The position numbers and the translations under genes were made by a program. Under the pieces are notes generated by a model. The model was not told where the DNA came from, searched no databases, and worked only from the letters and a program-made list of their open reading frames with translations. Shown in pieces: positions 1-64,000 of a stretch of DNA of 64,000 bases. The stretch lies in the sequence record PQ657772.1; one strand, given 5' to 3'. Numbering within the stretch: position 1 is the stretch's first letter; each line of letters starts with the position of its first letter.

Positions 1-117
1 AGTATTATCTACTAAAACAAAAGTTTCACCTTCAGTTTCACCAAATGTACTTAGTGCATAAATGAAGTAGTTTGGTGATGCACTACAATATACATCAGCA
101 TTAATTTCAATCATATT

Positions 118-249
118 TTACACCACAATAAAGCTTAATACAACGAGTGTAATAAACACACCCACGATGGCAGTCATTTCTGGATTTGCATCATATGTGT
201 ATCGGATGCACTTTAGAAAATCTTTACCAAACTTTTTTAGTCCATTCAT
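118..249 (-). CDS. small membrane protein (43 aa, below ORF-track cutoff)
   Basis: Manual translation MNGLKKFGKDFLKCIRYTYDANPEMTAIVGVFITLVVLSFIVV*; one hydrophobic segment. Confidence 0.55.
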   Translation of the reverse strand: MNGLKKFGKDFLKCIRYTYDANPEMTAIVGVFITLVVLSFIVV

Positions 250-260
250 ATATTTTCCTT

Positions 261-617
261 TCATTTCTTGTGTAAAGGGTCGGTACTTTCATAATAGATT
301 GTATCATTATTTCGTTCAATAGTAAAACTCTTTTGACACAACTCTTCAGCTAAACCCTTAGCATAGTTTAATACATCTCGGTTGAGATATATTTCTTCTT
401 TTGGGAAGCGTGGGTACTGAATAATACGAGCACACATTCCACTTTCAAGACCACCCGTGTAGATGTATTCACACGGAATCAATTGTACACAAAATCCAAG
501 CTTGAATGCAAACTTTCGTGTGTACTCTCTTGCTGTTTGGATATCACCAGCAATATGAATATTCCAGTACTGTGTTTCAACTGTACCTTTGTCGATGTAT
601 TTCATACTCATCTCCAA
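261..617 (-). CDS. conserved phage hypothetical protein
   Basis: HIAGD...YIYTGG.E.G...IIQYPRFP pattern familiar from phage proteins; function unknown. Confidence 0.7.
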   Translation of the reverse strand: MEMSMKYIDKGTVETQYWNIHIAGDIQTAREYTRKFAFKLGFCVQLIPCEYIYTGGLESGMCARIIQYPRFPKEEIYLNRDVLNYAKGLAEELCQKSFTIERNNDTIYYESTDPLHKK

Positions 618-634
618 TTATAGCATAAAAAATC

Positions 635-1030
635 CTACTTGCCCAAATCTTCTATAATTCTTTTTATGATATCATTGTTTTCCAGACATAAAGTACTGAA
701 ATTTCTACCTGTTTTTTCATTGAGTTCATTAATCTCAAGCATAAGATAACCATAAGTGATATCTTGGACCCTACTTCGTTTTACCCTTGAGTACAGTCTG
801 ATGGGTACAGATACACGAGTATTCAAAAAGAATTCTGATAAATCATAACGATATACCAGGTATTCATTCTTGTAACGTTTACGACTGTACGATTCTAAAC
901 ACTGTGGGAAACGTCTATCAAACATACTACTTCTTAGTTGAAGTATGATTGGATCTAACTTATGCGAGAAATACTTTTTGATTATTTTATTAAATCTTGT
1001 TACATGTCGTTTACGCCATCTCATAATCAA
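635..1030 (-). CDS. hypothetical protein
   Basis: Tiles with neighbours; ATGA overlap at 1027-1030. Confidence 0.65.
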   Translation of the reverse strand: MIMRWRKRHVTRFNKIIKKYFSHKLDPIILQLRSSMFDRRFPQCLESYSRKRYKNEYLVYRYDLSEFFLNTRVSVPIRLYSRVKRSRVQDITYGYLMLEINELNEKTGRNFSTLCLENNDIIKRIIEDLGK

Positions 1031-1470
1031 ACCTTAAAAAATATAATAGGAAAGTATTTTGTTTCCGAATCTGAAATACTGTTACAGTAATCTTTCAATT
1101 CATCATGGATAACATTCAAATGAATAGTAGGATAGTTCATAGGTTTCTGTACTGGGCCAGTGGCATATACGCAATCTGTTCTATCCCAACTTACATATTG
1201 GGTTGGGTAATTATCTTTAGTACGTTCTTCAATAATAATATTATATTCTGGTGTATTGAATATATACATATCACATTGTGAAATGTACTGAACATTAAAA
1301 TCACCGTCAGTGATATGGATCATGTTCCCATCGCAATATAAGCATGATGGTTCAGTGTATCCTAAAATTGAAGATAAAGTTCTGAAGTTTGCTCCTGGAC
1401 CCAAATATACCAAATTCGTGTGTAAACAAATATCAATGAAACGTTTGAAGACTTCAGTTTCGTTATGCAT
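1027..1470 (-). CDS. hypothetical protein
   Basis: Tiles with neighbours. Confidence 0.7.
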   Translation of the reverse strand: MHNETEVFKRFIDICLHTNLVYLGPGANFRTLSSILGYTEPSCLYCDGNMIHITDGDFNVQYISQCDMYIFNTPEYNIIIEERTKDNYPTQYVSWDRTDCVYATGPVQKPMNYPTIHLNVIHDELKDYCNSISDSETKYFPIIFFKV

Positions 1471-1481
1471 ATAGATACCTT

Positions 1482-1505
1482 AAAAAGACCCCACATAGTG
1501 AGGTC
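1482..1505 (-). terminator. intrinsic terminator
   Basis: GACC/GGTC-closed hairpin followed by T5 on minus strand. Confidence 0.5.
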
Positions 1506-1513
1506 AAACACTT

Positions 1514-1738
1514 TTAAACGTTATCATCATCCAAAGCTTCACGGTACACATAATAAACATGCGTACCTAGAAGAACAATGAGTACAATGAATACTAACCA
1601 GAATGGTACAAAATGCAGTACAAGTGCAAATGCCATTACGGTAATAACCATCACTACTGAACTAAAAATAAGACTAGTAGCTTTTTTAAATCCAGATAGT
1701 ACATCATTCAAAACGCGTTTCATAAATGAATCAACCAT
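1514..1738 (-). CDS. membrane protein
   Basis: Two hydrophobic segments. Confidence 0.7.
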   Translation of the reverse strand: MVDSFMKRVLNDVLSGFKKATSLIFSSVVMVITVMAFALVLHFVPFWLVFIVLIVLLGTHVYYVYREALDDDNV

Positions 1739-2315
1739 TTTTATTCCTCATATAATCCATATAGCAAGTTCTGCATAGACTCTTGTATGATTCATCACCA
1801 CCAATAAAGACTTTATCAGTACTTTCAACTATACGGGCATTCATAGTGGCTTCTTTGCCACACTTCTGATTCTCACACACGTTCTTAAGTTCATGTATGT
1901 CATCAGCTATTTCGAACAGTCTTTGTGAACCTTCAAAAAGATTGGATTCAAAATCTGTTCGTATTCCATAACAGGAAACATCAACACCATAATTATCTGC
2001 TATATCAGCTAAATGGTCAATCTGTTCTCTGTTTAAAAATTGACATTCATCAACATAGATACTGTTAATGTCAACGTCATTTTTGAGTGTTTCTTTAACT
2101 TTAAGAAGAACACTAATGTCATTTTTTGGAATTACTTCAGCCACAGCTTCGATGCCAATTCTTGAAGTAATCTTTCCTGTTCCATAACGATCATCAAGTG
2201 CACTGGTTAAGTAAATTACCTTCATTCCATTTTTCTTATGGTTATATGCTTTTTGTAAAAGATGAGTACTTTTACCACTAGACATACTACCATAGTAATA
2301 TACTAATTTACCCAT
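1731..2315 (-). CDS. tdk: thymidine kinase
   Basis: YGSMSSGKST P-loop, VDECQF, YGIRTDF, LFEGS, Zn-binding Cys, IGGDESY.SLCR. Confidence 0.97.
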   Translation of the reverse strand: MGKLVYYYGSMSSGKSTHLLQKAYNHKKNGMKVIYLTSALDDRYGTGKITSRIGIEAVAEVIPKNDISVLLKVKETLKNDVDINSIYVDECQFLNREQIDHLADIADNYGVDVSCYGIRTDFESNLFEGSQRLFEIADDIHELKNVCENQKCGKEATMNARIVESTDKVFIGGDESYKSLCRTCYMDYMRNKNG

Positions 2316-2646
2316 TTTTAATCCTTAAGTACGTGTGCTTACATTTTAATCTATTACCATAGGATGAAATTGGGATATTGAACATTTCTATTTTACCCTC
2401 TTTTAAAAGACGTAAAATATCTGGATCGTTTTTGGTTTGTACACAATGAAGACCATTGACTTGAATTTCTAAACCATTCTTCAGAAATTCATAAATCTTC
2501 TGTCTACGCTTCCCACCGAAACTTTCATTTCGGATAACATCTCTTAGGTCTTTATATTCTTGTTTTAATTTCCTGTCAAAAAGTGTTCCATCTTTCTTTC
2601 TGATTTCTTCAATACACTTATATTGAGTTTGTCCTCTAAGAGCCAT
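2308..2646 (-). CDS. hypothetical protein
   Basis: Tiles with neighbours. Confidence 0.7.
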   Translation of the reverse strand: MALRGQTQYKCIEEIRKKDGTLFDRKLKQEYKDLRDVIRNESFGGKRRQKIYEFLKNGLEIQVNGLHCVQTKNDPDILRLLKEGKIEMFNIPISSYGNRLKCKHTYLRIKNG

Positions 2647-3115
2647 ATTTGACCTCGTTGGGATATTTCTTCATTAACTCATGTAAACGTTGAATTTCCT
2701 GATTTTTCTTATGTTCTTCATCATACTTCTTAGAAAGATTCTTTCTTGTATTTGTTTCTAATAATCTAAAATTAGTACAGAATCTATCATTTTTAGCAAC
2801 GTTCTTACGTAACGCATCAAAAACAGTACTGAAATAGTTATCCAATGGAAAAGAAGTATCAGTGTAATTATAAAAATCCATTACATTTGTCATGTTCACA
2901 TGTTCAATTACCGCACCATTGTGCGTTACAATAAACATTATATCACCATAATTACAATTTGCATCAGTACGGTACAGATATAAATGATCACGTAAATAAT
3001 CTTTTAATTTATGTTCAATACCACTTTGTTCAGTACTTTGAAATACCAAAACTTCACCATAGATTGTATTACCTTCATAATCATTTGGTTCGCGGATAAT
3101 TGTAAGGTTATACAT
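2636..3115 (-). CDS. hypothetical protein
   Basis: Tiles with neighbours. Confidence 0.7.
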   Translation of the reverse strand: MYNLTIIREPNDYEGNTIYGEVLVFQSTEQSGIEHKLKDYLRDHLYLYRTDANCNYGDIMFIVTHNGAVIEHVNMTNVMDFYNYTDTSFPLDNYFSTVFDALRKNVAKNDRFCTNFRLLETNTRKNLSKKYDEEHKKNQEIQRLHELMKKYPNEVKYGS

Positions 3116-3123
3116 ATAACTCC

Positions 3124-3414
3124 TTATACCGGAGATACGGTACTCAGCATTAGTAGAGCAGTGTTTTCATCAATTTCATGTTGATTGTCGCACACTAGAT
3201 TTTCCAATAGGTCTGGATTGTAATAATAATGTTCATAATCTGTATCATTTGGAATATGGTGATAGGTGAATACAATGTCAAATACATCATCATCATTTTC
3301 ACTTTTGAAACGCTTTAATTCTTCTACACTTTCAACAAAACCATACTCTTCAAAAGCAGTAGTACCATCAGTAAGTTTCATCCATGCACTTGCGACAATT
3401 TTCATAAATTTCAA
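3124..3414 (-). CDS. hypothetical protein
   Basis: Acidic ORF with SD; tiles. Confidence 0.7.
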   Translation of the reverse strand: MKFMKIVASAWMKLTDGTTAFEEYGFVESVEELKRFKSENDDDVFDIVFTYHHIPNDTDYEHYYYNPDLLENLVCDNQHEIDENTALLMLSTVSPV

Positions 3415-3418
3415 ATCC

Positions 3419-4006
3419 TTATTCTTTTGTAATGTTTAGTTTAGAAACGAAATGGTTTTTTGCTTCTTCAAATGTCATTGAAGTATATACTGGGTTCCAA
3501 TTATCGTCAAGATCTGTAAGTACTTTAACTTCCATTACATCTTCAGGTGTGTAGAATTGCCATGTGTTATGATCTGGTTCATAATTAGGGTCTAGTGTGA
3601 AAACTGTTCCATTCTGACCATAAACTTGTCCATCCTCTAATAGCTCACGAAATAAGTCTTCCCCAGTTGTTGGGTCTTCGTATGCATTATAAAAAGGAAA
3701 AACAACATTCTCAACATCAGTTCGGGTAGTACCATCGTCTTCATCATATTCAACCAAACGGTCCTGATGAAATACTAGGTCAATAGCACCAATGCGAGGT
3801 TTATTATGTGGAGTTTTGATTTCTTGCTGGGAATTGTAATCAATACGTTCAGTACTGATGAATACACCACTTGGTGTGATTTCAATACCAGACACATTTT
3901 CTGGTGAATAGCACGCTTCACACATATCATCAATATACATGTGCTCATGATACACTTCCATTTCAGGGTTCTGCATCAACAGTGCTGCTAGGTCTTTTGC
4001 TTTCAA
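3419..4006 (-). CDS. hypothetical protein, paralogue of 4746-5363
   Basis: MKAKDLAALL...ITPSGVF...FYTPEDV shared with the 4746 ORF. Confidence 0.75.
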   Translation of the reverse strand: MKAKDLAALLMQNPEMEVYHEHMYIDDMCEACYSPENVSGIEITPSGVFISTERIDYNSQQEIKTPHNKPRIGAIDLVFHQDRLVEYDEDDGTTRTDVENVVFPFYNAYEDPTTGEDLFRELLEDGQVYGQNGTVFTLDPNYEPDHNTWQFYTPEDVMEVKVLTDLDDNWNPVYTSMTFEEAKNHFVSKLNITKE

Positions 4007-4395
4007 TCTTCAATCTCCATAGAGTCATCACTTTCGTAATCATCACTAGTGTACTTAGTTTTTACCTCAATACCATTCTCATGTAGGTATGTGATAAAGC
4101 CATTACCATGGACGAATTGATTATAATATGTATTTTCTTCTACATGTGAGTCATAATCATCTTCGTAATATGTGGGCATTGTAACATCATGACCTGCACT
4201 TTGCAAGTACTGGAACAATTCTTTCAGAACTACTTCGATATCACCTTCTTCTGTGCCATAACAATATGCAGGTTCACCGTGAGTGAATTTGAATCCTTTA
4301 CAGGAAACTGTATAAATGTCACTCATGTTCATACCACAATCATCACATTCATGTATAGAACAATGCTGGTGGAATTTAATCTTTTTGATTTGCAT
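4003..4395 (-). CDS. hypothetical protein with CxxC
   Basis: HECDDCG; tiles. Confidence 0.7.
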   Translation of the reverse strand: MQIKKIKFHQHCSIHECDDCGMNMSDIYTVSCKGFKFTHGEPAYCYGTEEGDIEVVLKELFQYLQSAGHDVTMPTYYEDDYDSHVEENTYYNQFVHGNGFITYLHENGIEVKTKYTSDDYESDDSMEIED

Positions 4396-4729
4396 TTAGA
4401 AAATCCTGTAAAGATGTAGTAGACATTGGACTATCAGCACCATCATACCACAGTGATGTATATGGCTGAACTGAACTAATATCAATACAGAATCCTTCAC
4501 GCTCACATTTTCGAGCGAATTCTTCAGTAGTTAGTTTGTTACCAAAAGAAATCTCAAATTCATAACTAGACATATCAATATCAGTACTGTAAATCAATGT
4601 ACCATCATATGTAATATGGAGTTTAGAATCTGCGTCAAAAAGACGATCTGAAATAGCTTCATAATCATCTTCAGGAACTGCTTCAATAAGACGGGCCATT
4701 AGTCCAGATGTTACGCGGTAATCACTCAT
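4376..4729 (-). CDS. hypothetical protein
   Basis: Tiles. Confidence 0.7.
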   Translation of the reverse strand: MSDYRVTSGLMARLIEAVPEDDYEAISDRLFDADSKLHITYDGTLIYSTDIDMSSYEFEISFGNKLTTEEFARKCEREGFCIDISSVQPYTSLWYDGADSPMSTTSLQDFLNANQKD

Positions 4730-4745
4730 TTTTTAATCCTTTTTT

Positions 4746-5363
4746 TTATTTTTCAAGTTTATCAATAATAGAAGGTGATACTTTTACATTGAATTCAGAA
4801 TCAGGAAAATCTTTAGAAAATGAATCAATTTGTTCTTGTGAAAGTTCTTCTTTTTGTGGAAATAACATTTTAACTAAATTTTTACCACATTCAATTGCTT
4901 CATCATACGACATAGTTTCCCATGTTCCATGCCAAGTACTAGGTTCATATTCTGTCAGTACAGAAATGAAATCAATATCATCGGGTGTATACCAAACAGC
5001 ATTTTGATTCCCTGATGGTGCTGATTGATTTTTACCTAATAAAACAATTGGCTTTTCATAAGGAATGTTAAATATCAACCCAGATTCTAAGTTAAGAACA
5101 GTTTGAATAGATGAACCCTCCAATTTTGGAGTAATAGTACCATCCTTAAAGAAAATTTGTACATGACCCAAGAGTGGGGTTTCATATGGTGTAAGTACAT
5201 TTTCAGAAACTGATGTGGGTTTTGCCGTTGTGAAAATACCAGATGGGGTGACCATTAATTTATTATCAAAATTCTGATAATGCAATTCACTATCCACATC
5301 ATAATGATAAATGTCTAGATTTGGTTGAGATAGTAGTAATTTTGCTAAATCATGAGATTTCAT
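4746..5363 (-). CDS. hypothetical protein, paralogue of 3419-4006
   Basis: Likely start MKSHDLAKLL after GGAGA SD; VTPSGIF, WYTPDDI. Confidence 0.75.
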   Translation of the reverse strand: MKSHDLAKLLLSQPNLDIYHYDVDSELHYQNFDNKLMVTPSGIFTTAKPTSVSENVLTPYETPLLGHVQIFFKDGTITPKLEGSSIQTVLNLESGLIFNIPYEKPIVLLGKNQSAPSGNQNAVWYTPDDIDFISVLTEYEPSTWHGTWETMSYDEAIECGKNLVKMLFPQKEELSQEQIDSFSKDFPDSEFNVKVSPSIIDKLEK

Positions 5364-5374
5364 TTTATTTCTCC

Positions 5375-5404
5375 AAAAGAAAAGGAGAGTCATTGTGACT
5401 CTCC
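5375..5404 (-). terminator. intrinsic terminator
   Basis: GGAGAGTCA-CAA-TGACTCTCC stem followed by T-rich tail. Confidence 0.8.
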
Positions 5405-5411
5405 ATATATT

Positions 5412-5852
5412 TTATTGTAAAACTTTGAGTTTGTAAAGCATTCCTTCACAAAAACTCATAATGTCTTCTAGCGTGTTAGTACTACCATAGTCTTCAGCCT
5501 CTTCTAGCATAGCATGAATGGCTTTACATTGACTAACATATTCTTCAAGAATTGGTACACAATCCTCGATAGGGGTAAAACGATAACTGTTACCAGTACC
5601 TACCTGCAATGCCCCGTGAGTGTTCATAATACCCTCTACAAATGCATCAACGTACTCAGGTAACTCTTTGTATAGTTCATCCAATTGTAGGTGCTTCGTG
5701 TAGAAATGGCTCTGTAAATGCCAGTTGTGAGCAGCAGCACTTAAAAATAAACTATTCTCAATAAATGTAAGTAGTACTTCATCATAAGAACTATCTTCTT
5801 CAGTATCTCCGATAAAGTCCATTACATGTCGTAAATCATTAATATTTTCCAT
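5412..5852 (-). CDS. Dps/ferritin-like protein
   Basis: AHNWHLQ...KHLQLDELYKELPEYVDAFVE resembles the Dps ferroxidase helices (H..W, H...DELY....D...E). Confidence 0.8.
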   Translation of the reverse strand: MENINDLRHVMDFIGDTEEDSSYDEVLLTFIENSLFLSAAAHNWHLQSHFYTKHLQLDELYKELPEYVDAFVEGIMNTHGALQVGTGNSYRFTPIEDCVPILEEYVSQCKAIHAMLEEAEDYGSTNTLEDIMSFCEGMLYKLKVLQ

Positions 5853-5882
5853 AAATCTCTCCTTAGAGTTATTCTATGGTAT

Positions 5883-6311
5883 TTAGTTAATAATAAAGGT
5901 AACTTCAGGATTCATTTCTGAAACTGCATTTCTCTTACTTCTATTCCATAGTACTCTATTGTTATATAATGAAGAATCACAAATTATAAGTAAGCAATTC
6001 CTTAATCTACTTACAGTACTTTGATTACTTAAATCAGTTTCTGTAACAAAAAATACATTATCAGGAACTTCTACAGGAATTGATTTATCAAAGAAGAAAA
6101 CTACAATAGGTCTGTTTGTATGAACTAAATTAATAAAGTCTAAAATACTGTTATAAAATTCAGTTCCTTTGTTTAAACTTAATGGATCTTTGATTCTCTT
6201 CAAATAGGTCTGAACCAAATTATGATCGCTTTTGATTTGATACTCAAAATATTCTTTGAATAACATTTGTGTTAATTCAGATGTATTGGATATTTTCGTT
6301 GTGTTACTCAT
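5883..6311 (-). CDS. hypothetical protein
   Basis: ORF directly downstream of ncRNA-like element A. Confidence 0.65.
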   Translation of the reverse strand: MSNTTKISNTSELTQMLFKEYFEYQIKSDHNLVQTYLKRIKDPLSLNKGTEFYNSILDFINLVHTNRPIVVFFFDKSIPVEVPDNVFFVTETDLSNQSTVSRLRNCLLIICDSSLYNNRVLWNRSKRNAVSEMNPEVTFIIN

Positions 6312-6397
6312 TCACTTCGTTCTCTCGTAACTCAAGAAGTCACTACGTTTACTTCGTAAACTAGTTCCTTCTGAAAATGATAATGTACTTTAAAAGC

Positions 6398-6966
6398 TTG
6401 ACGGGATTTGTTGAGGACTATTTCATCCCCCCGCAGGGGAATGAAGGTAATAAAAAAGAGACAATTAAGTCTCTCTTGACGATGATGGCATCGGATATTA
6501 TCGAATTGCGAATTTCTCAAATTTTGGACGGATCTTTCCTGTACCAAAATTTAGAGAGCGAAAGCGGGTTGCTCGGTTTCTCTCTATCGCAGTCATATGC
6601 AACGGTCGCTGGTCTTTTCATCAACAGCACTCAGTACTAAACTCTATTCGATCAAAGTAGTACCTGTTCTCAAATTTTGGACGCAACTTTCTTGTAAAAT
6701 CGCGTCCACAATCCTTGAACTCCCTTAGCAAATTCGTAAGGTGCGAACCTTATACATCTATCTAGGAACTCTCTGTGTGCTTATTGGAGTTCTTTATACA
6801 GCCGTGTCGCCGTGATTCGTGGTCTTATCTCGTGTTTGTTTGATTGCCAGTACTCTAACAGGTTTCTTTTGCTGTTCGCTACAACGGTAAAGCTCATCTA
6901 TCCTTTACATTTTCAAGAGAAGTAGGTTCTCATTATCCATTTTTCAATGTCCGTTGTCATTTTACA
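6398..6966 (-). ncRNA. putative large structured ncRNA, copy A (family unassigned)
   Basis: GC-elevated intergenic block sharing at least 8 collinear conserved blocks with 58749-59216; compensatory changes; G.U pairs only work on the minus strand; promoter at 6973-7000. Confidence 0.7.
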
Positions 6967-6972
6967 ATATAC

Positions 6973-7000
6973 ATTATATCACTAGGATGTATTATGTCCC
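6973..7000 (-). promoter_or_regulatory. promoter GGGACA-N13-TGA-TATAAT driving element A
   Basis: Read directly; same architecture at six other sites. Confidence 0.8.
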
Positions 7001-7001
7001 G

Positions 7002-7400
7002 TTACATGTATACCTTTTTCAAATCCTTGGAACAACGGTCAAAAATTGTGTTGATGAATTCGACATCCTCTTTGATATTGGAGTCTATAGCATCATTCTC
7101 GTTTCTTGTTGTGTTCCTGTATTTGTGTTCAGGGTGATTGTATACCACCTTGACTACATTATTTAGGTCTACAAAAAATGACGATTTTTGCGTATAGGAA
7201 GCCTGAAGCTTGATGAGTTTACCATCGTTTTGTAGATTAGTCTTGTGAATTAGTTCTTCAATACCATCTAAATGGCTATAGCTATCCTGTTCTTTGACGA
7301 ATGTAACAGTTACCAGTACTGACTTCTCATCTCCAAAGTCAGAGATATTTTTAACAGCACTGATGATTTCTAAGTTTGAAAAATCTAATTCTTTTAGCAT
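7002..7400 (-). CDS. hypothetical protein
   Basis: Likely start MLKEL at 7400 (TAATG overlap). Confidence 0.65.
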   Translation of the reverse strand: MLKELDFSNLEIISAVKNISDFGDEKSVLVTVTFVKEQDSYSHLDGIEELIHKTNLQNDGKLIKLQASYTQKSSFFVDLNNVVKVVYNHPEHKYRNTTRNENDAIDSNIKEDVEFINTIFDRCSKDLKKVYM

Positions 7401-7756
7401 TACAAATATTTCCACAAAGTTCGATAAGTGATAATTTCTTCTCTGGTAACAGAAACTTCATAGCACTTAACACCATCAGTTTCATTTCTGAATGGTTCTG
7501 CTGGTCTATCTTCTGTTAAACCTCGTTCATACGTACAATGATAATATTTGTTCGTGTTCATGTCAAGAAAAACTAGATCAAATTCTTCTGTCCATCGTCT
7601 ATGCCCTTTACTTTCATTACTAATGATTTTGTACTTAACATCGGGATTGAATGATTCAGTACTGTCATCCCATGTACCATAGTCAGTATATTCATCATCT
7701 TCATCTAACTCTGCCAGATGCCACATTAACTGCGGTAAAAAGATTTTAGATTTCAT
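7400..7756 (-). CDS. hypothetical phage protein
   Basis: GHRRWTE...YERGLTEDRPAEPF; GGAGA SD. Confidence 0.75.
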   Translation of the reverse strand: MKSKIFLPQLMWHLAELDEDDEYTDYGTWDDSTESFNPDVKYKIISNESKGHRRWTEEFDLVFLDMNTNKYYHCTYERGLTEDRPAEPFRNETDGVKCYEVSVTREEIITYRTLWKYL

Positions 7757-7767
7757 TTATTTTCTCC

Positions 7768-7800
7768 AAAAAAATAGGGACTCGATTTCTCAAGTCCCTA
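7768..7800 (-). terminator. intrinsic terminator
   Basis: TAGGGACT...AGTCCCTA stem plus T run. Confidence 0.8.
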
Positions 7801-7810
7801 TCATAACATA

Positions 7811-8422
7811 TTAATTGTGATTATTCAATTTCTTTTGTTCTTTTTTTAGAGCTTTCATATGTCGTCCAAAATCACGAACATGCCATATATGGTCGGTTTC
7901 CCATAGTTCTGTACGTAAACGGCGTTCTTCCAATTCTTCTGGCGTAGGAATTTTAGATTTCTTCTTATCTTTATTGAAAAAATCATTCATATGTTCTTCC
8001 AGTAGATTTCTACCCTTAACTTTTTCCAGGAATTCATCTACTGATTCAGTTTTATTAGAACGAAGACTGTTACAACGTGAACACATGGTGTTGTAATTTG
8101 ACTCTAAATCAGGTCCACCCTTAGATGCTAGTTGGTTATGATCTACTGTCATCAGTACTTCATATAGACCACAAACTGCATAGACATTTAAGTGAGGTTT
8201 ACCATATACCGGATCAGTGCTATGTGAACGCTCAATGCGAACTTCAGTGGCTTCAATACCACACGCAACGCATTTACGATTCTTAACGAATGTAAGTACT
8301 TTTTGTGGGAAGTATCGGAAAGTAACACCGTTATATGTATAGCGTTTCATCTGCGTACTTCTTTGATTTAACTCATCAAGAAGTGATAGTTTGGCAACAT
8401 AGTAGACCTGATATTTTGACAT
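7811..8422 (-). CDS. HNH endonuclease-domain protein
   Basis: CVACG...TVDHNQLASKGG...N...MCSRCNSLRSN. Confidence 0.85.
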   Translation of the reverse strand: MSKYQVYYVAKLSLLDELNQRSTQMKRYTYNGVTFRYFPQKVLTFVKNRKCVACGIEATEVRIERSHSTDPVYGKPHLNVYAVCGLYEVLMTVDHNQLASKGGPDLESNYNTMCSRCNSLRSNKTESVDEFLEKVKGRNLLEEHMNDFFNKDKKKSKIPTPEELEERRLRTELWETDHIWHVRDFGRHMKALKKEQKKLNNHN

Positions 8423-8424
8423 TT

Positions 8425-8739
8425 TTAATCCTCGGATTTAATTTTAACCTTAACATCTTGATTTTGTAAATCACGAATAGTTTTAATTAATGCATCATGT
8501 TTTAGTGCACAGTCATTGTACATTGCATCCCATTTTGCAAGTACTGCGAGAATTTCAGCACCATCATATCCTCTGAACCCATTTTTATCGACCATGATCT
8601 TACTTGGTAGTGGTGTGTTTTCATCACAACGTTCAAGTAAGATTTCTTGTTCTACAATTGGCTTAGGTTGATACTTAATTTCTTCAGCACAACCACTAAT
8701 TAATAGAAAAGAAATTGCAAATACTAAAGCGTATTTCAT
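8425..8739 (-). CDS. Rz1: o-spanin (Rz1-like lipoprotein)
   Basis: Lipobox LISGC, Pro-rich linker, Y.DCALKHDAL; 4-nt overlap with the i-spanin. Confidence 0.8.
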   Translation of the reverse strand: MKYALVFAISFLLISGCAEEIKYQPKPIVEQEILLERCDENTPLPSKIMVDKNGFRGYDGAEILAVLAKWDAMYNDCALKHDALIKTIRDLQNQDVKVKIKSED

Positions 8740-9110
8740 TTGAATTTATTCCTCGCTGCAAGGGAATTCTGTTTAAGTTCATTCAGAAGTTTAACGCCAT
8801 CTTCATCTAGACATACGTTTTTGTAAACTTCTCTTTCTACTATAATAGGCACTTGTGTCTCGATAACTTTAGCATTATCTTGCATTATCTTTTTGGTTTC
8901 TATATAGTTTTTTGCATTTTCTTGCTGCATCTTAGCGAGTGCAGAATCAACTTTCTTTTCTATTTTTTGGTCAATACTTTCTTTATAACCAGTATAATAA
9001 GTATTTGCTGACCATCCACCGTAAACACAACCTGCCATTACTCCTACTACCAAAATTGGTTTCCAATATGGTATTAAAACTTTTGAAACAATAATTTCTA
9101 GTACACTCAT
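8736..9110 (-). CDS. Rz: i-spanin (Rz-like)
   Basis: N-terminal TM, coiled coil, VPIIVEREVYKNVCLDEDG. Confidence 0.8.
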   Translation of the reverse strand: MSVLEIIVSKVLIPYWKPILVVGVMAGCVYGGWSANTYYTGYKESIDQKIEKKVDSALAKMQQENAKNYIETKKIMQDNAKVIETQVPIIVEREVYKNVCLDEDGVKLLNELKQNSLAARNKFK

Positions 9111-9163
9111 AATAACATCTCCTATAGTTGGTAATATTATTTAGAGTGTACTATATTATATGT

Positions 9164-9580
9164 TTACAACATTTTTTGAATATGATCTACGAGTTTATAC
9201 AGTTTAGTGTTTTCATTCTCGTATTCCAAATCAACTTCAACTTTGAATTCTTCTTCAAGTTCCATGATCATTTCAATCCAGTCAAGCCAATCGAATTTAA
9301 ATTTTTCCACGACTTCACATTTAGTAAGATGGAAGTTCATTGATACATCTTTTTCGGATGCATTTTTGTCGCGACTTGTAATGAATTTGACAATTGCTTT
9401 TTCAACGTCAGTTAATTCACGAGTGCGATATTCTGGTTCAAGATACCATTCGCCATTATTGATAGCTTCCAACGAAAGTCTAAGTTCATGCATTAGTTTA
9501 TAACGATCAGTACTTTTATGGATGCGGTTAACTTCGCGATTCAGTACACGTAGTGCGTCTTTGATTTGTTCGTTTAGCAT
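9164..9580 (-). CDS. acyl carrier protein-like fusion lacking the phosphopantetheine Ser
   Basis: C-terminal ~80 aa aligns to ACP: FDWLDWIEMIMELEEEFKVEV vs [21 protein letters not shown]; likely start MLNEQ. Confidence 0.75.
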   Translation of the reverse strand: MLNEQIKDALRVLNREVNRIHKSTDRYKLMHELRLSLEAINNGEWYLEPEYRTRELTDVEKAIVKFITSRDKNASEKDVSMNFHLTKCEVVEKFKFDWLDWIEMIMELEEEFKVEVDLEYENENTKLYKLVDHIQKML

Positions 9581-9590
9581 AACAATCCTC

Positions 9591-10829
9591 TTATTTTTTA
9601 CTGTACCATTGCATTTCACGGATATCTAATAGTACCTTCGTAGCCAACTTTATGTTTGGTCGCTTCGGTAGATGGGTCTTATGATACGCCACATTTCGGA
9701 TGTAGTCAACCTTTTCGTTGAAATAATCCATAACTTCTTGATACAACCACTTCCCGTTACGAATGTCCATCAACATAGCAGCATCCGGTCGGTGAACTTG
9801 GATGATACCAGTTTCAAGTGCTTCCTGTGCTGTATTCAGCAGCCTGACTGTATGCATTGCGTGTTTACAATCATAACCGTGGTGTGATTCAAGAATAGCA
9901 CGTTTGGCATTACGATTCTGCTTCCATTTGTGATAACTCTTACGGTTCTCACTATTTTCTTTGTATTCTTTTTCATTGAATTTTACAATGAGTTCAGGAC
10001 GAACTTTCAATTCTTCTGTAGTACGTTCTTTGTTGAAGTAACGTAGTGAACCATCAGCATTCACTGTACTTTCATTCGGGTTGATAATTACCCCAAAGAT
10101 GTTTTCACCGTAATGGATTAGTTCATATCCAGAATTGTAATTCAATAAATTGAAATCACGATCTAATACTTTATCAGTACTATAATTATGTACTAAACGT
10201 ACAAAATGATATTGTTTCAATGCTTGTGTTGAAACTAATTGTAATGAAGTATCACGCATGTATTTTTCAAAATCAATTTTTGTAGCATTGAATGGGTGAA
10301 GATTGGATTTATTCAAACGGTCAACCAAATACTGCGGGAATGTATCATACATCCATGAAAGTACTTCGTCAACTGGATGTTCTTCTAAAATTTCATTTAG
10401 TTTACGTTCAGCAATTCGTTCCTTATCGAGCCAGCCGTGGTGATTAGACATACGCTTAACCTGATTGTATGCATATCCACTGTATGAGTGTGCAATCTTT
10501 GAACTCAATAATTGCTGATTGAATGAGCGTAGATAGTCATAGATTTCAGTACTTTCTACGATGTGTTCCGGTTTAACCCATAGTGATTCAAGAATGTTTG
10601 GGTTAGCTTCAGTATACAGACTTAAGTACTGATTGATTTCATAAAATTTAGTATCTTCTTCAGAAGTATCTGAAACTTCCTTAACATTAAAAAAAGGAGT
10701 TAGGATATATTCTTTGTTTGCAAGGAAGATACCACGATAATCTGTATCACTTTCTGGTGTGCTTGTGCCATACGCCTGTGAACCTGCTAAGTGTTTCACA
10801 ATAGTTTGTTCTAGAAAATTGTTTTTCAT
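9591..10829 (-). CDS. DNA pol beta-fold nucleotidyltransferase (RlaP/YcgL-like)
   Basis: GSQAYGTSTPESDTDYRGIF, ANPNILESLW, YDCKHAMHTVRLL. Confidence 0.9.
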   Translation of the reverse strand: MKNNFLEQTIVKHLAGSQAYGTSTPESDTDYRGIFLANKEYILTPFFNVKEVSDTSEEDTKFYEINQYLSLYTEANPNILESLWVKPEHIVESTEIYDYLRSFNQQLLSSKIAHSYSGYAYNQVKRMSNHHGWLDKERIAERKLNEILEEHPVDEVLSWMYDTFPQYLVDRLNKSNLHPFNATKIDFEKYMRDTSLQLVSTQALKQYHFVRLVHNYSTDKVLDRDFNLLNYNSGYELIHYGENIFGVIINPNESTVNADGSLRYFNKERTTEELKVRPELIVKFNEKEYKENSENRKSYHKWKQNRNAKRAILESHHGYDCKHAMHTVRLLNTAQEALETGIIQVHRPDAAMLMDIRNGKWLYQEVMDYFNEKVDYIRNVAYHKTHLPKRPNIKLATKVLLDIREMQWYSKK

Positions 10830-11227
10830 AAGTAAATCGTTAACTCCTTTAGAAAACCATTATAGTATCGTTTAAAATCATGATCCAGTACTTGATAGTC
10901 ATTGTAACTAAATCCAAGATTGATGATGGTATCTTCTTGGAAGAATTTCTCTTCATTCATTACTTCGATGGGTTCGTATTCTTTCCCACCTTTATATACT
11001 TTAGTAAAGAACATACCATCATTGTTAATTTCAACGTACATGAAATTATTTTCTGGATCTCGTGGACACACAATGTTTAGTGAACTGGTCCCGTTGTTAT
11101 TATATTCGTATGAAATAATATCAAAAGAATCGATGCCATAACATTTGGACTTTTCTTTGTCACCAAAGACTTTTCTATCTGTACTCATATTGCGTATAGT
11201 ACTGTAGATATCATCGATTGTAGTCAT
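10826..11227 (-). CDS. hypothetical protein (EE.FFQ motif family)
   Basis: MNEEKFFQEDTII. Confidence 0.7.
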   Translation of the reverse strand: MTTIDDIYSTIRNMSTDRKVFGDKEKSKCYGIDSFDIISYEYNNNGTSSLNIVCPRDPENNFMYVEINNDGMFFTKVYKGGKEYEPIEVMNEEKFFQEDTIINLGFSYNDYQVLDHDFKRYYNGFLKELTIYL

Positions 11228-11229
11228 AA

Positions 11230-11739
11230 TTAACCACCGTACTTTGACTTATATGTTTCTAAAGATAAAGAAATGCGATTTTGCTTTTTAATTCTTTCAT
11301 CAATATCCTTTGAATTCTTAACACTTCTGTATACATCAGCTAATAAATTATAATCTTCTTTATTTGAGCTATGTAATGCCCAACCTATATCTGTTTTGAT
11401 TCGAACATATGCTTTATTTGATGTGAAATAAAAATTGAATCCGTTAGACCCATCAAAAATATCATAAGTATTTACCCAATCTCCATAAGGAAAACTCATT
11501 GGTACTGACTCATAATCAATGGTGATATCCGATAAATTTTTAGAACAGTACTTTACAAAGTGGTAAACAATCGGATCACATTTTGATAATTCGTATTTGT
11601 ATTCAATGATAGTTTTTCTATTAGTATCATTGATGGCATATTCTTTTATCAATGGACTTTTTTTGATGATAAGAGTCCATAGAAACGATTCTAATCCAGT
11701 TTCATCAACTTTTTCTTTCTTTTTGAAAAATGAAATCAT
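11230..11739 (-). CDS. hypothetical protein, tandem paralogue 1 of 3
   Basis: KKSP.IK....D..R..IIE.KY.LSK. Confidence 0.75.
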   Translation of the reverse strand: MISFFKKKEKVDETGLESFLWTLIIKKSPLIKEYAINDTNRKTIIEYKYELSKCDPIVYHFVKYCSKNLSDITIDYESVPMSFPYGDWVNTYDIFDGSNGFNFYFTSNKAYVRIKTDIGWALHSSNKEDYNLLADVYRSVKNSKDIDERIKKQNRISLSLETYKSKYGG

Positions 11740-12257
11740 TTATATAAACCCTTAATTTTCTGTCTATTATGTATATCATTTTGCTGAATTTTCAAATTAG
11801 TAAGATTGTGTCTTACACCTTCAACGCCACGCATTATTTGTAACATAATTAGTGATTCGTCATATGTTAGAACATTGCTATTATTATCGATATATACTTT
11901 CACTCCACTTTCAAGATAATCATTTTCTTTGGAGTTAAAGTTTCTAATAGCAAACTTAACGCCATTTGTTGCATCACTGAATACATATCGTTCCGCACCG
12001 TAGAATGTTTTTCCACGAAATAAACCGCCTTCTTCAAACTTCCAACGACTGGATTCATAATCATTAACGTAATCAATGATTAATGGTAGCAAAGGGTGTT
12101 TGCTCAATTTATATTTTGCTTCTAACAGAACACGACGATCTTGATCTGTATTGATGATATCTTTAAGTGTGAAACTTTTTGATATAATTTTAAAGATAAT
12201 TTCATGCCAAATTAAAGTACTGTTTTGTTTTCCAACTGGGCCAAAAAACATATTCAT
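11736..12257 (-). CDS. hypothetical protein, tandem paralogue 2 of 3
   Basis: SKSFTLK...TDQDRRVLLEAKYKLSK. Confidence 0.75.
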   Translation of the reverse strand: MNMFFGPVGKQNSTLIWHEIIFKIISKSFTLKDIINTDQDRRVLLEAKYKLSKHPLLPLIIDYVNDYESSRWKFEEGGLFRGKTFYGAERYVFSDATNGVKFAIRNFNSKENDYLESGVKVYIDNNSNVLTYDESLIMLQIMRGVEGVRHNLTNLKIQQNDIHNRQKIKGLYK

Positions 12258-12263
12258 TCCTCA

Positions 12264-12830
12264 TTAGTATAAATCAGTAATGTCTTTGTATGCATTAATC
12301 TGTTTTTGTTGTAATGAAAGTTCATTGAGTTTAGTTACCATTTTATCTACGCCAACACGTATATAGAAAATAATAAATGAATCTAACTTGCCTAGAGTAA
12401 TTCTTGAACTGAAAGTTGAAAGTTTTCTTGCATAAACATAAATTTCTTCTTCACTTGGTAAACGTTTCTCAATCAGCAAGTTTTCCACACCATTCGGCTC
12501 ATAATCAATCTCGAACTCTACGCCTATCACAGTATCTTGAATGATATCAGTATATGAACCACCGAAAAAAAACTCTCTTGGTTTGGTTCTCCAACGAGGA
12601 CTAAATGGGTCAGATGCGTATTCTTTTACAAATTTGTAAAAGGACATTTTACTGAGCATATACTTCATCTCAATTAGTGCTTTGCGGTCATCATCAGTTT
12701 TAAACTCTGCTTTGAGCGATGGACTTTTACACAGTAACTTAACTAAATTGTTGTACATCTTTAATGTACGTTGGTCTTTCATTTCTTGGATTTTGTGACG
12801 CTTTGGTGGTGGTAGTAAAGATTTGACCAT
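12264..12830 (-). CDS. hypothetical protein, tandem paralogue 3 of 3
   Basis: CKSPSLK...TDDDRKALIEMKYMLSK. Confidence 0.75.
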   Translation of the reverse strand: MVKSLLPPPKRHKIQEMKDQRTLKMYNNLVKLLCKSPSLKAEFKTDDDRKALIEMKYMLSKMSFYKFVKEYASDPFSPRWRTKPREFFFGGSYTDIIQDTVIGVEFEIDYEPNGVENLLIEKRLPSEEEIYVYARKLSTFSSRITLGKLDSFIIFYIRVGVDKMVTKLNELSLQQKQINAYKDITDLY

Positions 12831-12853
12831 AATTTCCTCCTGTATTTTCTAGC

Positions 12854-12893
12854 ATTATACACATAAAAGAAAAGCCCGTCAATAGACGAGCTT
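12854..12893 (-). promoter_or_regulatory. sigma70-type promoter TTGACG-N17-TATAAT overlapping a terminator hairpin
   Basis: -35 at 12877-12882 lies in the 3' arm of AAGCTCGTC-TATT-GACGGGCTT; -10 at 12854-12859. Confidence 0.8.
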
Positions 12894-12900
12894 AAAATTT

Positions 12901-15630
12901 TTAATGCCAACGTGTACCAGAGCTTGAAGGAACACCAGAACTTGCAGGGATAGCAGAACCACGCTTAGTTGTACTAGGTCTGTATGTCAAGAATCGTGTT
13001 ACCTTTTCAGTATCAATTGACGTAATACTCGTACTTCCAGTAACAATATCACCAACATATACGTTTGTCAATGTCTCATCAAGAAGAGTTGTACTGATAA
13101 CGTATGCCGCTTTTCTTGTGTTACGGTTCATTTGAATGTAAAGATAAAAAGTACTGTTAGCTGGGTTAGTTTTAATAGTACTTAATTCTATGGTTTGAAT
13201 CGCTAATCTATCAAACATACCACCAAGGAATACCGGAACTTCACGGGTGAAGTACACAGTGAAACCTTCAGCAACATCTTGTGAAACTACTACGATTTTA
13301 TCTTGTACTGTTCCTGAACCATCAATCAACCCATCCATCTGTGTTGATGTTGTCCCAAAGAGACTAAACACTGCTTTAGTTTGATAATCTGAATCTTGAA
13401 GATGATAGTATCCAAATCCAACACCTGGTATAACTCCGTGCTGGAATGCATTGCCATTATCTATGTAGCTGGATGACATAAATCGGTTAGATGTAATCAA
13501 ACCATTCACTGTTTTAGCAATCATCAATTTGAATTGAGCATTACCAGGTTGTGAAAACTGATGAACTGCATCAACACCAATATAACCAAAACCAGAATAC
13601 TTAGCAACAGTTAGACCAGTACAGCGTTTCATATAGGCTTCGGTTACAATACCTGTTACAGAATTAAGTGTTTCGTATCTAGAACTCACCATAGACGCAG
13701 AACTAATATTGGTTCCTGAAACCGTGACATCAACTTCAGAATATATTGCATAACCTTGGTTATTGCCTAAGTTATATGCAGAAACCACCGCAATAGATTT
13801 TGAGAAAGAACTATCTGGTACATAATATAAAGCAATTTTACCAGAAAATGCTCCTACTATTCCAATATTAGCAAGTATTTCTTGTTTTAATGTTTCCAGA
13901 ACATTATCACCAATTGTATAAGAACCATCAAATTCTAAAGTATCTGGGTTAAACAAACCACCACTTGTTTTGTATACACCTTCAATGAATGATGTCCCAT
14001 AACATTTAACTGAACCGTCAGTATCAATTAATGAAATCATACCTGTATATTTGTAGTTGTCGCCGAGGCGAGTTCGGTTGGCTTGTGGTGCAAAACCATT
14101 AAGTGTTGTATTGTTTTGTACTGAATTGAACTGGAAGGTTGGATCAGTACCAATTTCAGAAAATACTGTATTGTTATAACCATATGACTCATCTTCATAT
14201 GTTCCAGAACATGCTAACAGTACTTTACGTTTATCAATAAAACGTGTTCCTAAAAGGTTTTCGCCTACTGCACTACCATATGTTGGTGCAACGTTTACAA
14301 ATTTGGAATTGTTCGCTTTACGAGTACTGGCAACCCAACTATCATATGGTGTTCCTGTTACGTTATAAACCTGAATACCATAGGTTTCAGATGAACTCCA
14401 ACGAGCACGTGTGCTGAATACTAAACCGTCATAGGTTTGGCATATAGAACCAACGTTGCCTAATTGCGGAACACCTAACTGTGTACCCATGAAGTTATTC
14501 ATCTCAATGGCAAATGGGTTTGTTAGTGTGAATCCATCAACATCATTATATTCCGCTGCTATTGGTGCTCTACTACTTCCATCAATTGATAATGATTTAG
14601 AGTTGATAGTATAAACAAAACTAAAACCACTAGCATAAACAGTACTAATATATAGATTTGATACTAAACGGTTAGTTGGGAATAATGTAATTCTAATCTT
14701 TGATAAATCTGGACTTACGTTTGCTTGTATATTATAATCTGTATAATCTGAATATTCAACTCGTGTAACTGGTGAAGTGCATTCAAATAATGAATCACTA
14801 CTAGTTCCAACTGAATATAATCTTTCATAAATTTTCAAATTATTAGCACTTGTGTAGTTAACACTTCTTAAGGTTTGACCAGAAAAACCAGTAACCTTAG
14901 CAAAAGTACTCATAGTACCATCTTTAATACTACTTGTATTAACAGTATATAATGTTAAAGCCAAACCATAGTTTGCTATAGTAGTGTCTTTGCACCACAC
15001 AAATACTTTATCATTAACGATATGTGCATACAATGGTTTATCTGTACCAAATGATGTAGCAGCGATAGAAGCGTGAATATGTGCAACTTCGTTAAATGTA
15101 CCATTTGTTAAAGTGAAAATATAATTACTTGCACTAGATAGGCTAACTAGTAATTCATAACCATTCGTTCCGATGAACTGTTTAACATTTTCAGTACTTG
15201 GAAGAATTCTCGGATGATATTTTGATGTAGTACTGATAACACTACTTTGTGTTAGTGCATCAATATTACGCAAATCACGAATGAATGCATAGTAATATCC
15301 TTCAGTACTACCATTTGTACCAGCACGTAATACCACACCAGTACCATCATCTTCGACTATTGTTGGTTGCATACGGTATACATCTGAAAGCGACGTTGCC
15401 CCTTCGTATGAACCATTAACGTTTAATGGTAGATAATCCATTTCCCCTATACGGGAGATTGGTAACATATCAAGTATTTTTTGAACTTCTGATCTTTTAT
15501 AAATTGGATAGTCAACAATACCTGTATTTGCGTCTGGTGCTGTACCATTAAAAGTACGCATAGCGTACTTTCCACCAATTGCCAAATTTCCAAGTATAGC
15601 AGCACTACCAATGATGCGTTTGGATGACAT
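12901..15630 (-). CDS. tail fibre/baseplate-associated structural protein (909 aa)
   Basis: Ser/Thr/Gly-rich beta-type composition; N- and C-termini shared with the two adjacent ORFs. Confidence 0.7.
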   Translation of the reverse strand: MSSKRIIGSAAILGNLAIGGKYAMRTFNGTAPDANTGIVDYPIYKRSEVQKILDMLPISRIGEMDYLPLNVNGSYEGATSLSDVYRMQPTIVEDDGTGVVLRAGTNGSTEGYYYAFIRDLRNIDALTQSSVISTTSKYHPRILPSTENVKQFIGTNGYELLVSLSSASNYIFTLTNGTFNEVAHIHASIAATSFGTDKPLYAHIVNDKVFVWCKDTTIANYGLALTLYTVNTSSIKDGTMSTFAKVTGFSGQTLRSVNYTSANNLKIYERLYSVGTSSDSLFECTSPVTRVEYSDYTDYNIQANVSPDLSKIRITLFPTNRLVSNLYISTVYASGFSFVYTINSKSLSIDGSSRAPIAAEYNDVDGFTLTNPFAIEMNNFMGTQLGVPQLGNVGSICQTYDGLVFSTRARWSSSETYGIQVYNVTGTPYDSWVASTRKANNSKFVNVAPTYGSAVGENLLGTRFIDKRKVLLACSGTYEDESYGYNNTVFSEIGTDPTFQFNSVQNNTTLNGFAPQANRTRLGDNYKYTGMISLIDTDGSVKCYGTSFIEGVYKTSGGLFNPDTLEFDGSYTIGDNVLETLKQEILANIGIVGAFSGKIALYYVPDSSFSKSIAVVSAYNLGNNQGYAIYSEVDVTVSGTNISSASMVSSRYETLNSVTGIVTEAYMKRCTGLTVAKYSGFGYIGVDAVHQFSQPGNAQFKLMIAKTVNGLITSNRFMSSSYIDNGNAFQHGVIPGVGFGYYHLQDSDYQTKAVFSLFGTTSTQMDGLIDGSGTVQDKIVVVSQDVAEGFTVYFTREVPVFLGGMFDRLAIQTIELSTIKTNPANSTFYLYIQMNRNTRKAAYVISTTLLDETLTNVYVGDIVTGSTSITSIDTEKVTRFLTYRPSTTKRGSAIPASSGVPSSSGTRWH

Positions 15631-15646
15631 ATTCTTTTTCCTTTAA

Positions 15647-16234
15647 TTACCAGCCTAATGTACCAGTTTGTGTTGGATTTCCAGTACTGACTGGGAAAGA
15701 TGAACCTTTTTGTGTTGTACTTGGTCTGTATGTATTGAATCGTGATACGCGTTCAATGTTGATAGCAGTAATACCAGAAGTTCCAACGGTAATAGTCCCG
15801 ATGAACATTATAATCTGTGATTCTTGTAATTGTGAAGTTGAGATTCTATAAATTGGCTCACCCAGTACTAAAGTAGCGTATACATATTGTGTTTGTGTGC
15901 CTGATGCCACTGTTGGTGCTGTCACTGCAACAACAGGGTAATTATAAAGATAGCCACCGATGAATGCAGGTATCTCTCGGTTAAAACGTAATGAATAACC
16001 GCTTGATGTAATTGACAAACTAGATACATCATAAAGTTCACCATATTGTGATAATGGTAAACCGTTAACAATAGAATCAACTTCATCTTTTGTTAAGAGG
16101 GGGAATGTACATTCCCCATTTGCGTCTGTTCGATACGATACGTCATTAATATCACTAATAGATAGTCCAGTGTTTTTATTCTGGACTACGATTTGTGACA
16201 TAGCTTCGATATCGGATCTTATAATATATGCCAT
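15647..16234 (-). CDS. short paralogue of the flanking structural proteins (195 aa)
   Basis: LPLSQYG near the N-terminus; RFNTYRPSTTQKGSSFPVSTG.P...G..W C-terminus. Confidence 0.75.
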   Translation of the reverse strand: MAYIIRSDIEAMSQIVVQNKNTGLSISDINDVSYRTDANGECTFPLLTKDEVDSIVNGLPLSQYGELYDVSSLSITSSGYSLRFNREIPAFIGGYLYNYPVVAVTAPTVASGTQTQYVYATLVLGEPIYRISTSQLQESQIIMFIGTITVGTSGITAINIERVSRFNTYRPSTTQKGSSFPVSTGNPTQTGTLGW

Positions 16235-16246
16235 AAGATTAATCCT

Positions 16247-18943
16247 TTACCAATTGATTGTTCCTGTTTGTGACGGTAGACCATAACTAACTGGGAATGA
16301 AGAACCAGCAGCTTCAAGAGACGCACCGAAAATATCCAATCTTGAACGTTTTTGTATGTTAACATTTGATATTTGTAGTGAGTTTGTTTGTATAGTACCT
16401 ATCCAGAAAATATTATATGCTGTAGAACCAGTTTCTGAAATAACATCAGTTGTTATTACATATTTTGCATTACCTTGTTCCATTTTAACATATACATGAA
16501 ATAATGTGTTTGCTGGATTAGCCTTAACTGTAGTTAAGTTTATACTAGTAATCGGTAATGTAAATGCTTTACCAGAAAGAATTACTGGAGTTTCTTCTGT
16601 GAAGTACACAATAAAACCTTGAGCAACGTCTTGTGAAACTACGTTAATCGGTGCACCTTGAGCAGTCCAGTTATTATAATCAGCAATTGTAGTACCACAT
16701 TTTTGGAAAGTCATTTTGTTTACATAGTCTATTGCTTGGAAATAACCAAAACCAATACCAGGTAAAGCTGCTGGTTGAATACCTTGCTCATAACTTGCAT
16801 GTGAACCACTGATAATAAAACTATCAAATTGTGCAGTTGCTTTTGTTACATATGCTCTGAATTGGTGTGTGTTTGTATTACCAATAGTTGGGTGAGATAA
16901 TGGGTCAGAACCACCTATGAAGTAGAAAGAACCACCATCATATATTGTTAAACCAACAGAAGACGAAGCAAAACTACCATTACCATTTGGTGTAAAGTTA
17001 CTTCCGTAAACGTTTTCTAGTACTAAACGCTTGAAGGTAATTGTAGTGATATTACCTGAACGTGTATTCACATTCACTTCAGCAATTCTAATATAGTTCT
17101 GATATGTATTTGTAACTGTACTTAGCATTACGAATGCAGGTATATCAGTTTGTTGTGGAACAAACAATGTCATATCTTTATAAGCAGCAGAAGATAAGTT
17201 CCAGTCGCTTAGTACTTTGGCGTATTCAGCATTTCTGAAATTATCAAGTACAGATTGAGTAACACTAATGATACCAGTTCCGTTCATATTTTTATCATAT
17301 GATAGTGATTGGGAATATCTCTGACCTACCATGAATATCCCACCATTTGTAGTAACATTATTACCACTAATGGAACTAATAAAAACTCTGTTGTTCGTGT
17401 TATCTGTCACATTAGCACGTTCTGTTGTTGGCTCATAACCTTGTATGGTTCCACGTGATAAAGAATTAAACGTAAAGTTAGGAGTACTTTTATGAACTGC
17501 ATAAGATGGACGGAATGCACCAGAACCAGTTGAACGAGAATACTGTTTAGTACTGTTCCCTGGAAGCAATTCTACGCCGTTAATAAAAGAACCAACTGCT
17601 GAACCAAATGAAGGACGAACTATGCCATTTCTGAAATCAGTTGAAATGTTCGCACGTACATTAATCATGCTATATATTGATTGTGCAGTAAATTTAGCTT
17701 TCTGCATAAGCAATGGTTCTGCTAAGTTTGGACATGCAGTACAGAATACTTCACCTGTATTCAGATAATAATATGAACTGTAAATGTTTCTTGCACCGCT
17801 ATGGTCATATAAAGGATCTTTGTTGAGAACGTTACCAGTAGCAACCAATGCCGAACCTGTGTTTGTAACAACAAATGGTGCAGCAAATGTACCAATATCG
17901 TTCCCATTATCCAAGTTACATTGTTTAGTACTCATGTTAAAATTGAAACTATAACTATGCTGTGGTCGGGTATTGTAGTTTGCCATAGTGAACCATGCGT
18001 CACCATTCATTCTGAATCGGAAGTTCTGCGTTCCTGGCTCCTGAGCAACATATAAATCGATAGATGTCATATAAATCCCCATACCAGCCAAATTTTGTGG
18101 TACATAGACATATGGCTTATCAGCAATATTAGTTGAGTTAACATGGTCAGTAATGATTATATTATTCTGAGCAGTATATGTAGTATTGTAAAAAGTTTTT
18201 GTTGTCCATCCCGTGATTCGGGTAGCAGTATAAGTACCGTTTGCAATATTCAATACAACACGAACAACAACAATCTGTAGTTTGTTATTTTCATTAAGGA
18301 CGTTGAATACATAAACTGAACCGTCTTCTGCCATCATAGCATACTCAATCCCACCTTCAGGTGAAATATCAGCTTGGTTCACAAAAAGACCACTATGTTG
18401 TGTATCATCCAATGTACCATTCGTTACTGATATAAACAACCCATTAGTATTGGTAGATGTGTCATTGTAACGACCTAACAGTATTTTTGAATCAGTATTG
18501 TATAAACCAATAGCAACACGGTTTGCCCCAAAATAGCCAGGCTTATACTGACGGCTTGTATTAACAGTACGGCTCATATCGGTAACGGATAATGCGTTCG
18601 CTAGGTAAGAATAAAATAAACCTTCAACACTACCGTTTGTACCACTACGTAATAGTACTAATGTGCCATCGTTTTCTAAAAGTATTTTGTTTCTACGTTG
18701 GGATTGGTTTTCTGATGCACCATTAAAATCTCCAGATACCCCAGCAGGTAGATAGTTATGTGTACCATAATGCGAGATTGGAAGTAAACTAATTACATCA
18801 AGTAATTCTTCTTTGGAATATGTATCAATTTCCATATTACCATTAGCATCAAATACTTGATCATTGATGCCCTGTACTGTTCTTTTCCCTTTAACTGTCA
18901 CATTATGAGTGACGTCTAAGCCACCATATATTTTCTTTGACAT
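16247..18943 (-). CDS. tail fibre/baseplate-associated structural protein (898 aa)
   Basis: Paralogue of 12901-15630: LPISHYG, LLRSGTNGSVEG, VVSQDVAQGF.VYFT.E.PV. Confidence 0.7.
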   Translation of the reverse strand: MSKKIYGGLDVTHNVTVKGKRTVQGINDQVFDANGNMEIDTYSKEELLDVISLLPISHYGTHNYLPAGVSGDFNGASENQSQRRNKILLENDGTLVLLRSGTNGSVEGLFYSYLANALSVTDMSRTVNTSRQYKPGYFGANRVAIGLYNTDSKILLGRYNDTSTNTNGLFISVTNGTLDDTQHSGLFVNQADISPEGGIEYAMMAEDGSVYVFNVLNENNKLQIVVVRVVLNIANGTYTATRITGWTTKTFYNTTYTAQNNIIITDHVNSTNIADKPYVYVPQNLAGMGIYMTSIDLYVAQEPGTQNFRFRMNGDAWFTMANYNTRPQHSYSFNFNMSTKQCNLDNGNDIGTFAAPFVVTNTGSALVATGNVLNKDPLYDHSGARNIYSSYYYLNTGEVFCTACPNLAEPLLMQKAKFTAQSIYSMINVRANISTDFRNGIVRPSFGSAVGSFINGVELLPGNSTKQYSRSTGSGAFRPSYAVHKSTPNFTFNSLSRGTIQGYEPTTERANVTDNTNNRVFISSISGNNVTTNGGIFMVGQRYSQSLSYDKNMNGTGIISVTQSVLDNFRNAEYAKVLSDWNLSSAAYKDMTLFVPQQTDIPAFVMLSTVTNTYQNYIRIAEVNVNTRSGNITTITFKRLVLENVYGSNFTPNGNGSFASSSVGLTIYDGGSFYFIGGSDPLSHPTIGNTNTHQFRAYVTKATAQFDSFIISGSHASYEQGIQPAALPGIGFGYFQAIDYVNKMTFQKCGTTIADYNNWTAQGAPINVVSQDVAQGFIVYFTEETPVILSGKAFTLPITSINLTTVKANPANTLFHVYVKMEQGNAKYVITTDVISETGSTAYNIFWIGTIQTNSLQISNVNIQKRSRLDIFGASLEAAGSSFPVSYGLPSQTGTINW

Positions 18944-18992
18944 ACATATCCCTTGTAATTTAGATATTAGTTACTGTATTTATGAATGTAAT

Positions 18993-19015
18993 AAAAAAGC
19001 ACCCATTGGGTGCTT
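18993..19015 (-). terminator. intrinsic terminator
   Basis: AAGCACCCA-A-TGGGTGCTT hairpin plus T run. Confidence 0.75.
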
Positions 19016-19019
19016 GTGT

Positions 19020-19490
19020 TTAAAAGTCTTTATTTTTATATAAAATTCGTTGGTTATTTGAACCACGAAATGGTAATGTTAAATTCTTTTCTTCTGAAAC
19101 AAATTTACCATCAACTAATACATCTAAGTACTGAAGAATGTCTTTAGCATGATTATTCATAATCTCTTCTAAAGTATATCCACTCCAGCACCAAATAGTT
19201 TTATTGGGATAAGTCTCTTTTACAATCTTACATAGTTCTAAAATTGTTTCTATGTTCTTTTTCATTAGAGGATCTCCACCAAGGAGGGATAATCCACTAA
19301 CGTAAGGCTTACTGAGTTCAGCTAAAATTATATCAATTGTATCAGTACTGAACTCTTGCCCACTTCTATAATCCCATGCTTCTTCGTTAAAGCATCCGTC
19401 ACACCCATGACTGCACCCACTAACAAAAAGGGAGCATCTTACTCCCTCCCCATTAATAAGGTCGTCTTTAATTATCGTCTGGTAATTCAT
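19020..19490 (-). CDS. nrdG: anaerobic ribonucleotide reductase activase (radical SAM)
   Basis: NGEGVRCSLFVSGCSHGCDGCFN (CxxxCxxC), GGDPL, FRGSNNQR. Confidence 0.97.
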   Translation of the reverse strand: MNYQTIIKDDLINGEGVRCSLFVSGCSHGCDGCFNEEAWDYRSGQEFSTDTIDIILAELSKPYVSGLSLLGGDPLMKKNIETILELCKIVKETYPNKTIWCWSGYTLEEIMNNHAKDILQYLDVLVDGKFVSEEKNLTLPFRGSNNQRILYKNKDF

Positions 19491-19794
19491 CTAATATTGC
19501 ACTCACTATCTCAACGAGAACATCACCATGACATGATTTCGGTTTACAGAAACAGCCAAGACGTTTCCCTGCTAACTCAAGTAAATCATCAATCTTAACT
19601 TCTCCATTAGAAATACGCTCAATAATGTATTCTCTGAACTTTTCGATTGATTCTTCCCTTGTAGCAACAATGAACTCGGCTTTGGTCTGTTTATCACTGA
19701 TATGGGTAAATGGGTTTCCCCATTTAGACCCACGCCCGATATACACATCATACGGTTCTTTATATTTGTTAACCACAATTGGCTTTAAATCCAT
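19468..19794 (-). CDS. DUF4326-like protein
   Basis: YDVYIGRGSKWGNPF...L.GKRLGCFCKPKSCHGDVL. Confidence 0.85.
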   Translation of the reverse strand: MDLKPIVVNKYKEPYDVYIGRGSKWGNPFTHISDKQTKAEFIVATREESIEKFREYIIERISNGEVKIDDLLELAGKRLGCFCKPKSCHGDVLVEIVSAILDELPDDN

Positions 19795-19802
19795 AATGTA
19801 CC

Positions 19803-21608
19803 TTATTTGTGTTGTATACGCTCACAACATTCTTGTTGTTTACCTTTGTTGAATCCACGAGACGATGGGTTCCCCAAATATCCAGAAACACGACGAATCA
19901 CTGAGATTGTCTTCTCATTGCGATTATCACATACTGGACAATGAAAACCGTGTTTATCTACACTGAACTCACCTTTATACCCACACTCGTAACACTGGTC
20001 AATTGGCTGGTTGATGCCAAAATATGGAATCTTTGTGTAAGCGTAATTGACTAAAGTCTCAAGTGCTTGAATATTGTTACTTAGGTTGGGTGATTCAACA
20101 TAACTGATGTTTCCACCATTACTGAGGTAAGCAAAGCCCTCTTCGTAACTCCACTTATCAAATGGTGAACTTTCTACCCATACTGGTTGATGGAAGGAAT
20201 TTGTGATGTAATCACGTTTTAGTACTGAAGGGTATTTAGATTCGATGCAACGTGCAAATTTGTAGCAAAGTGACTCTGCTGGGGTTCCATATAGACTAAA
20301 AGCTATATTACTCTCTTTTTTGAACTCATCGCATTTTACTTTCATATAATTCAGTACTGACATACAGAACTCCTTACTAATAGAACCAGTCAGAATTTCT
20401 GAACATTCAACTAAACCAACGTAACCAATACTAATACTAGCATATCCGTTATAAAATAGCTTGTCAATCGTTTCTTCTGCCCCTAAACGTGAAAGTGCAC
20501 CTTCCATGAACAAAATCGGATTCTGCTTCGCTTTTGTGCCTTTTAAACGCTCTACGCGGTTCATCTGAGCACGATATGCAATATTCATATGCTCGTCTAT
20601 TTTATCAAAAAACTCTCCATCTGAGGCACTTTCAAGAGCAATTAGAGGTAAATTGATAGAAACCACGCCTAAGTTGAAACGACCGTTATATTGCTCATTT
20701 CCATTGGCATCTTCCCATTTTCCTAAAAATGAACGACAGCCCATCGGAGTTACTGCTGTACTGCTACTTCCTGTAACTTTGTGATTTAACGGCACAGAAA
20801 CGAAGTCTGGGTAGATTCTCTTCGATGCACAACGCATTGCCAACTGTTTCATGTCATAGTTGCAATCATCGCTATTCATGTTGATTCCGTCCTGTAAAAA
20901 GAAAATTACTTTAGGAAACACAGGAGTAATCTTATCTTTACCTAAACCATTCTCATGTACTTTTAAGTACTGTTCAGTGATTAATTTACCAAATTTTGAA
21001 GTATTCAGTCCCAAACTAAGAGAAATGAATGCTGCTTGACCATTTGTACTAATCATTGAATTTGTCTGGTAAAGTAAGGTTTGACACCCATCATAGACTT
21101 CTTTTCGTAATTCTTCCTCAATGTATTCAGTACTGAGATTATATGCCTTTTGCTTCGCTAATAGCTTATCCCACGACTTTTGGACGTAAGGTTCAAGACC
21201 AACGTCGATATGAGCCAACGATTGACCACCGTACTGGGAACTAGCAACAGCTTGTACAATTTGTGTCAGTACTGTACATGCTACACTAAAACTCTTTGGT
21301 TCTTCAATTTTGGCACAACCAATGGTAAATCCATTTTTTAGCATATCTGGGTAGTTAACTAAGCAACAGTTAGTTAATGGGCTGATATAGTAGTCTAAAT
21401 CATGAATATGACCATAACCATCATTATGCCACTGCATTAGCTCCTTTGGAATAACATCTTGTGAATAATGCTTAGATAGAATACCAGCAAGTAAATCCCT
21501 GTGTGTATTGACGCATTTCGCATCTTTGTTTGCATTTTCATTTGTAAGATCAGTATTGCTCTGATTTAGGAAATTTGTTACGTCAGTATATAATTTATCT
21601 AATTGCAT
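19803..21608 (-). CDS. nrdD: class III (anaerobic) ribonucleoside-triphosphate reductase, no ATP cone
   Basis: HIHDLDY, NCCLV, MGCRSFL, GRFNLGVVSINLP, YGTPAESL, CxxC..CxxC, RRVSGYL glycyl-radical motif; likely start MQLD. Confidence 0.97.
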   Translation of the reverse strand: MQLDKLYTDVTNFLNQSNTDLTNENANKDAKCVNTHRDLLAGILSKHYSQDVIPKELMQWHNDGYGHIHDLDYYISPLTNCCLVNYPDMLKNGFTIGCAKIEEPKSFSVACTVLTQIVQAVASSQYGGQSLAHIDVGLEPYVQKSWDKLLAKQKAYNLSTEYIEEELRKEVYDGCQTLLYQTNSMISTNGQAAFISLSLGLNTSKFGKLITEQYLKVHENGLGKDKITPVFPKVIFFLQDGINMNSDDCNYDMKQLAMRCASKRIYPDFVSVPLNHKVTGSSSTAVTPMGCRSFLGKWEDANGNEQYNGRFNLGVVSINLPLIALESASDGEFFDKIDEHMNIAYRAQMNRVERLKGTKAKQNPILFMEGALSRLGAEETIDKLFYNGYASISIGYVGLVECSEILTGSISKEFCMSVLNYMKVKCDEFKKESNIAFSLYGTPAESLCYKFARCIESKYPSVLKRDYITNSFHQPVWVESSPFDKWSYEEGFAYLSNGGNISYVESPNLSNNIQALETLVNYAYTKIPYFGINQPIDQCYECGYKGEFSVDKHGFHCPVCDNRNEKTISVIRRVSGYLGNPSSRGFNKGKQQECCERIQHK

Positions 21609-21669
21609 TTTACTTTCCTTGTATTTTGAAATCATCTGGGGGTGAAGTTATTTAACATCACCAGACACC

Positions 21670-21711
21670 ATTATAGCGTCAGAACAGGGTATTTCTCTTG
21701 ATCTATATCAA
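21670..21711 (-). promoter_or_regulatory. FNR-dependent class II promoter for nrdD-DUF4326-nrdG
   Basis: TTGAT-ATAG-ATCAA at 21698-21711, 22 nt upstream of TATAAT (21670-21675), i.e. centred at -41.5; no separate -35. Confidence 0.8.
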
Positions 21712-21744
21712 GGAAAGGTCACATTGCTTTTTATTTGCACAAAT

Positions 21745-21770
21745 AGAAAAAGCACCTCTAGGGTGCTTTT
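21745..21770 (-). terminator. intrinsic terminator insulating the nrdD promoter
   Basis: AAAAGCACC-CTAGA-GGTGCTTTT followed by T-rich tail. Confidence 0.8.
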
Positions 21771-21885
21771 AAAGTACTGCTAATATAAAAACTGCCCAAA
21801 TTAGCAGTACTACATTGGTTGGAGCGGCAAAAAACATATATGCAGCAATTGCACTGCATCCGATTACAAGTTTAGCTAGTCTCAT
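21769..21885 (-). CDS. small membrane protein (38 aa)
   Basis: Manual translation MRLAKLVIGCSAIAAYMFFAAPTNVVLLIWAVFILAVL*. Confidence 0.55.
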   Translation of the reverse strand: MRLAKLVIGCSAIAAYMFFAAPTNVVLLIWAVFILAVL

Positions 21886-22057
21886 CTGGACTCCATGTAA
21901 TAGTCACAGTAAATGTGCCTTCTTGGAAACCAAACTCATCTTGTGGGATTTGTCCAGCTAATGGGTTAAATCTTGAATCGAATGCTTCATGTACGTCTCG
22001 CTGAATATCATAGAGACTTTCACCATCGTATTCTTTTTTAAAGATTTCATTCTGCAT
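21872..22057 (-). CDS. conserved small phage protein
   Basis: YDGESLYDIQRDVHEAFD..FNP....IP.DE.GF..G.F.V. Confidence 0.75.
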   Translation of the reverse strand: MQNEIFKKEYDGESLYDIQRDVHEAFDSRFNPLAGQIPQDEFGFQEGTFTVTITWSPDETS

Positions 22058-22457
22058 TTATACGTAACGACCCTCGTATTCTGTCTGGATATCCATCAAA
22101 TAGATCAATGAATTGGTTTAACGCATAAGTACTGATGAATGGATTATTCTTGGCAAGTTCTATGCGTTTTTCAAAATCCATTAATATAATCTCTGGCCTA
22201 CTGAAATTTCCTTTACGTCTATATGTTAGTAAACGCTCGGTATGACCACTGAACTGAAATTCAAAATATGTTGATGCTGCATAATCACTTCCATCAGGAA
22301 CCGGAATTGAAAAATCAACATTGAACTTATTACCAAATGCGAAAAAATATCCCCCATCTTCGTGTGGTATAGTTTTATCATTTAGATGGAAATCTATTTC
22401 ATCACCTAATATATCAAATATCTTGATACTTAGAGACATAAAATCATCGGCTAACAT
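22047..22457 (-). CDS. hypothetical protein
   Basis: Tiles. Confidence 0.7.
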   Translation of the reverse strand: MLADDFMSLSIKIFDILGDEIDFHLNDKTIPHEDGGYFFAFGNKFNVDFSIPVPDGSDYAASTYFEFQFSGHTERLLTYRRKGNFSRPEIILMDFEKRIELAKNNPFISTYALNQFIDLFDGYPDRIRGSLRINAE

Positions 22458-22468
22458 TTCTTTTTACC

Positions 22469-22687
22469 TTATTTTATAGCTCTACAATAGAAATGAATAA
22501 TATACGGAAATATAGGATTATCTACGTATGTTGCAAAATTAGCTATGGTAATTTTTTTATAGTACGAGTTATGGATGGATATAATGGTTTGTGGGTCGAT
22601 TGCTTCTCTATTCGATAGTTCAACAAAACGACCACACTTCATATAAGCCTTACCATAATAATCGTAAGTTATCTCATATTGATCCAT
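22469..22687 (-). CDS. hypothetical protein
   Basis: Tiles. Confidence 0.6.
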   Translation of the reverse strand: MDQYEITYDYYGKAYMKCGRFVELSNREAIDPQTIISIHNSYYKKITIANFATYVDNPIFPYIIHFYCRAIK

Positions 22688-23047
22688 TTATTCTGGTTCT
22701 TTGTTTTTATCTACAGTATTGTTTTTGTTTAGATCAATTTGTAACGCCATTGCAGCTTCAGCATTTTCTTCATGTGTACCATTGAATTTATACCCATTCT
22801 TGATGAGATTCACAGTGTAGTACTTATTATAAAGAAATGCCCACACGACCATTGCAATTGTACCCACAATCCAAAAAGACACTGCGTTGAGGATGAAGTA
22901 AATTACAAATGCACCGATGAACGTAATAAAGTCACCACGAAACAATGCAGGGAACGGACCAAAGAACAATGTTGTCCATGAGAATCCAAAGAACCCATCT
23001 TTGCGTTGTCCTACATTTTCATTTTTTAAAGAAATAGTTTTAGCCAT
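22688..23047 (-). CDS. membrane protein, DUF2628/HrgC-like
   Basis: GFFGFSWTTLFFGPFPALFRGD, two TMs, YNKYYTVNLIKNGY; start MAKTI with SD. Confidence 0.75.
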   Translation of the reverse strand: MAKTISLKNENVGQRKDGFFGFSWTTLFFGPFPALFRGDFITFIGAFVIYFILNAVSFWIVGTIAMVVWAFLYNKYYTVNLIKNGYKFNGTHEENAEAAMALQIDLNKNNTVDKNKEPE

Positions 23048-23057
23048 TGTTGACTCC

Positions 23058-23279
23058 TTACATGTTATGATTTGGTATACAGTACACAAATACTAAATTG
23101 GAAAAGTGTTCAGTACTGGAATATTTTGCTAAATCTGTTATATGGAAGTAGACATCTTTGAAATTATCATTCTCAAATGTCGTTATTTGTAAACAGTGTG
23201 TGGGTCTGAAAATATAATAATAAAATATATCATCTTCAGTCACAACTGTATGGTTTTTGTAGCGTTCAATTTTTTTCAT
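23058..23279 (-). CDS. hypothetical protein
   Basis: Likely start MKKIERY overlapping the upstream stop. Confidence 0.55.
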   Translation of the reverse strand: MKKIERYKNHTVVTEDDIFYYYIFRPTHCLQITTFENDNFKDVYFHITDLAKYSSTEHFSNLVFVYCIPNHNM

Positions 23280-23644
23280 GTGTGAATAATTTCTTTGACC
23301 CCATATTCCATAATTGCCAACGTACAAATCTCACAAGGCTTTGCAGGGACTGGAATACCATCTTTACTTACCCGTGCAATCAACAAAGTATGAACTTCAG
23401 CACGAGAAGCCAGCAAACATGAGATTTCAGCATGAAGAAATTCACCTTGTGGACGACCAGCACGGATTGCAAAACCTTTCTGTACTGGGTGAGTATGTGT
23501 GTAAGAATTAGTACGTGTTGCCAATACACGACCTTTCTTATCTAGTGCACGAGCAATCACACGATAACGTTTGTAGCTCCCCACTTGCTCGATGGGTGGC
23601 ATCCGTCGTAATTCTTCAATTAGTTTCTCAAGTTTACGATTCAT
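23276..23644 (-). CDS. Zn-dependent cytidine/nucleotide deaminase-fold protein
   Basis: LHAEISCL and AKPCEIC motifs. Confidence 0.85.
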   Translation of the reverse strand: MNRKLEKLIEELRRMPPIEQVGSYKRYRVIARALDKKGRVLATRTNSYTHTHPVQKGFAIRAGRPQGEFLHAEISCLLASRAEVHTLLIARVSKDGIPVPAKPCEICTLAIMEYGVKEIIHT

Positions 23645-24267
23645 AAGTCTAAGTCTATGCCCTTTTCAAATGATTTCTCTAGAACCCAAAGTTTACATTC
23701 TTCACTCTCCAAATGCATCTTTGCCTCTTTCTGTTGTTCTATTGTACAAGACTTTATAAATTCACGCAAGGCTTCTATTGTACTTTTTATATTTTTTATG
23801 TCTTCGAGAATTGTTTCTTTGGATTCGGCATCAATTACAGATGAACTCCACCCGTGACGTTCTTCCCAAACTGTTTTTGCTGAATTGTAAATTGATGATG
23901 TAGGAATGACTGCATGGATCTTATTAAACGTATCGTCTGCTTCTTGTTGGGTGTAATCACCATAAGTGTTTAGCACATTTTTGTATAGTTCATCAATTGC
24001 CTCATCATAAGTATCACCACCGCAATCTAACTCATAATCATGTGCTTGTACCCATTCATCATCTTGCTCAACGTACATAGGTGAGATGAATTCTACCCAA
24101 AATTGTGTCTTTGTATTCAGAGCTTTAAATGATTCAATGCGGTTTGTGATTGGACACACATCATGTGGTTCGATATCAATCCTTGGGGGAACCATATCTC
24201 CGTTGATGAATTTAGGATGGCCCATAATCCACCAGTACTTTTCAGATGTAGTCATTGTAATCTCCAA
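23641..24267 (-). CDS. hypothetical protein
   Basis: WWIMGHPKF...ELDCGGDTYDEAI. Confidence 0.75.
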   Translation of the reverse strand: MEITMTTSEKYWWIMGHPKFINGDMVPPRIDIEPHDVCPITNRIESFKALNTKTQFWVEFISPMYVEQDDEWVQAHDYELDCGGDTYDEAIDELYKNVLNTYGDYTQQEADDTFNKIHAVIPTSSIYNSAKTVWEERHGWSSSVIDAESKETILEDIKNIKSTIEALREFIKSCTIEQQKEAKMHLESEECKLWVLEKSFEKGIDLDL

Positions 24268-24300
24268 TTAAAAAGTACTGCCACTATAACAGTACTGATA

Positions 24301-24660
24301 TTAAATGTAACGTTTCTTTTTATAATCATACCCTACTTCTTTGTAAAAGTCAAACAAAGAAGCATGGGTAAACGTAGGTAACAGATCATATGGGTGCTGA
24401 TAGTTCGCAATACCAACAACTGCCAGCATTGATTCAGCCGTTCTGGAATTTTCACTATCCCATTCATCTAAACGCCACAGTGAACAAAGAACTTCACGTT
24501 CGTGTTGCTTACCAAGAAAGAATTCAGCTTCACGGTCACGAAATGCACCTACGCTGATAGTACTTTTGTACCAGTCTTTCTCACCATAAGCTGGCATACG
24601 GATAATGTGTTTTTCTTGAGCTTCACCAAAGCGATGAAGAAATGCCACATAATCACTCAT
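24301..24660 (-). CDS. hypothetical protein
   Basis: FDFYKEVGYDYKKKRY C-terminus; tiles. Confidence 0.75.
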   Translation of the reverse strand: MSDYVAFLHRFGEAQEKHIIRMPAYGEKDWYKSTISVGAFRDREAEFFLGKQHEREVLCSLWRLDEWDSENSRTAESMLAVVGIANYQHPYDLLPTFTHASLFDFYKEVGYDYKKKRYI

Positions 24661-24827
24661 AACTTATAACCCATTACTGGTTTTGAATAATCAGGTTCAT
24701 AAAACTTTTCAGTACTGAACCCTCTGAAATTACCACGACCTGGCTTCGGACAAGCCATCCCTTCTACACCGTGCTTACCCTGAACCTTTCCGCAGTTTTT
24801 GCATTTGTATCCAATAACTTCTTTCAT
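24657..24827 (-). CDS. small Cys/His protein (56 aa)
   Basis: Manual translation MKEVIGYKCKNCGKVQGKHGVEGMACPKPGRG...; ATGA overlaps at both ends. Confidence 0.7.
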   Translation of the reverse strand: MKEVIGYKCKNCGKVQGKHGVEGMACPKPGRGNFRGFSTEKFYEPDYSKPVMGYKL

Positions 24828-25072
24828 TGTGCATCCTTTGGAATAGTGTTAAGGCGTGTACGGTTTACAATCTTCCTGCACATGAGATTAAGATCTTGCC
24901 CATGACGCATCTCATGGCAAGCATACAATGTACCATCATAGTTAAGTTTAGTCAAATTCTGGCGAATGAACTCTGCATCAGCCTCCTGAACTTTAGGTGC
25001 ACAGCCACAGAGAGTAATGGACACAAATATTGTTAATGTAATGAATATATTTTTCATGATATTTTTTCTCAT
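24824..25072 (-). CDS. putative lipoprotein
   Basis: Signal peptide ending ITLCGC. Confidence 0.6.
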   Translation of the reverse strand: MRKNIMKNIFITLTIFVSITLCGCAPKVQEADAEFIRQNLTKLNYDGTLYACHEMRHGQDLNLMCRKIVNRTRLNTIPKDAQ

Positions 25073-26040
25073 TTTGGGCTATAACCACTTTTAATTTTAG
25101 AAATTACTTTCTTCTCGAAGAACTTACGTGCTTCTTCAATAGTTTTGAATTCTTCACCATCTGTAGTACTGGTTTTACCAATAGCACCATACTCAATAAT
25201 TACTTCACACACTGGAGCATTCAATTCAATATTATAGAATTTGTTCGAAGAACCGTGAACATATTCCAAATGTACATTATCAGGAATGTTCTGCACATAA
25301 TCATAGTTCTTGAAGATAATATCAATCATATTTTCTTCACCGCGATCAGGAAATAGTTCAGTATTATTCAGTACTAAACGCTGTGCAGCACGGAACATAT
25401 CAAAATATTGTTCACCTTTTTTCAGTTCTTTTGTATCAGAACAGAAATGACCATAGTATTCTACATAATCATTCCAAGGATAAATTCCTTCATCAGCAGT
25501 TTCAAAAGCGTAAGTTTCATCTTGTGGAACTTTAAAACCACGAGTTTTTGGATGGGAAATTAAGCACAGTGAAATATTATGACCGATATCTGAATCATCA
25601 GTAATACTACCACCAACCATATGAACAACATTTTTAATACGTTCAAAATCTACATCTTCAATTTCATGATACATTAAATGTTCTTCAATATTACTTACTA
25701 GTAATGAATTACCATTTCCTGCATCGAATTCAAAAATGAAAAGTTCTACACAATCTTCTTCTTTCATTTCAATAGTATCACTGAGTTTAATATACTCATT
25801 TTTTACTTGTTCAATATTTTCATGAGAACCAAAACTATAACGAGAACTGATATAACTACTACCATCCAACCATCCCATATCCCAAGGTTCTTCTGACATG
25901 TATTCGGTGCTATAGAAATCAGTCAAATCATCTCTCTGAGTACAAACCGTAAGAGAACGAACATTATTAAGACCTTGAACTTCAAGATTCAGTACTGTAG
26001 TGTTGCCGATTTTTTGTTCAGAAATAATTTTAGTTTTCAT
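25069..26040 (-). CDS. acidic protein with C-terminal WGR-like domain
   Basis: LEYVHGSSNKFYNI...EYGAIG....EEARKFFEKKVISKIKSGY. Confidence 0.75.
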   Translation of the reverse strand: MKTKIISEQKIGNTTVLNLEVQGLNNVRSLTVCTQRDDLTDFYSTEYMSEEPWDMGWLDGSSYISSRYSFGSHENIEQVKNEYIKLSDTIEMKEEDCVELFIFEFDAGNGNSLLVSNIEEHLMYHEIEDVDFERIKNVVHMVGGSITDDSDIGHNISLCLISHPKTRGFKVPQDETYAFETADEGIYPWNDYVEYYGHFCSDTKELKKGEQYFDMFRAAQRLVLNNTELFPDRGEENMIDIIFKNYDYVQNIPDNVHLEYVHGSSNKFYNIELNAPVCEVIIEYGAIGKTSTTDGEEFKTIEEARKFFEKKVISKIKSGYSPK

Positions 26041-26130
26041 TTAAAATACCTATTGAAATGATTTACGCCATTTGACTAGTTTAACATTCATGTAAGTAAG
26101 GAACTCACGTTCCATCTCTTCTGGACTCAT

Positions 26131-26159
26131 ATTATCGCATTGCAAAGCGAACATGTCAA
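26131..26159 (-). promoter_or_regulatory. sigma70-type promoter TTGACA-N17-GATAAT
   Basis: Read directly. Confidence 0.7.
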
Positions 26160-26171
26160 GTGCACATCATC

Positions 26172-26819
26172 CTACTTTTTTGATTTATGTAATGCAATTT
26201 GTACTCGCGTAATGAACTCACGCTCTACTTCATCTGAATTAACACCATCATATTGTGTTTTGAATAGTTCCATAGCTTTGATAGCCATCTGAACTGAAAG
26301 ATCAGCAATACTTTCAGTACTGGTACTTTCAAATACATTTTTGAGGCTTAGTTCACCATCATCAATACATTCTTTTGGTTTGTTGATTTCTGGTACTTGG
26401 ATGTATCGCAATGCTTTGTATTCTGCTTTGGTCAGATTCCCAGTCCATCTTGGTTCATTGAACAAGTCATGCATTGTAATGCCAGCTTCACCCATTAGGT
26501 GTACTAACTCTTCATTTCGGCGAATATGCTTTTCTTCATCTTTGAAATTTTTGTAAGTGTAAGCACAACGCATGATAGCCAAACGTACTTCACCACTTTT
26601 AGTAATTGTATACGTATGAATTGCATTATCGTAGTCACTTTCCCATTGTTGACCCGCATATTCGTACCAAAGGTCATTTGTCTCCCAACGGAGCATTTTA
26701 CCTTCTAGTAGCTCGTCAATCATTTTAGCCATGTTACCATGATATTCACAACTGGTAATATTAAATCCACCATTGTACTTTGCAAGGTACAGAATCTTTT
26801 CTTGTGATACATTTTTCAT
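26172..26819 (-). CDS. hypothetical protein
   Basis: Tiles. Confidence 0.7.
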   Translation of the reverse strand: MKNVSQEKILYLAKYNGGFNITSCEYHGNMAKMIDELLEGKMLRWETNDLWYEYAGQQWESDYDNAIHTYTITKSGEVRLAIMRCAYTYKNFKDEEKHIRRNEELVHLMGEAGITMHDLFNEPRWTGNLTKAEYKALRYIQVPEINKPKECIDDGELSLKNVFESTSTESIADLSVQMAIKAMELFKTQYDGVNSDEVEREFITRVQIALHKSKK

Positions 26820-27157
26820 TACATGTAATCCTTGATGTATTTTAGCAGTTTAGATTTCTCTTCGGTACTTAATGATTTCTTGTTCATCAAGTGTTTCATT
26901 TCTTGACGTTCAATTTCTTCACATCTTTTAGATTCAGCTTCAATTCGTGTATGGTATTCTTCGTCAGTTTCTTCTCTGGTCCAAATTACATTGTATCCAT
27001 CAAAACCACCGTAACCACCGTCTGGTGAAAGACTAATGTATCCCTTGTACTCTGAACGGTACTTATTAAGAGTGTCAATAAAGGTATCAATGCCACACTG
27101 TTCAATTTCAATATAACCAATCACGACAGCAACTTCAATTTTGTTCATAAAGTTCAC
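26819..27157 (-). CDS. hypothetical protein
   Basis: REETDEEY..RI motif; tiles. Confidence 0.7.
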   Translation of the reverse strand: MNFMNKIEVAVVIGYIEIEQCGIDTFIDTLNKYRSEYKGYISLSPDGGYGGFDGYNVIWTREETDEEYHTRIEAESKRCEEIERQEMKHLMNKKSLSTEEKSKLLKYIKDYM

Positions 27158-27161
27158 CTAT

Positions 27162-27185
27162 AAAAATAGGGAGCATTAGCTCCCT
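27162..27185 (-). terminator. intrinsic terminator
   Basis: AGGGAGC-TAAT-GCTCCCT plus T run. Confidence 0.7.
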
Positions 27186-27733
27186 TTGTATTGATGTTTA
27201 CGTTTAGTACTGTATTTCCAGCCAGTACTGTGTCTTGTTCTGATATCATCCCAATACGATGGTAGTGAACGCATCTTACGTCTTCCACGTATATCCGGTT
27301 CCCCCTCATCCTTCAGTACTGCACAAGCCATACGACGCTCTTGTTGGGTCTTAGGACGTTTGTATCTGGAGTGGTTATGTTTGTACATATACGAACGCTT
27401 GTGTCGCCATTCAGTGTCACGAGCATTTCGTTTATGATCCCAGTACTCATTATAGAGTATCATGTATTCACCCATAAGTAAATCAGGAGATACAAGTAAT
27501 CCTTTTTCAGTACAAAGATAATAACCTACGAACTTTTCTGGATACATTTCGTAATAGAAACGGTTCTTCCAAAATGTTTCACGATTCTTTTTGTTGAATT
27601 CAGCTAAATCGAATTTCATCTTACTGTGGAAACGGTCTATACCGTCATGTTCCGCAATGTACTCTAACAGATTATCAATAATCTCAACTTTACCTGAATC
27701 ATGGTACAACGTAAATGTTTGGTCAAAAAACAT
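27176..27733 (-). CDS. hypothetical protein with basic C-terminus
   Basis: IRGRRKMRSLPSYWDDI...WK...RKHQYK, a common phage pattern. Confidence 0.75.
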   Translation of the reverse strand: MFFDQTFTLYHDSGKVEIIDNLLEYIAEHDGIDRFHSKMKFDLAEFNKKNRETFWKNRFYYEMYPEKFVGYYLCTEKGLLVSPDLLMGEYMILYNEYWDHKRNARDTEWRHKRSYMYKHNHSRYKRPKTQQERRMACAVLKDEGEPDIRGRRKMRSLPSYWDDIRTRHSTGWKYSTKRKHQYKGS

Positions 27734-27824
27734 ATATTTCTCCTTTAAGTTAAACTAACCTAATGGAATGTCATTCTTCCTTTACTACATGTTCTCATGG
27801 TTTAATCCTTTTGTCAATATCTAG

Positions 27825-27855
27825 AAAGAAAAAATCCCTGCCAAAAGACAGGGAT
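27825..27855 (-). terminator. intrinsic terminator
   Basis: ATCCCTG...CAGGGAT stem plus T7. Confidence 0.75.
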
Positions 27856-27949
27856 GAAAAACTGAAATAACACATGGAGTTCTTTTTAAATTAATAAAAA
27901 GTATTATTATTCTTATGAAAGTATTTATCATGAACTCCAGTTTATTGCT

Positions 27950-28147
27950 TCAAATGCCCCAATAACCTTTTTGTGCTACTATCTCACGGTATTGAGCACG
28001 AGTTAGAACACCTTGTTTACGTAGAGCTTGAAGACCTGATAGGGTTTCTGCTTTACGTAGTTCGTAATTGCGTTGTTCTTTAGATTGAATAACTTTAACT
28101 TTCTTAACTTTTGCTACTGGTTCTTTTTTCTTAGGTTGCTTTGCCAT
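27950..28147 (-). CDS. small basic protein
   Basis: Lys-rich; AGGAGA SD; own promoter. Confidence 0.7.
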   Translation of the reverse strand: MAKQPKKKEPVAKVKKVKVIQSKEQRNYELRKAETLSGLQALRKQGVLTRAQYREIVAQKGYWGI

Positions 28148-28177
28148 GAGTATTTCTCCTTTGTTGTTAACAATATT

Positions 28178-28205
28178 ATTATATCATGTATGGGACGAAT
28201 GTCCC
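28178..28205 (-). promoter_or_regulatory. promoter GGGACA-N13-TGA-TATAAT within a perfect hairpin
   Basis: TGTATGGGAC-ATTC-GTCCCATACA overlaps the -35 and spacer. Confidence 0.75.
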
Positions 28206-28213
28206 ATACATTA

Positions 28214-29653
28214 TTACATATTTTCTTCAGCAAATTCTGCCAGTGGTGAACGAACGACACCTTCTAGTTCGATTACACGACAACCGTCCCAGTTCTTGAA
28301 CTTCTCGGTAACATAAGTTAGACCGCTGTTAACTGGACTAATGAATTTAGAGTCAATCTGGCTCAAGTTGCCCATAATAACCACTTTACAGTTCATTCCT
28401 GCACGAGTCAGGATTGTTTTAGCCTGAGCAGGAGTAATGTTCTGGAATTCATCCACTACTAGGATAGTGTTTGTGAAAGAACGCCCACGAACGAAGTTTA
28501 GTGCTTTGAACTGGATAACATTACGTTTCATGATTTCTTCGATACTGCCTTGTGGGTTAGCATCATCTTTGTGTAGGAATTCCAACGCATCAATGGCAGC
28601 TCCACAGAATGGAATCACCTTCTCTGCCTCAGAACCTGGCAAGAAACCAATGTCTTCGAATTGGGAATCTTGTGTTTTGGAGAAGATGATACGGTCGTAT
28701 TTTTTCTTCTCTAGTACTAGCTCCAGTGCAGTAGCAATGGTGATCAATGTTTTACCAGTACCTGCGGAACCCAACAGTACTGTTAGATGAACATCAGGAT
28801 CTAGAATACTGTTGATTGCTAGTGCTTGTTGAATATTCTTAGCCTTAATATCCCACACTTTAGCACGTAGAGCAACAGATTGTCCAATATCTTGGAATAC
28901 AAGAATATCTTCTGGTGTTAAAGTACCATCATCTTCTTCAATTGCAGATTGGCCTTCGTACACAAATAGAACATCAGCATTATCATATAGGTAATCACCG
29001 ATGCAAATATTTTGTGGCATGATATGTTCAATCAAGCTTTTTGGAATGTAGTGATACAAACGGCGACCAACTTGTTCAGATTGGATAGACACATCAGTTA
29101 GATTGCTATACACATCCCAAAAATCTAGGTCGAGGTGATGTTGACCAATGTGAATCAAATCACTATCACCAATCACGATATCATGACGATAATCTTGAAC
29201 TTCCACCCCGTAGCTTAGAGCCTTGATACGCATATTGATATCACGGGTAACCAGTACTGAATCAGTTGCTAATGCTACTAAAATGATTTTATCATCTGGT
29301 ACTGTGCTTTTTAGAAGAGTTTGAACTTTCTCTTCGTTACCAGCAGTACGAATTAGTGCTTCAGCTTCTTCGCTTGTAATAACAAACAATTTGCTTTCAG
29401 GACTCATATTAGTATGAACATCAGCAATATTAACACCAGTACTACTAATTTCTTCATGTGATGCATCAGAAAGGATAGCTTCAATGTTACGGATTGCAAC
29501 ACGAGCATCACGGGAAACATCCACATTACGACTTTTGATTGAATCCAATTCTTCAAGTACTGTGAACGGTAGAATGATAGCTGCTCCATCAAAAGCAATG
29601 GTAGCATTTGGATCAGATAGTAGTACGTTTGTGTCAATTGTATATTTTTTCAT
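28214..29653 (-). CDS. phoH: PIN-PhoH family ATPase
   Basis: IDTNVLL PIN start, GSAGTGKT, RGRSF, VVDEFQN, GNLSQID, VRSPLA. Confidence 0.95.
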   Translation of the reverse strand: MKKYTIDTNVLLSDPNATIAFDGAAIILPFTVLEELDSIKSRNVDVSRDARVAIRNIEAILSDASHEEISSTGVNIADVHTNMSPESKLFVITSEEAEALIRTAGNEEKVQTLLKSTVPDDKIILVALATDSVLVTRDINMRIKALSYGVEVQDYRHDIVIGDSDLIHIGQHHLDLDFWDVYSNLTDVSIQSEQVGRRLYHYIPKSLIEHIMPQNICIGDYLYDNADVLFVYEGQSAIEEDDGTLTPEDILVFQDIGQSVALRAKVWDIKAKNIQQALAINSILDPDVHLTVLLGSAGTGKTLITIATALELVLEKKKYDRIIFSKTQDSQFEDIGFLPGSEAEKVIPFCGAAIDALEFLHKDDANPQGSIEEIMKRNVIQFKALNFVRGRSFTNTILVVDEFQNITPAQAKTILTRAGMNCKVVIMGNLSQIDSKFISPVNSGLTYVTEKFKNWDGCRVIELEGVVRSPLAEFAEENM

Positions 29654-29714
29654 AAAACATCCTTGAGTTATGAGTACATCCTTGTACTCGACTAATGGTT
29701 AGTGACTCGGAATA

Positions 29715-30017
29715 TTACATGCTCGGTTCGTATTCAACATAACATCTTGAACCACGAGCCTTTTCCTCCCAGCATTCTTGGTAAACTAGTTGACCAATTG
29801 ATACTGGATCTCTTGATAACCCATTACGAACTTCACCAGTACTGGTTTTATAAGTAAATGAGCATTTATTTTCATTACATTGACCTAATCCTATTACAGT
29901 CGCTGTATTGTAATGAATATTATAACGTTTAGTGTTCTCATGATATGAACTGAACCACAGAACACCTATACCTAATAGCGTTGTGCAAATAAGACTCTTG
30001 ATATGTGTTGAAATCAT
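29715..30017 (-). CDS. secreted/membrane-anchored Cys protein
   Basis: N-terminal TM, four Cys. Confidence 0.65.
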   Translation of the reverse strand: MISTHIKSLICTTLLGIGVLWFSSYHENTKRYNIHYNTATVIGLGQCNENKCSFTYKTSTGEVRNGLSRDPVSIGQLVYQECWEEKARGSRCYVEYEPSM

Positions 30018-30334
30018 AGTGCATTAAATCCATTAGTTAAGTAAGTTTCAATATTAACTTTCCCTACTGGATTACTACTATGTACATAGTATTTAAATGG
30101 TTCTTTAATATTATGCTCAAACATATAATCAATTAGAAATTTGGCAAAAGTGTATCCAGTTTTCTCATCTGTACTCAAGTCACCCAAGTCATGGTCAAAT
30201 GAGACAAATGCTGGAATTCCATTTTTGATTACGTATTCACATGCACTTTCGTAGTCACGACACAATACCATCTCTTGGTCAGGATAATATTTTTGATAAT
30301 CACGAATATCATCCAAGAACATTGAGTACGACAT
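30014..30334 (-). CDS. cyclic-phosphate-processing receiver-like domain protein
   Basis: MFLDDIRD...VSFDHDLG...TGY....L...HSSNPVG..NI. Confidence 0.8.
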   Translation of the reverse strand: MSYSMFLDDIRDYQKYYPDQEMVLCRDYESACEYVIKNGIPAFVSFDHDLGDLSTDEKTGYTFAKFLIDYMFEHNIKEPFKYYVHSSNPVGKVNIETYLTNGFNAL

Positions 30335-30343
30335 TTTAAACTC

Positions 30344-30895
30344 CTATAGATAGCTGATTAGTAAGTTTTCTTTTTGTACAAGATACTCTAATTCTTGTTT
30401 CGCAGTTCCGATGAAGTTCTGTGTCATAAGATTATTATATCCTGCTTCTCGATTTTGTCCCTTCGAATAACGAGAGATGTGACATAAATTTACACCAGCC
30501 ACCTCTGCACTAGCATGTTTGCCATATGCATAATTATCACGAAGTTTTTTAAGTTCAGCATAAGTCATTTCATAACTATAGCTATGTGAGTGACCCTCTG
30601 GAAACAATTCAAGTGATTTTAATGGAGACAGGCGACTTTTGTCAATGATATAGTTCATTTCTTCTTGAACTTCACGTTGTAACGCATCTTCTAATGACTT
30701 ATCAGTACTTTCAACTGTTCCACCACATGCACCCAACAATCCATCCCAACGCACTTGTAGGAGTACTAAGTTAACCACTGGAATATCATTTAGTTCATAA
30801 CCAGAGTATGGGGTACATTCTTTTGCATAAAAGAAACAGAATACAAAATTTGCACGTTTCCCCAGTTGTCCCAGTGGTACTTCAGCTTTACTCAT
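30344..30895 (-). CDS. Nudix hydrolase, NUDT16-like
   Basis: LQVRWDGLLG..GG.V...D.SLEDALQREVQEE, EVAG, NFIGTAKQEL. Confidence 0.85.
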   Translation of the reverse strand: MSKAEVPLGQLGKRANFVFCFFYAKECTPYSGYELNDIPVVNLVLLQVRWDGLLGACGGTVESTDKSLEDALQREVQEEMNYIIDKSRLSPLKSLELFPEGHSHSYSYEMTYAELKKLRDNYAYGKHASAEVAGVNLCHISRYSKGQNREAGYNNLMTQNFIGTAKQELEYLVQKENLLISYL

Positions 30896-31644
30896 CGCAT
30901 TCGTTCCTTAATTATAGTTTCAACCTGTGGAATTGCTTTCGTCGCAGGTTTGATGACCTTCTCATTAAAAAGAAAATCATTATCATTTTTTCGGATGTTA
31001 ACATTTACACTATAGCATGGAAGTGCACCAGCTAGTCTGGACCATACCAGTACTGTATCACTACTTCCAATAACTACAACTGTATCATTTTCTGTGAGAC
31101 TTTTCAACACTTCATTTCGTTCTTCATAAATGGGGAGACGTACCCCATCAACGTAGCGATGATACTCACCAATCATCACTACATTTGGTTTTGCAAAAAC
31201 ATCAGCTTTAGGGATATATGGTTCATAACCACAATTAATGACATTGTAATCATCGGTATTAATAGAAAAGTTCTCAATTACTTCACATAAATTGCCGTGT
31301 AGTTTGAGTTCGGTTCCACCAATTCTAGTATATAGATCATCCATATTAGAAGTCATGTGTAAAAAACAATCACCATACAAATCTTCTAATGATTTAATAA
31401 AGTAATGCATTTCATTAGGATGACATTCACCTAATTTTACACGCAATGTATTATAAAATGAATGAACTACATGATACTTAGAACTAAGTCGTGCAATGTT
31501 ACAAACATCATTAATTTTGAAATTGTCCCACAACCCATCATCAAAGCGGAATGGTTCCATCCCGCTCTCAACTGAAAGACCTGCCCCTGAAATTATAAGT
31601 AATCTTTTGTTCCCAGCATTTTGTATAAATTTATCTGATATCAC
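30892..31644 (-). CDS. Sir2/CobB-family NAD-dependent deacylase
   Basis: ISGAGLSVESG...FR, TSNMDD, LHG, KPNVV, VIGSS. Confidence 0.9.
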   Translation of the reverse strand: MISDKFIQNAGNKRLLIISGAGLSVESGMEPFRFDDGLWDNFKINDVCNIARLSSKYHVVHSFYNTLRVKLGECHPNEMHYFIKSLEDLYGDCFLHMTSNMDDLYTRIGGTELKLHGNLCEVIENFSINTDDYNVINCGYEPYIPKADVFAKPNVVMIGEYHRYVDGVRLPIYEERNEVLKSLTENDTVVVIGSSDTVLVWSRLAGALPCYSVNVNIRKNDNDFLFNEKVIKPATKAIPQVETIIKERMR

Positions 31645-31653
31645 ATTTACTCC

Positions 31654-31845
31654 TTATATAAAAAGTATCAAGTTTAATACTAAAAATACAATGATAGCAA
31701 TATGATAGACATACATCCACTTATTGTGTCCATGTTTATTACCATTCCTGAATTCTCGGTATAAACATTTAGTGTGATTGTATAACACCACACAAATAAA
31801 CACAACTATGAAACAAAAAATCCACTCGTAAACTATGTATGCCAT
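31654..31845 (-). CDS. small membrane protein
   Basis: Two TM segments. Confidence 0.6.
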   Translation of the reverse strand: MAYIVYEWIFCFIVVFICVVLYNHTKCLYREFRNGNKHGHNKWMYVYHIAIIVFLVLNLILFI

Positions 31846-31876
31846 CAGATATACTCTCTCTTTATAATTATTATTC

Positions 31877-32470
31877 TCAGTATTTCAAAATATCAAACTC
31901 TGGACTAACACTTGTTACATTATCACTGACAATTTTGAAAATAGACTCAACACGTTCATGTAACTGAACATTGGTTTCTTCTTGAACTTCAATATACGCT
32001 GACATGGATGCAATTGCATGATACGTCCCGCTTCCGACAGCAGTAATTTGTGTTTTAGGTTGCAGTACTGAAAAGTCTTCTTGAACTTCATAAATCGTAT
32101 GATTATGAAGAATAATGAACTGACCACCACCAACGTCTTGTGATGCATCACGAGCACCCCATTCATCTTTAAACATTTGACGAATGATAGGAATAACTTT
32201 CAGTACTAGATACTGTGAAAAGGTTTCCCCTGCAACTTGTTCTGGTAGAGTTAGGTTGTAATTCAACAACTGTCCCATGCGGAACGAGGTAGTATACCCC
32301 AACGCCATTACTTCTTTAGTGCGAGAAAGACCATCCTCATTGAGTTTAATGAACTCTTTCTCAAATACTTTAGGCTCAGTTTGAACTGCTTTAGTGAAAC
32401 CATTGCTTCCTAATTTATCACCAGCGATGAAGGAAGATGTGCCATTTGTGTGAGCGATAATACAAGTCAT
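31877..32470 (-). CDS. HslV/proteasome-beta-like Ntn hydrolase
   Basis: Likely start M-TCIIA (N-terminal Thr), AGD, AVGSG..HAIASM. Confidence 0.75.
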   Translation of the reverse strand: MTCIIAHTNGTSSFIAGDKLGSNGFTKAVQTEPKVFEKEFIKLNEDGLSRTKEVMALGYTTSFRMGQLLNYNLTLPEQVAGETFSQYLVLKVIPIIRQMFKDEWGARDASQDVGGGQFIILHNHTIYEVQEDFSVLQPKTQITAVGSGTYHAIASMSAYIEVQEETNVQLHERVESIFKIVSDNVTSVSPEFDILKY

Positions 32471-32727
32471 GAAATAACTCCTTGTGCAAAAAGGGCCGTA
32501 TACAACCAGTATATCAACAACCCTAGTGTAAGTAAACATGCTCCATAAGAAATTGATAGAACATAGTAAATTCCTGCTTCTAACTTGGATGAAAATTTGT
32601 GTGTACTGGAATCCATAAAACCACGTTTGTAGTCTTTATAGATGAAACATGTTAAAACTAATGTAATGCAATATACAATAGTTGTTGCATAAAAAACAAG
32701 AGATGTTAAGTTTTGTAAATTTGTCAT
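32467..32727 (-). CDS. membrane protein
   Basis: Two TM segments. Confidence 0.6.
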   Translation of the reverse strand: MTNLQNLTSLVFYATTIVYCITLVLTCFIYKDYKRGFMDSSTHKFSSKLEAGIYYVLSISYGACLLTLGLLIYWLYTALFAQGVIS

Positions 32728-32819
32728 AGTTTATACACTCCTAGTGTATGTGAACTTATAACAAAGGATGTACCACTTTATCATCCTCTTATTATAATAT
32801 TATTATTTTGTATCTAATA

Positions 32820-33428
32820 CTAATGAATGATACTACCTAATTCGAGCAACTGATCTGGTGTAAGTCTCACAACTTCATTACCACGAACCTTACTAACCTC
32901 CACTAACAATTCTGGAGGAATACCATTCGCTGCATATAACGCAAATAGAACACCAACCTTAGTTGATAGCTGTTCAGCAAAAATAGTCATTTGGCGAACT
33001 GATATGTATGTGTCATCACTATTTCGTGCTTTACTTTCGATTGACACATTATGTAGACCTAGAATTGAGTCCTTCATCATGTATCTGTTTTCTATATTAG
33101 CACTAAAGAATGCGATAGTGCAAGAAGAATTACAATATCTTTCAACAATAATTGTTAAATTGTTATCATTGACAAAATTTCCTAGTACCACTCCCGCATC
33201 AAAATCACCACCAGGTGACGTAATGATGATAGTGTCAAATGGGTGTGTTTCTCTAAAAACCATCAAACGGTTTACAGTATTTTCAGTTAAAGTTGAAATG
33301 AACTGAACTGTCTGTTTAGATTCATCATATCTAATGATACTTTTTCTTTCAACACCTGCACTTGCAGGAAAGTTAATTAAGAAAATAATAATAATAGATT
33401 GGATGATTTCTTTACATAATCGTACCAC
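32820..33428 (-). CDS. exported ClpP/crotonase-fold protein (COG3904-like)
   Basis: Signal peptide, ITSPGGD...G, C.SSC...F, LGLH. Confidence 0.7.
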   Translation of the reverse strand: MVRLCKEIIQSIIIIFLINFPASAGVERKSIIRYDESKQTVQFISTLTENTVNRLMVFRETHPFDTIIITSPGGDFDAGVVLGNFVNDNNLTIIVERYCNSSCTIAFFSANIENRYMMKDSILGLHNVSIESKARNSDDTYISVRQMTIFAEQLSTKVGVLFALYAANGIPPELLVEVSKVRGNEVVRLTPDQLLELGSIIH

Positions 33429-33564
33429 TGGTTAACCCTCTTAGTTGATTGTTGATTACATAAATAATATTATAGGAAGATTTAACTTAAGTCAAATTGT
33501 TTTTTATATCACTTCACAAATTCCCTCGCAGAATCACCCCGCCTTTTTTACCTTCTTTGGAATG

Positions 33565-33592
33565 ATTATATCACACTAATGTATAATGTCTA
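33565..33592 (-). promoter_or_regulatory. promoter TAGACA-N13-TGA-TATAAT
   Basis: Read directly. Confidence 0.7.
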
Positions 33593-33679
33593 TGCTTTTG
33601 TCAACAAATAACGTGGTAGTACTGAACTCGTTGTTGGTTCTAAGAGTTTTCCTGAAATTCAAACAAGTTGTGTACTAAC

Positions 33680-33715
33680 AAAAGAAAAAGGAGCCTTATG
33701 GCTCCTTTTTCTTTT
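33680..33715. terminator. bidirectional intrinsic terminator
   Basis: AAAAGAAAAAGGAGCC-TTAT-GGCTCCTTTTTCTTTT perfect inverted repeat. Confidence 0.85.
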
Positions 33716-33981
33716 TATTCTACCGTATTAAGTTTCTGACAAATCATGTCAGCTTCAACACGGTCTTTATAATAAATGGTAAAACCAAATTTACCAGTTA
33801 CTTTATACTCTTTACAAGTTAAACAATTTACAATGTAGTACTTGTTGTTTTGTGCTGAAAATCGTACTTCATGATTACGCATCACTGGTGGAGTAGTATT
33901 ATCATTTAATACCATCATCACTAAAAGTACAAGAATCACAACTGCAAATGGAATACCTAAAATCAAGAAAGTCAAAGTCAC
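33715..33981 (-). CDS. membrane-anchored hypothetical protein
   Basis: N-terminal TM. Confidence 0.65.
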   Translation of the reverse strand: MTLTFLILGIPFAVVILVLLVMMVLNDNTTPPVMRNHEVRFSAQNNKYYIVNCLTCKEYKVTGKFGFTIYYKDRVEADMICQKLNTVE

Positions 33982-34454
33982 AACCCCTTATCATAAATGC
34001 AATTTACAATAATCCCAGCATCTTCCAGTACTTTAATAGCTTCTGGTGGAGTGCGAGGATAACTTTTGTGATAAATCACACGAGCAATACCACTTCCCGC
34101 GATCAACTTAGAACAAGTATAGCATGGTTGTAGCGTTGTGTAAAGTGTTGCTCCCTGACGTTCAGTAGGTGAACTGTATAACAATGCATTCATTTCAGCA
34201 TGGATTTCATGGATATTACTCCATTCATGGTGTTCATGCTTTGCGTCATCGCTAACCCAGTCTTGGAAACGTCCACCATTAACTAAGTGCTCATTAGCGT
34301 CACAGCAGTTAGGTTGTTTAGATGGAGTACCATTATAACCAGTACTCAATACTCGGTTATTTTTAACAATAACACAACCAACTTTCTGTGAAATGCATTT
34401 ACTCTCTTCAGCCACGACTTCGGCTATCTTCAACCACGTCAAGTGTTTCATCAT
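33978..34454 (-). CDS. cd: dCMP deaminase
   Basis: KVGCVIVK...STGYNG, IHAEMNAL, TLQPCYTCSK. Confidence 0.95.
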   Translation of the reverse strand: MMKHLTWLKIAEVVAEESKCISQKVGCVIVKNNRVLSTGYNGTPSKQPNCCDANEHLVNGGRFQDWVSDDAKHEHHEWSNIHEIHAEMNALLYSSPTERQGATLYTTLQPCYTCSKLIAGSGIARVIYHKSYPRTPPEAIKVLEDAGIIVNCIYDKGL

Positions 34455-34935
34455 ATACTCCTAGGGATTGTAATTTGGCTTTACAGTTCGAATGTATTTT
34501 AAGAATACGAAGGTAGTTTAGCACATCTGATTCTTCAATGTCAAATGGTTTCGCTGCATAAACGTCCCATGCTCCCATTAATTCTGTACAGAACTTGATA
34601 TCACCCGAACCCAGCAACTTGTCACGGAATTGTTTAAACTCGATTTCTTCATCGGATAATGAAAAACCCAAATCCATAAAGCACATACCACCAGCACTGA
34701 AGCATGACCCAGATGATGTACCAATTAAAATATCATCCATCCCATATAAGCCGTAAAAAATATTGGAGTACCAAGTACTAAGTTTACTTCGGTGATGATA
34801 TTTAAGAACATTCTTCTTGATATTTACATCTAATGAATTAGCTGTTGATATCACTTTTTTGGTTAAAATAATAGTTTTGTTCAAATTACTCAACCATACT
34901 TTAGTATCAGTTGGGCTAAGAGCAGTGTATTTCAT
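34408..34935 (-). CDS. hypothetical protein
   Basis: Tiles. Confidence 0.65.
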   Translation of the reverse strand: MKYTALSPTDTKVWLSNLNKTIILTKKVISTANSLDVNIKKNVLKYHHRSKLSTWYSNIFYGLYGMDDILIGTSSGSCFSAGGMCFMDLGFSLSDEEIEFKQFRDKLLGSGDIKFCTELMGAWDVYAAKPFDIEESDVLNYLRILKIHSNCKAKLQSLGVYDETLDVVEDSRSRG

Positions 34936-34936
34936 G

Positions 34937-35461
34937 TTAATCCTCTAAATTCCATTCATCAACCATAGTTGAGCATAATTCCATGTGTCGGAAATATTTC
35001 TCATTAAGTGAATATGGACTCTTATAAAATTGTCGTACATCAGTGAATATATCATAGTTTCTATATATAAATGACATATTTTTATTCATGAATTCTATAA
35101 TCTTCCATAACTTTTCTGTATCGTTTTGTATAGTTTCTGCACTCAATCCCGTCAATTTCATTAGACGCTTGATTTTGAAGCCTGACTCTATTGACGTATT
35201 ATTATGCTTAGTTAAGTAACTATAGCCGATAGAACTCTGTATTAGTTCGATGCTATCAGTACTGGTTATTGTTCCCAGAAATGATTTTAAATTTCTATTC
35301 AACCAATACCATTTTTTGTTCTTGTTATAGCAAGAATACCACTTTTTAACTATAGCTATTGCCTCTGAATTTAAACTTTCGGCAAATTCATCAATTAAAA
35401 ACATGTGATTGAAAAATAAATCACTTTGATCTTCAGATAATTTATATTGCTGCATATCCAC
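34937..35461 (-). CDS. hypothetical protein
   Basis: Tiles. Confidence 0.65.
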   Translation of the reverse strand: MDMQQYKLSEDQSDLFFNHMFLIDEFAESLNSEAIAIVKKWYSCYNKNKKWYWLNRNLKSFLGTITSTDSIELIQSSIGYSYLTKHNNTSIESGFKIKRLMKLTGLSAETIQNDTEKLWKIIEFMNKNMSFIYRNYDIFTDVRQFYKSPYSLNEKYFRHMELCSTMVDEWNLED

Positions 35462-35542
35462 CTACCCTATTAACAATTACACCTTGGGTATTTACCTCGT
35501 ATGGATCAATTTTTGATCAATAATTTTTGATATGCAGCAAAT

Positions 35543-35568
35543 AAAATGGGAATCATGAAAGATTCCCT
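35543..35568 (-). terminator. intrinsic terminator
   Basis: GGGAATC...GATTCCC stem plus T tail. Confidence 0.7.
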
Positions 35569-35574
35569 AAGTAA

Positions 35575-36021
35575 TTATTTCTGGAATGGAGTGTACTGGT
35601 ACTGCTCACAATCAGATACAGTTAGTACACCTTCATCATAACCGTACTGGAGAATAAGATCAAATGCTTTATCAACCATAGCTACAACGTCTTTGTAACG
35701 AACGATGGTATGTGCCTGTTTCTCAACTGCTTTCATAATACCCATCAACATCCAGCGACCTTCATCAGTGTGAAGTTTAGCAAAACGAGGACGTTTAGTT
35801 GCTGCCATAATGTCAGTCCATTCTGCTTTAAACACTGATGGACGTTTAGGAATATCATACAGAGTTGTTGGGAATGTTACGTTGTTTTTCTTCATAGCTT
35901 CAGCTTGTGCAGCACGATAACCTTGACGGAATAGTGGGTGCTGTGATTTTAGCTGTTCATTGTTAAAAACTACTTTGTTTTTAAACGCGGCAGAACCTTC
36001 TTTGTATTGTGCATTAGACAT
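35575..36021 (-). CDS. hypothetical protein
   Basis: Likely start MSNAQ. Confidence 0.7.
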   Translation of the reverse strand: MSNAQYKEGSAAFKNKVVFNNEQLKSQHPLFRQGYRAAQAEAMKKNNVTFPTTLYDIPKRPSVFKAEWTDIMAATKRPRFAKLHTDEGRWMLMGIMKAVEKQAHTIVRYKDVVAMVDKAFDLILQYGYDEGVLTVSDCEQYQYTPFQK

Positions 36022-36022
36022 A

Positions 36023-36352
36023 TTATTCTTTCCCCTCGTCAGTACTGATGAATTTTTTATCTGAGAATGTGCCATGTTCTTGACGCATAGCTTCTGCGTG
36101 TTGAACTGCGTTAATTGGATTAATGTTCTTTTTAATAAGAACTTCTTGCATTAGTTCGAGAACAATAGAAAAACCATTGAGTACTCGCTCTGCCTCGTCA
36201 ACACCTTTCAATTCAATAGCCACTGCACTAATCTGATCTAATGCGGTATTAATAAACTCTGAATCATCTAATACATCATTGACTTCAGTATTATTACGTA
36301 CAAGAACTTTCATATAATCTCCAGAAATAAGATGCCCCAAATGAGGCATCAA
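36023..36352 (-). CDS. hypothetical protein
   Basis: Likely start MKVLV after GGAGA. Confidence 0.65.
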   Translation of the reverse strand: MMPHLGHLISGDYMKVLVRNNTEVNDVLDDSEFINTALDQISAVAIELKGVDEAERVLNGFSIVLELMQEVLIKKNINPINAVQHAEAMRQEHGTFSDKKFISTDEGKE

Positions 36353-36364
36353 ATGAAATTCAAA

Positions 36365-37060
36365 TTAGACCCACTCTTCCACGCCACCGCGACGTTTGAC
36401 GAGATACTTACCTTCTTCGTTGCGTGGACCAAGGATGATACCATCAATGAAACCATGTTCACCGTATTCGAGTGCTTCTTCAGCGTTCAACCACAGGTCA
36501 CGATCCGCATCTTTCAGTAGTTGTTCGTGTGATACACCAACTGCTTCAGCGATTTCTTTAGTCAGTAGTGTGTTCAATGCATCAGAGTGTTTCAAGGAAA
36601 TCTTCTGATCAGTAATCAGACCCTGAGTACCGGAACTTACTTGGTGACACATGAAGTAAGAACGCTTCCCGCCTAGACGGAAACCTTTAGTACCAACTAC
36701 TGATTGTGTATAGCAACCCATTGATGCTGCATAACCCATTACTACTGTACGGATAGGAGATACACAAGACTTAGCAATGTCAGCGATACCTAAACCTGCG
36801 TGTACTGAACCACCAGGAGAACTAATGTAGAAGGTAATTGGTTCAGAACCCTGAGAATCCAACCACACCAATTGTTGCTTGATGATATGTGCCATTTGGT
36901 CATTGAAGTCAGTATCAAGGAAAATGATACGGTCTTGCATCATACGAGATGCTAGATCATAAGTACGTTCTGCACCATTAACTTTTTCAACTACATAAGG
37001 AATAGAAATGTTGCGAACTTCACCACCAGCATAACCACCAAAATTGAATTGTTCAACCAT
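36365..37060 (-). CDS. clpP: Clp protease proteolytic subunit
   Basis: RMMQDRIIFL, ISSPGGSVHAG, AASMG (Ser), CHQ (His), DRD.WLNAEEALEYG..D. Confidence 0.95.
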   Translation of the reverse strand: MVEQFNFGGYAGGEVRNISIPYVVEKVNGAERTYDLASRMMQDRIIFLDTDFNDQMAHIIKQQLVWLDSQGSEPITFYISSPGGSVHAGLGIADIAKSCVSPIRTVVMGYAASMGCYTQSVVGTKGFRLGGKRSYFMCHQVSSGTQGLITDQKISLKHSDALNTLLTKEIAEAVGVSHEQLLKDADRDLWLNAEEALEYGEHGFIDGIILGPRNEEGKYLVKRRGGVEEWV

Positions 37061-37094
37061 TGTTATTTTCCTCTATTGTTTCATTGATGTGAGT

Positions 37095-37122
37095 ATTATA
37101 TCACAGTGTTCGTATTTGTCTA
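37095..37122 (-). promoter_or_regulatory. promoter TAGACA-N13-TGA-TATAAT upstream of clpP
   Basis: Read directly. Confidence 0.75.
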
Positions 37123-37503
37123 CAAGTTTCTTAAAAAATCGAGTAAACCGCAAATTGTATGTTTATTAAACATATCGTGGTCAATCTTTAACAACTTAAC
37201 CATAGCATTATCATACACCGTAGAGTCGGTAATGTCAAACAAAGAATTTGTGTAATAACGTTCATTTTCTACATAAATGTATAATTCATTTGATTTGTCA
37301 AGATCTTCATAGAAGTTAGCATCAAAGTACTCTGCATTTCCATCAATCCAAACCTCAACTGAATCATCATCTAAGCAGTAGTTTCTTGCTTCTTTTGAAT
37401 ATATTTCCAGCTTTCTGGCTGCACTGGAGTAATGTTTATAACCATTAATCACGTACTTGATTTCATCATTGTACTCAATTATATATACAACAACATTTTC
37501 CAT
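37120..37503 (-). CDS. hypothetical protein
   Basis: Tiles. Confidence 0.65.
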   Translation of the reverse strand: MENVVVYIIEYNDEIKYVINGYKHYSSAARKLEIYSKEARNYCLDDDSVEVWIDGNAEYFDANFYEDLDKSNELYIYVENERYYTNSLFDITDSTVYDNAMVKLLKIDHDMFNKHTICGLLDFLRNL

Positions 37504-37898
37504 CAGTACACCCCTATTGACGCAAGAGCATGAAGAAATTCATATCGTATACCAACTGGGATGTCATCAAAATCAATCTCAATCATTCTTAGTGAATTTG
37601 AAAATTGTTCGTATTTAAAGAACGTATTAATTGATAAAGTACTGAATGGTAACACATCACCACGACTATCATCATGTACAAGAACATACACCTTTCCCAC
37701 AAATGAATCTAAATCGTCTGCTTGTCTTACATCACTGGTGAAGTTATACCTATCTTTCATCACAGTGCCAGTACCATCAGGATTGTAGTATTGGGTTTTA
37801 TCACAAGAGTATAGCATACGCATACCCCATCGTCGATGCAAATGACAGCTACCCAATATAACAAGCATTTTGTCATCAATGTGAAGTGTATATATCAT
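37503..37898 (-). CDS. hypothetical protein
   Basis: Tiles. Confidence 0.65.
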   Translation of the reverse strand: MIYTLHIDDKMLVILGSCHLHRRWGMRMLYSCDKTQYYNPDGTGTVMKDRYNFTSDVRQADDLDSFVGKVYVLVHDDSRGDVLPFSTLSINTFFKYEQFSNSLRMIEIDFDDIPVGIRYEFLHALASIGVY

Positions 37899-37907
37899 AG
37901 TAATTCC

Positions 37908-38699
37908 TTAGATTTCAAATACAAATTTAGGATCGTAATCGAAGTTCTCACATGCACCACTGTAAGATTCATAACCTCTTGGATTACAAATGATACGAGT
38001 TTTCCCAATGTTGTAGTCAAAGCTACTATGAACGTGACCATGAATCCAAACATCAGCACCCAAATCTTCGATGTACTGGTCCATATCAGAACAATAACAT
38101 CCATTCAGTGAGTCATTCTTGTATCTCGGAGATACACTCTGATAACTTGGTGCATGATGTGTTACCACCACAACCTTGAAATCATTATCATTCATTAGAC
38201 GAACTGTGTTAACTGAATTTTTGATAAATTGTTTATCCTGATGATGCATGAACTCAACATCATCAGGTTTGAGCTTACGTTTCCACGGTTCTGATGTTGT
38301 TCCATGACGAATGTGTTTATAATCATTCATCTTTTGTTGAGCATCAAACTTAACCAGTGCGTTGCCTTTATCAAAGTCAGTCCACAGTGTACTACCAACC
38401 AGCAGTACACCATCCAGCCATACAAATTTGTTTTGCAAAAAGATGAAATTTGGAATCTCATCTTGCATATCGGACAGTACTTTATTAGTCTTGTGAATGT
38501 TTGAACCGTAGTACTCATGATTACCAGGAACCAGTACTACATTCTTGAACTGCTTGCACAGGGATTCGATGCCAGTACGATAACGACTACGTTTAACTTC
38601 ATCAAAATCCCCAGCGATAATCAGTACTGTATCACTGTAATCACCACTATGGAGGTAATCAGTGCCACCGTGTACGTCTGACGTTACAACAAATTTCAT
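37908..38699 (-). CDS. calcineurin-like metallophosphoesterase
   Basis: SDVH, AGD, PGNHEYY, STLWTDF, THHAP, WIHGHVH, CNPRGY. Confidence 0.92.
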   Translation of the reverse strand: MKFVVTSDVHGGTDYLHSGDYSDTVLIIAGDFDEVKRSRYRTGIESLCKQFKNVVLVPGNHEYYGSNIHKTNKVLSDMQDEIPNFIFLQNKFVWLDGVLLVGSTLWTDFDKGNALVKFDAQQKMNDYKHIRHGTTSEPWKRKLKPDDVEFMHHQDKQFIKNSVNTVRLMNDNDFKVVVVTHHAPSYQSVSPRYKNDSLNGCYCSDMDQYIEDLGADVWIHGHVHSSFDYNIGKTRIICNPRGYESYSGACENFDYDPKFVFEI

Positions 38700-38718
38700 A
38701 ATTACCTCCTATAAATGA

Positions 38719-40137
38719 TTAACCAAGTGATTCAAGAATACTGTTAGAGAACACCTCAACAGCACTATCACGAATTTCTAAGATACGAGTATAGTCGTCA
38801 CAGGTGTTTTTGTCAAATCTAAATTCAATAAACACTGGTAAAAATAGTGATGGATCACCAGTACGCTTATCGAATACAATATCATTGCACTCTACTGTCA
38901 CTACTTGACCAATGAGTTCTTGCATTCTTTCCCAAATGGTTTTAAACGTCCATTCTGCGTCTTTCTCTTTAATTCCAGTACCTACATTAACTTTCAATGT
39001 ACCACAAGCACTTTCCAGTTGTAAAGAACCAAGGCTACCTTTACGCTTACCTTCACCTTCATTGAAACCAACAATACGCAAGTCCAATTGCATTTTAAGT
39101 TTCATTTTCAACTGCTTAGGAGAAGTGTGAGATTTCCAGATACCATCTTCACATTTCAGTACTGAACCCTCTTCACCTTCGTTCATTAGTTCACTATTGT
39201 ACTCAAATGCTTCTTTGATGTTTAGAACTTTACGGAATCCAACCATACGAACAAAATCACTACCGAGTTCGTTAATTGCATCTACTAAGATCTCGCGGCG
39301 TTCTTTGCGTTTTACATCCCATACACCTTCACAAAATGCATCATATGGAACAACATCCCATAGAACGAATACAGTACGCATTGCTTCATTCTGACTGATG
39401 CTATCTTTACCAGCTTTCTGAATGATACCGTTACCAGTAGTGCGTGGGAGAATGGTTTCTCCATCATTGTCCAGTACTACACCTTCACCCATAAAGACTA
39501 CACCACTACTAAAACGTTCATCTTTACTTTGGATGATGTGAGCAAGACCTGCCATTTCACCATCACGACAACCCAGGAAGTCGTATAGTTTGCCATTACG
39601 GGATGTAGAAGTTAATGAACCATTAATGACAACGTGGTTCAAGTACTGACCATCCATTTTAACTTCTGATATAGCATAACCATAATCTTTGAAGTTAATG
39701 TTCTTTGCAGTCTTTTTGTCAATCAAAGAACAACGCATGTATGGTTCGTCTTTGATGAAACCTTTCCCGAACACATCATTACAGTTCTTTTCTTGGATAC
39801 CACAATCAAGGTTCTTCGTGAGCATTTTACGAAGAACTTCTTGGTCATCTTCTGATACAGAACCCAGTACTGAAGCAATGAAGTCACGTCCAGCATTTCC
39901 GGTCACACCACGTTTGTAAATGCATTCTAGCTTATCAATTGCTTCGTCTAATGTCATATGTTGGTATACATCATCAGCTTGTGGTAGCTTTTTATATCCA
40001 CTTACAATTGAAGGGTCTAGTGTATATTTCAGTACTTTTTGTAATGTTTGGTTATCTTTGTTTTGTTCAAGGATAGATTTTTTACCCAGAGTACTGCTAG
40101 TATTTTTAATGCTTTCAAGAATTGCTAAAATGCTCAT
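38719..40137 (-). CDS. lig: ATP-dependent DNA ligase
   Basis: EVKMDG adenylation motif, SRNGK, GEEGSVLK, KMK, OB fold with SLFLPVF.EFRFDK. Confidence 0.96.
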   Translation of the reverse strand: MSILAILESIKNTSSTLGKKSILEQNKDNQTLQKVLKYTLDPSIVSGYKKLPQADDVYQHMTLDEAIDKLECIYKRGVTGNAGRDFIASVLGSVSEDDQEVLRKMLTKNLDCGIQEKNCNDVFGKGFIKDEPYMRCSLIDKKTAKNINFKDYGYAISEVKMDGQYLNHVVINGSLTSTSRNGKLYDFLGCRDGEMAGLAHIIQSKDERFSSGVVFMGEGVVLDNDGETILPRTTGNGIIQKAGKDSISQNEAMRTVFVLWDVVPYDAFCEGVWDVKRKERREILVDAINELGSDFVRMVGFRKVLNIKEAFEYNSELMNEGEEGSVLKCEDGIWKSHTSPKQLKMKLKMQLDLRIVGFNEGEGKRKGSLGSLQLESACGTLKVNVGTGIKEKDAEWTFKTIWERMQELIGQVVTVECNDIVFDKRTGDPSLFLPVFIEFRFDKNTCDDYTRILEIRDSAVEVFSNSILESLG

Positions 40138-40148
40138 TGTATATTCCC

Positions 40149-41351
40149 TTATAGATAATACTTTCCAATGTAAAGTTTATTACTTAGTGATAGCTGGACG
40201 TGACAAGGTTTTTCTTGGTAGTAACGAGTTGATGATGTTTTATTTTCTGTTGGTGGGAAGAAAGGAGAACGGTATCCATTCCATGTACCAAATGATACAT
40301 GTTCGTTTAAATCCACATCCATTGTCATAATACCATTAGCATCAATTTCAACTGGATACGCACTGTATCGTTCAAATACATCAGTGTATTGAAGAATATA
40401 ATCACCATTGCGACCATAATAACTTCTGGTTGTATTGTTCTTTACACCAAAGAAAACACGATATGCCTGTTCATCAACTTTACACATGAACGGTACGTTC
40501 TCATTGAATCGTCCATTACTCATTATATCATCAGGATTGATTTCTTCGTACTTTACTTTCAAATCTTGTGCTTTAAACGACTTATCACTTATCAGTACTG
40601 GAATATTGCTTTCACATAATGGGTTACTGCGATTTCGTTGGATATTTTGCCAAAATGCATTAGCTTTAACAATTTCATCTTGAACTGTAGTTTTTACATT
40701 CAGTGCAGCACTTGGTTCTAACGCATAAGTTTCAAGACGAGCATTAAGAGCATATGTCCCACGAGTAGTATTATATACTAAGTGATACTTGGAACTCTTA
40801 TCAGAAAATGAAAACTCTTTAGTTTTCTTGATACAAATAGCATTTACTTTACCACAATAATAGTAATCTTCCTTATTGTGTCTAAAACCATCACCCACTT
40901 TCAATTTAGAAACAACTTCTTTTTGATGTTCTTTCTTATTCTCCTTCTCAACCAATTTAGCAAAGGTTTTAGTTTTACCGTTAATTAGTTCTAAACTATT
41001 ATTAAAGAACATAGGTTCAACAAATACACCCTTAACAATATCATTGTTGATGATAAGGTCGTTCATGTTTTTAGCACTCACCAAGAACTCGAAACCTTCA
41101 GGGTGACGTATGGTGAAGTATGTTTCGCGAGCATGAACAGTGAGCTTATGTACCACAGAAAACCCAATTGTAGGCACATTATCAATCCATAGTGAAGGTA
41201 GATTGTTTTTCTTAGCCCAGTACTCGGCCTTTTCTTTTTTAGTCTCAAACGCTTTCGTGTGTGATTTTGTGGCATCTATAATGTAACCAGTAACTTGGTT
41301 ATGATTTACATATGAACGAGCCACAAATAACTTCTCTGGAAAATCCATCAA
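40149..41351 (-). CDS. hypothetical protein (400 aa)
   Basis: Long ORF; IRHPEGFEF.VS..N. Confidence 0.8.
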   Translation of the reverse strand: MMDFPEKLFVARSYVNHNQVTGYIIDATKSHTKAFETKKEKAEYWAKKNNLPSLWIDNVPTIGFSVVHKLTVHARETYFTIRHPEGFEFLVSAKNMNDLIINNDIVKGVFVEPMFFNNSLELINGKTKTFAKLVEKENKKEHQKEVVSKLKVGDGFRHNKEDYYYCGKVNAICIKKTKEFSFSDKSSKYHLVYNTTRGTYALNARLETYALEPSAALNVKTTVQDEIVKANAFWQNIQRNRSNPLCESNIPVLISDKSFKAQDLKVKYEEINPDDIMSNGRFNENVPFMCKVDEQAYRVFFGVKNNTTRSYYGRNGDYILQYTDVFERYSAYPVEIDANGIMTMDVDLNEHVSFGTWNGYRSPFFPPTENKTSSTRYYQEKPCHVQLSLSNKLYIGKYYL

Positions 41352-41767
41352 ACAGTCCTCATTGTGCTAATTGCTTTTAATGTGTTAAACAATGCACCAT
41401 ATTTTACTTGCATTAGTTGATCCCCAGCAGGAAGATTCATACGCATAACAGACATGTCTTCAACCATTTCAGATGTACATAGTACTGCTACACATGTAGT
41501 TGCATCATTTAATCCGGCTTCATTGAATTTAGCGAATGGCACTTTTCCCTGCTTACAAAGGTCATCATAATAAGAATTTAACTTATCATGACCACCAGCA
41601 TTTAGTACTACAATAGTTTCGTGGTCATAATACCATTCATCAATAATAGTACTGAAAGCAGTACCTTCATATTCTTTAATTAGTTTTATGCCAGCATGAA
41701 ATGCTTGAATGCCAGCTTGGACACCTTGACAGTACATGTTTGTTAAGCAATATAATTTCATTTCCAT
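41348..41767 (-). CDS. peptidyl-tRNA hydrolase 2-like protein
   Basis: AGIQAFHA, W....TIVVL, F.EAGL..ATTCVAV. Confidence 0.7.
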   Translation of the reverse strand: MEMKLYCLTNMYCQGVQAGIQAFHAGIKLIKEYEGTAFSTIIDEWYYDHETIVVLNAGGHDKLNSYYDDLCKQGKVPFAKFNEAGLNDATTCVAVLCTSEMVEDMSVMRMNLPAGDQLMQVKYGALFNTLKAISTMRTV

Positions 41768-41985
41768 ACCTCTTGTTTTTCTACAAACCCTTTACCATCA
41801 CAATGTGGACAAGCATAATAACTGCGATAGTCTTCAGATGGAACTTGTTGTGTACCATTACATGTAGGGCACACTTTACGTGCTCCAGAAATAATACGTT
41901 CATGGTGTTCAGCTTGTTTTGCTGAATCAAAAATACGACCATCTTCAGTTTGGTATTTTTCTACCATAACTTGAATTACTTTCAT
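41758..41985 (-). CDS. DnaJ-type zinc-finger small protein
   Basis: CPTCNGT...CPHCDGKG. Confidence 0.75.
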   Translation of the reverse strand: MKVIQVMVEKYQTEDGRIFDSAKQAEHHERIISGARKVCPTCNGTQQVPSEDYRSYYACPHCDGKGFVEKQEVWK

Positions 41986-41995
41986 TTCTATTTCC

Positions 41996-42301
41996 TTATA
42001 AAAATGTTAAATCTTCAGTACTTAATTGTAATAATTTACCATCATATTCAATTTCAACATATACATTTTGGTCATAAACAGCAACTACACGACTAATAAC
42101 TCCACTCTTCACCACATTCTTTTTGTAGTTGAATTCAACTGAGCAACCAATAAGTTTCTTTGATAGAATCTCACGTATTTGATTAGCATGGTCTTTTAGG
42201 ATAGAATTAATAGATTTTTTCACAACATATCTATCATTTAAGTATTTTTTAACTACATCATGCATATTATTACCTTTTGAAGCGGTTAAATGAGTACTCA
42301 T
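41996..42301 (-). CDS. ~90-aa helix+beta family protein
   Basis: Helix then KKLIGCSV...V..V. Confidence 0.65.
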   Translation of the reverse strand: MSTHLTASKGNNMHDVVKKYLNDRYVVKKSINSILKDHANQIREILSKKLIGCSVEFNYKKNVVKSGVISRVVAVYDQNVYVEIEYDGKLLQLSTEDLTFL

Positions 42302-43013
42302 CTTTTTCTTTACGTAAGTATCTCATCCCACCACTTTGGGGAGTTGCAAGAGTCAAATCACCAGTTAAGAACTGACTATCAATCCAGATACGATTACCAT
42401 AAATGAGTGGGTCGGATACTGCGGTATGACCACTAAAGACGCAATGGATGCCATCAAGTCTAGGGACGTAATATGTGTTATTTTTCTTGCAGTAGTCGAA
42501 TGTATCACGGTCCCACAAGCACTTCTCAATTATATCAGCACTAAGTGATTTTGTCCCACTAACGAAACGTTCCCATGTGGTATATTCCAAAGGAACACCA
42601 GCATGAACCAGTCCAATCTTCAATCCTCGGTGATTGATTTGGATAATCATAGGGAGATCCTTTAAGTACTGACGGAAGAACTGTATACCTGTCTCACCAA
42701 CTTCATCAAGAAATTTATCACCACCATTACTTTGCCAGCAATGATACCAATCCCTCATTGTTTCGGAGTCCACACACATCATCTCGTGGTTCCCAGCAAT
42801 CATAAAACGGTTTTCACCGAAAAGGAATTCAAACAGTAGTTTGGAATTCTGGTCACCACGGTCAATAACATCACCTACACAAAAAACATAGTCATTATTG
42901 GTGATACCAAATTCTTTCTTGGTAGCATCCCACAGTTTTCCATTGCCGTGTAAATCACCAACGATATATAAATCTTTATCATCCGGTACTGTAACTTCCA
43001 AAAAATGTTTCAT
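42270..43013 (-). CDS. Ser/Thr protein phosphatase (NinI/PphA-like)
   Basis: VGDLHG, VGDVIDRG, GNHE, HAG, GHT; likely start MKHFL. Confidence 0.92.
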   Translation of the reverse strand: MKHFLEVTVPDDKDLYIVGDLHGNGKLWDATKKEFGITNNDYVFCVGDVIDRGDQNSKLLFEFLFGENRFMIAGNHEMMCVDSETMRDWYHCWQSNGGDKFLDEVGETGIQFFRQYLKDLPMIIQINHRGLKIGLVHAGVPLEYTTWERFVSGTKSLSADIIEKCLWDRDTFDYCKKNNTYYVPRLDGIHCVFSGHTAVSDPLIYGNRIWIDSQFLTGDLTLATPQSGGMRYLRKEKDEYSFNRFKR

Positions 43014-43342
43014 TATTGTTCCAACCATATAATGTTAGTGTGTTTTGTAACTTGTGTACCTGCAAAAGAACCATCTTTAAGATACGTATTAACTTTGAAA
43101 CGCCATTCACCACCGCTAATATACATATCAGCGATAATGTACTTCCCATAACCCCTTGAGTTTATCAAACGTACTTCTTGTCCAATATACTTCGGCTTCA
43201 AATCATTAATAAAATCATCAGCCAAAGACATAAGATATCGCAAATGTGAATAGTCGGTGTTGAACATTATTTCTTTCTCTTGAAGTGGGATATGATATCT
43301 TTTGTTATTGAGATAAAAAGATACACCATAGTTACAGGCCAA
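43013..43342 (-). CDS. ~90-aa helix+beta family protein
   Basis: KPKYIGQEVRL. Confidence 0.6.
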   Translation of the reverse strand: MACNYGVSFYLNNKRYHIPLQEKEIMFNTDYSHLRYLMSLADDFINDLKPKYIGQEVRLINSRGYGKYIIADMYISGGEWRFKVNTYLKDGSFAGTQVTKHTNIIWLEQ

Positions 43343-43482
43343 ATTATAGCCATTAGTGCTGCTGATTGTAGACTCATTGCAGTTATGATTTCATCTTTGA
43401 AACATTTCCAATTCAGTACTAGAAAGTTACATATAAATGAGCAAAACGCAACAAATCCATATATTGCAAAAAAGGTAGTCAT
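43267..43482 (-). CDS. small membrane protein
   Basis: Two TMs, AIIWP. Confidence 0.65.
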   Translation of the reverse strand: MTTFFAIYGFVAFCSFICNFLVLNWKCFKDEIITAMSLQSAALMAIIWPVTMVYLFISITKDIISHFKRKK

Positions 43483-43484
43483 TA

Positions 43485-43817
43485 TTATTCCTCATCAACT
43501 TGAATAAGATATTCTAAACTTATTTCATCACCAAAGGCAGCGGCATCAATTGCATCGTGATTGATGTATTCTACTTGTGCAATTAAACGTATACCGTATT
43601 TTAGAATTTCAATAATTCTCATTCTTGTATTGGAATTTATGTACTGGTAGTATGATTCATACTCTGGATCATCGTCCATTTCCGCATATCGGTTGATGTA
43701 CTCGTCAGTAAATTTTACTATCTTACCGACGAGTTCTGTTTCTGCACTTTTATAGAAATCATCTTTCATTTGATGCAACGCAATCAAGTACTGATTATAT
43801 TGTGCAAGATGTTTCAT
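43485..43817 (-). CDS. ~100-aa helix+beta family protein
   Basis: ETELVGKIVKF. Confidence 0.65.
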   Translation of the reverse strand: MKHLAQYNQYLIALHQMKDDFYKSAETELVGKIVKFTDEYINRYAEMDDDPEYESYYQYINSNTRMRIIEILKYGIRLIAQVEYINHDAIDAAAFGDEISLEYLIQVDEE

Positions 43818-43819
43818 TG

Positions 43820-44416
43820 TTAATCACAGCTACCGGAACTTGAACTAGAGCTTGAATCACAGCTAGAGCTATCATATGAACCAGTATCAGCAGAAGAGAT
43901 ATATGGCGTTACGATTGCTGCGGTGGTGGCTGCTGTAATAATATGGGAAGTATGGTCGTGTGTACCTTGTTGTGGTTCATCTTGGACTTTGTTTTTATTC
44001 TTCCCTTTAGTATAGCGAGCTTTCTTTGTAGTCTTGGTGCTCTTTGGTGCTTTAGTACTTTTCGGTGCTGCTTTAGGCTTTACTTCATTGACGACAGGAA
44101 CAACAGTAACATTAACTTTTGGATCAGTTTCATCAAGTGCATTGTGAACATTCACTTGCATTTGAACTTCAACTTTAAGTTCTTCTTGTTCTTCAGGAAT
44201 AACTTTTTCAGGTTCTGGTGTAACCTGATCACGTTTATCATTAATCATGAAGTTGATATTACGTTCACCTAGAACTAATAAAGTAACGATGGTGAGTACT
44301 GGGGTTAGTACTAGACTAAGTAGTACATAGCCGATAACACTACGATTGTAATTGTATGCAAGCATACCTGCAATAACTACACCAAGTACACTAATAACTG
44401 CTGCGATTGTTAACAT
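43820..44416 (-). CDS. membrane protein with Lys-rich linker and Ser/Asp/Cys tail
   Basis: Two N-terminal TMs; YDSSSCDSSSSSSSGSCD tail. Confidence 0.75.
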   Translation of the reverse strand: MLTIAAVISVLGVVIAGMLAYNYNRSVIGYVLLSLVLTPVLTIVTLLVLGERNINFMINDKRDQVTPEPEKVIPEEQEELKVEVQMQVNVHNALDETDPKVNVTVVPVVNEVKPKAAPKSTKAPKSTKTTKKARYTKGKNKNKVQDEPQQGTHDHTSHIITAATTAAIVTPYISSADTGSYDSSSCDSSSSSSSGSCD

Positions 44417-44720
44417 ATTCTACTCCTTTGTATATAAATTTACCAATATCTTCGATGTATAAACAGATTCCACCTCGATCATTTAACACAAGCCAATCAC
44501 CAAAACCACAACTGATGTTGCATATATTAAATTCTTCAATACCATCCGGTGAATACGCAATGAATGGACATATTTCATCTGATATACCATTTACATAGTT
44601 ATTACATATTAAATCAAATGTATGTGAACTATAAGAATTATCAGTACTGAAAATGTGCATTAATGAACTAGATAGAATTACTATTGTTTTTTCCCACATT
44701 TTTAAAAAATCGTTATTCAC
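44391..44720 (-). CDS. hypothetical protein
   Basis: Tiles. Confidence 0.6.
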   Translation of the reverse strand: MNNDFLKMWEKTIVILSSSLMHIFSTDNSYSSHTFDLICNNYVNGISDEICPFIAYSPDGIEEFNICNISCGFGDWLVLNDRGGICLYIEDIGKFIYKGVEYVNNRSSY

Positions 44721-44777
44721 AACAACTACTCCATGTCAGTGTTGTAATTAAATTATATCACCGAATCAAGATATGTC

Positions 44778-45083
44778 TCATGAGATTCGCATTTCATCCA
44801 GATATAAACTACATGCTTCGAAATTGTTGTCAGCACTTAAACCTAAATCAACCATCAGACCACAATGCGTTCCACAGAATTTCTTTATGTATAGTTTCTT
44901 ATTGTTTGTACCTAAGTCGTATACATATTCATTTTCGAAAATAGTTTTTAAATCATTACAAATACTTTTTACTATCTTCATTACATCATTATGATACTCA
45001 TATGGTATTCCATCTAGTTCATCAATGATAATAGCAAAACCATTGTCATAGTACTTTAGTTTATTGAATGTTTGTATATCCAT
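44778..45083 (-). CDS. ~100-aa hypothetical protein
   Basis: Tiles. Confidence 0.6.
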   Translation of the reverse strand: MDIQTFNKLKYYDNGFAIIIDELDGIPYEYHNDVMKIVKSICNDLKTIFENEYVYDLGTNNKKLYIKKFCGTHCGLMVDLGLSADNNFEACSLYLDEMRIS

Positions 45084-45380
45084 TTAATATATAATCTCAC
45101 TTACTTCTATGGTGTAGACACCATCATCAGTCATTAATCTAACTGCAACTTTAATATTACTAGACATTCGTGTAACTATCAATCCAATAATTATACCATT
45201 CTTTAAAGTACCATTATGGTATCTAACTTTTACTTCAGTTTTATTATCAATTAAGTATCTTCTAATTATGTGTATTTCCGTTCTAAACAGTTCTAAATAA
45301 ACTTCACTATACTCCTTATCAGAACCATCAGCACAGCTATACAATAAATGTACCTGTTCTAACAAAAGTTTTAAATTCAT
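45084..45380 (-). CDS. ~100-aa helix+beta family protein
   Basis: Tiles; G.IIGL.V. Confidence 0.6.
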   Translation of the reverse strand: MNLKLLLEQVHLLYSCADGSDKEYSEVYLELFRTEIHIIRRYLIDNKTEVKVRYHNGTLKNGIIIGLIVTRMSSNIKVAVRLMTDDGVYTIEVSEIIY

Positions 45381-45736
45381 AAGAACCTCACAGATTTAAT
45401 ATTACTTGTTACATGTTTAAACACAGTGTTATTGAATACATAACAAATAGTATTAAGAGATTTATAAAAATTAACATCAGTTATTACTGCTTTGGAACCA
45501 TTGATTAAGCACTGTGATGACGGTAATTTATTTTCTAATATATTCTTTTCATCTGAACAAAGTGTTCCAATACAATCATAATATAAAGGCTCACCAACTT
45601 TATCAGTACTAAGAAAATCGAAAGCAAGATCATCTATTAGTTTTATGTAATTGAATAAATTTTGATAGTACTCATTCATTGTCAATCCTCTTGAATTTAG
45701 CATTATTCGAATAAGTATATGAATGTCCAAAATCAT
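45377..45736 (-). CDS. ~100-aa hypothetical protein
   Basis: Likely start MNEYY. Confidence 0.6.
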   Translation of the reverse strand: MILDIHILIRIMLNSRGLTMNEYYQNLFNYIKLIDDLAFDFLSTDKVGEPLYYDCIGTLCSDEKNILENKLPSSQCLINGSKAVITDVNFYKSLNTICYVFNNTVFKHVTSNIKSVRFL

Positions 45737-45923
45737 TTACACCATGCACATTCAATACACCGTCGATGAAATAGATTCGGTCAATGGTGAGTTCACGTTT
45801 ATAATCCGAATCATCATACCAGCACAGAACACGAATACCTTTGTACTTTGTCGTTAGCTCTTTTTCTAATGTAACTAAGTACTCGACATAACTTTTGAAT
45901 AGCTCTAAGTCCTGTTCAAACAT
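45672..45923 (-). CDS. ~85-aa helix+beta family protein
   Basis: TKYKGIRV. Confidence 0.65.
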   Translation of the reverse strand: MFEQDLELFKSYVEYLVTLEKELTTKYKGIRVLCWYDDSDYKRELTIDRIYFIDGVLNVHGVNDFGHSYTYSNNAKFKRIDNE

Positions 45924-46183
45924 CAGTGTTCCTCGTATAATTCCATGTCATCAACTCCAACTTGGCGAATTGCAGTACTTCTTTTAAATGTACCTTTTTC
46001 ATATAAACATACAGTTAAACGTATTTCACACTTCAATGCACTGTAATAAATCATATCAATAACACCATATGTTTCATACATTTCTAAGTATACATTTCGT
46101 CCTAAGTACTTTTCTTCTAAATCAGTAATTAGACTATTGATAAGATTACCTATCTGTGATATATCTGTGTGAAATTTATCCAT
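45923..46183 (-). CDS. ~85-aa helix+beta family protein
   Basis: EEKYLGRNV. Confidence 0.65.
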   Translation of the reverse strand: MDKFHTDISQIGNLINSLITDLEEKYLGRNVYLEMYETYGVIDMIYYSALKCEIRLTVCLYEKGTFKRSTAIRQVGVDDMELYEEH

Positions 46184-46372
46184 TACAATAATCCTCTCAC
46201 ATAAAACATTGATGAAAATAGATAATCTTCAGTACTGGAATTTAGTAGTTTATTAAAATTATAATTTTTATGTTTATTTTCATACAAAGACATTCTGTAG
46301 TATCTTTCTATATTTTCTAAGTAGTCTTTTCGTAATAACATCTGTGTTGTTACATTCACTATAATGTACCTT

Positions 46373-46405
46373 AAAAGAAAAAGGGACCAATATATGATCC
46401 CTTTT
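46373..46405 (-). terminator. intrinsic terminator
   Basis: AAAAGGGATCA...TGGTCCCTTTT plus T tail. Confidence 0.75.
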
Positions 46406-46408
46406 GTA

Positions 46409-47341
46409 TTAGAAATTTCCTTCAGCCACTTGGAAAACTTTCAACCCAAGTAGCTTACGCCACATGAATACAACTTGATTGCGGTCATCATAAACCTTTT
46501 TAACATCGTAATGATCAACCACATTTTTCATGTACAGGTCGAATTTTACAACATCATCAGGACGTTTATCATCAATGTCTCGCATAAACAATGCATCATA
46601 AGGAACACCCCAATTCTTAAGCCACTGTTCGGTGTCAGCACGACACCCTTCAGTACGCCCACTCATGACGATAATCTTGCGTTTATGAAAAACTGCTTCT
46701 GCGATAATAGACAAAATAACTTCTTCGTCTGGTGTATCCTGGAGTACAGTACTTTCATCGAACGGGTTACGGCCCCATTTATGAGCAAGAGTACCGTCGA
46801 TATCAACGATAATAGCAGCTTCTCGTGAATTACCATAGTAACCAATGTGCAATGCTTTACTATAATAGTACGTATCTGCCATAGTGTCAATGATATTATC
46901 TTGTACTGAACGCTCACGCTGGAGGTTATATTTCTTACAAAGTTTTACGAACTCTTTAATCTTAAAGAATTCATGAACATCTGCACCACGGTCTTCATTA
47001 GGTACAAAATCATCATAGAAGTTCTTTTCTTTGTAATCATAACCATTATCTATAGCCCATACTTTCCATAGATTACGGAAATGTTGTTTAAGGTTCGTAT
47101 CGGATATGATGATGTTCCAACCATTCTCTGCGGCTGAATTTGCTGCACTGAACTGTAAATTAGTTACGTACTGCTCATTAGCATCGTTGAATTTGTAAGC
47201 ATCATGTGACCCAGCCATAGATTCACGAATATCATCACGGTTGATGTTGATAGTCTTGGATTTGGCTTTTTTAATCTCTTGCACTGCCCATGTAGTTTTA
47301 CCACACCCAGGCAATCCAACTGTTAGTGTGATAGTTGGCAT
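46409..47341 (-). CDS. pseT: polynucleotide 5'-kinase/3'-phosphatase
   Basis: GLPGCGKTT P-loop, NRDDIR, HAD DIDGT, SGR, MR...D.RPD..VK, DDR. Confidence 0.96.
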   Translation of the reverse strand: MPTITLTVGLPGCGKTTWAVQEIKKAKSKTININRDDIRESMAGSHDAYKFNDANEQYVTNLQFSAANSAAENGWNIIISDTNLKQHFRNLWKVWAIDNGYDYKEKNFYDDFVPNEDRGADVHEFFKIKEFVKLCKKYNLQRERSVQDNIIDTMADTYYYSKALHIGYYGNSREAAIIVDIDGTLAHKWGRNPFDESTVLQDTPDEEVILSIIAEAVFHKRKIIVMSGRTEGCRADTEQWLKNWGVPYDALFMRDIDDKRPDDVVKFDLYMKNVVDHYDVKKVYDDRNQVVFMWRKLLGLKVFQVAEGNF

Positions 47342-47344
47342 CCA

Positions 47345-47674
47345 TTAATCCTCTAAAAATTTAACATGCTCTATATTATGATAGGTGAGCCATTCCTGTG
47401 GTGTTCCCTTGCGTATTAAAACACCAATATACGCAATACCATTAATTAGACCATTACTATCAGTATTCACATCAACTTTCACAATCTCGGAATCGTACCA
47501 GTGTTTGAATGTGTAATCCCAACATCTGACTTTCTTTCCAATAAGATTGCTCTTGTATTTGTCAATCATTTCATCGACGATAGTTTGTACTGAATTTTTA
47601 ATTTCAGCTTCTACTGACTTTATATGTAGTAAATTACTTTGTGCATTGTTTATCATTGTATTTCCCAATCCCAA
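47345..47674 (-). CDS. ~100-aa helix+beta family protein
   Basis: KSNLIGKKVRC. Confidence 0.65.
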   Translation of the reverse strand: MGLGNTMINNAQSNLLHIKSVEAEIKNSVQTIVDEMIDKYKSNLIGKKVRCWDYTFKHWYDSEIVKVDVNTDSNGLINGIAYIGVLIRKGTPQEWLTYHNIEHVKFLED

Positions 47675-47870
47675 ATCGCTTGGAGATTTTCACAAGTACA
47701 GATTCATCACAACGAATACTAGCAGTATCATTGGATGAACTGTACTTTAATGGGGTCCACTGTAATTGAGATTCTTCTAGGAACTTGATACATCTGAAAT
47801 AATCTTTCAAGGAAAGAAATTTAACTACTGACATATCCTGAACAATACTATGCTGAACTTCAACTTTCAT
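47634..47870 (-). CDS. hypothetical protein
   Basis: SD; tiles. Confidence 0.55.
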   Translation of the reverse strand: MKVEVQHSIVQDMSVVKFLSLKDYFRCIKFLEESQLQWTPLKYSSSNDTASIRCDESVLVKISKRFGIGKYNDKQCTK

Positions 47871-47879
47871 ATGAACTCC

Positions 47880-48137
47880 TTATAGTGGGTCGAATTTATT
47901 TTCACGTTTCGATGTATAGCGAGTTACATCATGTATTCTCGGCTTAACACCTTTTGGTTTCCTTTTCTTCTTGTATTCAGTACTACTACACCCGAAAGTA
48001 TTCTCGATTCGTTTCTTACTAATCTTCACACCTTTCTTAGAGCGTTTGTGCTGTAATTCATCGATTTCTTCTTGTATTTTCCTGAATTCTGTCGGAGAAA
48101 GGGAACCGTCATTTTTATACTTAGGTTTAGCCATCAC
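47880..48137 (-). CDS. small basic protein
   Basis: Lys/Arg-rich. Confidence 0.6.
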   Translation of the reverse strand: MMAKPKYKNDGSLSPTEFRKIQEEIDELQHKRSKKGVKISKKRIENTFGCSSTEYKKKRKPKGVKPRIHDVTRYTSKRENKFDPL

Positions 48138-48163
48138 TTCTCCTTGTGCTAGGCTAGATAGTA

Positions 48164-49306
48164 CTAAAAATCCTTTAGTACAATTTTCATGTACTTAATA
48201 AGAGTCTCTTTGTAATCGACTTTCTTATTGTTGTACATTGCAAAGGCCAAGCCCTGACGATTCAGTTCATTAGTTAAACACTCCTGAACCTTCTTAGCGA
48301 ATTCCTTTCGCTCCAAGTGCTTGTGTTCCTTGACGAAGCTTTCAACTTCATCTTGTAAAGCATTATAGCACGAAAAGACTAGTTGTTCCATTCTTAATAT
48401 CTTTTGGGTAGCATATTCGTCAGTACTGAACAACTGTTTTAAATCATCACTCGAACCATTTAATACAGCTTCATATAAATGGGAATCGATTATAATACTG
48501 TCTTTCGTTAAATGCAAAGAACAATACCAGTCGGTTTTGATTTTGCACATTGTACCATTATTTAGGATGCACACAAAACCTTCAATGTCAAGCATTTTCT
48601 TAACTTCTTCAACACTTTCTTTGAATGTAGCACGAACAGGGAAAGTGTAATGAATATCTTTACCTGTCATGTTAGTACTGTACTGTGCAAGGCATGGAAA
48701 CTTGTTACGTAATGCAGAACCACATAATAGTTCACCACTCTTGCGATGGCGAACGTTTAGTACAAATATTTGTTCAACCTGGTATGGTAATACAATACGG
48801 TACTCTGGACTTGTATACTCCAGATTAACAGTATAGCCCAAACGGTCTGCTTCGTCAATGTATTGATACAAATTTTGGTTCTCATTGAGAAGACGAGTAC
48901 TGTTAATCGCATGATCTGAATACAATGCAGTATGTGATTTACAACGAATTACACCATCATTATCACGGTAAGTACTGATTACTGAACCATCCAACTTAGG
49001 CATCACTACTGTAATGTCATCGAATGTGGTATCAGCAGGGAACATTGTAGCAGGATTTTCGTAAGCATTGAAGAACTTTTTCATAGTACGAGCAGCACAA
49101 CGAATCATATCACCGTCTTCATCAATTTCCCACATAGAACCACGTGTTTCTAATGCATTGGGTTGCATGAAATCGGTATATGATGCTAGACGATAACTGA
49201 ATACACGATACGTTCCACCAGCAGGACTTTTATGATCCACATAAAAGAAAGCCTCACGGGTATTACATAAGTGCATTAAATCTTCATATATTTGTAAAAG
49301 GGTCAT
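48164..49306 (-). CDS. rnlA: RNA ligase 1 (T4 Rnl1-like)
   Basis: LETRG, KKFFN, PKLDGS, NLEYTSP..RIV, IEGFV, KIKTDWY. Confidence 0.95.
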   Translation of the reverse strand: MTLLQIYEDLMHLCNTREAFFYVDHKSPAGGTYRVFSYRLASYTDFMQPNALETRGSMWEIDEDGDMIRCAARTMKKFFNAYENPATMFPADTTFDDITVVMPKLDGSVISTYRDNDGVIRCKSHTALYSDHAINSTRLLNENQNLYQYIDEADRLGYTVNLEYTSPEYRIVLPYQVEQIFVLNVRHRKSGELLCGSALRNKFPCLAQYSTNMTGKDIHYTFPVRATFKESVEEVKKMLDIEGFVCILNNGTMCKIKTDWYCSLHLTKDSIIIDSHLYEAVLNGSSDDLKQLFSTDEYATQKILRMEQLVFSCYNALQDEVESFVKEHKHLERKEFAKKVQECLTNELNRQGLAFAMYNNKKVDYKETLIKYMKIVLKDF

Positions 49307-49596
49307 TTTATTACCTCTATATCTACATCTGTGCCATAGTAGGAAACGTAACCATTATCCGACTTACATTGAATTGATAACTCAGATTCATAGTATGTTA
49401 CTTTGATCACTGTTAGTACTTTTTCTTCAATTTCTCCCGTTAAATAATCCATTTCACGAACACGAACATTGGTTCCTTTTGGGAGTTCTTGTGCAATTTT
49501 ATTAACAAGTTCAAAAGCAGCTTCTTCAAGTGTGTGCAACAATTGCAATCTATCTTGGATATTCATATTATTTCCACCAAGTTGTATCTCGACCAC
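49303..49596 (-). CDS. ~90-aa helix+beta family protein
   Basis: LPKGTNVRV; likely start MNIQD. Confidence 0.6.
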   Translation of the reverse strand: MVEIQLGGNNMNIQDRLQLLHTLEEAAFELVNKIAQELPKGTNVRVREMDYLTGEIEEKVLTVIKVTYYESELSIQCKSDNGYVSYYGTDVDIEVIK

Positions 49597-50257
49597 CAGA
49601 CAAAGATTCGTTGTACTGATGCCTGAAATTAGTATTTGGATTATTTGTCATTGTACTAATAAAATCAAATTTAACATTCTCTTGAATGTAATTAATAACA
49701 TTATCTTTAAATTTAATAGTACTGAAGTCTAAATCTAAATGTTCATACAATACAGGATGACAAAACTCATGTGTACGCAATGATGGCATGGTATCCTTAA
49801 TGTATTGCACAGTGTTAATCATTGCATTGTACTCAGGCATAGCACGCATCATCATTAGCTGAAAGTGTTCTTCCTCTGACATTGACTCATCCAAATCAAT
49901 AACGACTTCATCATTTTTAGAGTCATATACTTTAATGGAACTCTTTGTTGGATCAAGCATAGCCCACTCTGGATACAGGCATGTTTTCCAAAAAGGATTA
50001 TTGCACTGAAACATACTAATGAGATTTTGATTTTTATCAAAAATAGCAAATCCAAGATCCGAACTTGGCTGTACTTCACATACACAAATATCATAAGGGG
50101 AGTCTTCAGTACTGAATGAACCAACTACATTTGATATATGTGAATATGGAGTTTCTCTTGATTTTAATTCAAAGGCTCTCTCCATACGATTAACCTGTGG
50201 TTGTAATGTAATTACACCCCTCAGTACATATAAAATTCTATCTAAATCTTTAATCAA
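49568..50257 (-). CDS. hypothetical protein (EE.FQL motif family)
   Basis: MSEEEHFQLMMM. Confidence 0.7.
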   Translation of the reverse strand: MIKDLDRILYVLRGVITLQPQVNRMERAFELKSRETPYSHISNVVGSFSTEDSPYDICVCEVQPSSDLGFAIFDKNQNLISMFQCNNPFWKTCLYPEWAMLDPTKSSIKVYDSKNDEVVIDLDESMSEEEHFQLMMMRAMPEYNAMINTVQYIKDTMPSLRTHEFCHPVLYEHLDLDFSTIKFKDNVINYIQENVKFDFISTMTNNPNTNFRHQYNESLSGGRDTTWWK

Positions 50258-50832
50258 AATTCTATCCCCGTATCGGTTAATTTCGTTCCGTCCATGTACT
50301 TAACAGTTATTTCCATGCGTCGATCAGTACTCAATTTTTGAAGATCATTGAAGTACAATTTAAATTCTTCAAAGAACTCAAGTGGTGGAATATCGTATAA
50401 AGTACTAATCTGGAAGTGCTCAGGTAATCCAAATTTCAATATATCAATCTTAGGCATAAGTCCATCGGCTGCTGCACCTTCTGGTGTACTGCTGTCTGCT
50501 ACATAAAACATAGAATTACCATGACGCTGGATAACGAATACGCAATCATCTTCACTTATATAAATCATATTTCCAAGGTATGGATCGTTATCACACCAAT
50601 TGTCATGGACGAATTGATCAACTTGAAGTAAATCGTGTATAATTCCTCGACCACTATCATCGATTCTAATATGTAAACCAGAATCACTTTTGCTCAACCA
50701 GCGGTATTTTGAATCACATCCTGATTCCATAACTGGATATTTTGAAAAATTCATATCAGTACCATTATAAAACCAATCGTACCACTCATTACGCATACTA
50801 ATCAGCTTAGTACTTAATTCTAATACATTCAT
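50254..50832 (-). CDS. hypothetical protein (E.FQ motif family)
   Basis: LPEHFQISTLY. Confidence 0.7.
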   Translation of the reverse strand: MNVLELSTKLISMRNEWYDWFYNGTDMNFSKYPVMESGCDSKYRWLSKSDSGLHIRIDDSGRGIIHDLLQVDQFVHDNWCDNDPYLGNMIYISEDDCVFVIQRHGNSMFYVADSSTPEGAAADGLMPKIDILKFGLPEHFQISTLYDIPPLEFFEEFKLYFNDLQKLSTDRRMEITVKYMDGTKLTDTGIEF

Positions 50833-50839
50833 TTTAGTT

Positions 50840-51142
50840 TTATCCTCTTAGTTTAATAGTACTGGCTGGGTAATCTACCATAGTACTATCTGGTAATCCT
50901 ATACAGTAATAAGGAAAATATCCCATCTTTATATTAATACCAATTAACATTCCAGTTTTATATGAAGTATTAATTTCATAGTGGTCGTCTATATCAACCG
51001 CCAGTCCATATAAGGATATGTTACAATCCTTGATGTATCGTTCAAAGATTTTATACATTGATGTGTATACAGTTCCATTGGATTCTCTCACTACATCAGC
51101 CAACAACTTTATAGTACTGTTAATCAAATCTATACTAATCAT
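50840..51142 (-). CDS. ~100-aa hypothetical protein
   Basis: Tiles. Confidence 0.6.
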   Translation of the reverse strand: MISIDLINSTIKLLADVVRESNGTVYTSMYKIFERYIKDCNISLYGLAVDIDDHYEINTSYKTGMLIGINIKMGYFPYYCIGLPDSTMVDYPASTIKLRG

Positions 51143-51155
51143 CTTTGTACCTGCG

Positions 51156-51180
51156 AAAAAAGACCAGCAAACGCTGGCCT
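51156..51180 (-). terminator. intrinsic terminator
   Basis: AGGCCAGC...GCTGGTCT plus T6. Confidence 0.75.
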
Positions 51181-51186
51181 CAAAAT

Positions 51187-51468
51187 TTAAATTATTTCAT
51201 ATAGACAATATACACCATCAACGCCATCACAAGGAAAATCAACATAGAAATTCACACTAACAGTATCATAATCAATCTCAGTGATGCGTCCGGTTTTACC
51301 TACACTCTTTACAAATAGTTCAGAACCAAGATATACAAACTCAAACTCATCTGCATACTCTTTTATAATATCAGCGAAATCACAACCATATCTGGGATCA
51401 GTATTAATAATCTCAAGATATAATGTAATGTATTGTTCGTATGACCATGTGTGTAGGTAAAAATCCAT
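51187..51468 (-). CDS. ~90-aa helix+beta family protein
   Basis: YLGSELFV...TGRITEID. Confidence 0.6.
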   Translation of the reverse strand: MDFYLHTWSYEQYITLYLEIINTDPRYGCDFADIIKEYADEFEFVYLGSELFVKSVGKTGRITEIDYDTVSVNFYVDFPCDGVDGVYCLYEII

Positions 51469-51477
51469 AACAGTTCC

Positions 51478-52206
51478 TTAGAAATATACCATACCCATCA
51501 ATTCTGAATCTTCAGGGCGAGTATAACCTTGTTTCTTAACTTTAAAGTAGAAGGATTCATTATCTTCTAAATTATAACGTTTCTTTAAGCAACGGGTGTA
51601 TGTTTGGCAATTAGGTGAAACCCATTCATAAACATGAACACCATTTTCATCATAACCATTAATACTACAACGGTTTCCTTCGTGTTTCTTGAAGTTTTTA
51701 CTCTTCTCAGTGAATTCTTTTACCGATGTAGTGGATGGTTTTTTATATTCAAATGGAACTTCTGTTATACGAAAATAGAAATATTGGTCGTCTTCATCAT
51801 ATCCAACTAGCACTGTGTTAGTTTCACGTACATTGTAATGATTCTTACTTTTCAATTCATTTTCATATATATCTTTTAATACCTCATCGAATACAATATC
51901 ACTTGCTGCATTTGGGTCTGAAACCCCACTAATACGGCGTTCAATAATAAAATCGGTGAATTTGCGGTCTTCTGAAATATCTTCATTCATATAAAGACTT
52001 ACGAACTTATCCTTGTATGTCTTTACGCTATATTGTTTGCTTTGAACTTCACTATAAACATCAGCTAACATGTTAGCTTGTCCACATTGTATACCGCTAG
52101 ATGAATATGCCGCAGCATGTTCAGCCATAACAGATGTTAACATTTGGAAATTTGCAATATTGAGTTGATTCGCCATTTCTGTTGCAAATTTTATATTATC
52201 TATCAT
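51478..52206 (-). CDS. hypothetical protein
   Basis: 242-aa ORF with SD. Confidence 0.7.
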   Translation of the reverse strand: MIDNIKFATEMANQLNIANFQMLTSVMAEHAAAYSSSGIQCGQANMLADVYSEVQSKQYSVKTYKDKFVSLYMNEDISEDRKFTDFIIERRISGVSDPNAASDIVFDEVLKDIYENELKSKNHYNVRETNTVLVGYDEDDQYFYFRITEVPFEYKKPSTTSVKEFTEKSKNFKKHEGNRCSINGYDENGVHVYEWVSPNCQTYTRCLKKRYNLEDNESFYFKVKKQGYTRPEDSELMGMVYF

Positions 52207-52231
52207 TTCACATTCCTTGTGTTTATGATTT

Positions 52232-53164
52232 TCATATTTTTAATTTATTTTCGAGTAAACATTTACATACATAATCAATAACAAGATTTATGTCTTGTAA
52301 ATCAAATGTTTCAGTATACCCATCACCAAAATAATCCTTTGGCAATTTACTACTATTTTTAAGCAGATTTAAAATATTATATTCTACACTTTTAATAACT
52401 TCGGTATTTCCAGTAAAATAATATAATTCCTCTACTATAAAATTAGTTTTTGACCTAATACTAATTAGTCTTGATTTATCAATCTTTGTAGAAATACCAA
52501 CTTTATATTTTATTAAAATATTTTGTTCATATATTCCTAAAATATATAATTTACTTTCTTCTGGGATTGGTCTGATACAATTGCAGTTAAGAGATCCACA
52601 TTTAACTCTACTATAATTAATATATTTGTCAAAATTACACGCTGTACAATAAAATCTAACCTTATATTGTGTACCACGGTATGTAGATTTATCCATATAT
52701 ATTGTATTTGAGTAATCTTTTATTTTATTCATAATAGTGTTATATGCTTCGTCGATATCTAACGGCATACAATATGATGAATGACATTTACAATATGAAC
52801 CTCTAGACTTAACATCATGCACCGTCATATATCTTTCAAACGCACAATCGTCACAATAAAATCTAGATTTGTTTTTTGTAGTTGTGAATGTGGAAATATC
52901 TAATTTTAATTTTGAATTAATTTCACCCAATTTATTATATAAAGTTTTAAATGTGGGACAGTGACAAAATATTCCATTTTTGTACACATTCCTAACTATG
53001 ATATTTTTACTAAACCCACATTCATCACAGAAAAAAGTTGATTTGTTTGATATGGTAGTGTATGTTGTTCTATCCATTTTTACCGATGAACCAATTGAAC
53101 TCAATTTTTCATCAACCAGTCTGAATACTTCAGAATCTGGCTTTTTACTTGGCACTTTACACAC
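52232..53164 (-). CDS. putative free-standing homing endonuclease (Cys repeats plus GIY-YIG/T5orf172-like domain)
   Basis: Three F.C..C.F...(Y.).C.C repeats; LYILG...YKVGIS...SR...GDGYTETF; very AT-rich. Confidence 0.65.
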   Translation of the reverse strand: MCKVPSKKPDSEVFRLVDEKLSSIGSSVKMDRTTYTTISNKSTFFCDECGFSKNIIVRNVYKNGIFCHCPTFKTLYNKLGEINSKLKLDISTFTTTKNKSRFYCDDCAFERYMTVHDVKSRGSYCKCHSSYCMPLDIDEAYNTIMNKIKDYSNTIYMDKSTYRGTQYKVRFYCTACNFDKYINYSRVKCGSLNCNCIRPIPEESKLYILGIYEQNILIKYKVGISTKIDKSRLISIRSKTNFIVEELYYFTGNTEVIKSVEYNILNLLKNSSKLPKDYFGDGYTETFDLQDINLVIDYVCKCLLENKLKI

Positions 53165-53195
53165 TCCTTGTGTTAGTTATTGTTCCTCATCCAAT

Positions 53196-53223
53196 ATTAT
53201 ATCACTACTTGAGCTATTGTCCC
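53196..53223 (-). promoter_or_regulatory. promoter GGGACA-N13-TGA-TATAAT upstream of the endonuclease
   Basis: Read directly. Confidence 0.7.
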
Positions 53224-53498
53224 GCTTTGTAACAATAAAGATTCTCAAATTTAAAGTTCTCTATATCACATTCCTCACGAACTCGGTTCTTGTTCCAGAA
53301 CAGAATACGAATCCTTTCATAATCACGATAAACACTAATAATACTTTTGTGTTTAGATTTGTAGTACTGCTGTATAACCTGAAGAGTTATATCCCTCAAC
53401 TTGGACTTAATTGGGTAAGACAAATCATTACTAGTTGTTATGGCATAAACCATCTTCATTGTTTCAGCAACAAGTACTTCATTCGATTTATTTGCCAT
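53214..53498 (-). CDS. ~95-aa hypothetical protein
   Basis: Likely start MANKS. Confidence 0.6.
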   Translation of the reverse strand: MANKSNEVLVAETMKMVYAITTSNDLSYPIKSKLRDITLQVIQQYYKSKHKSIISVYRDYERIRILFWNKNRVREECDIENFKFENLYCYKAGQ

Positions 53499-53661
53499 TA
53501 AAATCCTTACAAACACTATGTAAAGTAAATCCTAAACCAACACCAACAATTGGGAATAGTAAATTAACATACCATGTGTTCATTGTTAAAAAGGAATAAG
53601 CACCTGAAGCTGTCAGTACTGCCAATGAAAAAAGACTCCAGATAAAAAATACTGTTCTCAT
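53488..53661 (-). CDS. small membrane protein (57 aa)
   Basis: Manual translation MRTVFFIWSLFSLAVLTASGAYSF...; ATGA overlap. Confidence 0.6.
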   Translation of the reverse strand: MRTVFFIWSLFSLAVLTASGAYSFLTMNTWYVNLLFPIVGVGLGFTLHSVCKDFNGK

Positions 53662-53948
53662 AAAAATGTTACCTCATCAAATGAAAAGTTTAAGTACGTT
53701 GTTGAATCTTGGTCTAAACTATGAATAGTAATATGACCATTGAAATAAAAAGAAACATCAACTATTTGAAGTTTTGGGTATTTTCTAGTACTGAAATATC
53801 TACCCACTAACGCAGCATATATATAATCCCTGTACTCTTGTGTGATGAATTTATACATATTATGATTTGCACTACACTTTTCATCATAAGTATTAGTATA
53901 TTCTTTCATCAGTAGAGCATATGTTTTTTGTATCAATATAATATTCAT
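53658..53948 (-). CDS. tandem-array paralogue (Q.TY family)
   Basis: MNIILIQKTYALL...LVGRYF. Confidence 0.65.
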   Translation of the reverse strand: MNIILIQKTYALLMKEYTNTYDEKCSANHNMYKFITQEYRDYIYAALVGRYFSTRKYPKLQIVDVSFYFNGHITIHSLDQDSTTYLNFSFDEVTFL

Positions 53949-54208
53949 CTATAGTTTAATATTGAAATGGGTAGACTATATATATGTACGTAAAGTTTAT
54001 CAACTCTTTCCATATTCACTTTTAAAGTACTTCCAAGACGACTGATGCTATCTATACGATAAAGCACGTCATTCAGCATCATTACGGTATCGGTGTAATC
54101 TTCACTAAGAGATTCAATGTAGATATCTTCAAGTTTCACATCCATGCGTGGGATATCTAAATCCCTCAATAAACGCAGTGTTTGCACGATCAGTTCAGCT
54201 TTAGTCAT
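53945..54208 (-). CDS. tandem-array-like hypothetical protein
   Basis: Likely start MTKAELIVQTL at 54208. Confidence 0.6.
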   Translation of the reverse strand: MTKAELIVQTLRLLRDLDIPRMDVKLEDIYIESLSEDYTDTVMMLNDVLYRIDSISRLGSTLKVNMERVDKLYVHIYSLPISILNYR

Positions 54209-54401
54209 GGATACGCTCACAATTAAGGCAATAAATGCACTCAATGTCAGGTCGCCATGATTTATCAAAATCTTTGTGCTGTTCTTCAGTGTATTCCGAA
54301 TCATCATTGATGGGAAAGAAATCACCAGCACCAGTGGCCCAGTCTGAATCTAAACGGAAACGAGCTAATTGAGTACTGTTGCAATACGGACATTTATTCA
54401 A
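54201..54401 (-). CDS. small zinc-ribbon protein
   Basis: CPYC...CLNC. Confidence 0.7.
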   Translation of the reverse strand: MNKCPYCNSTQLARFRLDSDWATGAGDFFPINDDSEYTEEQHKDFDKSWRPDIECIYCLNCERIHD

Positions 54402-54678
54402 AATTTATTCCTTCTAACTGATATACGTTTAATGAAAATGACCCACTATTATTATCGCATCTGAAACACAGTGTTAAAGAACCATTAAAACTAACAACAT
54501 CAGTACATATACATTTTTCACCATTGGATATGATAGATTTTCCTATATATAAATCTCTTACTATAGTACGGTAATGTTGCCATAAAAAATAATACACACT
54601 TTCATAGTACTCATCTTTTACATATGACAAGTATAAGAATTTATAAAATACTTGTATTTCCTTTAAGTTGTTTTTCAT
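54394..54678 (-). CDS. tandem-array paralogue (Q.TY family)
   Basis: NLKEIQVFYKFLY. Confidence 0.7.
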   Translation of the reverse strand: MKNNLKEIQVFYKFLYLSYVKDEYYESVYYFLWQHYRTIVRDLYIGKSIISNGEKCICTDVVSFNGSLTLCFRCDNNSGSFSLNVYQLEGINFE

Positions 54679-54952
54679 TCTCCAACTCCAGTAAATTTAC
54701 ACCAATCCAATCAACATCACTATCAGTACTTAATTCCAATCGTAGCTTACCGCTATGACTAACAATATCGCGGAATTTGTATATTTTATTATCACGAACT
54801 ATACACAAATCATGGTAATATTCATGTAATTCATCCAAAAACTTTATCCATACCGAACGATAGATTTCACCGTAGAGATATTCTCCAGCATCAACCGTAG
54901 CGTATTGGATATACAAAAATTTGTATGTGAATTGTATATCATTAAGATTCAT
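54641..54952 (-). CDS. tandem-array paralogue (Q.TY family)
   Basis: MNLNDIQFTYKFLY. Confidence 0.7.
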   Translation of the reverse strand: MNLNDIQFTYKFLYIQYATVDAGEYLYGEIYRSVWIKFLDELHEYYHDLCIVRDNKIYKFRDIVSHSGKLRLELSTDSDVDWIGVNLLELENEKQLKGNTSIL

Positions 54953-54962
54953 ATGTCAATCC

Positions 54963-55274
54963 TTATAGGTCTGTCAACTTCAAAACTTTGATCTCCATAA
55001 ATTCCCTATCAGTTTTTTCAAGAAATTCAACATGGATAATACCTTGATAAGATTTTACACCTGAATATTCAAATATGTCATCTCCATCAGTGTAAGTACT
55101 GTAATTCTTTTTTATATATTCAGCAATAGAATCTAAGTAATCATAGTAATTATTAATAAATGGTGATTCTTTTGATTCGACATGTTCACCAATCTTCCCA
55201 CTAAAAAGATACATGTCATACAAACCATATATATTTTTATACGTGAATTGAACATCATTCAAATTTAATTTCAA
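54963..55274 (-). CDS. tandem-array paralogue (Q.TY family)
   Basis: LNLNDVQFTYKNIY. Confidence 0.7.
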   Translation of the reverse strand: MKLNLNDVQFTYKNIYGLYDMYLFSGKIGEHVESKESPFINNYYDYLDSIAEYIKKNYSTYTDGDDIFEYSGVKSYQGIIHVEFLEKTDREFMEIKVLKLTDL

Positions 55275-55531
55275 GGGAATATCTCCAGAGGAACACTCGT
55301 AAATCCAAAATCAGTGTAGAACTGGACCTCTACTTTACCATCGAGCTTAATGATTATATCTGAAAATTCTGCATGATCGTTGTTGATCATTACAGTACTG
55401 AATTTTTCTTTAATCCTCTCACGCACAATATTAATCATTTCAATACATGTATCTTCTAAAAATATACTATTATTTTTATTTGCTAGGTCACGAATGCACT
55501 TGAATGTTAATTGGAAATCTTTATAATTCAT
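55271..55531 (-). CDS. tandem-array paralogue (Q.TY family)
   Basis: MNYKDFQLTFK. Confidence 0.7.
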   Translation of the reverse strand: MNYKDFQLTFKCIRDLANKNNSIFLEDTCIEMINIVRERIKEKFSTVMINNDHAEFSDIIIKLDGKVEVQFYTDFGFTSVPLEIFP

Positions 55532-55797
55532 ATATTCACCAAATCAACAGAGAATAAGTCGTTATCAAATTTATATGAAAGTACTAATCTACCACCAAAA
55601 CTATCGACTCTAAGTATCTTTCGTTTTTTCCCATTAATGAAAATTTCAGTATTAACAAAATACTCACGTAATTCTTCTAGGTAATTTGACCATAATTTAT
55701 GAGTAAACGCATTTTTATTAATTGTGTTAGTACTTCTATTATTGTGGTGTAATTTAAATAATTCCATATAAGTGAATTGTATATGTTTGTAATTCAT
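55528..55797 (-). CDS. tandem-array paralogue (Q.TY family)
   Basis: MNYKHIQFTYMEL. Confidence 0.7.
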   Translation of the reverse strand: MNYKHIQFTYMELFKLHHNNRSTNTINKNAFTHKLWSNYLEELREYFVNTEIFINGKKRKILRVDSFGGRLVLSYKFDNDLFSVDLVNI

Positions 55798-55809
55798 ATT
55801 TCCCCTTAC

Positions 55810-55838
55810 AAAAATAGCCCGAACTTATGTCGGGCTAT
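55810..55838 (-). terminator. intrinsic terminator
   Basis: ATAGCCCGA...TCGGGCTAT plus T run. Confidence 0.8.
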
Positions 55839-55843
55839 ATGTA

Positions 55844-56503
55844 TTATTCATCGTCATCATCGTCGTCGAGATCTAGGTAAATGTCAGCATCACCATCATC
55901 GAAGTACTCAACAACTACACCAGGAATGTTCAGTGCTGTAAACATCGCATCATATTTTTCATCAGATGGGATAAGAACAAACTCATCAATGCTTTGAATT
56001 TCAGGCATACGATCTTCAGGAATACCCATTTGCAACAAGGATTGGATGATTTTTTCCTTGTATTCTTGGAACTTCTCTTCTGATTCGAAATCCATAATAA
56101 GTTGTGCTACATAACCATCTTCGTTACCAAATGCGATTGACATTTGTGCATCAGTACCGACATATGACCATGTACGCTTGCCAGTATTTTTCTCAATGAA
56201 GTTCTGAATTTCAAGAACGATTTCATGACGAGAACTATTGGCAATGTTGTTAAGGTTAGCAACACCAGCAATAATTTCTGAACTGTCATTGGATTCTTCG
56301 AATGTGCCATAGTCACCTAATACATATTGAACACCATCACAATGTAATGCATATGCATAATCCAAATCAGCAAGTGAATCACACTTACCACGGATTGGGC
56401 GTAGGGAAAGCCCTAGGCGAAGATAACGAAAGTATGTATTAGTATTTGTATTTGTCAACGTAATGCTCCTTAACAATATAAAAGTAGTTGCTGTTGTTGT
56501 CAA
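55844..56503 (-). CDS. acidic hypothetical protein
   Basis: Asp-rich tail; start uncertain. Confidence 0.65.
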   Translation of the reverse strand: MTTTATTFILLRSITLTNTNTNTYFRYLRLGLSLRPIRGKCDSLADLDYAYALHCDGVQYVLGDYGTFEESNDSSEIIAGVANLNNIANSSRHEIVLEIQNFIEKNTGKRTWSYVGTDAQMSIAFGNEDGYVAQLIMDFESEEKFQEYKEKIIQSLLQMGIPEDRMPEIQSIDEFVLIPSDEKYDAMFTALNIPGVVVEYFDDGDADIYLDLDDDDDDE

Positions 56504-56747
56504 AAAAGATGACTAATCCTTTGTAGACATTTACACCAATCTTGATTTGGCATATTTTATTCGATTTACAAGCCTCAGTCAATAACATTTTGTGCTCTTT
56601 ACTGAAAGTGTGGAAGAGTGGTTTTACATGCCACATCTCCACACCATCTAGTACTGGAAAATGTTCACTGAATTTGATCATTGATTCTTGCAAAAAATAA
56701 CCTGTTAGATTCGAATCATCAGACATGTAAGTTCGCCAGGAAGTCAA
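56439..56747 (-). CDS. hypothetical protein
   Basis: Likely start MSDDS. Confidence 0.55.
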   Translation of the reverse strand: MTSWRTYMSDDSNLTGYFLQESMIKFSEHFPVLDGVEMWHVKPLFHTFSKEHKMLLTEACKSNKICQIKIGVNVYKGLVIFFDNNSNYFYIVKEHYVDKYKY

Positions 56748-57012
56748 TTACTTCGTCATGTGTTAACTTATCACTACGCTCTAGAACATTGATGATGAAT
56801 GGTGTTTGACTATATAATTCAGCCAGAAACGCAACTTCATCAGATGTATAAGAATATCCCATAGGAACAACTTGTGCAGTCCAGTTTCCTAAAGTTTTGT
56901 TTGCAATGATTGCAACCACCGTATTACCTTTGAATTCAACATGGATTGAACGGAAACCCGAATCCTCATTCTGATCCCAAAGTACTGGGTTAGTTTTAAA
57001 CAGTACTGACAT
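56719..57012 (-). CDS. hypothetical protein
   Basis: GAGGA SD; tiles. Confidence 0.65.
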   Translation of the reverse strand: MSVLFKTNPVLWDQNEDSGFRSIHVEFKGNTVVAIIANKTLGNWTAQVVPMGYSYTSDEVAFLAELYSQTPFIINVLERSDKLTHDEVIDFLANLHV

Positions 57013-57014
57013 AG

Positions 57015-57548
57015 TTATTTCCTCATGTATTTTATTACATCTTCAAATAGTTTAGTTTTCAGTGCATCATCATTACCAGGTAGAAAAGTACTGAAGCTAT
57101 TAAAATCTTCATTTTTGGCAAACTCACGCATCTGTGTGGAACTGTAGCGACTTACATTTCGGTCAATTCCAGCTTGAACTGCCTTGATTGAACAAAAATT
57201 ATATAACTTCCCATTGTACGTGTCAAGTGTTTTTTGGAATGGTTCAAGTCTATCTGAACCACATATGAAAAGAACATCTAAGTACTTTCCATCCAGTTCT
57301 CTCATTATATCAAACAGATTATCTTCTGTATAGATATTTTCTTGTACAGATGGGTAAAATCCTTCTGTATAGTACATTTTCAGTTCAGGAGGTAATGGGT
57401 TTTTGACGGCATCAGTACTGGTACTAAGGAATATTTTCAAATCAGCATTGTACTGTTCTTGTAGTGCTTGAGCTTTTTCAAACACTAAACCATGACCTCG
57501 ATGTACAGGGTTAATTCTTCCGAATGTCACTACGCATGTTTCTTTCAT
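57015..57548 (-). CDS. cytidylyltransferase/NMN adenylyltransferase-like (HxGH) protein
   Basis: FGRINPVHRGH, KNPL, CGSDR, SST.MR. Confidence 0.88.
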   Translation of the reverse strand: MKETCVVTFGRINPVHRGHGLVFEKAQALQEQYNADLKIFLSTSTDAVKNPLPPELKMYYTEGFYPSVQENIYTEDNLFDIMRELDGKYLDVLFICGSDRLEPFQKTLDTYNGKLYNFCSIKAVQAGIDRNVSRYSSTQMREFAKNEDFNSFSTFLPGNDDALKTKLFEDVIKYMRK

Positions 57549-58069
57549 ATGTTCTTCATCACCTGACCAATAGATTTAAGATGGTTGATTTTAGCTGGAG
57601 TCAAATACTTATCCAGTACTATTAAACAACTAGGGAATGGAGCACTGTCAGTCTTTTTATCTGGTTCTTCAGGGATACCGAACTTTAAGCGACCTTTTAT
57701 AAAACAAATACAATCACAAACTTTCGCAGCATAATCCTGAAAGGCTATAGTATCAGTTCTTGATGGTACGAGAATCAGTACTGTAGCACCTTTGTTATAT
57801 GCATCAACTGCCTTAGATAACCACGTTTTCAAATCACTGTACGGTGGGTTGAGCCACACGATATTGTTTCCCCAGTCCTGTTCAAGTGAATTGTCTTCTG
57901 GTGTAAAGAACTTATCACACAATGCAGTTTCTTTGACACACGCTGCATCTAGTGTAAATTCCCAGAGTTCATCCAAATCTTCAAAGAAATCCTTTGGAGT
58001 AGTCCAGTTATCTTTTCCAGTACTGAAATGTACTGATTGTTTTTTCTTCGAAGCATCCTTCTTCGACAT
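57545..58069 (-). CDS. phage-type DNA N6-adenine methyltransferase
   Basis: W.TP..FF..L...F.LD, WLNPPYS, LVPSRTDT, FIKGRLKF, APFPS. Confidence 0.9.
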   Translation of the reverse strand: MSKKDASKKKQSVHFSTGKDNWTTPKDFFEDLDELWEFTLDAACVKETALCDKFFTPEDNSLEQDWGNNIVWLNPPYSDLKTWLSKAVDAYNKGATVLILVPSRTDTIAFQDYAAKVCDCICFIKGRLKFGIPEEPDKKTDSAPFPSCLIVLDKYLTPAKINHLKSIGQVMKNI

Positions 58070-58085
58070 ACATAATTTCCTTTGA

Positions 58086-58682
58086 TTATAGACAGTTAAG
58101 TACTATGTCATCAAAAGTACTACTGTCAATGTTGTATTCATATAAAAATTTAAAATGTGATCCATAACGCATCATCAGATTAAACTCTTCTTCAGTATTA
58201 AATTTGTAATCATGAAGAGTTTCAAGGGTACATGTTAAACCTAAAAACTCAATAATTTCTGATGTTACATCATTTCCTGAATTGAAGTATTTAACCCAAA
58301 CACATTTTCCTTGTGGGTTGAATTTTCTATATTCTCCTTCTAGTTCTCCATTGACGATATGTGCTTTCGCACTGATTAGATTATTACTATAACGCTCTTC
58401 GTAGTAGTTCCCATAACGAGCTTTAAGAATTGTAGGCTTCTTGGTTGGGAATAACTTAATGGAAGTTAATTCAAAACCGCACTGCAACTCTTTGATGTAC
58501 GAAATACATCCCTTTTCTTTAATCACAACAAAACCAGTAAAATTCTCTTGGTCTTGGTTCTGATTGTCTGAATCAACAAATTCTAGTGTTTTATAAGTGA
58601 CGCTTTTAGATTTTTTAATAAATGACATCATTATTCCTATGGAAACATCAATGACTGTACATGGCGTTGACTTCATCAACAC
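58086..58682 (-). CDS. MORN-variant repeat protein with EE.F motif
   Basis: NGELEGEYRKFNPQG; true start probably MSFIKK. Confidence 0.7.
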   Translation of the reverse strand: MLMKSTPCTVIDVSIGIMMSFIKKSKSVTYKTLEFVDSDNQNQDQENFTGFVVIKEKGCISYIKELQCGFELTSIKLFPTKKPTILKARYGNYYEERYSNNLISAKAHIVNGELEGEYRKFNPQGKCVWVKYFNSGNDVTSEIIEFLGLTCTLETLHDYKFNTEEEFNLMMRYGSHFKFLYEYNIDSSTFDDIVLNCL

Positions 58683-58689
58683 CAGTCGA

Positions 58690-58718
58690 ATTATACACGC
58701 TTCGCATGTCTAATTCAA
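58690..58718 (-). promoter_or_regulatory. sigma70-type promoter TTGAAT-N17-TATAAT downstream of element B
   Basis: Read directly. Confidence 0.6.
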
Positions 58719-58748
58719 CGAAAGTACTATGATTTGTTTTAATTAATA

Positions 58749-59280
58749 TTGACGGGGTTTGCTTGAGCATATTTCATCCCCCCGCAGGGGAAAGAACAAA
58801 AAAAGTTTGACGCTGGTGGCCTTCACATAGTTCATATCACGAATTCTCTTACGAGGCGAAAGCGGGTTGCTCTGTTTCTCTCTATCGCGGTTCTTGTAGC
58901 AACGGTCGTCGGTCTTAAACATCCCGACACATAATACAAATACCATATGACCAGTACTTGTATTTGATTTCACGAATTTTGGACGCAACTATATTGTATA
59001 AATTACGACCGCAAATTTCTCATGAAATCTCCCTTAGATAATTGGTAAGGTGCGATCCTTATATGTCTATCGAGGAACTCTCTTTATCCTATTGGAGTTC
59101 TTTATACAGCCGCATTGCCGTGAGTGGTTCAAACTATGCCATCATCTAACGGGTTTCATTTGCTGTTCGTACTGAAAGGACTACTCATCTACCCTCTACT
59201 TTTCGAGTGGATTAGGCTTTAATCATTTCCATATGGAACCTTTCAGGATTAAAAAAAGGCGACAACATATTCTGCTGTCA
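58749..59280 (-). ncRNA. putative large structured ncRNA, copy B (homologue of 6398-6966)
   Basis: Same conserved blocks in the same order; covariation with copy A; promoter at 59287-59314. Confidence 0.7.
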
Positions 59281-59282
59281 CC
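59251..59282 (-). terminator. terminator-like hairpin at the 5' end of element B
   Basis: GGTGACAGCA-GAATA-TGTTGTCGCC followed by T7. Confidence 0.65.
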
Positions 59283-59286
59283 TTAC

Positions 59287-59314
59287 ATTATATCATAAAC
59301 TTATGGTCTGTCTC
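59287..59314 (-). promoter_or_regulatory. promoter GAGACA-N13-TGA-TATAAT upstream of element B
   Basis: Read directly. Confidence 0.75.
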
Positions 59315-60161
59315 AGTTGTATTCTGTTTTTTCAGTGAAATTAGTTAAGATATCTGCACTTAAGCTTCTCATAACCTCAATCTTACTTGGCATGAACCTG
59401 TGCTTGTTTTTTACATACAACTCATCATCTTCAATGAAAGATGTGAACATGAATACCATATCTTCACGTGGAATTGAGAGAATATTACAGTTTTCATTTT
59501 CAGCAACAGGGGAATCATTGTAGTACTTAGAGAATGCAGTACTTTGACGACCGATTATGATAGAATTTCGGATTAGAAAATTACTACAGTACTGAAAATC
59601 TTTGTAGTACTTGTCAAGGATATATGGCATTATCGCTTCTTTCACTTCTTCATATCCATTGGTACTATCAATTTCAGTACAATAATCTTCTCGGTCTTTT
59701 TTCCCTCGATGATTATCAAACTCGTACTCAAAGAATAAATTTTCATTTAATGAATCATTTGAACCAACTGATCCACTATAGTATGATTTTCTATCATTCA
59801 TTCGATCATCCGGGCATGATGCATACATAGAAATGTCATGTGTTGACGTACCGATATAAATTTTCTTAGTAATGTGATTGTACGCGATGTAATCATAATC
59901 TTGTACTCCAGTTAGCATTAACTGGAACATCAATTCATCAGGAACATCAATTAACGGGTACTCAAACTTCGAATATCTACTACGACAGAAATTCTTTTCA
60001 AATGCTCGATATGCGATGAAATCTTTTAGGTTTGTAATAGATTCATGCTCATGTGTACTACTGGTGCGTACATTGACATTAGTAGACGAGCAATACCCTT
60101 CAGATTCTTCTGCGTAGTCATAATAACCCTTACTGTAGTCAACGATTAGATAAAGTTTCAT
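59313..60161 (-). CDS. hypothetical protein (FQL motif family)
   Basis: PDELMFQLMLTG. Confidence 0.75.
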   Translation of the reverse strand: MKLYLIVDYSKGYYDYAEESEGYCSSTNVNVRTSSTHEHESITNLKDFIAYRAFEKNFCRSRYSKFEYPLIDVPDELMFQLMLTGVQDYDYIAYNHITKKIYIGTSTHDISMYASCPDDRMNDRKSYYSGSVGSNDSLNENLFFEYEFDNHRGKKDREDYCTEIDSTNGYEEVKEAIMPYILDKYYKDFQYCSNFLIRNSIIIGRQSTAFSKYYNDSPVAENENCNILSIPREDMVFMFTSFIEDDELYVKNKHRFMPSKIEVMRSLSADILTNFTEKTEYN

Positions 60162-60173
60162 ATATCTCCAGAC

Positions 60174-60205
60174 AAAAAAAGGACGAGATATTATATCCCG
60201 TCCTT
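60174..60205 (-). terminator. intrinsic terminator
   Basis: AAAGGACGGGA...TCTCGTCCTTT plus T run. Confidence 0.8.
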
Positions 60206-60212
60206 TGGTTTA

Positions 60213-60518
60213 TTAGTGGCTTGCCCAGCAGTAAACAGGACGTAGATTTTCCATTGGGTTTACTTCAGGCTTCAGTACTGTAACACGAACTTCATACGGA
60301 GTACCATCTGCATGATGGAACGTTTCGTAATGAATACTCTCAATGAAGGTTTCATATTCTTCTTGAGAACGTGAACGAACTGATGGGGAATATTTCTTTT
60401 TGGTATCTGATTTTAGTGTAACACTTACTAGTTCTGATTCTTCACCATTTTCAAGTTTATTGAAATCGAACTCTGGTACACCTTCAAACATATCAAATTT
60501 CATTCCGTTGTCTTCCAT
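60213..60518 (-). CDS. acidic hypothetical protein
   Basis: GGA SD; ETF.H.DG....VTV.KP. Confidence 0.7.
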   Translation of the reverse strand: MEDNGMKFDMFEGVPEFDFNKLENGEESELVSVTLKSDTKKKYSPSVRSRSQEEYETFIESIHYETFHHADGTPYEVRVTVLKPEVNPMENLRPVYCWASH

Positions 60519-60569
60519 TTTAAATTCCTTTTTATATAATGTTAGTTAGATAGTTTTTAATAAATCAGA

Positions 60570-60956
60570 TTAGATTACGTCATACGGTAGAGTACCGTGA
60601 CGGAATTTATCAAGTTGTGCAAGAACTTCTTTACGTTCGACAATCTCTGGCACATCTTCTTGCAGTTGGTCACATACTTCAACGATGAAATCCCAATCGC
60701 TCTCACAACTCACACGTACTGCTTCAATTGTTTTCCAATCAGCACTAATTTCACCTTCAGGATTTACATACGAAGGCCATACCTTTCCATAGTCTTGTAC
60801 TGATTTGTCGTTAAGAACACGAATAGCATTGAAAATCTGTCCAGTACTGAAGTGTTTAGTATTCTTCATGTCTTCTAAGCAACATAGCTTAGGTTCACCC
60901 TGGACTTCAATCAGAAGTACACCACCAATAGCTTTTAGAACAGAACTTGTATTCAT
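60570..60956 (-). CDS. hypothetical protein
   Basis: GGAGA SD. Confidence 0.7.
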   Translation of the reverse strand: MNTSSVLKAIGGVLLIEVQGEPKLCCLEDMKNTKHFSTGQIFNAIRVLNDKSVQDYGKVWPSYVNPEGEISADWKTIEAVRVSCESDWDFIVEVCDQLQEDVPEIVERKEVLAQLDKFRHGTLPYDVI

Positions 60957-60989
60957 CTATATCTCCATTTATCAAAAAAAGATGTGAAC

Positions 60990-61017
60990 ATTATATCACA
61001 AGGAATTGTCATGTCCA
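60990..61017 (-). promoter_or_regulatory. promoter TGGACA-N13-TGA-TATAAT overlapping a terminator-like hairpin
   Basis: Read directly. Confidence 0.7.
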
Positions 61018-61027
61018 CAATATTTTA

Positions 61028-61321
61028 TCAAATAGTCAAACTTTCGTGCCAGTTATTGAAATCGTTAATAGCCAGCATGAACATATTCTCATCATTAAAT
61101 TCTAGAATATGTTCATTGTATAAGTAGCTAATGTACTTATTACTACAATGTTTGCTATTCATAATTAGCATTTCAACTGCACGTTCATACGAACATGGGC
61201 TGAGATACAATTTTGTTCCATCAGGATGCTCAATCTCCACTGCACCAGGTGGAATAAAACGTTCACCAGTATAAGGGATATACGGCTCTGTTTTGAAAAT
61301 AAGTTTGAATTTAGTATCCAT
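61028..61321 (-). CDS. hypothetical protein
   Basis: GGAGGA SD; NDENMFMLAI. Confidence 0.7.
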   Translation of the reverse strand: MDTKFKLIFKTEPYIPYTGERFIPPGAVEIEHPDGTKLYLSPCSYERAVEMLIMNSKHCSNKYISYLYNEHILEFNDENMFMLAINDFNNWHESLTI

Positions 61322-61337
61322 ACCAAATCCTCCATAA

Positions 61338-62186
61338 TTACATTGTTTCTTTTATGTTGCGTAACATAGTATTAACTATGTTCATCTTCCCGCCTAACTT
61401 GAAGTAATATTCCAATTTATTAATAATATTACTTTTTAATATCTCAAATATTTGATATTCATTTGTTTCGAAACCAAGTTCGAATTGGAAAGTATATAAA
61501 TTGTTGAATAGATGTACCAACGATGCATCAGGTGATTCCATTGTAAATGTGTAGTTGGTACGATAACCAGTACTAATCACCACTTCCGATGATTCACCTT
61601 TCATGAATATGTCAATATTATACATCATTGGGCGACCAGTTGCAATATCTTTCATTCGGAAGAATGCAGTACTACGATACACAACACCATCTTCGGTAAC
61701 CTTTTCTTGTATAGTGATATTTGAAACTTCACTCTCTTTGAATTTGGATTCGAATGAATGAATACGATTTGATTTTTCATCATCCGTATACATAGTGCAT
61801 GTATATTTTCCAAAATCATCTCTAGATGTATATGATTTATCGCTGGCGGTTTTATAAAACGAAACCCCATTGATGTGTTCTTCTTTGTACATCATTGTGT
61901 CATTGGATTTGTAGTATGAACAATTAGGTGTTGAAAGAGATTCAAAATTGTTCACATCATGACAGTAAGAAATAGAAGAATCGCTATACAGTACTACATC
62001 ACGAATTGCAACTTCTTTTGAAGTACCTTTTTTGACAGAAATTTGAAAGTCATTGCATGGGAAGATTCTATATCCATCGTATGTATCTGATGTACTGATA
62101 CCAAATGGTGTTGGGGAATTCAGAAATTCGTTGATATGTTCAAGTACTGAATACTTTTTGAAATTACGAAAATCTGTTGTATCCAT
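61338..62186 (-). CDS. hypothetical protein
   Basis: GGAG SD; 282 aa. Confidence 0.75.
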   Translation of the reverse strand: MDTTDFRNFKKYSVLEHINEFLNSPTPFGISTSDTYDGYRIFPCNDFQISVKKGTSKEVAIRDVVLYSDSSISYCHDVNNFESLSTPNCSYYKSNDTMMYKEEHINGVSFYKTASDKSYTSRDDFGKYTCTMYTDDEKSNRIHSFESKFKESEVSNITIQEKVTEDGVVYRSTAFFRMKDIATGRPMMYNIDIFMKGESSEVVISTGYRTNYTFTMESPDASLVHLFNNLYTFQFELGFETNEYQIFEILKSNIINKLEYYFKLGGKMNIVNTMLRNIKETM

Positions 62187-62219
62187 AGTAATACAATCTC
62201 CTAAATTTCGGACAAAAAA

Positions 62220-62351
62220 TTAGTCGAGAATAAATCTCGACTTGTGTTTTACTTTACCATTCTTCATTGCTTTTTTACGGTCCACATGTGTTTGAGGTTT
62301 ATTAAACTCATTCATATGCTTTTGTACAAAGTTGTTTACATTTTTAGCCAT
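62220..62351 (-). CDS. small basic phage protein (43 aa)
   Basis: Manual translation MAKNVNNFVQKHMNEFNKPQTHVDRKKAMKNGKVKHK...; stop lies within a terminator hairpin. Confidence 0.7.
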   Translation of the reverse strand: MAKNVNNFVQKHMNEFNKPQTHVDRKKAMKNGKVKHKSRFILD

Positions 62352-62353
62352 AC

Positions 62354-62827
62354 TTACTCCAAATCGGGATCTTTAACTGTTAGGCTTTCAATATCACTTG
62401 CGTAAAGAACTACATTAGTTTGTGTCTCTGATACTTTAAAATCATGATAACTATCTTTCACTTTAAAATTATCCAAAATAAACCCTTTACTACAACACAT
62501 CATGATTTTATCATCTTTGATAGTGTATGTATTCTTTTTCTTACGTACTTCAGATTGTGGGGTAATATTATCATTGTTACGAATAACACAATCAATGTAC
62601 TCGTCATTTGTACTCATAGGCATACCCATGATAAACGAATTACTAGTACTGATTGTTAGTATGAAAACATTAGTATTTGGATTGTGAAAGAAGTCGTGCA
62701 TAGTTTTACTGCATAAAAACAAGCACTGAATTATGTCCTTTACATTGAACATTATATCATGAACTTTGAATGCGTCCAACTCTAAAATGTCATCTATCTT
62801 TCCATTCTCAACAGTTTTAATCTCCAT
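62354..62827 (-). CDS. hypothetical protein
   Basis: AGGA SD. Confidence 0.7.
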   Translation of the reverse strand: MEIKTVENGKIDDILELDAFKVHDIMFNVKDIIQCLFLCSKTMHDFFHNPNTNVFILTISTSNSFIMGMPMSTNDEYIDCVIRNNDNITPQSEVRKKKNTYTIKDDKIMMCCSKGFILDNFKVKDSYHDFKVSETQTNVVLYASDIESLTVKDPDLE

Positions 62828-62869
62828 GATCTATCCTTGATCTTCAAAGGCACTCCATGTGCACATATA

Positions 62870-63370
62870 TTAGGTCACAGCTTTGTATTTCTCCATTGCT
62901 TCGGTGATATTCAATACTGCTTGCGGTACGTCACTTTTGTTGTATGCAGTGGTTAGTTTTTCCATGTTATTGAGAAGACTTAGAAACAATGGAAGTACTT
63001 CTGCATTGTCACTGAAGTTACAATCATTGACAGTACTCAATTGGAATAACTCACCTGCATCAACATTGAGTGTGTTGTATTCTTTAACAATGTTTTCTTC
63101 AGTATTGAAGATGTAGAATACAGTCCCCATGTGGTGTAAGTATACACCAGTATCATTCTGAATATGACATGGGGTGATTACAATTGCTGTGTTATCAATA
63201 TTATTTACTATTGTCAAACGCAGACTATGTAACCCAAAGATTACAGTACAATCCTTTGTGCTGTGTTGGATCTGGTCACTAGTAAAGGAAGACCCACTAG
63301 AAGTTTTAGACCCATTTAGTATTTCTTTGATAATTTTAAATGAATACTTCATCGAATTAGTTAAAAGCAT
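62870..63370 (-). CDS. hypothetical protein (FQL motif family)
   Basis: DAGELFQLSTVN. Confidence 0.7.
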   Translation of the reverse strand: MLLTNSMKYSFKIIKEILNGSKTSSGSSFTSDQIQHSTKDCTVIFGLHSLRLTIVNNIDNTAIVITPCHIQNDTGVYLHHMGTVFYIFNTEENIVKEYNTLNVDAGELFQLSTVNDCNFSDNAEVLPLFLSLLNNMEKLTTAYNKSDVPQAVLNITEAMEKYKAVT

Positions 63371-63770
63371 GAACTTTACCTTTAAGTAAATTAATTAATG
63401 TTCGCATAGATTCAGTACTGACAGTCCCAAAATCAACACCTAAGCACTCGTATTGAAAGAACTCAATAGAATCAATTGAGTCCAAAGGAATCTCAACAAC
63501 CTGATTCCCTATACCAGACATAGTAACATTGCTTTTATTAATCGTCAAGAAGTTTTTTGAATAAGTATTAAATTTTAGTGAAATCGCATCGGGGTGCTTT
63601 GTAACAATGCAGTACTGGGAGCCATACACATATAGTACTTTACTTTCACTAAGATCTGTTTTAAAAAAATGAATCCCATTGAAGTATTTCTCATTGGCTC
63701 CCATCGCCGCGATTAGTTCATCTGTTGTTGTTAACCTTGTTTCGTTCTTCGTTAAACTGTTGAAAAGCAT
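63357..63770 (-). CDS. hypothetical protein (FFQ motif family)
   Basis: DSIEFFQYECLG. Confidence 0.7.
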   Translation of the reverse strand: MLFNSLTKNETRLTTTDELIAAMGANEKYFNGIHFFKTDLSESKVLYVYGSQYCIVTKHPDAISLKFNTYSKNFLTINKSNVTMSGIGNQVVEIPLDSIDSIEFFQYECLGVDFGTVSTESMRTLINLLKGKVHAFN

Positions 63771-64000
63771 AGAATACTACCTTAACCATTTGTAGTGTTT
63801 CAGACATTACTTCTGATGAAAATTCAACATCATTGAATTTCAGCATAGTGTTCTGTGTAAAGAAAGTTGCTTCTAAGTCTTCTAGATTGAAGGGTTCATC
63901 AAACAAATTAGTACTGAACATGTCAGTCTTCTTCTTGTATGTGAACAAGAATTTGGAATTATAACGAAGAACTATTTCATCTTTATTGACCAGAATGCGT

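Follow-up and report, generated by a model that had tools for sequence, protein, structure and literature searches.

The anaerobic ribonucleotide reductase operon (nrdDG) of Escherichia phage EC.P1, an Asteriusvirus-like virulent jumbo phage with a genome of 356 kb (PQ657772), is preceded by a perfect consensus box for the oxygen regulator FNR, which stands at a class II distance from a consensus sigma-70 -10 hexamer and retains its half-sites in all 13 Rak2-like jumbo-phage promoters aligned. The best explanation of this arrangement, and one that we hold to be likely, is a class II-type sigma-70 promoter that depends on FNR. Judging from sequence, the phage probably times nrdDG expression by the oxygen status of its host.

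The nrdDG operon and its surroundings

The window analysed here is a stretch of 64,000 nucleotides, whose plus strand corresponds to record positions 248001..312000 of PQ657772 and whose genes lie nearly all on the minus strand. The features of the nrdD region are collected in Table 1. The 4 kb around the promoter match EC.P1 at 100% identity and some 33 further Asteriusvirus jumbo phages, infecting E. coli and Salmonella, at 88-99%.

Table 1. Features of the nrdDG operon and its promoter region in the window, in order of transcription.
Feature	Position	Strand	Basis or remark
38-aa hydrophobic small ORF, final gene of the upstream unit	21769..21885	-	Translation; G17_00428 homologue; conserved (alignment A1)
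Upstream intrinsic terminator, 9-bp stem and T run	21748..21770	-	Terminator scan; ARNOLD annotation at the same place in G17
Perfect palindromic FNR consensus box TTGAT-N4-ATCAA, TTGATATAGATCAA	21698..21711	.	10/10 consensus match
Consensus sigma-70 -10 hexamer TATAAT (promoter P1)	21670..21675	-	22 nt after box
Predicted P1 transcription start	21662..21663	-	Placed from the -10 position; puts box centre at -41.5
Inverted repeat GGTGA..TCACC	21641..21662	-	Present by reading; fold test
TAAATAA(n)TTCACC, probable late-type promoter P2, predicted start near 21643	21641..21654	-	Invariant in 13/13
nrdD Shine-Dalgarno AAGGAAAG	21613..21620	-	Sequence reading
nrdD, class III anaerobic ribonucleotide reductase, 601 aa	19803..21608	-	Pfam NRDD E = 3.5e-167
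DUF4326 gene within operon	19468..19794	-	Pfam PF14216, E = 3.7e-24
nrdG, radical-SAM activase	19020..19490	-	Pfam Fer4_12 E = 2.9e-53 and Radical_SAM
Operon-ending intrinsic terminator	18997..19015	-	Terminator scan; annotated in G17

The nrdD product includes a glycyl-radical domain (Pfam Gly_radical E = 3.6e-23). Its start at 21608 is the one annotated in the EC.P1 record and is preceded by a Shine-Dalgarno sequence, while the longest open reading frame begins at 21635. Around the Shine-Dalgarno (21613-21624; columns 120-126 of promoter alignment A3), ACA-N-GGA occurs in 12 of the 13 aligned phages, RaK2 being different; the region reads AUACAAGGA in Asteriusvirus and resembles a CsrA binding core, which may simply reflect the Shine-Dalgarno itself. 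Phages A4 (L005 4110-4472) and Yen9-04 (L007 3168-3530) have within their nrdD-nrdG operons a gene for a 120-aa 'pyruvate formate-lyase', which looks like a glycyl-radical spare part of the GrcA/YfiD type and is not present in the operon of the window.

Upstream of the operon, the stop codon of a 38-aa ORF abuts an intrinsic terminator. This ORF is shorter than the length cut-off of the ORF list and is annotated in G17, though unannotated in EC.P1; two 'terminator-like' hairpins (21859..21840 and 21808..21791) fall within it. For the terminator itself, which the first-pass annotation had drawn at 21745-21770, the scan gives 21770..21748 and a homologue is annotated in G17. It insulates the nrdD promoter from transcription coming from upstream. 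The GCACC..GGTGC stem and T run are retained in the Asteriusvirus and RaK2 lineages and in those of L009, L012 and L038; the five Eneladus-type phages lack the upstream terminator.

An FNR box at a class II position

The first-pass annotation had described a perfect TTGAT-N4-ATCAA palindrome exactly 22 nt upstream of TATAAT, which would centre it at -41.5, at a promoter with no other -35. Direct reading of the minus strand bears out the palindrome, and the geometry agrees relative to a predicted start placed 7 nt past the -10 hexamer (21663/21662). The -35 position of P1 is occupied by AGAGAA, a match to TTGACA at one of six positions; the minus strand has no TGn extension of this -10, and a sigma-70 scan with a cut-off of at least 9 of 12 matches called no promoter at P1. 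Consensus sequence, spacing near -41.5, a poor or absent -35 and purifying selection on the site, four marks of a class II FNR promoter, are all found at the phage promoter.

The window contains two perfect FNR boxes against 0.43 expected from shuffled sequences, and one-mismatch boxes occur at chance level (nine found, 9.0 expected). Because a perfect box alone is not rare, the significance of the nrdD box rests on its position and conservation. The other perfect consensus, at 50027-50040, lies within a 229-aa ORF (49568..50257, minus strand), is also present in phage TH47 and is probably due to chance.

Conservation of the box across Rak2-like jumbo phages

Phage nrdD loci were gathered from annotated phage records and from IMG/VR, with a single-protein search giving 2 loci and an alignment query 48. 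Thirteen Rak2-like nrdD promoters were aligned (A3): those of the Escherichia phages EC.P1, G17/121Q, A4 and JNE01, of RaK2 (Klebsiella), GAP32 (Cronobacter), CBB (Pectobacterium), BF (Serratia) and fHe-Yen9-04 (Yersinia), and of four metagenomic relatives. The identities of the sampled loci were verified. All 13 carry TTGAT-N4-(A/G)TCAA at 76-90 nt before the nrdD ATG, which covers six host genera as well as the metagenomic relatives. Of the ten half-site positions only one varies, between A and G, while the N4 spacer occurs in seven forms (ATAG, TTAG, TCAG, CCAG, CTAG, TTAT and TTAA). In L012, L038, GAP32, CBB, BF, L015 and Yen9-04 the non-motif promoter columns are 34-44% identical to EC.P1, and yet the half-sites match it at 9-10 of 10 positions. 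The first-pass annotation had proposed conservation in relatives as a check, and the outcome supports its reading, since the half-sites persist where the spacer and flanks diverge. Such a pattern is that expected of a protein-binding site under selection.

Elsewhere the same loci contain no perfect box and nine one-mismatch boxes in 56 kb of background, so that boxes with at most one mismatch are expected at 0.02 per 130 nt, the length of one upstream region. A functionless chance palindrome would be compatible with the frequency of perfect boxes in the window, where the second one lies inside a gene, but hardly with a box kept in 13 of 13 diverged promoters around a variable N4 and within near-random flanks; we regard this explanation as next to negligible.

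The -10 hexamer is conserved over a narrower range. In the four Asteriusvirus lineages GCTATAATG at the -10 of P1 is invariant; RaK2, L009, L012 and L038 have TGATATAAT at 22-23 nt after the box, and altogether TATAAT or TGATATAAT stands at this distance in 8 of the 13 sequences. The Eneladus-type relatives GAP32, CBB, BF, Yen9-04 and L015 have a degenerate hexamer in this place, 23 nt past the box (TATTTT, TATTAT, TTGAAT, TTTTTT). In some relatives the -10 of the nrdD promoter is of the extended type, for which no activator should be needed.

A separate conserved palindrome, TACCCC-N7-GGGGTA, was observed between the FNR box and TAAATAA in the same five relatives (L010, L011, L014, L015 and L047, corresponding to GAP32, CBB, BF, a metagenomic relative and Yen9-04), while at this position Asteriusvirus retains only ATACCC. 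Its halves resemble NarL heptamers (TACCCCT), and it could be the site of a second regulator or a weak hairpin.

Host FNR and host RNA polymerase

A palindrome of this kind shows only that a dimer binds, and most genes of these phages are without known function, which leaves a place for some other dimer, be it a phage regulator or host CRP. However, the half-sites are exactly those of the FNR consensus, being TTGA in all 13 promoters and GTGA, the CRP type, in none, and E. coli FNR, used as a tblastn query on 50,697 phage records, yielded no FNR/CRP homologue except for one fragment in a Listeria phage. The hosts, Enterobacterales and Aeromonas, are facultative anaerobes with a conserved FNR. 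Moreover, the host counterpart of the gene under control is itself an FNR target (PMC4009431). We therefore consider a reader other than FNR very unlikely and, given that no phage-encoded FNR was found, host FNR the likely reader of the phage nrdD box. Activation of host nrdDG by FNR, which the first-pass annotation had taken as established for enterobacteria, is in agreement with the literature (PMC2892513, PMC4009431).

Jumbo phages of this group lack an RNA polymerase of their own and use the host polymerase together with phage sigma factors (PMC7824862, PMC11895373), and RpoD-like early promoters have been described for CBB (PMC5259590). On the gene strand of the window, TGnTATAAT occurs in 17 copies, nine of them intergenic against 1.4 expected, and promoters of the TTGACA-17-TATAAT type are found in several intergenic regions; sigma-70 promoters are therefore in use. 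Among them the nrdD promoter stands out in having neither a -35 nor a TG extension. Factors of the AsiA type, which remodel sigma-70, occur in some group 2 jumbo phages (PMC7824862); were the polymerase modified by the phage, FNR might act only in the first minutes of infection, or class II activation might be lost altogether. Neither control of a phage nrdD by FNR nor the presence of FNR boxes in these phages turned up in full-text literature searches, and the Asteriusvirus genome papers on fEgEco12 and Sharanji do not discuss promoters.

A second, phage-type promoter in the nrdD leader

Downstream of P1, the motif TAAATAA lies exactly 43 nt from the FNR box in all 13 promoters, with TAAATA invariant. 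A composite scan of IMG/VR for box-N43-TAAATAA gave mostly chance matches, and among the matches listed 4 of 115 adjoin nrdD, which makes the scan unsuitable as an unbiased census. The hexamer TAAATA is strongly avoided, with 22 copies in the window against 113 +/- 10 expected and 203 copies in the full TH47 genome (L186-L192) against 623 expected, whereas six control hexamers of similar composition reach 0.75-1.03 of expectation in TH47. Intergenic DNA makes up 10% of the TH47 genome and holds 37% of its TAAATA copies; measured to the following same-strand ATG, the distances are concentrated at 20-59 nt and peak at 30-39 nt. Intergenic copies on the minus strand of the window were noted at 5885, 9143, 18982, 35494 and 21654. 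Intergenic TAAATA stands 33-39 nt before several genes of the window, including an 898-aa gene just after nrdG whose homologues are annotated as minor tail protein.

For CBB and GAP32, ATAAATA upstream of structural genes has been interpreted as a T4-like late promoter, alongside a gp55-like sigma factor (Buttimer et al., PMC5259590), and phages of this group are reported to have a gp55-like sigma together with an orthologue of gp33 (PMC5259590, PMC7824862). The T4 late motif itself, TATAAATA, has zero copies in the window. As with late promoters, the nrdD element is a TATAAATA-like motif 30-50 nt before a gene and is avoided elsewhere. On these grounds TAAATAA at nrdD is probably a phage late-type promoter, P2, resembling that of T4, and the operon probably has tandem promoters, one for FNR with sigma-70 and one of phage type. 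Matches to the 14-mer TAAATAA(n)TTCACC elsewhere in the window are at chance level (11 found against 9.2 expected with two mismatches). On inspection, an NrdR box, a CRP site, ArcA repeats, a DnaA box, an IHF site and a leader peptide were each considered for this 14-mer, and none fits.

The fixed position of TAAATAA also bears on where FNR would act. With a TAAATA transcript starting 6 nt downstream, at A21643, the box would be centred at about -61.5, a class I position, and FNR could be acting mainly in a class I-like manner on this downstream promoter, with TATAAT secondary or lineage-specific. The 43-nt spacing holds in 13 of 13 promoters, while the -10 varies by 1 nt in position and, in five lineages, is degenerate; the record of Yersinia phage Yen9-03 annotates a -35 TTGAAT and a -10 GTAAATAAT here, and the upstream FNR site used by E. 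coli nrdDG lies near -64.5. On the other hand, TAAATA is without the -7 T that sigma-70 requires, AATAAT being offered by only 4 of the 13 sequences, and it behaves as a phage-specific signal (PMC5259590). There is no known precedent for FNR activating a gp55-type holoenzyme, and the perfect TATAAT is conserved within Asteriusvirus. We consider a mainly class I-like action unlikely. Since the invariant distance is that from box to TAAATAA (43 nt) and not that from box to -10 (22/23 nt), FNR may nevertheless work at the downstream promoter, either instead or in addition. For EC.P1 the best reading of the sequence is class II sigma-70 activation, because its TATAAT is perfect and conserved in the genus.

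A hairpin in the 5' UTR had been suggested in the first-pass annotation as an additional layer of control. The inverted repeat does exist, but a conserved regulatory role is not supported. Three of the four Asteriusvirus sequences fold at -9 to -11 kcal/mol; A4 gives -2.2 kcal/mol, and A4 and the other lineages range from about 0 to -4; the fold energy of EC.P1 is unremarkable (z = -0.46). Over the 13 relatives no covariation was detected (pairing in 55% of cells, a level matched by 255 of 500 shuffles), and Rfam searches of the leader and whole window gave no match at the gathering score and otherwise only sub-threshold noise. The hairpin was accordingly rejected as a conserved regulator.

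Proposed mechanism

From the sequence elements, their geometry and conservation and the absence of a phage FNR, we infer FNR binding, activation, start sites and timing as follows. When oxygen is lacking, pre-existing host FNR would keep its [4Fe-4S] cluster, dimerize and bind the box, and the bound dimer would recruit host sigma-70 RNA polymerase to a perfect -10 without a -35, leading to transcription through nrdD, the DUF4326 gene and nrdG up to the operon-ending terminator. In air, FNR would be monomeric and P1 weak, the upstream terminator would stop read-through, and the oxygen-labile glycyl-radical enzyme would then not be produced early in infection. P2, 21 nt downstream of the -10, would probably add later transcription that is independent of FNR.

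That host FNR drives phage nrdDG, as the first-pass annotation had supposed, gains strong comparative support from the conserved half-sites, the lack of a phage FNR and the use of sigma-70 promoters. The operon is probably not strictly anaerobic-only, because of the probable second promoter and the extended -10 in several relatives. Given the probable late-type TAAATA signal, oxygen control is probably confined to sigma-70 transcription. FNR activity is set post-translationally, and for this reason FNR should keep working after host transcription has been shut off.

A second intergenic FNR-type box

Ahead of a 78-aa gene with the annotation 'immunity to superinfection', another intergenic FNR-type box was observed, 17-19 nt from a downstream TAAATA. 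It was located in TH47 (L188:36965-36978, record 136765), at about 47.2-47.8 kb of the EC.P1 record, in JNE01 (L194) and in vB_Ec-M-J (L195). TH47 (TTGATCTAGATCAA) and JNE01 (TTGATCTATATCAA, in a region of 74% identity) have a perfect box, that of vB_Ec-M-J has one mismatch, and the 121Q clade is without this region. Altogether TH47 has five perfect FNR boxes, two of which are intergenic by inspection.

The second box hints at a small FNR regulon in these phages. A fuller version, in which nrdDG and the imm-like gene form this regulon and the nrdD box is spaced for both the sigma-70 (-41.5) and the TAAATA (about -61.5) promoters, is a speculation to which we give little weight; if true, the host oxygen sensor would also activate a polymerase programmed by a phage sigma factor. 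The distance of 17-19 nt before TAAATA is more typical of repression, and this would fit FNR binding at nrdD as a repressor, for instance delaying or limiting nrdDG or blocking read-through. To repress an anaerobic enzyme under anoxia is physiologically senseless, however, and -41.5 spacing without a -35 is an activation geometry, which makes a repressing role at nrdD highly improbable.

Two further noncoding regions of the window, at 6640-7005 and 58985-59315 on the minus strand, are paralogous. They measure 330-365 nt, each follows an extended -10 promoter TGATATAATG, and they share 78% column identity with long invariant blocks. Neither contains a long ORF, a tRNA or an Rfam match in the window search at gathering score, and a relaxed Rfam search of the 6600-7050 copy (E<=1) likewise gave no match. 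They may represent a phage noncoding RNA family.

nrdD promoters in other phage lineages

The box is unevenly distributed among other phages that carry nrdD, whose product is encoded in 2,406 phage records. The intergenic region upstream of nrdD has no FNR box in 37 T4-like loci, in rV5 or in phiTE; a few T4-like loci have one-mismatch boxes 108-213 nt upstream with no -10 at the right distance. A T5-like phage has no box upstream of nrdD and instead a full TTGACA-17-TATAAT promoter. By contrast, phi92-like phages have TTGACTAAGATCAA upstream of nrdD, followed after 22 nt by TAAAAT, and a 78%-identical relative has a terminator, then TTGATCCTGAACAA and, 21 nt further, TGGTAAAAT. In the Aeromonas phages phiA019 and L069, TTGATTTG(G/A)GTCAA precedes TGATAAAAT by 21 nt, and the flanks differ. 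The arrangement recurs in at least three phage lineages and is absent from T4-like and T5-like phages that infect the same hosts, a pattern suggestive of a lineage-specific adaptive choice.

The phi92-like phage PATM (L062 600-703) is a less clear case. Its FNR-like box overlaps the stop codon of the upstream gene, and between the putative promoter and the nrdD ATG there is a hairpin resembling a terminator; the layout could be attenuator-like, or the box there could be without function.

Biological significance

Virulent phages are usually pictured with a fixed programme, whereas here a lytic enterobacterial phage may read the oxygen state of its host, offering a testable case, drawn from sequence alone, of a phage using a pre-existing host sensor. 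This bears on phage replication in the anoxic gut, the home of these coliphages, some of which have been proposed for therapy; in that environment the dNTP supply must come from the class III reductase. The mechanism suggested is that of a textbook class II FNR promoter and is not very surprising to a specialist, but the case is clean, conserved and testable.

Comparison with known systems

Class II FNR promoters of E. coli with a site at -41.5 include nirB, narG, dmsA and the FF-melR model. Like these, the phage promoter has a consensus TTGAT-N4-ATCAA box 22 nt before a good -10 and no usable -35; unlike these, it is located on a virulent jumbo-phage genome, with TAAATAA at a fixed 43 nt and a terminator just upstream.

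In the E. coli nrdDG promoter, FNR sites are situated at -64.5 and -33.5. Boston & Atlung 2003 and Roca et al. 2008, as cited in PMC4009431 and PMC2892513, reportedly place this promoter under FNR. Phage and host share the same genes, nrdD and nrdG, and the same proposed regulator. The host promoter has two imperfect boxes, TTGAGCTACATCAA and TTGATGCAAAGCAC, 31 bp apart and 235 and 204 nt before the ATG, as well as NrdR boxes and a long leader (PMC2892513). The phage promoter has one perfect box 89 nt before the ATG, and inspection revealed in it no NrdR-like box or palindrome, in contrast to the host combination of two FNR sites with tandem NrdR boxes. As the host promoter is built differently in box number, distance and NrdR boxes, the phage promoter, to judge by its sequence, is independent wiring and not a captured copy.

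TAAATA, 46 nt before the nrdD ATG and strongly avoided genome-wide, resembles the T4-type late promoter and the ATAAATA of CBB and GAP32. It differs from the T4 late promoter in matching only 6 of its 8 positions and in having a conserved TTCACC, which accompanies the motif at no other site in the window.

The closest biological precedent is the control of cyanophage genes by host PhoBR, which concerns pstS in P-SSM2 and genes of S-PM2d and is supported by EMSA and RNA-seq (PMC10976474). Some of the host-factor boxes predicted in cyanophages failed to bind or to respond (PMC10976474). The two cases differ in regulator (FNR versus PhoB), signal (oxygen versus phosphate) and hosts, and the phage nrdD case is predicted from sequence. 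In both, a lytic phage sets the box of a host environmental regulator before a metabolic gene, and EC.P1 would add an oxygen example to the phosphate precedent.

Follow-up and report, generated by a model that had tools for sequence, protein, structure and literature searches.

Element B, on the minus strand of the jumbo phage EC.P1, specifies, like its homologues, a structured RNA with strong covariation behind it, and the family to which it belongs is a new one, composed of promoter-driven, doubly pseudoknotted RNA genes of ~0.5 kb with an obligatory 3′ module. We put at about 95% the probability that B is one of four paralogous genes of this phage (D, C, A and B), each with a promoter of its own and each yielding an ncRNA of ~0.5 kb, and likewise that the conserved doubly pseudoknotted fold of B's RNA is common to RaK2-like jumbo phages and to ~10-kb integrative islands of enterobacteria that carry it as a single copy, with neither a cognate protein nor an Rfam match.

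Element B, its promoter and its paralogue

The DNA analysed (hereafter the window) is a 64,000-nt stretch of PQ657772.1, the record of Escherichia phage EC.P1, an Asteriusvirus jumbo phage of 356 kb; window positions equal record positions minus 248,000. Its long ORFs lie nearly all on the minus strand and its GC content is 34.6%. By BLAST, element B and its flanks match EC.P1 at 100% identity and other Asteriusvirus phages, such as 121Q, PBECO4, G17 and Sharanji, at 95–99.7%. The features of the two elements found in the window are as follows.

~59283-58749, minus: element B, nhmmer homologue of element A
59287..59316, minus: predicted promoter of element B (consensus scan, 10 of 12 matches plus TG)
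59316-59309 (59314-59309 in the scan), minus: −35-like box CTGAGA/GAGACA of the B promoter
59295-59294 and 59292-59287, minus: TG and TATAAT of the extended −10 of the B promoter
58718-58690, minus: sigma-70-like promoter of the next gene, TTGAAT-17-TATAAT (scan), outside element B
6395..6981, minus: element A, paralogue (nhmmer and alignment)
6981-6973, minus: extended −10 of element A
6481-6476, minus: site 1 CGUCAA of element A
~6475-6452, minus: terminator hairpin and U-run of element A
6446-6421, minus: 3′ hairpin of element A
6403-6398, minus: site 2 CGUCAA of element A

The original prediction, made from the letters alone, regarded B as a homologue of A with all blocks in order and loops of variable length. 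This is borne out by nhmmer, which aligns the two over their full length (E of 1e-50 and 6.8e-51 with each as query in turn), and by the pairwise alignment, in which all conserved blocks are shared, in the same order, around variable inserts. Neither query returned a third copy within the 64-kb window. The hairpins described as extra in A are indeed missing from B (an enlarged hairpin, an additional hairpin module of ~37 nt and a terminator hairpin occur in A and not in B), and B in turn has a 5′ hairpin and U-run that A lacks.

A promoter is present upstream of B, as had been proposed, with the correction that it belongs to the generic extended −10 class of the phage, since the window holds 18 TGnTATAAT boxes, 17 of them on the gene strand. 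TGnTATAAT together with a TGRRAC-like −35 is kept in 43 of the 43 copies aligned upstream. From the predicted transcription start of B, near 59283-59280, to the last conserved block (site 2) there would be 535 nt in B and ~578 nt in A (535–580 nt). On the opposite strand, the interval 58749-59283 gave no sigma-70-like match in the promoter scan.

Was B merely the 5′ UTR of the following gene? The claim that it is not holds: the next gene has its own promoter, as the original prediction noted, and copies elsewhere behave as stand-alone units, with those of bacterial islands facing convergent genes. The orthologue of copy C in phage G17 lies antisense between two plus-strand genes and faces the 3′ ends of convergent genes, and is thus a stand-alone gene rather than a leader. 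A riboswitch or other cis leader was discarded on similar grounds (downstream genes are unrelated, the next gene is self-promoted and some copies lack a co-oriented gene). The proteins encoded around A show no relation to those around B (best blastp E 0.43).

Other identities were also examined. A protein-coding gene was rejected, as the longest ORFs reach 26–81 aa with inconsistent starts and indel lengths are not divisible by three; the short ORF at GGGGGGAUG conserves neither frame nor stop (AUG AAA UAG in A, AAG in D). Aligned copies have no tandem repeat units and no conserved neighbour gene, which led us to reject a Type III toxin-antitoxin RNA (ToxI-like). Rfam 15, whose families include ROOL, GOLLD, OLE, group I/II introns, RNase P, tmRNA, 6S, HEARO and STAXI, gave no match at the gathering threshold in the whole window, only chance-level matches (E of 2 or more) on B and A at E ≤ 10, and nothing on the element at twelve other divergent copy loci. 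A tRNA/tmRNA scan of the window was negative. The ncRNAs ncRNA001 and ncRNA002 of PA5oct, detected by RNA-seq (PMC7318152), are not homologous to the element. Within the searchable literature on jumbo phages, their ncRNAs and ornate RNAs, 2026 ncRNA-mining preprints included, this RNA is undescribed, and database annotation at the locus reads "hypothetical protein" or is missing.

Fold, covariation and the 3′ module

Copies were drawn from phage genomes, IMG/VR (with two independent motifs), metagenomes and bacterial genomes. The fold alignment comprises 41 distinct copies and the resulting model 70 pairs in 15 helices, with the hairpins in alignment columns 330-410 poorly resolved. Mapped onto B, the parts are the following.

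59249..59284, minus: 5′ hairpin of 12 bp (59284-59256) and U7 run (terminator scan)
59075..59246, minus: 5′ domain (RNAalifold and pair counts, 41 copies)
59246-59239/59179-59172, minus: H1, 5′ domain
59238-59235/59230-59227, minus: H2, 5′ domain
59210-59205/59196-59192, minus: H3, loop GAAAAGUA, 5′ domain
59166-59162/59110-59106, minus: H4, 5′ domain
59152-59149/59121-59118, minus: H5, 5′ domain
59100-59096/59079-59075, minus: H6, 5′ domain
59061-59046 (in 59028..59062), minus: hairpin UAAGG-AUCGCA-CCUUA, first hairpin of the original prediction
59035-59029, minus: invariant AAGGGAG block, 3′ of the UAAGG hairpin
58831..58963, minus: 3′ core domain with two pseudoknots (covariation scan)
58951-58945 with 58837-58831, minus: PK1, loop GUCAUAU (of hairpin 58963-58933) with AUAUGAA
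58929-58926/58911-58907, minus: H10, 3′ core
58903-58899 with 58870-58866, minus: PK2, GUUGC with GCAAC
58889-58885/58842-58838, minus: H12, 3′ core
58882-58878/58862-58858, minus: H13, 3′ core
58855-58853/58848-58846, minus: H14, 3′ core
58798..58821, minus: end of the core (alignment), site 1 GGCCACCAGCGUCAAA, with CGUCAA at 58812-58807
58804-58798, minus: U7 run after site 1, with no terminator stem in B
58772..58797, minus: 3′ hairpin GUUCUUUCCCC-UGCG-GGGGGGAUGAAA, holding the second hairpin of the original prediction (58791-58777)
58749..58763, minus: site 2 AGCAAACCCCGUCAA, with CGUCAA at 58754-58749, last conserved block of the element

The 5′ hairpin and its U7 are terminator-like and probably belong to the upstream gene while also forming the 5′ end of the B RNA; a terminator is annotated at this position in G17. 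Both parts are kept in B-type and 94k-type copies and missing in A.

Compensatory changes occur in 42 of the 67 pairs of the RNAalifold consensus (41 copies), to which PK1 and PK2 were added from an all-against-all covariation scan. A closing helix ACG/CGU proposed by RNAalifold was dropped from the model, being invariant and broken in RaK2. Across the model, 96.4% of alignment cells are paired, as opposed to 75.3 ± 0.5% after shuffling (0/500 as high) and 36–48% when the partner is slid by 1–3 columns; the covariation score behaves likewise (0.607, against 0.216 shuffled and 0.07–0.13 slid), as do changes on both sides of a pair, seen in 49/70 pairs against 39.5 ± 2.0 shuffled (0/500 as high) and 11–21 slid. 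Within the 5′ domain, both sides have changed in 26 of 31 pairs (41 copies). PK1 is the strongest covariation of the all-pairs scan, 99.3% paired and with both sides changed in five of its seven pairs, while a C-G pair of PK2 switches to U-A in 19/40 copies. G-U pairs fit the gene strand only, which fixes the strand of the RNA. The fold of B itself has a z-score of −2.99 relative to shuffles.

The island copies and copy D stand outside the set from which the model was derived. The former agree with 88–100% of the model's pairs, and their PK1 occurs in forms not met before (UUUAUGU/ACAUAAA and UUCAUAC/GUAUGAA). Copy D of EC.P1 fits 53/66 pairs, with some register shift introduced by the added alignment, and its PK2 reads GUCAU/AUGAC, with three compensated pairs.

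Two hairpins had been singled out originally as long and invariant. Their coordinates are right and they are identical between A and B save for one loop base; the first, though, has only 5 bp, and the invariance is found among A, B and close relatives but not across the family. The first stem covaries (UAAGG/CCUUA, UAGG/CCUA, UGAG/CUCA) around a loop that is unconserved family-wide, being AUCGCA, AUACUA, AUGCA, GUCA, AUGCAUA or GCAU among copies, with AUCGCA restricted to B-type and Asteriusvirus copies. The second hairpin carries UGCG, UUUU, UUUC, CUGU, AGC, CAGU, UUGC and further loops. Loop complementarity, which had suggested a conserved kissing contact, reaches at least 4 nt in only 6 of the 41 copies, and its loss among homologues is what the original prediction itself had named as refuting the contact. 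As the two loops vary independently, a multimerising RNA of the phi29 pRNA or HIV DIS type was rejected.

After the core, the 3′ module runs in the order site 1 (AYCAYCGUCAR), optional terminator, hairpin and site 2 (AAAYCYCGUCAR). The hairpin stem has 10–11 bp in most copies and is shorter and interrupted in B. Its 3′ arm GGGGGAUGAA is invariant and its 5′ arm (helix 15) varies only by C-to-U opposite G, a pattern consistent with RNA pairing but short of proof. About half of the paralogue types place an intrinsic terminator between site 1 and the hairpin; B has the U-run alone and the 336k type has nothing there. Conservation of the module is strong at the sequence level, with one-sided changes only and no two-sided covariation. 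Its link to the core is strict: the RNA is present at 47/47 loci found by a search with the 3′ motif, several of them clipped by the locus end, and all true core-motif matches whose 3′ end falls inside the locus extend to the last positions of the profile.

Sites 1 and 2 vary together, in the same sense, within each locus. Their R (G/A) is concordant in 74/79 distinct copies, the Y positions follow the paralogue type (AUCAUC/AUCUC versus ACCACC/ACCCC), and RaK2 has CUUCA at both. No conserved third sequence complementary to the two sites, P4-like or guide-like, was found. Many copies have, past site 2, a hexamer resembling TATAAT/TATAAA.

Copies in jumbo phages and integrative islands

The original count of two copies is right for the window, but the genome holds four.

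56.8-57.3 kb of EC.P1, minus: copy D
~172 kb of EC.P1, minus: copy C, placed from its G17 and 121Q orthologues
254.4-255.0 kb of EC.P1, minus: copy A, in the window
306.7-307.3 kb of EC.P1, minus: copy B, in the window

By BLAST, Asteriusvirus genomes have four copies each and Eneladus-, Mimas- and 7t3-like phages, whose hosts are Erwinia, Serratia, Yersinia, Pectobacterium, Cronobacter, Salmonella, Klebsiella aerogenes and Xanthomonas, have five. RaK2 has at least two, one being a diverged B type at the syntenic site. Each paralogue type forms its own clade across phage genera and keeps the same neighbours: B-type RNAs precede a hypothetical gene, a Dam-like methylase and a cytidylyltransferase, and C-type copies lie by endonuclease VII, gp46/47 and the late sigma factor. 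The duplications are therefore older than the genera and every copy has been retained, in agreement with the earlier view of old paralogues whose maintenance implies function.

All copies of a genome share one strand in 12/12 genomes tabulated, copy C with its antisense neighbours included. Spacing is about 50–85 kb, and where there are five copies they are far more regular than random points on a circle in a post hoc test, as given here for four genomes.

BF (357 kb): copies at 30.5, 93.0, 174.5, 258.8 and 335.3 kb; minimum-gap p 0.005
GAP32 (359 kb): copies at 35.1, 98.8, 177.5, 261.9 and 340.7 kb; minimum-gap p 0.005
CBB (378 kb): copies at 32.3, 94.3, 174.4, 258.1 and 336.3 kb; minimum-gap p 0.001
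7t3-like (366 kb): copies at 41.0, 107.9, 187.9, 269.3 and 332.5 kb; minimum-gap p 0.0003

Because these genomes are syntenic they amount to about one evolutionary observation and the p values are not independent; the four Asteriusvirus copies are weakly even (p = 0.07).

The core motif also matched nine bacterial assemblies, and by BLAST two of 5,426 complete E. coli genomes carry the RNA, whereas none of 72,556 plasmids does. Bacterial copies occur one per genome, ~0.1–0.7 kb from an integrase or at the end of a ~10-kb island, and the islands carry the complete unit, from promoter through site 2. Those of Citrobacter amalonaticus and Enterobacter chinensis are inserted in the ppdD pilin gene and have, in order, a large serine recombinase, the RNA, a convergent cI-like S24 repressor, HTH_35, unknown genes and a small resolvase; one of the two carries GmrSD as cargo, the other DarTG together with a helicase. 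The E. coli LR-29-1 island lies between ffs and ybaA, with a tyrosine integrase split by IS3 and the candidate defence genes PDC-M45 and PDC-S16. In Serratia fonticola the island has a serine recombinase, two ParB-like genes and, at its edge, the RNA on the opposite strand. An int-RNA-cI-HTH35-p286 layout recurs in eleven metagenome loci, and one island has iteron-like repeats of its own. Island RNAs run into convergent ParB or cI genes and fall into at least three clades interleaved with the phage paralogue clades.

The claim that no cognate protein travels with the RNA stands as well: flanking genes are unrelated, and neither of the two island proteins tested, p286 and one of 165 aa, has a homologue in 50,697 phage records.

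Possible roles and comparison with known systems

A cis-acting, genome-distributed role is the direction that we favour, giving the cis options taken together an even chance. The reasons are that every paralogue has been retained for long at a fixed site, that strand is uniform and spacing even, that the 3′ module is conserved in sequence behind terminators and yet always linked to the core, that sites 1 and 2 are identical within a locus, and that islands with no tested protein in common with the phages have repeatedly captured the whole unit.

Set against this is a trans-acting ornate RNA, a reading that we hold to be doubtful but a serious competitor: an early, abundant RNA made by the host polymerase from four or five gene copies, acting as a binder of a host factor, a ribozyme or an RNA-only particle, with a 3′ module that only sets or protects the 3′ end and islands for which the RNA serves as a decoy or brings the advantage that it gives the phage. 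Its appeal lies in the elaborate conserved fold, with two pseudoknots and long invariant unpaired blocks, in the strong promoter of each copy, often followed by a terminator of its own, and in the precedent of large phage RNAs that form RNA-only assemblies (PMC12286853). The fact that no partner protein is encoded nearby or common to phages and islands also suits it, and any partner would thus be host-encoded. What a trans-acting RNA leaves unexplained is the even spacing on one strand, the long retention of each paralogue at its fixed syntenic site, the obligatory module behind terminators and the same-sense co-variation of sites 1 and 2 within a locus.

Returning to a cis-acting role, the unit would be an RNA-dependent element of DNA metabolism, and the foremost of the cis options is a start of replication that is RNA-primed or of the R-loop type, a possibility that we advance tentatively from sequence comparison. 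Transcription by the host RNA polymerase from the constitutive extended −10 would give an RNA of ~500 nt that folds; those transcripts that reach the 3′ module, with its G6-run hairpin followed by CGUCAR, may stay on the template and provide a 3′ end for DNA synthesis, with the identity of sites 1 and 2 perhaps serving to define or realign that end. An infecting jumbo phage would then replicate the islands that carry the unit.

Use of the host polymerase, lack of a dedicated protein, a transcript of ~540–580 nt and a G-run near its conserved end are all in keeping with such a replication start, and a transcript of ~550 nt from a constitutive sigma-70 promoter with a conserved end, as in ColE1 RNA II, is what we predict for the element. 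Several observations weigh against it, however. GC skew has no inflection at A or B; the strong terminators of about half of the types would abort most primers; two pseudoknots and many invariant unpaired bases exceed the needs of a primer and would better fit a trans RNA or ribozyme; the opposite strand of B yielded no promoter for a regulator like RNA I, that is, no antisense RNA I gene over the 5′ part; one island has its own iteron-like repeats; and the spacing statistic is post hoc, from syntenic genomes, with p = 0.07 in Asteriusvirus. Absence from the 72,556 plasmids searched makes a ColE1-like origin relying on the host alone unlikely.

A cis element of transcription, which would modify the transcribing RNA polymerase in the manner of HK022 put or lambda qut/tR′, or mark loading sites for late transcription, so that long operons of a 350-kb genome are read through terminators, seems to us improbable. 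The layout of promoter, RNA, terminator and conserved sequence is what it would call for, spacing of ~50–85 kb on one strand suits control at operon scale, and the hexamer past site 2 in many copies speaks for it too. B-like contexts would indeed fit a put-type antiterminator, but copy C in G17 faces the 3′ ends of convergent genes, island copies face convergent ParB or cI genes, the gene after B is self-promoted and 500 nt is about seven times the size of known put RNAs.

We consider it very improbable that conservation acts on the DNA only, as at a site of recombination or nicking, or that a non-autonomous mobile element is involved, for instance a miniature transposon whose target duplication is the two CGTCAR sites; in either case the RNA would be incidental. 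Direct repeats do flank the segment of terminator and hairpin, and at least three transfers of the unit between phages and islands have taken place; against this, pervasive compensatory changes and G-U pairs on one strand indicate a selected single-stranded fold, the promoter upstream is invariant, the sites are fixed and syntenic rather than scattered insertions, and terminal inverted repeats are absent. Hardly credible, finally, is folding or heteromeric assembly of the paralogous RNAs driven by a UCGCA/UGCGG loop contact, for although 4 nt are complementary in the B and C copies of Asteriusvirus, and 3 nt in A when folded, both loops vary freely, the copies with at least 4 nt are mostly close B relatives, and the B-type orthologues of XbC2, GAP32 and 7t3 oppose UUUC, CUGU or CCUGU to AUCGCA or AUUCGCA.

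Were the unit such a replication start or a genome-organising site, the islands could use an infecting jumbo phage for their own replication or disturb it, and RaK2-like jumbo phages would have in them their first known satellites or parasites. The question bears on how 350-kb phages dependent on the host polymerase start replication or organise transcription, and on whether jumbo phages have satellites. Few large intricate RNAs without a known role have come from bacteria or phages, and every one of them has led to new biology. The present RNA, well backed by covariation, is directly testable, since it is found in cultivable E. coli phages; for at least one of these, Sharanji, the database record gives K-12 MG1655 as the isolation host. 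On the evidence of sequence we speculate, at odds that we regard as low, that these evenly spaced loci on one strand are a new kind of replication start or genome-organising site, dependent on the ~500-nt doubly pseudoknotted RNA that the host polymerase transcribes in situ, and that the islands have pirated the unit several times.

Comparable systems are the ColE1 RNA II primer and the T4 R-loop origins ori(uvsY) and ori(34). The element resembles them in its constitutive promoter for the host polymerase, its predicted transcript of ~540–580 nt with no need of a protein of its own and a G-run near the conserved 3′ end, as well as in having several copies per large T4-like genome and in occurring on small elements without a recognisable initiator. 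It differs in having no homology to them, in giving no antisense RNA I promoter in the scan of B, in its absence from plasmids, in the terminators inside many copies and in a much more elaborate tertiary structure.

Similarly, HK022 put and the lambda PR′-qut-tR′ 6S region place a structured RNA right after a strong promoter and before a terminator, at several genome sites, as the element does, although it is about seven times larger and no operon in the same orientation follows copy C or the island copies.

The immunity region of the satellite P4, a small integrative element, has a constitutive promoter, a processed structured CI RNA and the repeated sites seqA and seqC. The element studied here has counterparts of these, its two sites repeating within a locus in the same sense as seqA and seqC do. 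The P4 repeats, however, are complementary to a sequence inside the RNA, a partner that we did not find for the sites of the element, and the element RNA is about 7–8 times larger.

Phages and prophages also carry the large ornate RNAs ROOL and GOLLD, which assemble from RNA alone (PMC12286853). The element is comparable to them as a structured phage ncRNA of at least ~0.5 kb with invariant unpaired nucleotides, pseudoknots and no adjacent partner protein. It differs in matching neither Rfam model in sequence or structure, in belonging to phages of Gram-negative enterobacteria, in its four or five dispersed and evenly spaced paralogues in place of one copy near tRNAs (the window has no tRNA), and in an obligatory 3′ DNA/RNA module and an occurrence in integrative islands. 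Precedents exist for its kind, the large structured phage RNA, but none for an evenly spaced set of several paralogues, for a 3′ module with two sites or for the presence of the same RNA in islands that carry defence genes.

Variation within the RNA and at its 3′ end

Each copy of the RNA holds from zero to two instances of a module of about 30 nt, UACAAUAUAG-AUCCGUCC-AAAAUUUGAG, and two distinct insertion points in the fold take it. Where it occurs for the second time in element A, it folds into a hairpin of 9 bp (AAAUUUUGG/CCAAAAUUU). The module is located as follows:

window 6557-6520: ~30-nt module in element A
columns ~365-395 and ~525-560 of the alignment of 41 distinct copies: ~30-nt module in other copies

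A short ORF opens at the AUG of GGGGGGAUGAAA (window 58782-58742 and equivalent positions in other copies), with the translations MKLHQQISSV* at locus L004 and, for the 94k type, MQMDQQTPSV*. Conserved coding was rejected since both frame and stop vary between copies: the reading is AUG AAA UAG in A, there is AAG in D, and the 260k type shows a 1-nt shift.

Promoters and flanking genes

A TATAAT/TATAAA-like hexamer together with an AGTAY box lies 3′ of site 2, the last conserved block of the RNA unit, in most loci (window 58748-58725 and 6397-6380); the two could form a middle or late promoter that points outward. These boxes are followed in many loci, ahead of the next gene, by a hairpin with a ACGAAGUGA-like loop. 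Considering the whole window, 17 of 18 TGnTATAAT extended −10 boxes are on the gene strand, and the promoter of A and B is therefore assigned to the general host-polymerase class of the phage.

An adenine methyltransferase cluster is found downstream of the B-type copy in all genera examined (Dam-like methylase region, window 57545-58069), and the C-type copy of Yen9-04 likewise precedes an adenine methyltransferase (L156:5631-6437).

Elsewhere in the EC.P1 record, about 14 tandem plus-strand genes of 340-450 aa each, which look like a paralogue array, stand amid minus-strand genes at 16.9-33.5 kb (16897-33490). A 2-kb stretch without annotated genes (10013-11996) returned no copy of the RNA with nhmmer. 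The RNA-seq-defined ncRNA001 and ncRNA002 (L055:1264-1499 and 14952-15402) of PA5oct, a related jumbo phage, were discarded as family members, having no homology to it.

Integrative islands carrying the RNA

Three islands of about 10 kb each belong to one family:

L152:5211-14916: integrative island, Citrobacter amalonaticus P55
L154:5909-16417: integrative island, Enterobacter chinensis
L151:15997-26341: integrative island, E. coli LR-29-1

An integrase (serine-type or tyrosine-type), the RNA, an S24 repressor resembling cI, HTH_35 and unknown genes make up their common core. The defence cargo differs between islands and consists of GmrSD, of DarT plus an ADP-ribosyl-glycohydrolase and a UvrD-like helicase, or of PDC-M45 plus PDC-S16. 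The ppdD pilin gene is the insertion site of two islands, and the other sits beside ffs. An Rfam match to the STnc450 sRNA (L061:4270-4326), directly upstream of the island tyrosine integrase, may be the integration target. In E. coli LR-29-1, iteron-like ATCGATCGTT repeats (L151:20990-21060) are a possible replication origin belonging to the island itself; they lie ~400 nt downstream of its copy of the RNA, and a 257-aa gene follows them. These ~10-kb RNA-carrying islands could be satellites of jumbo phages.
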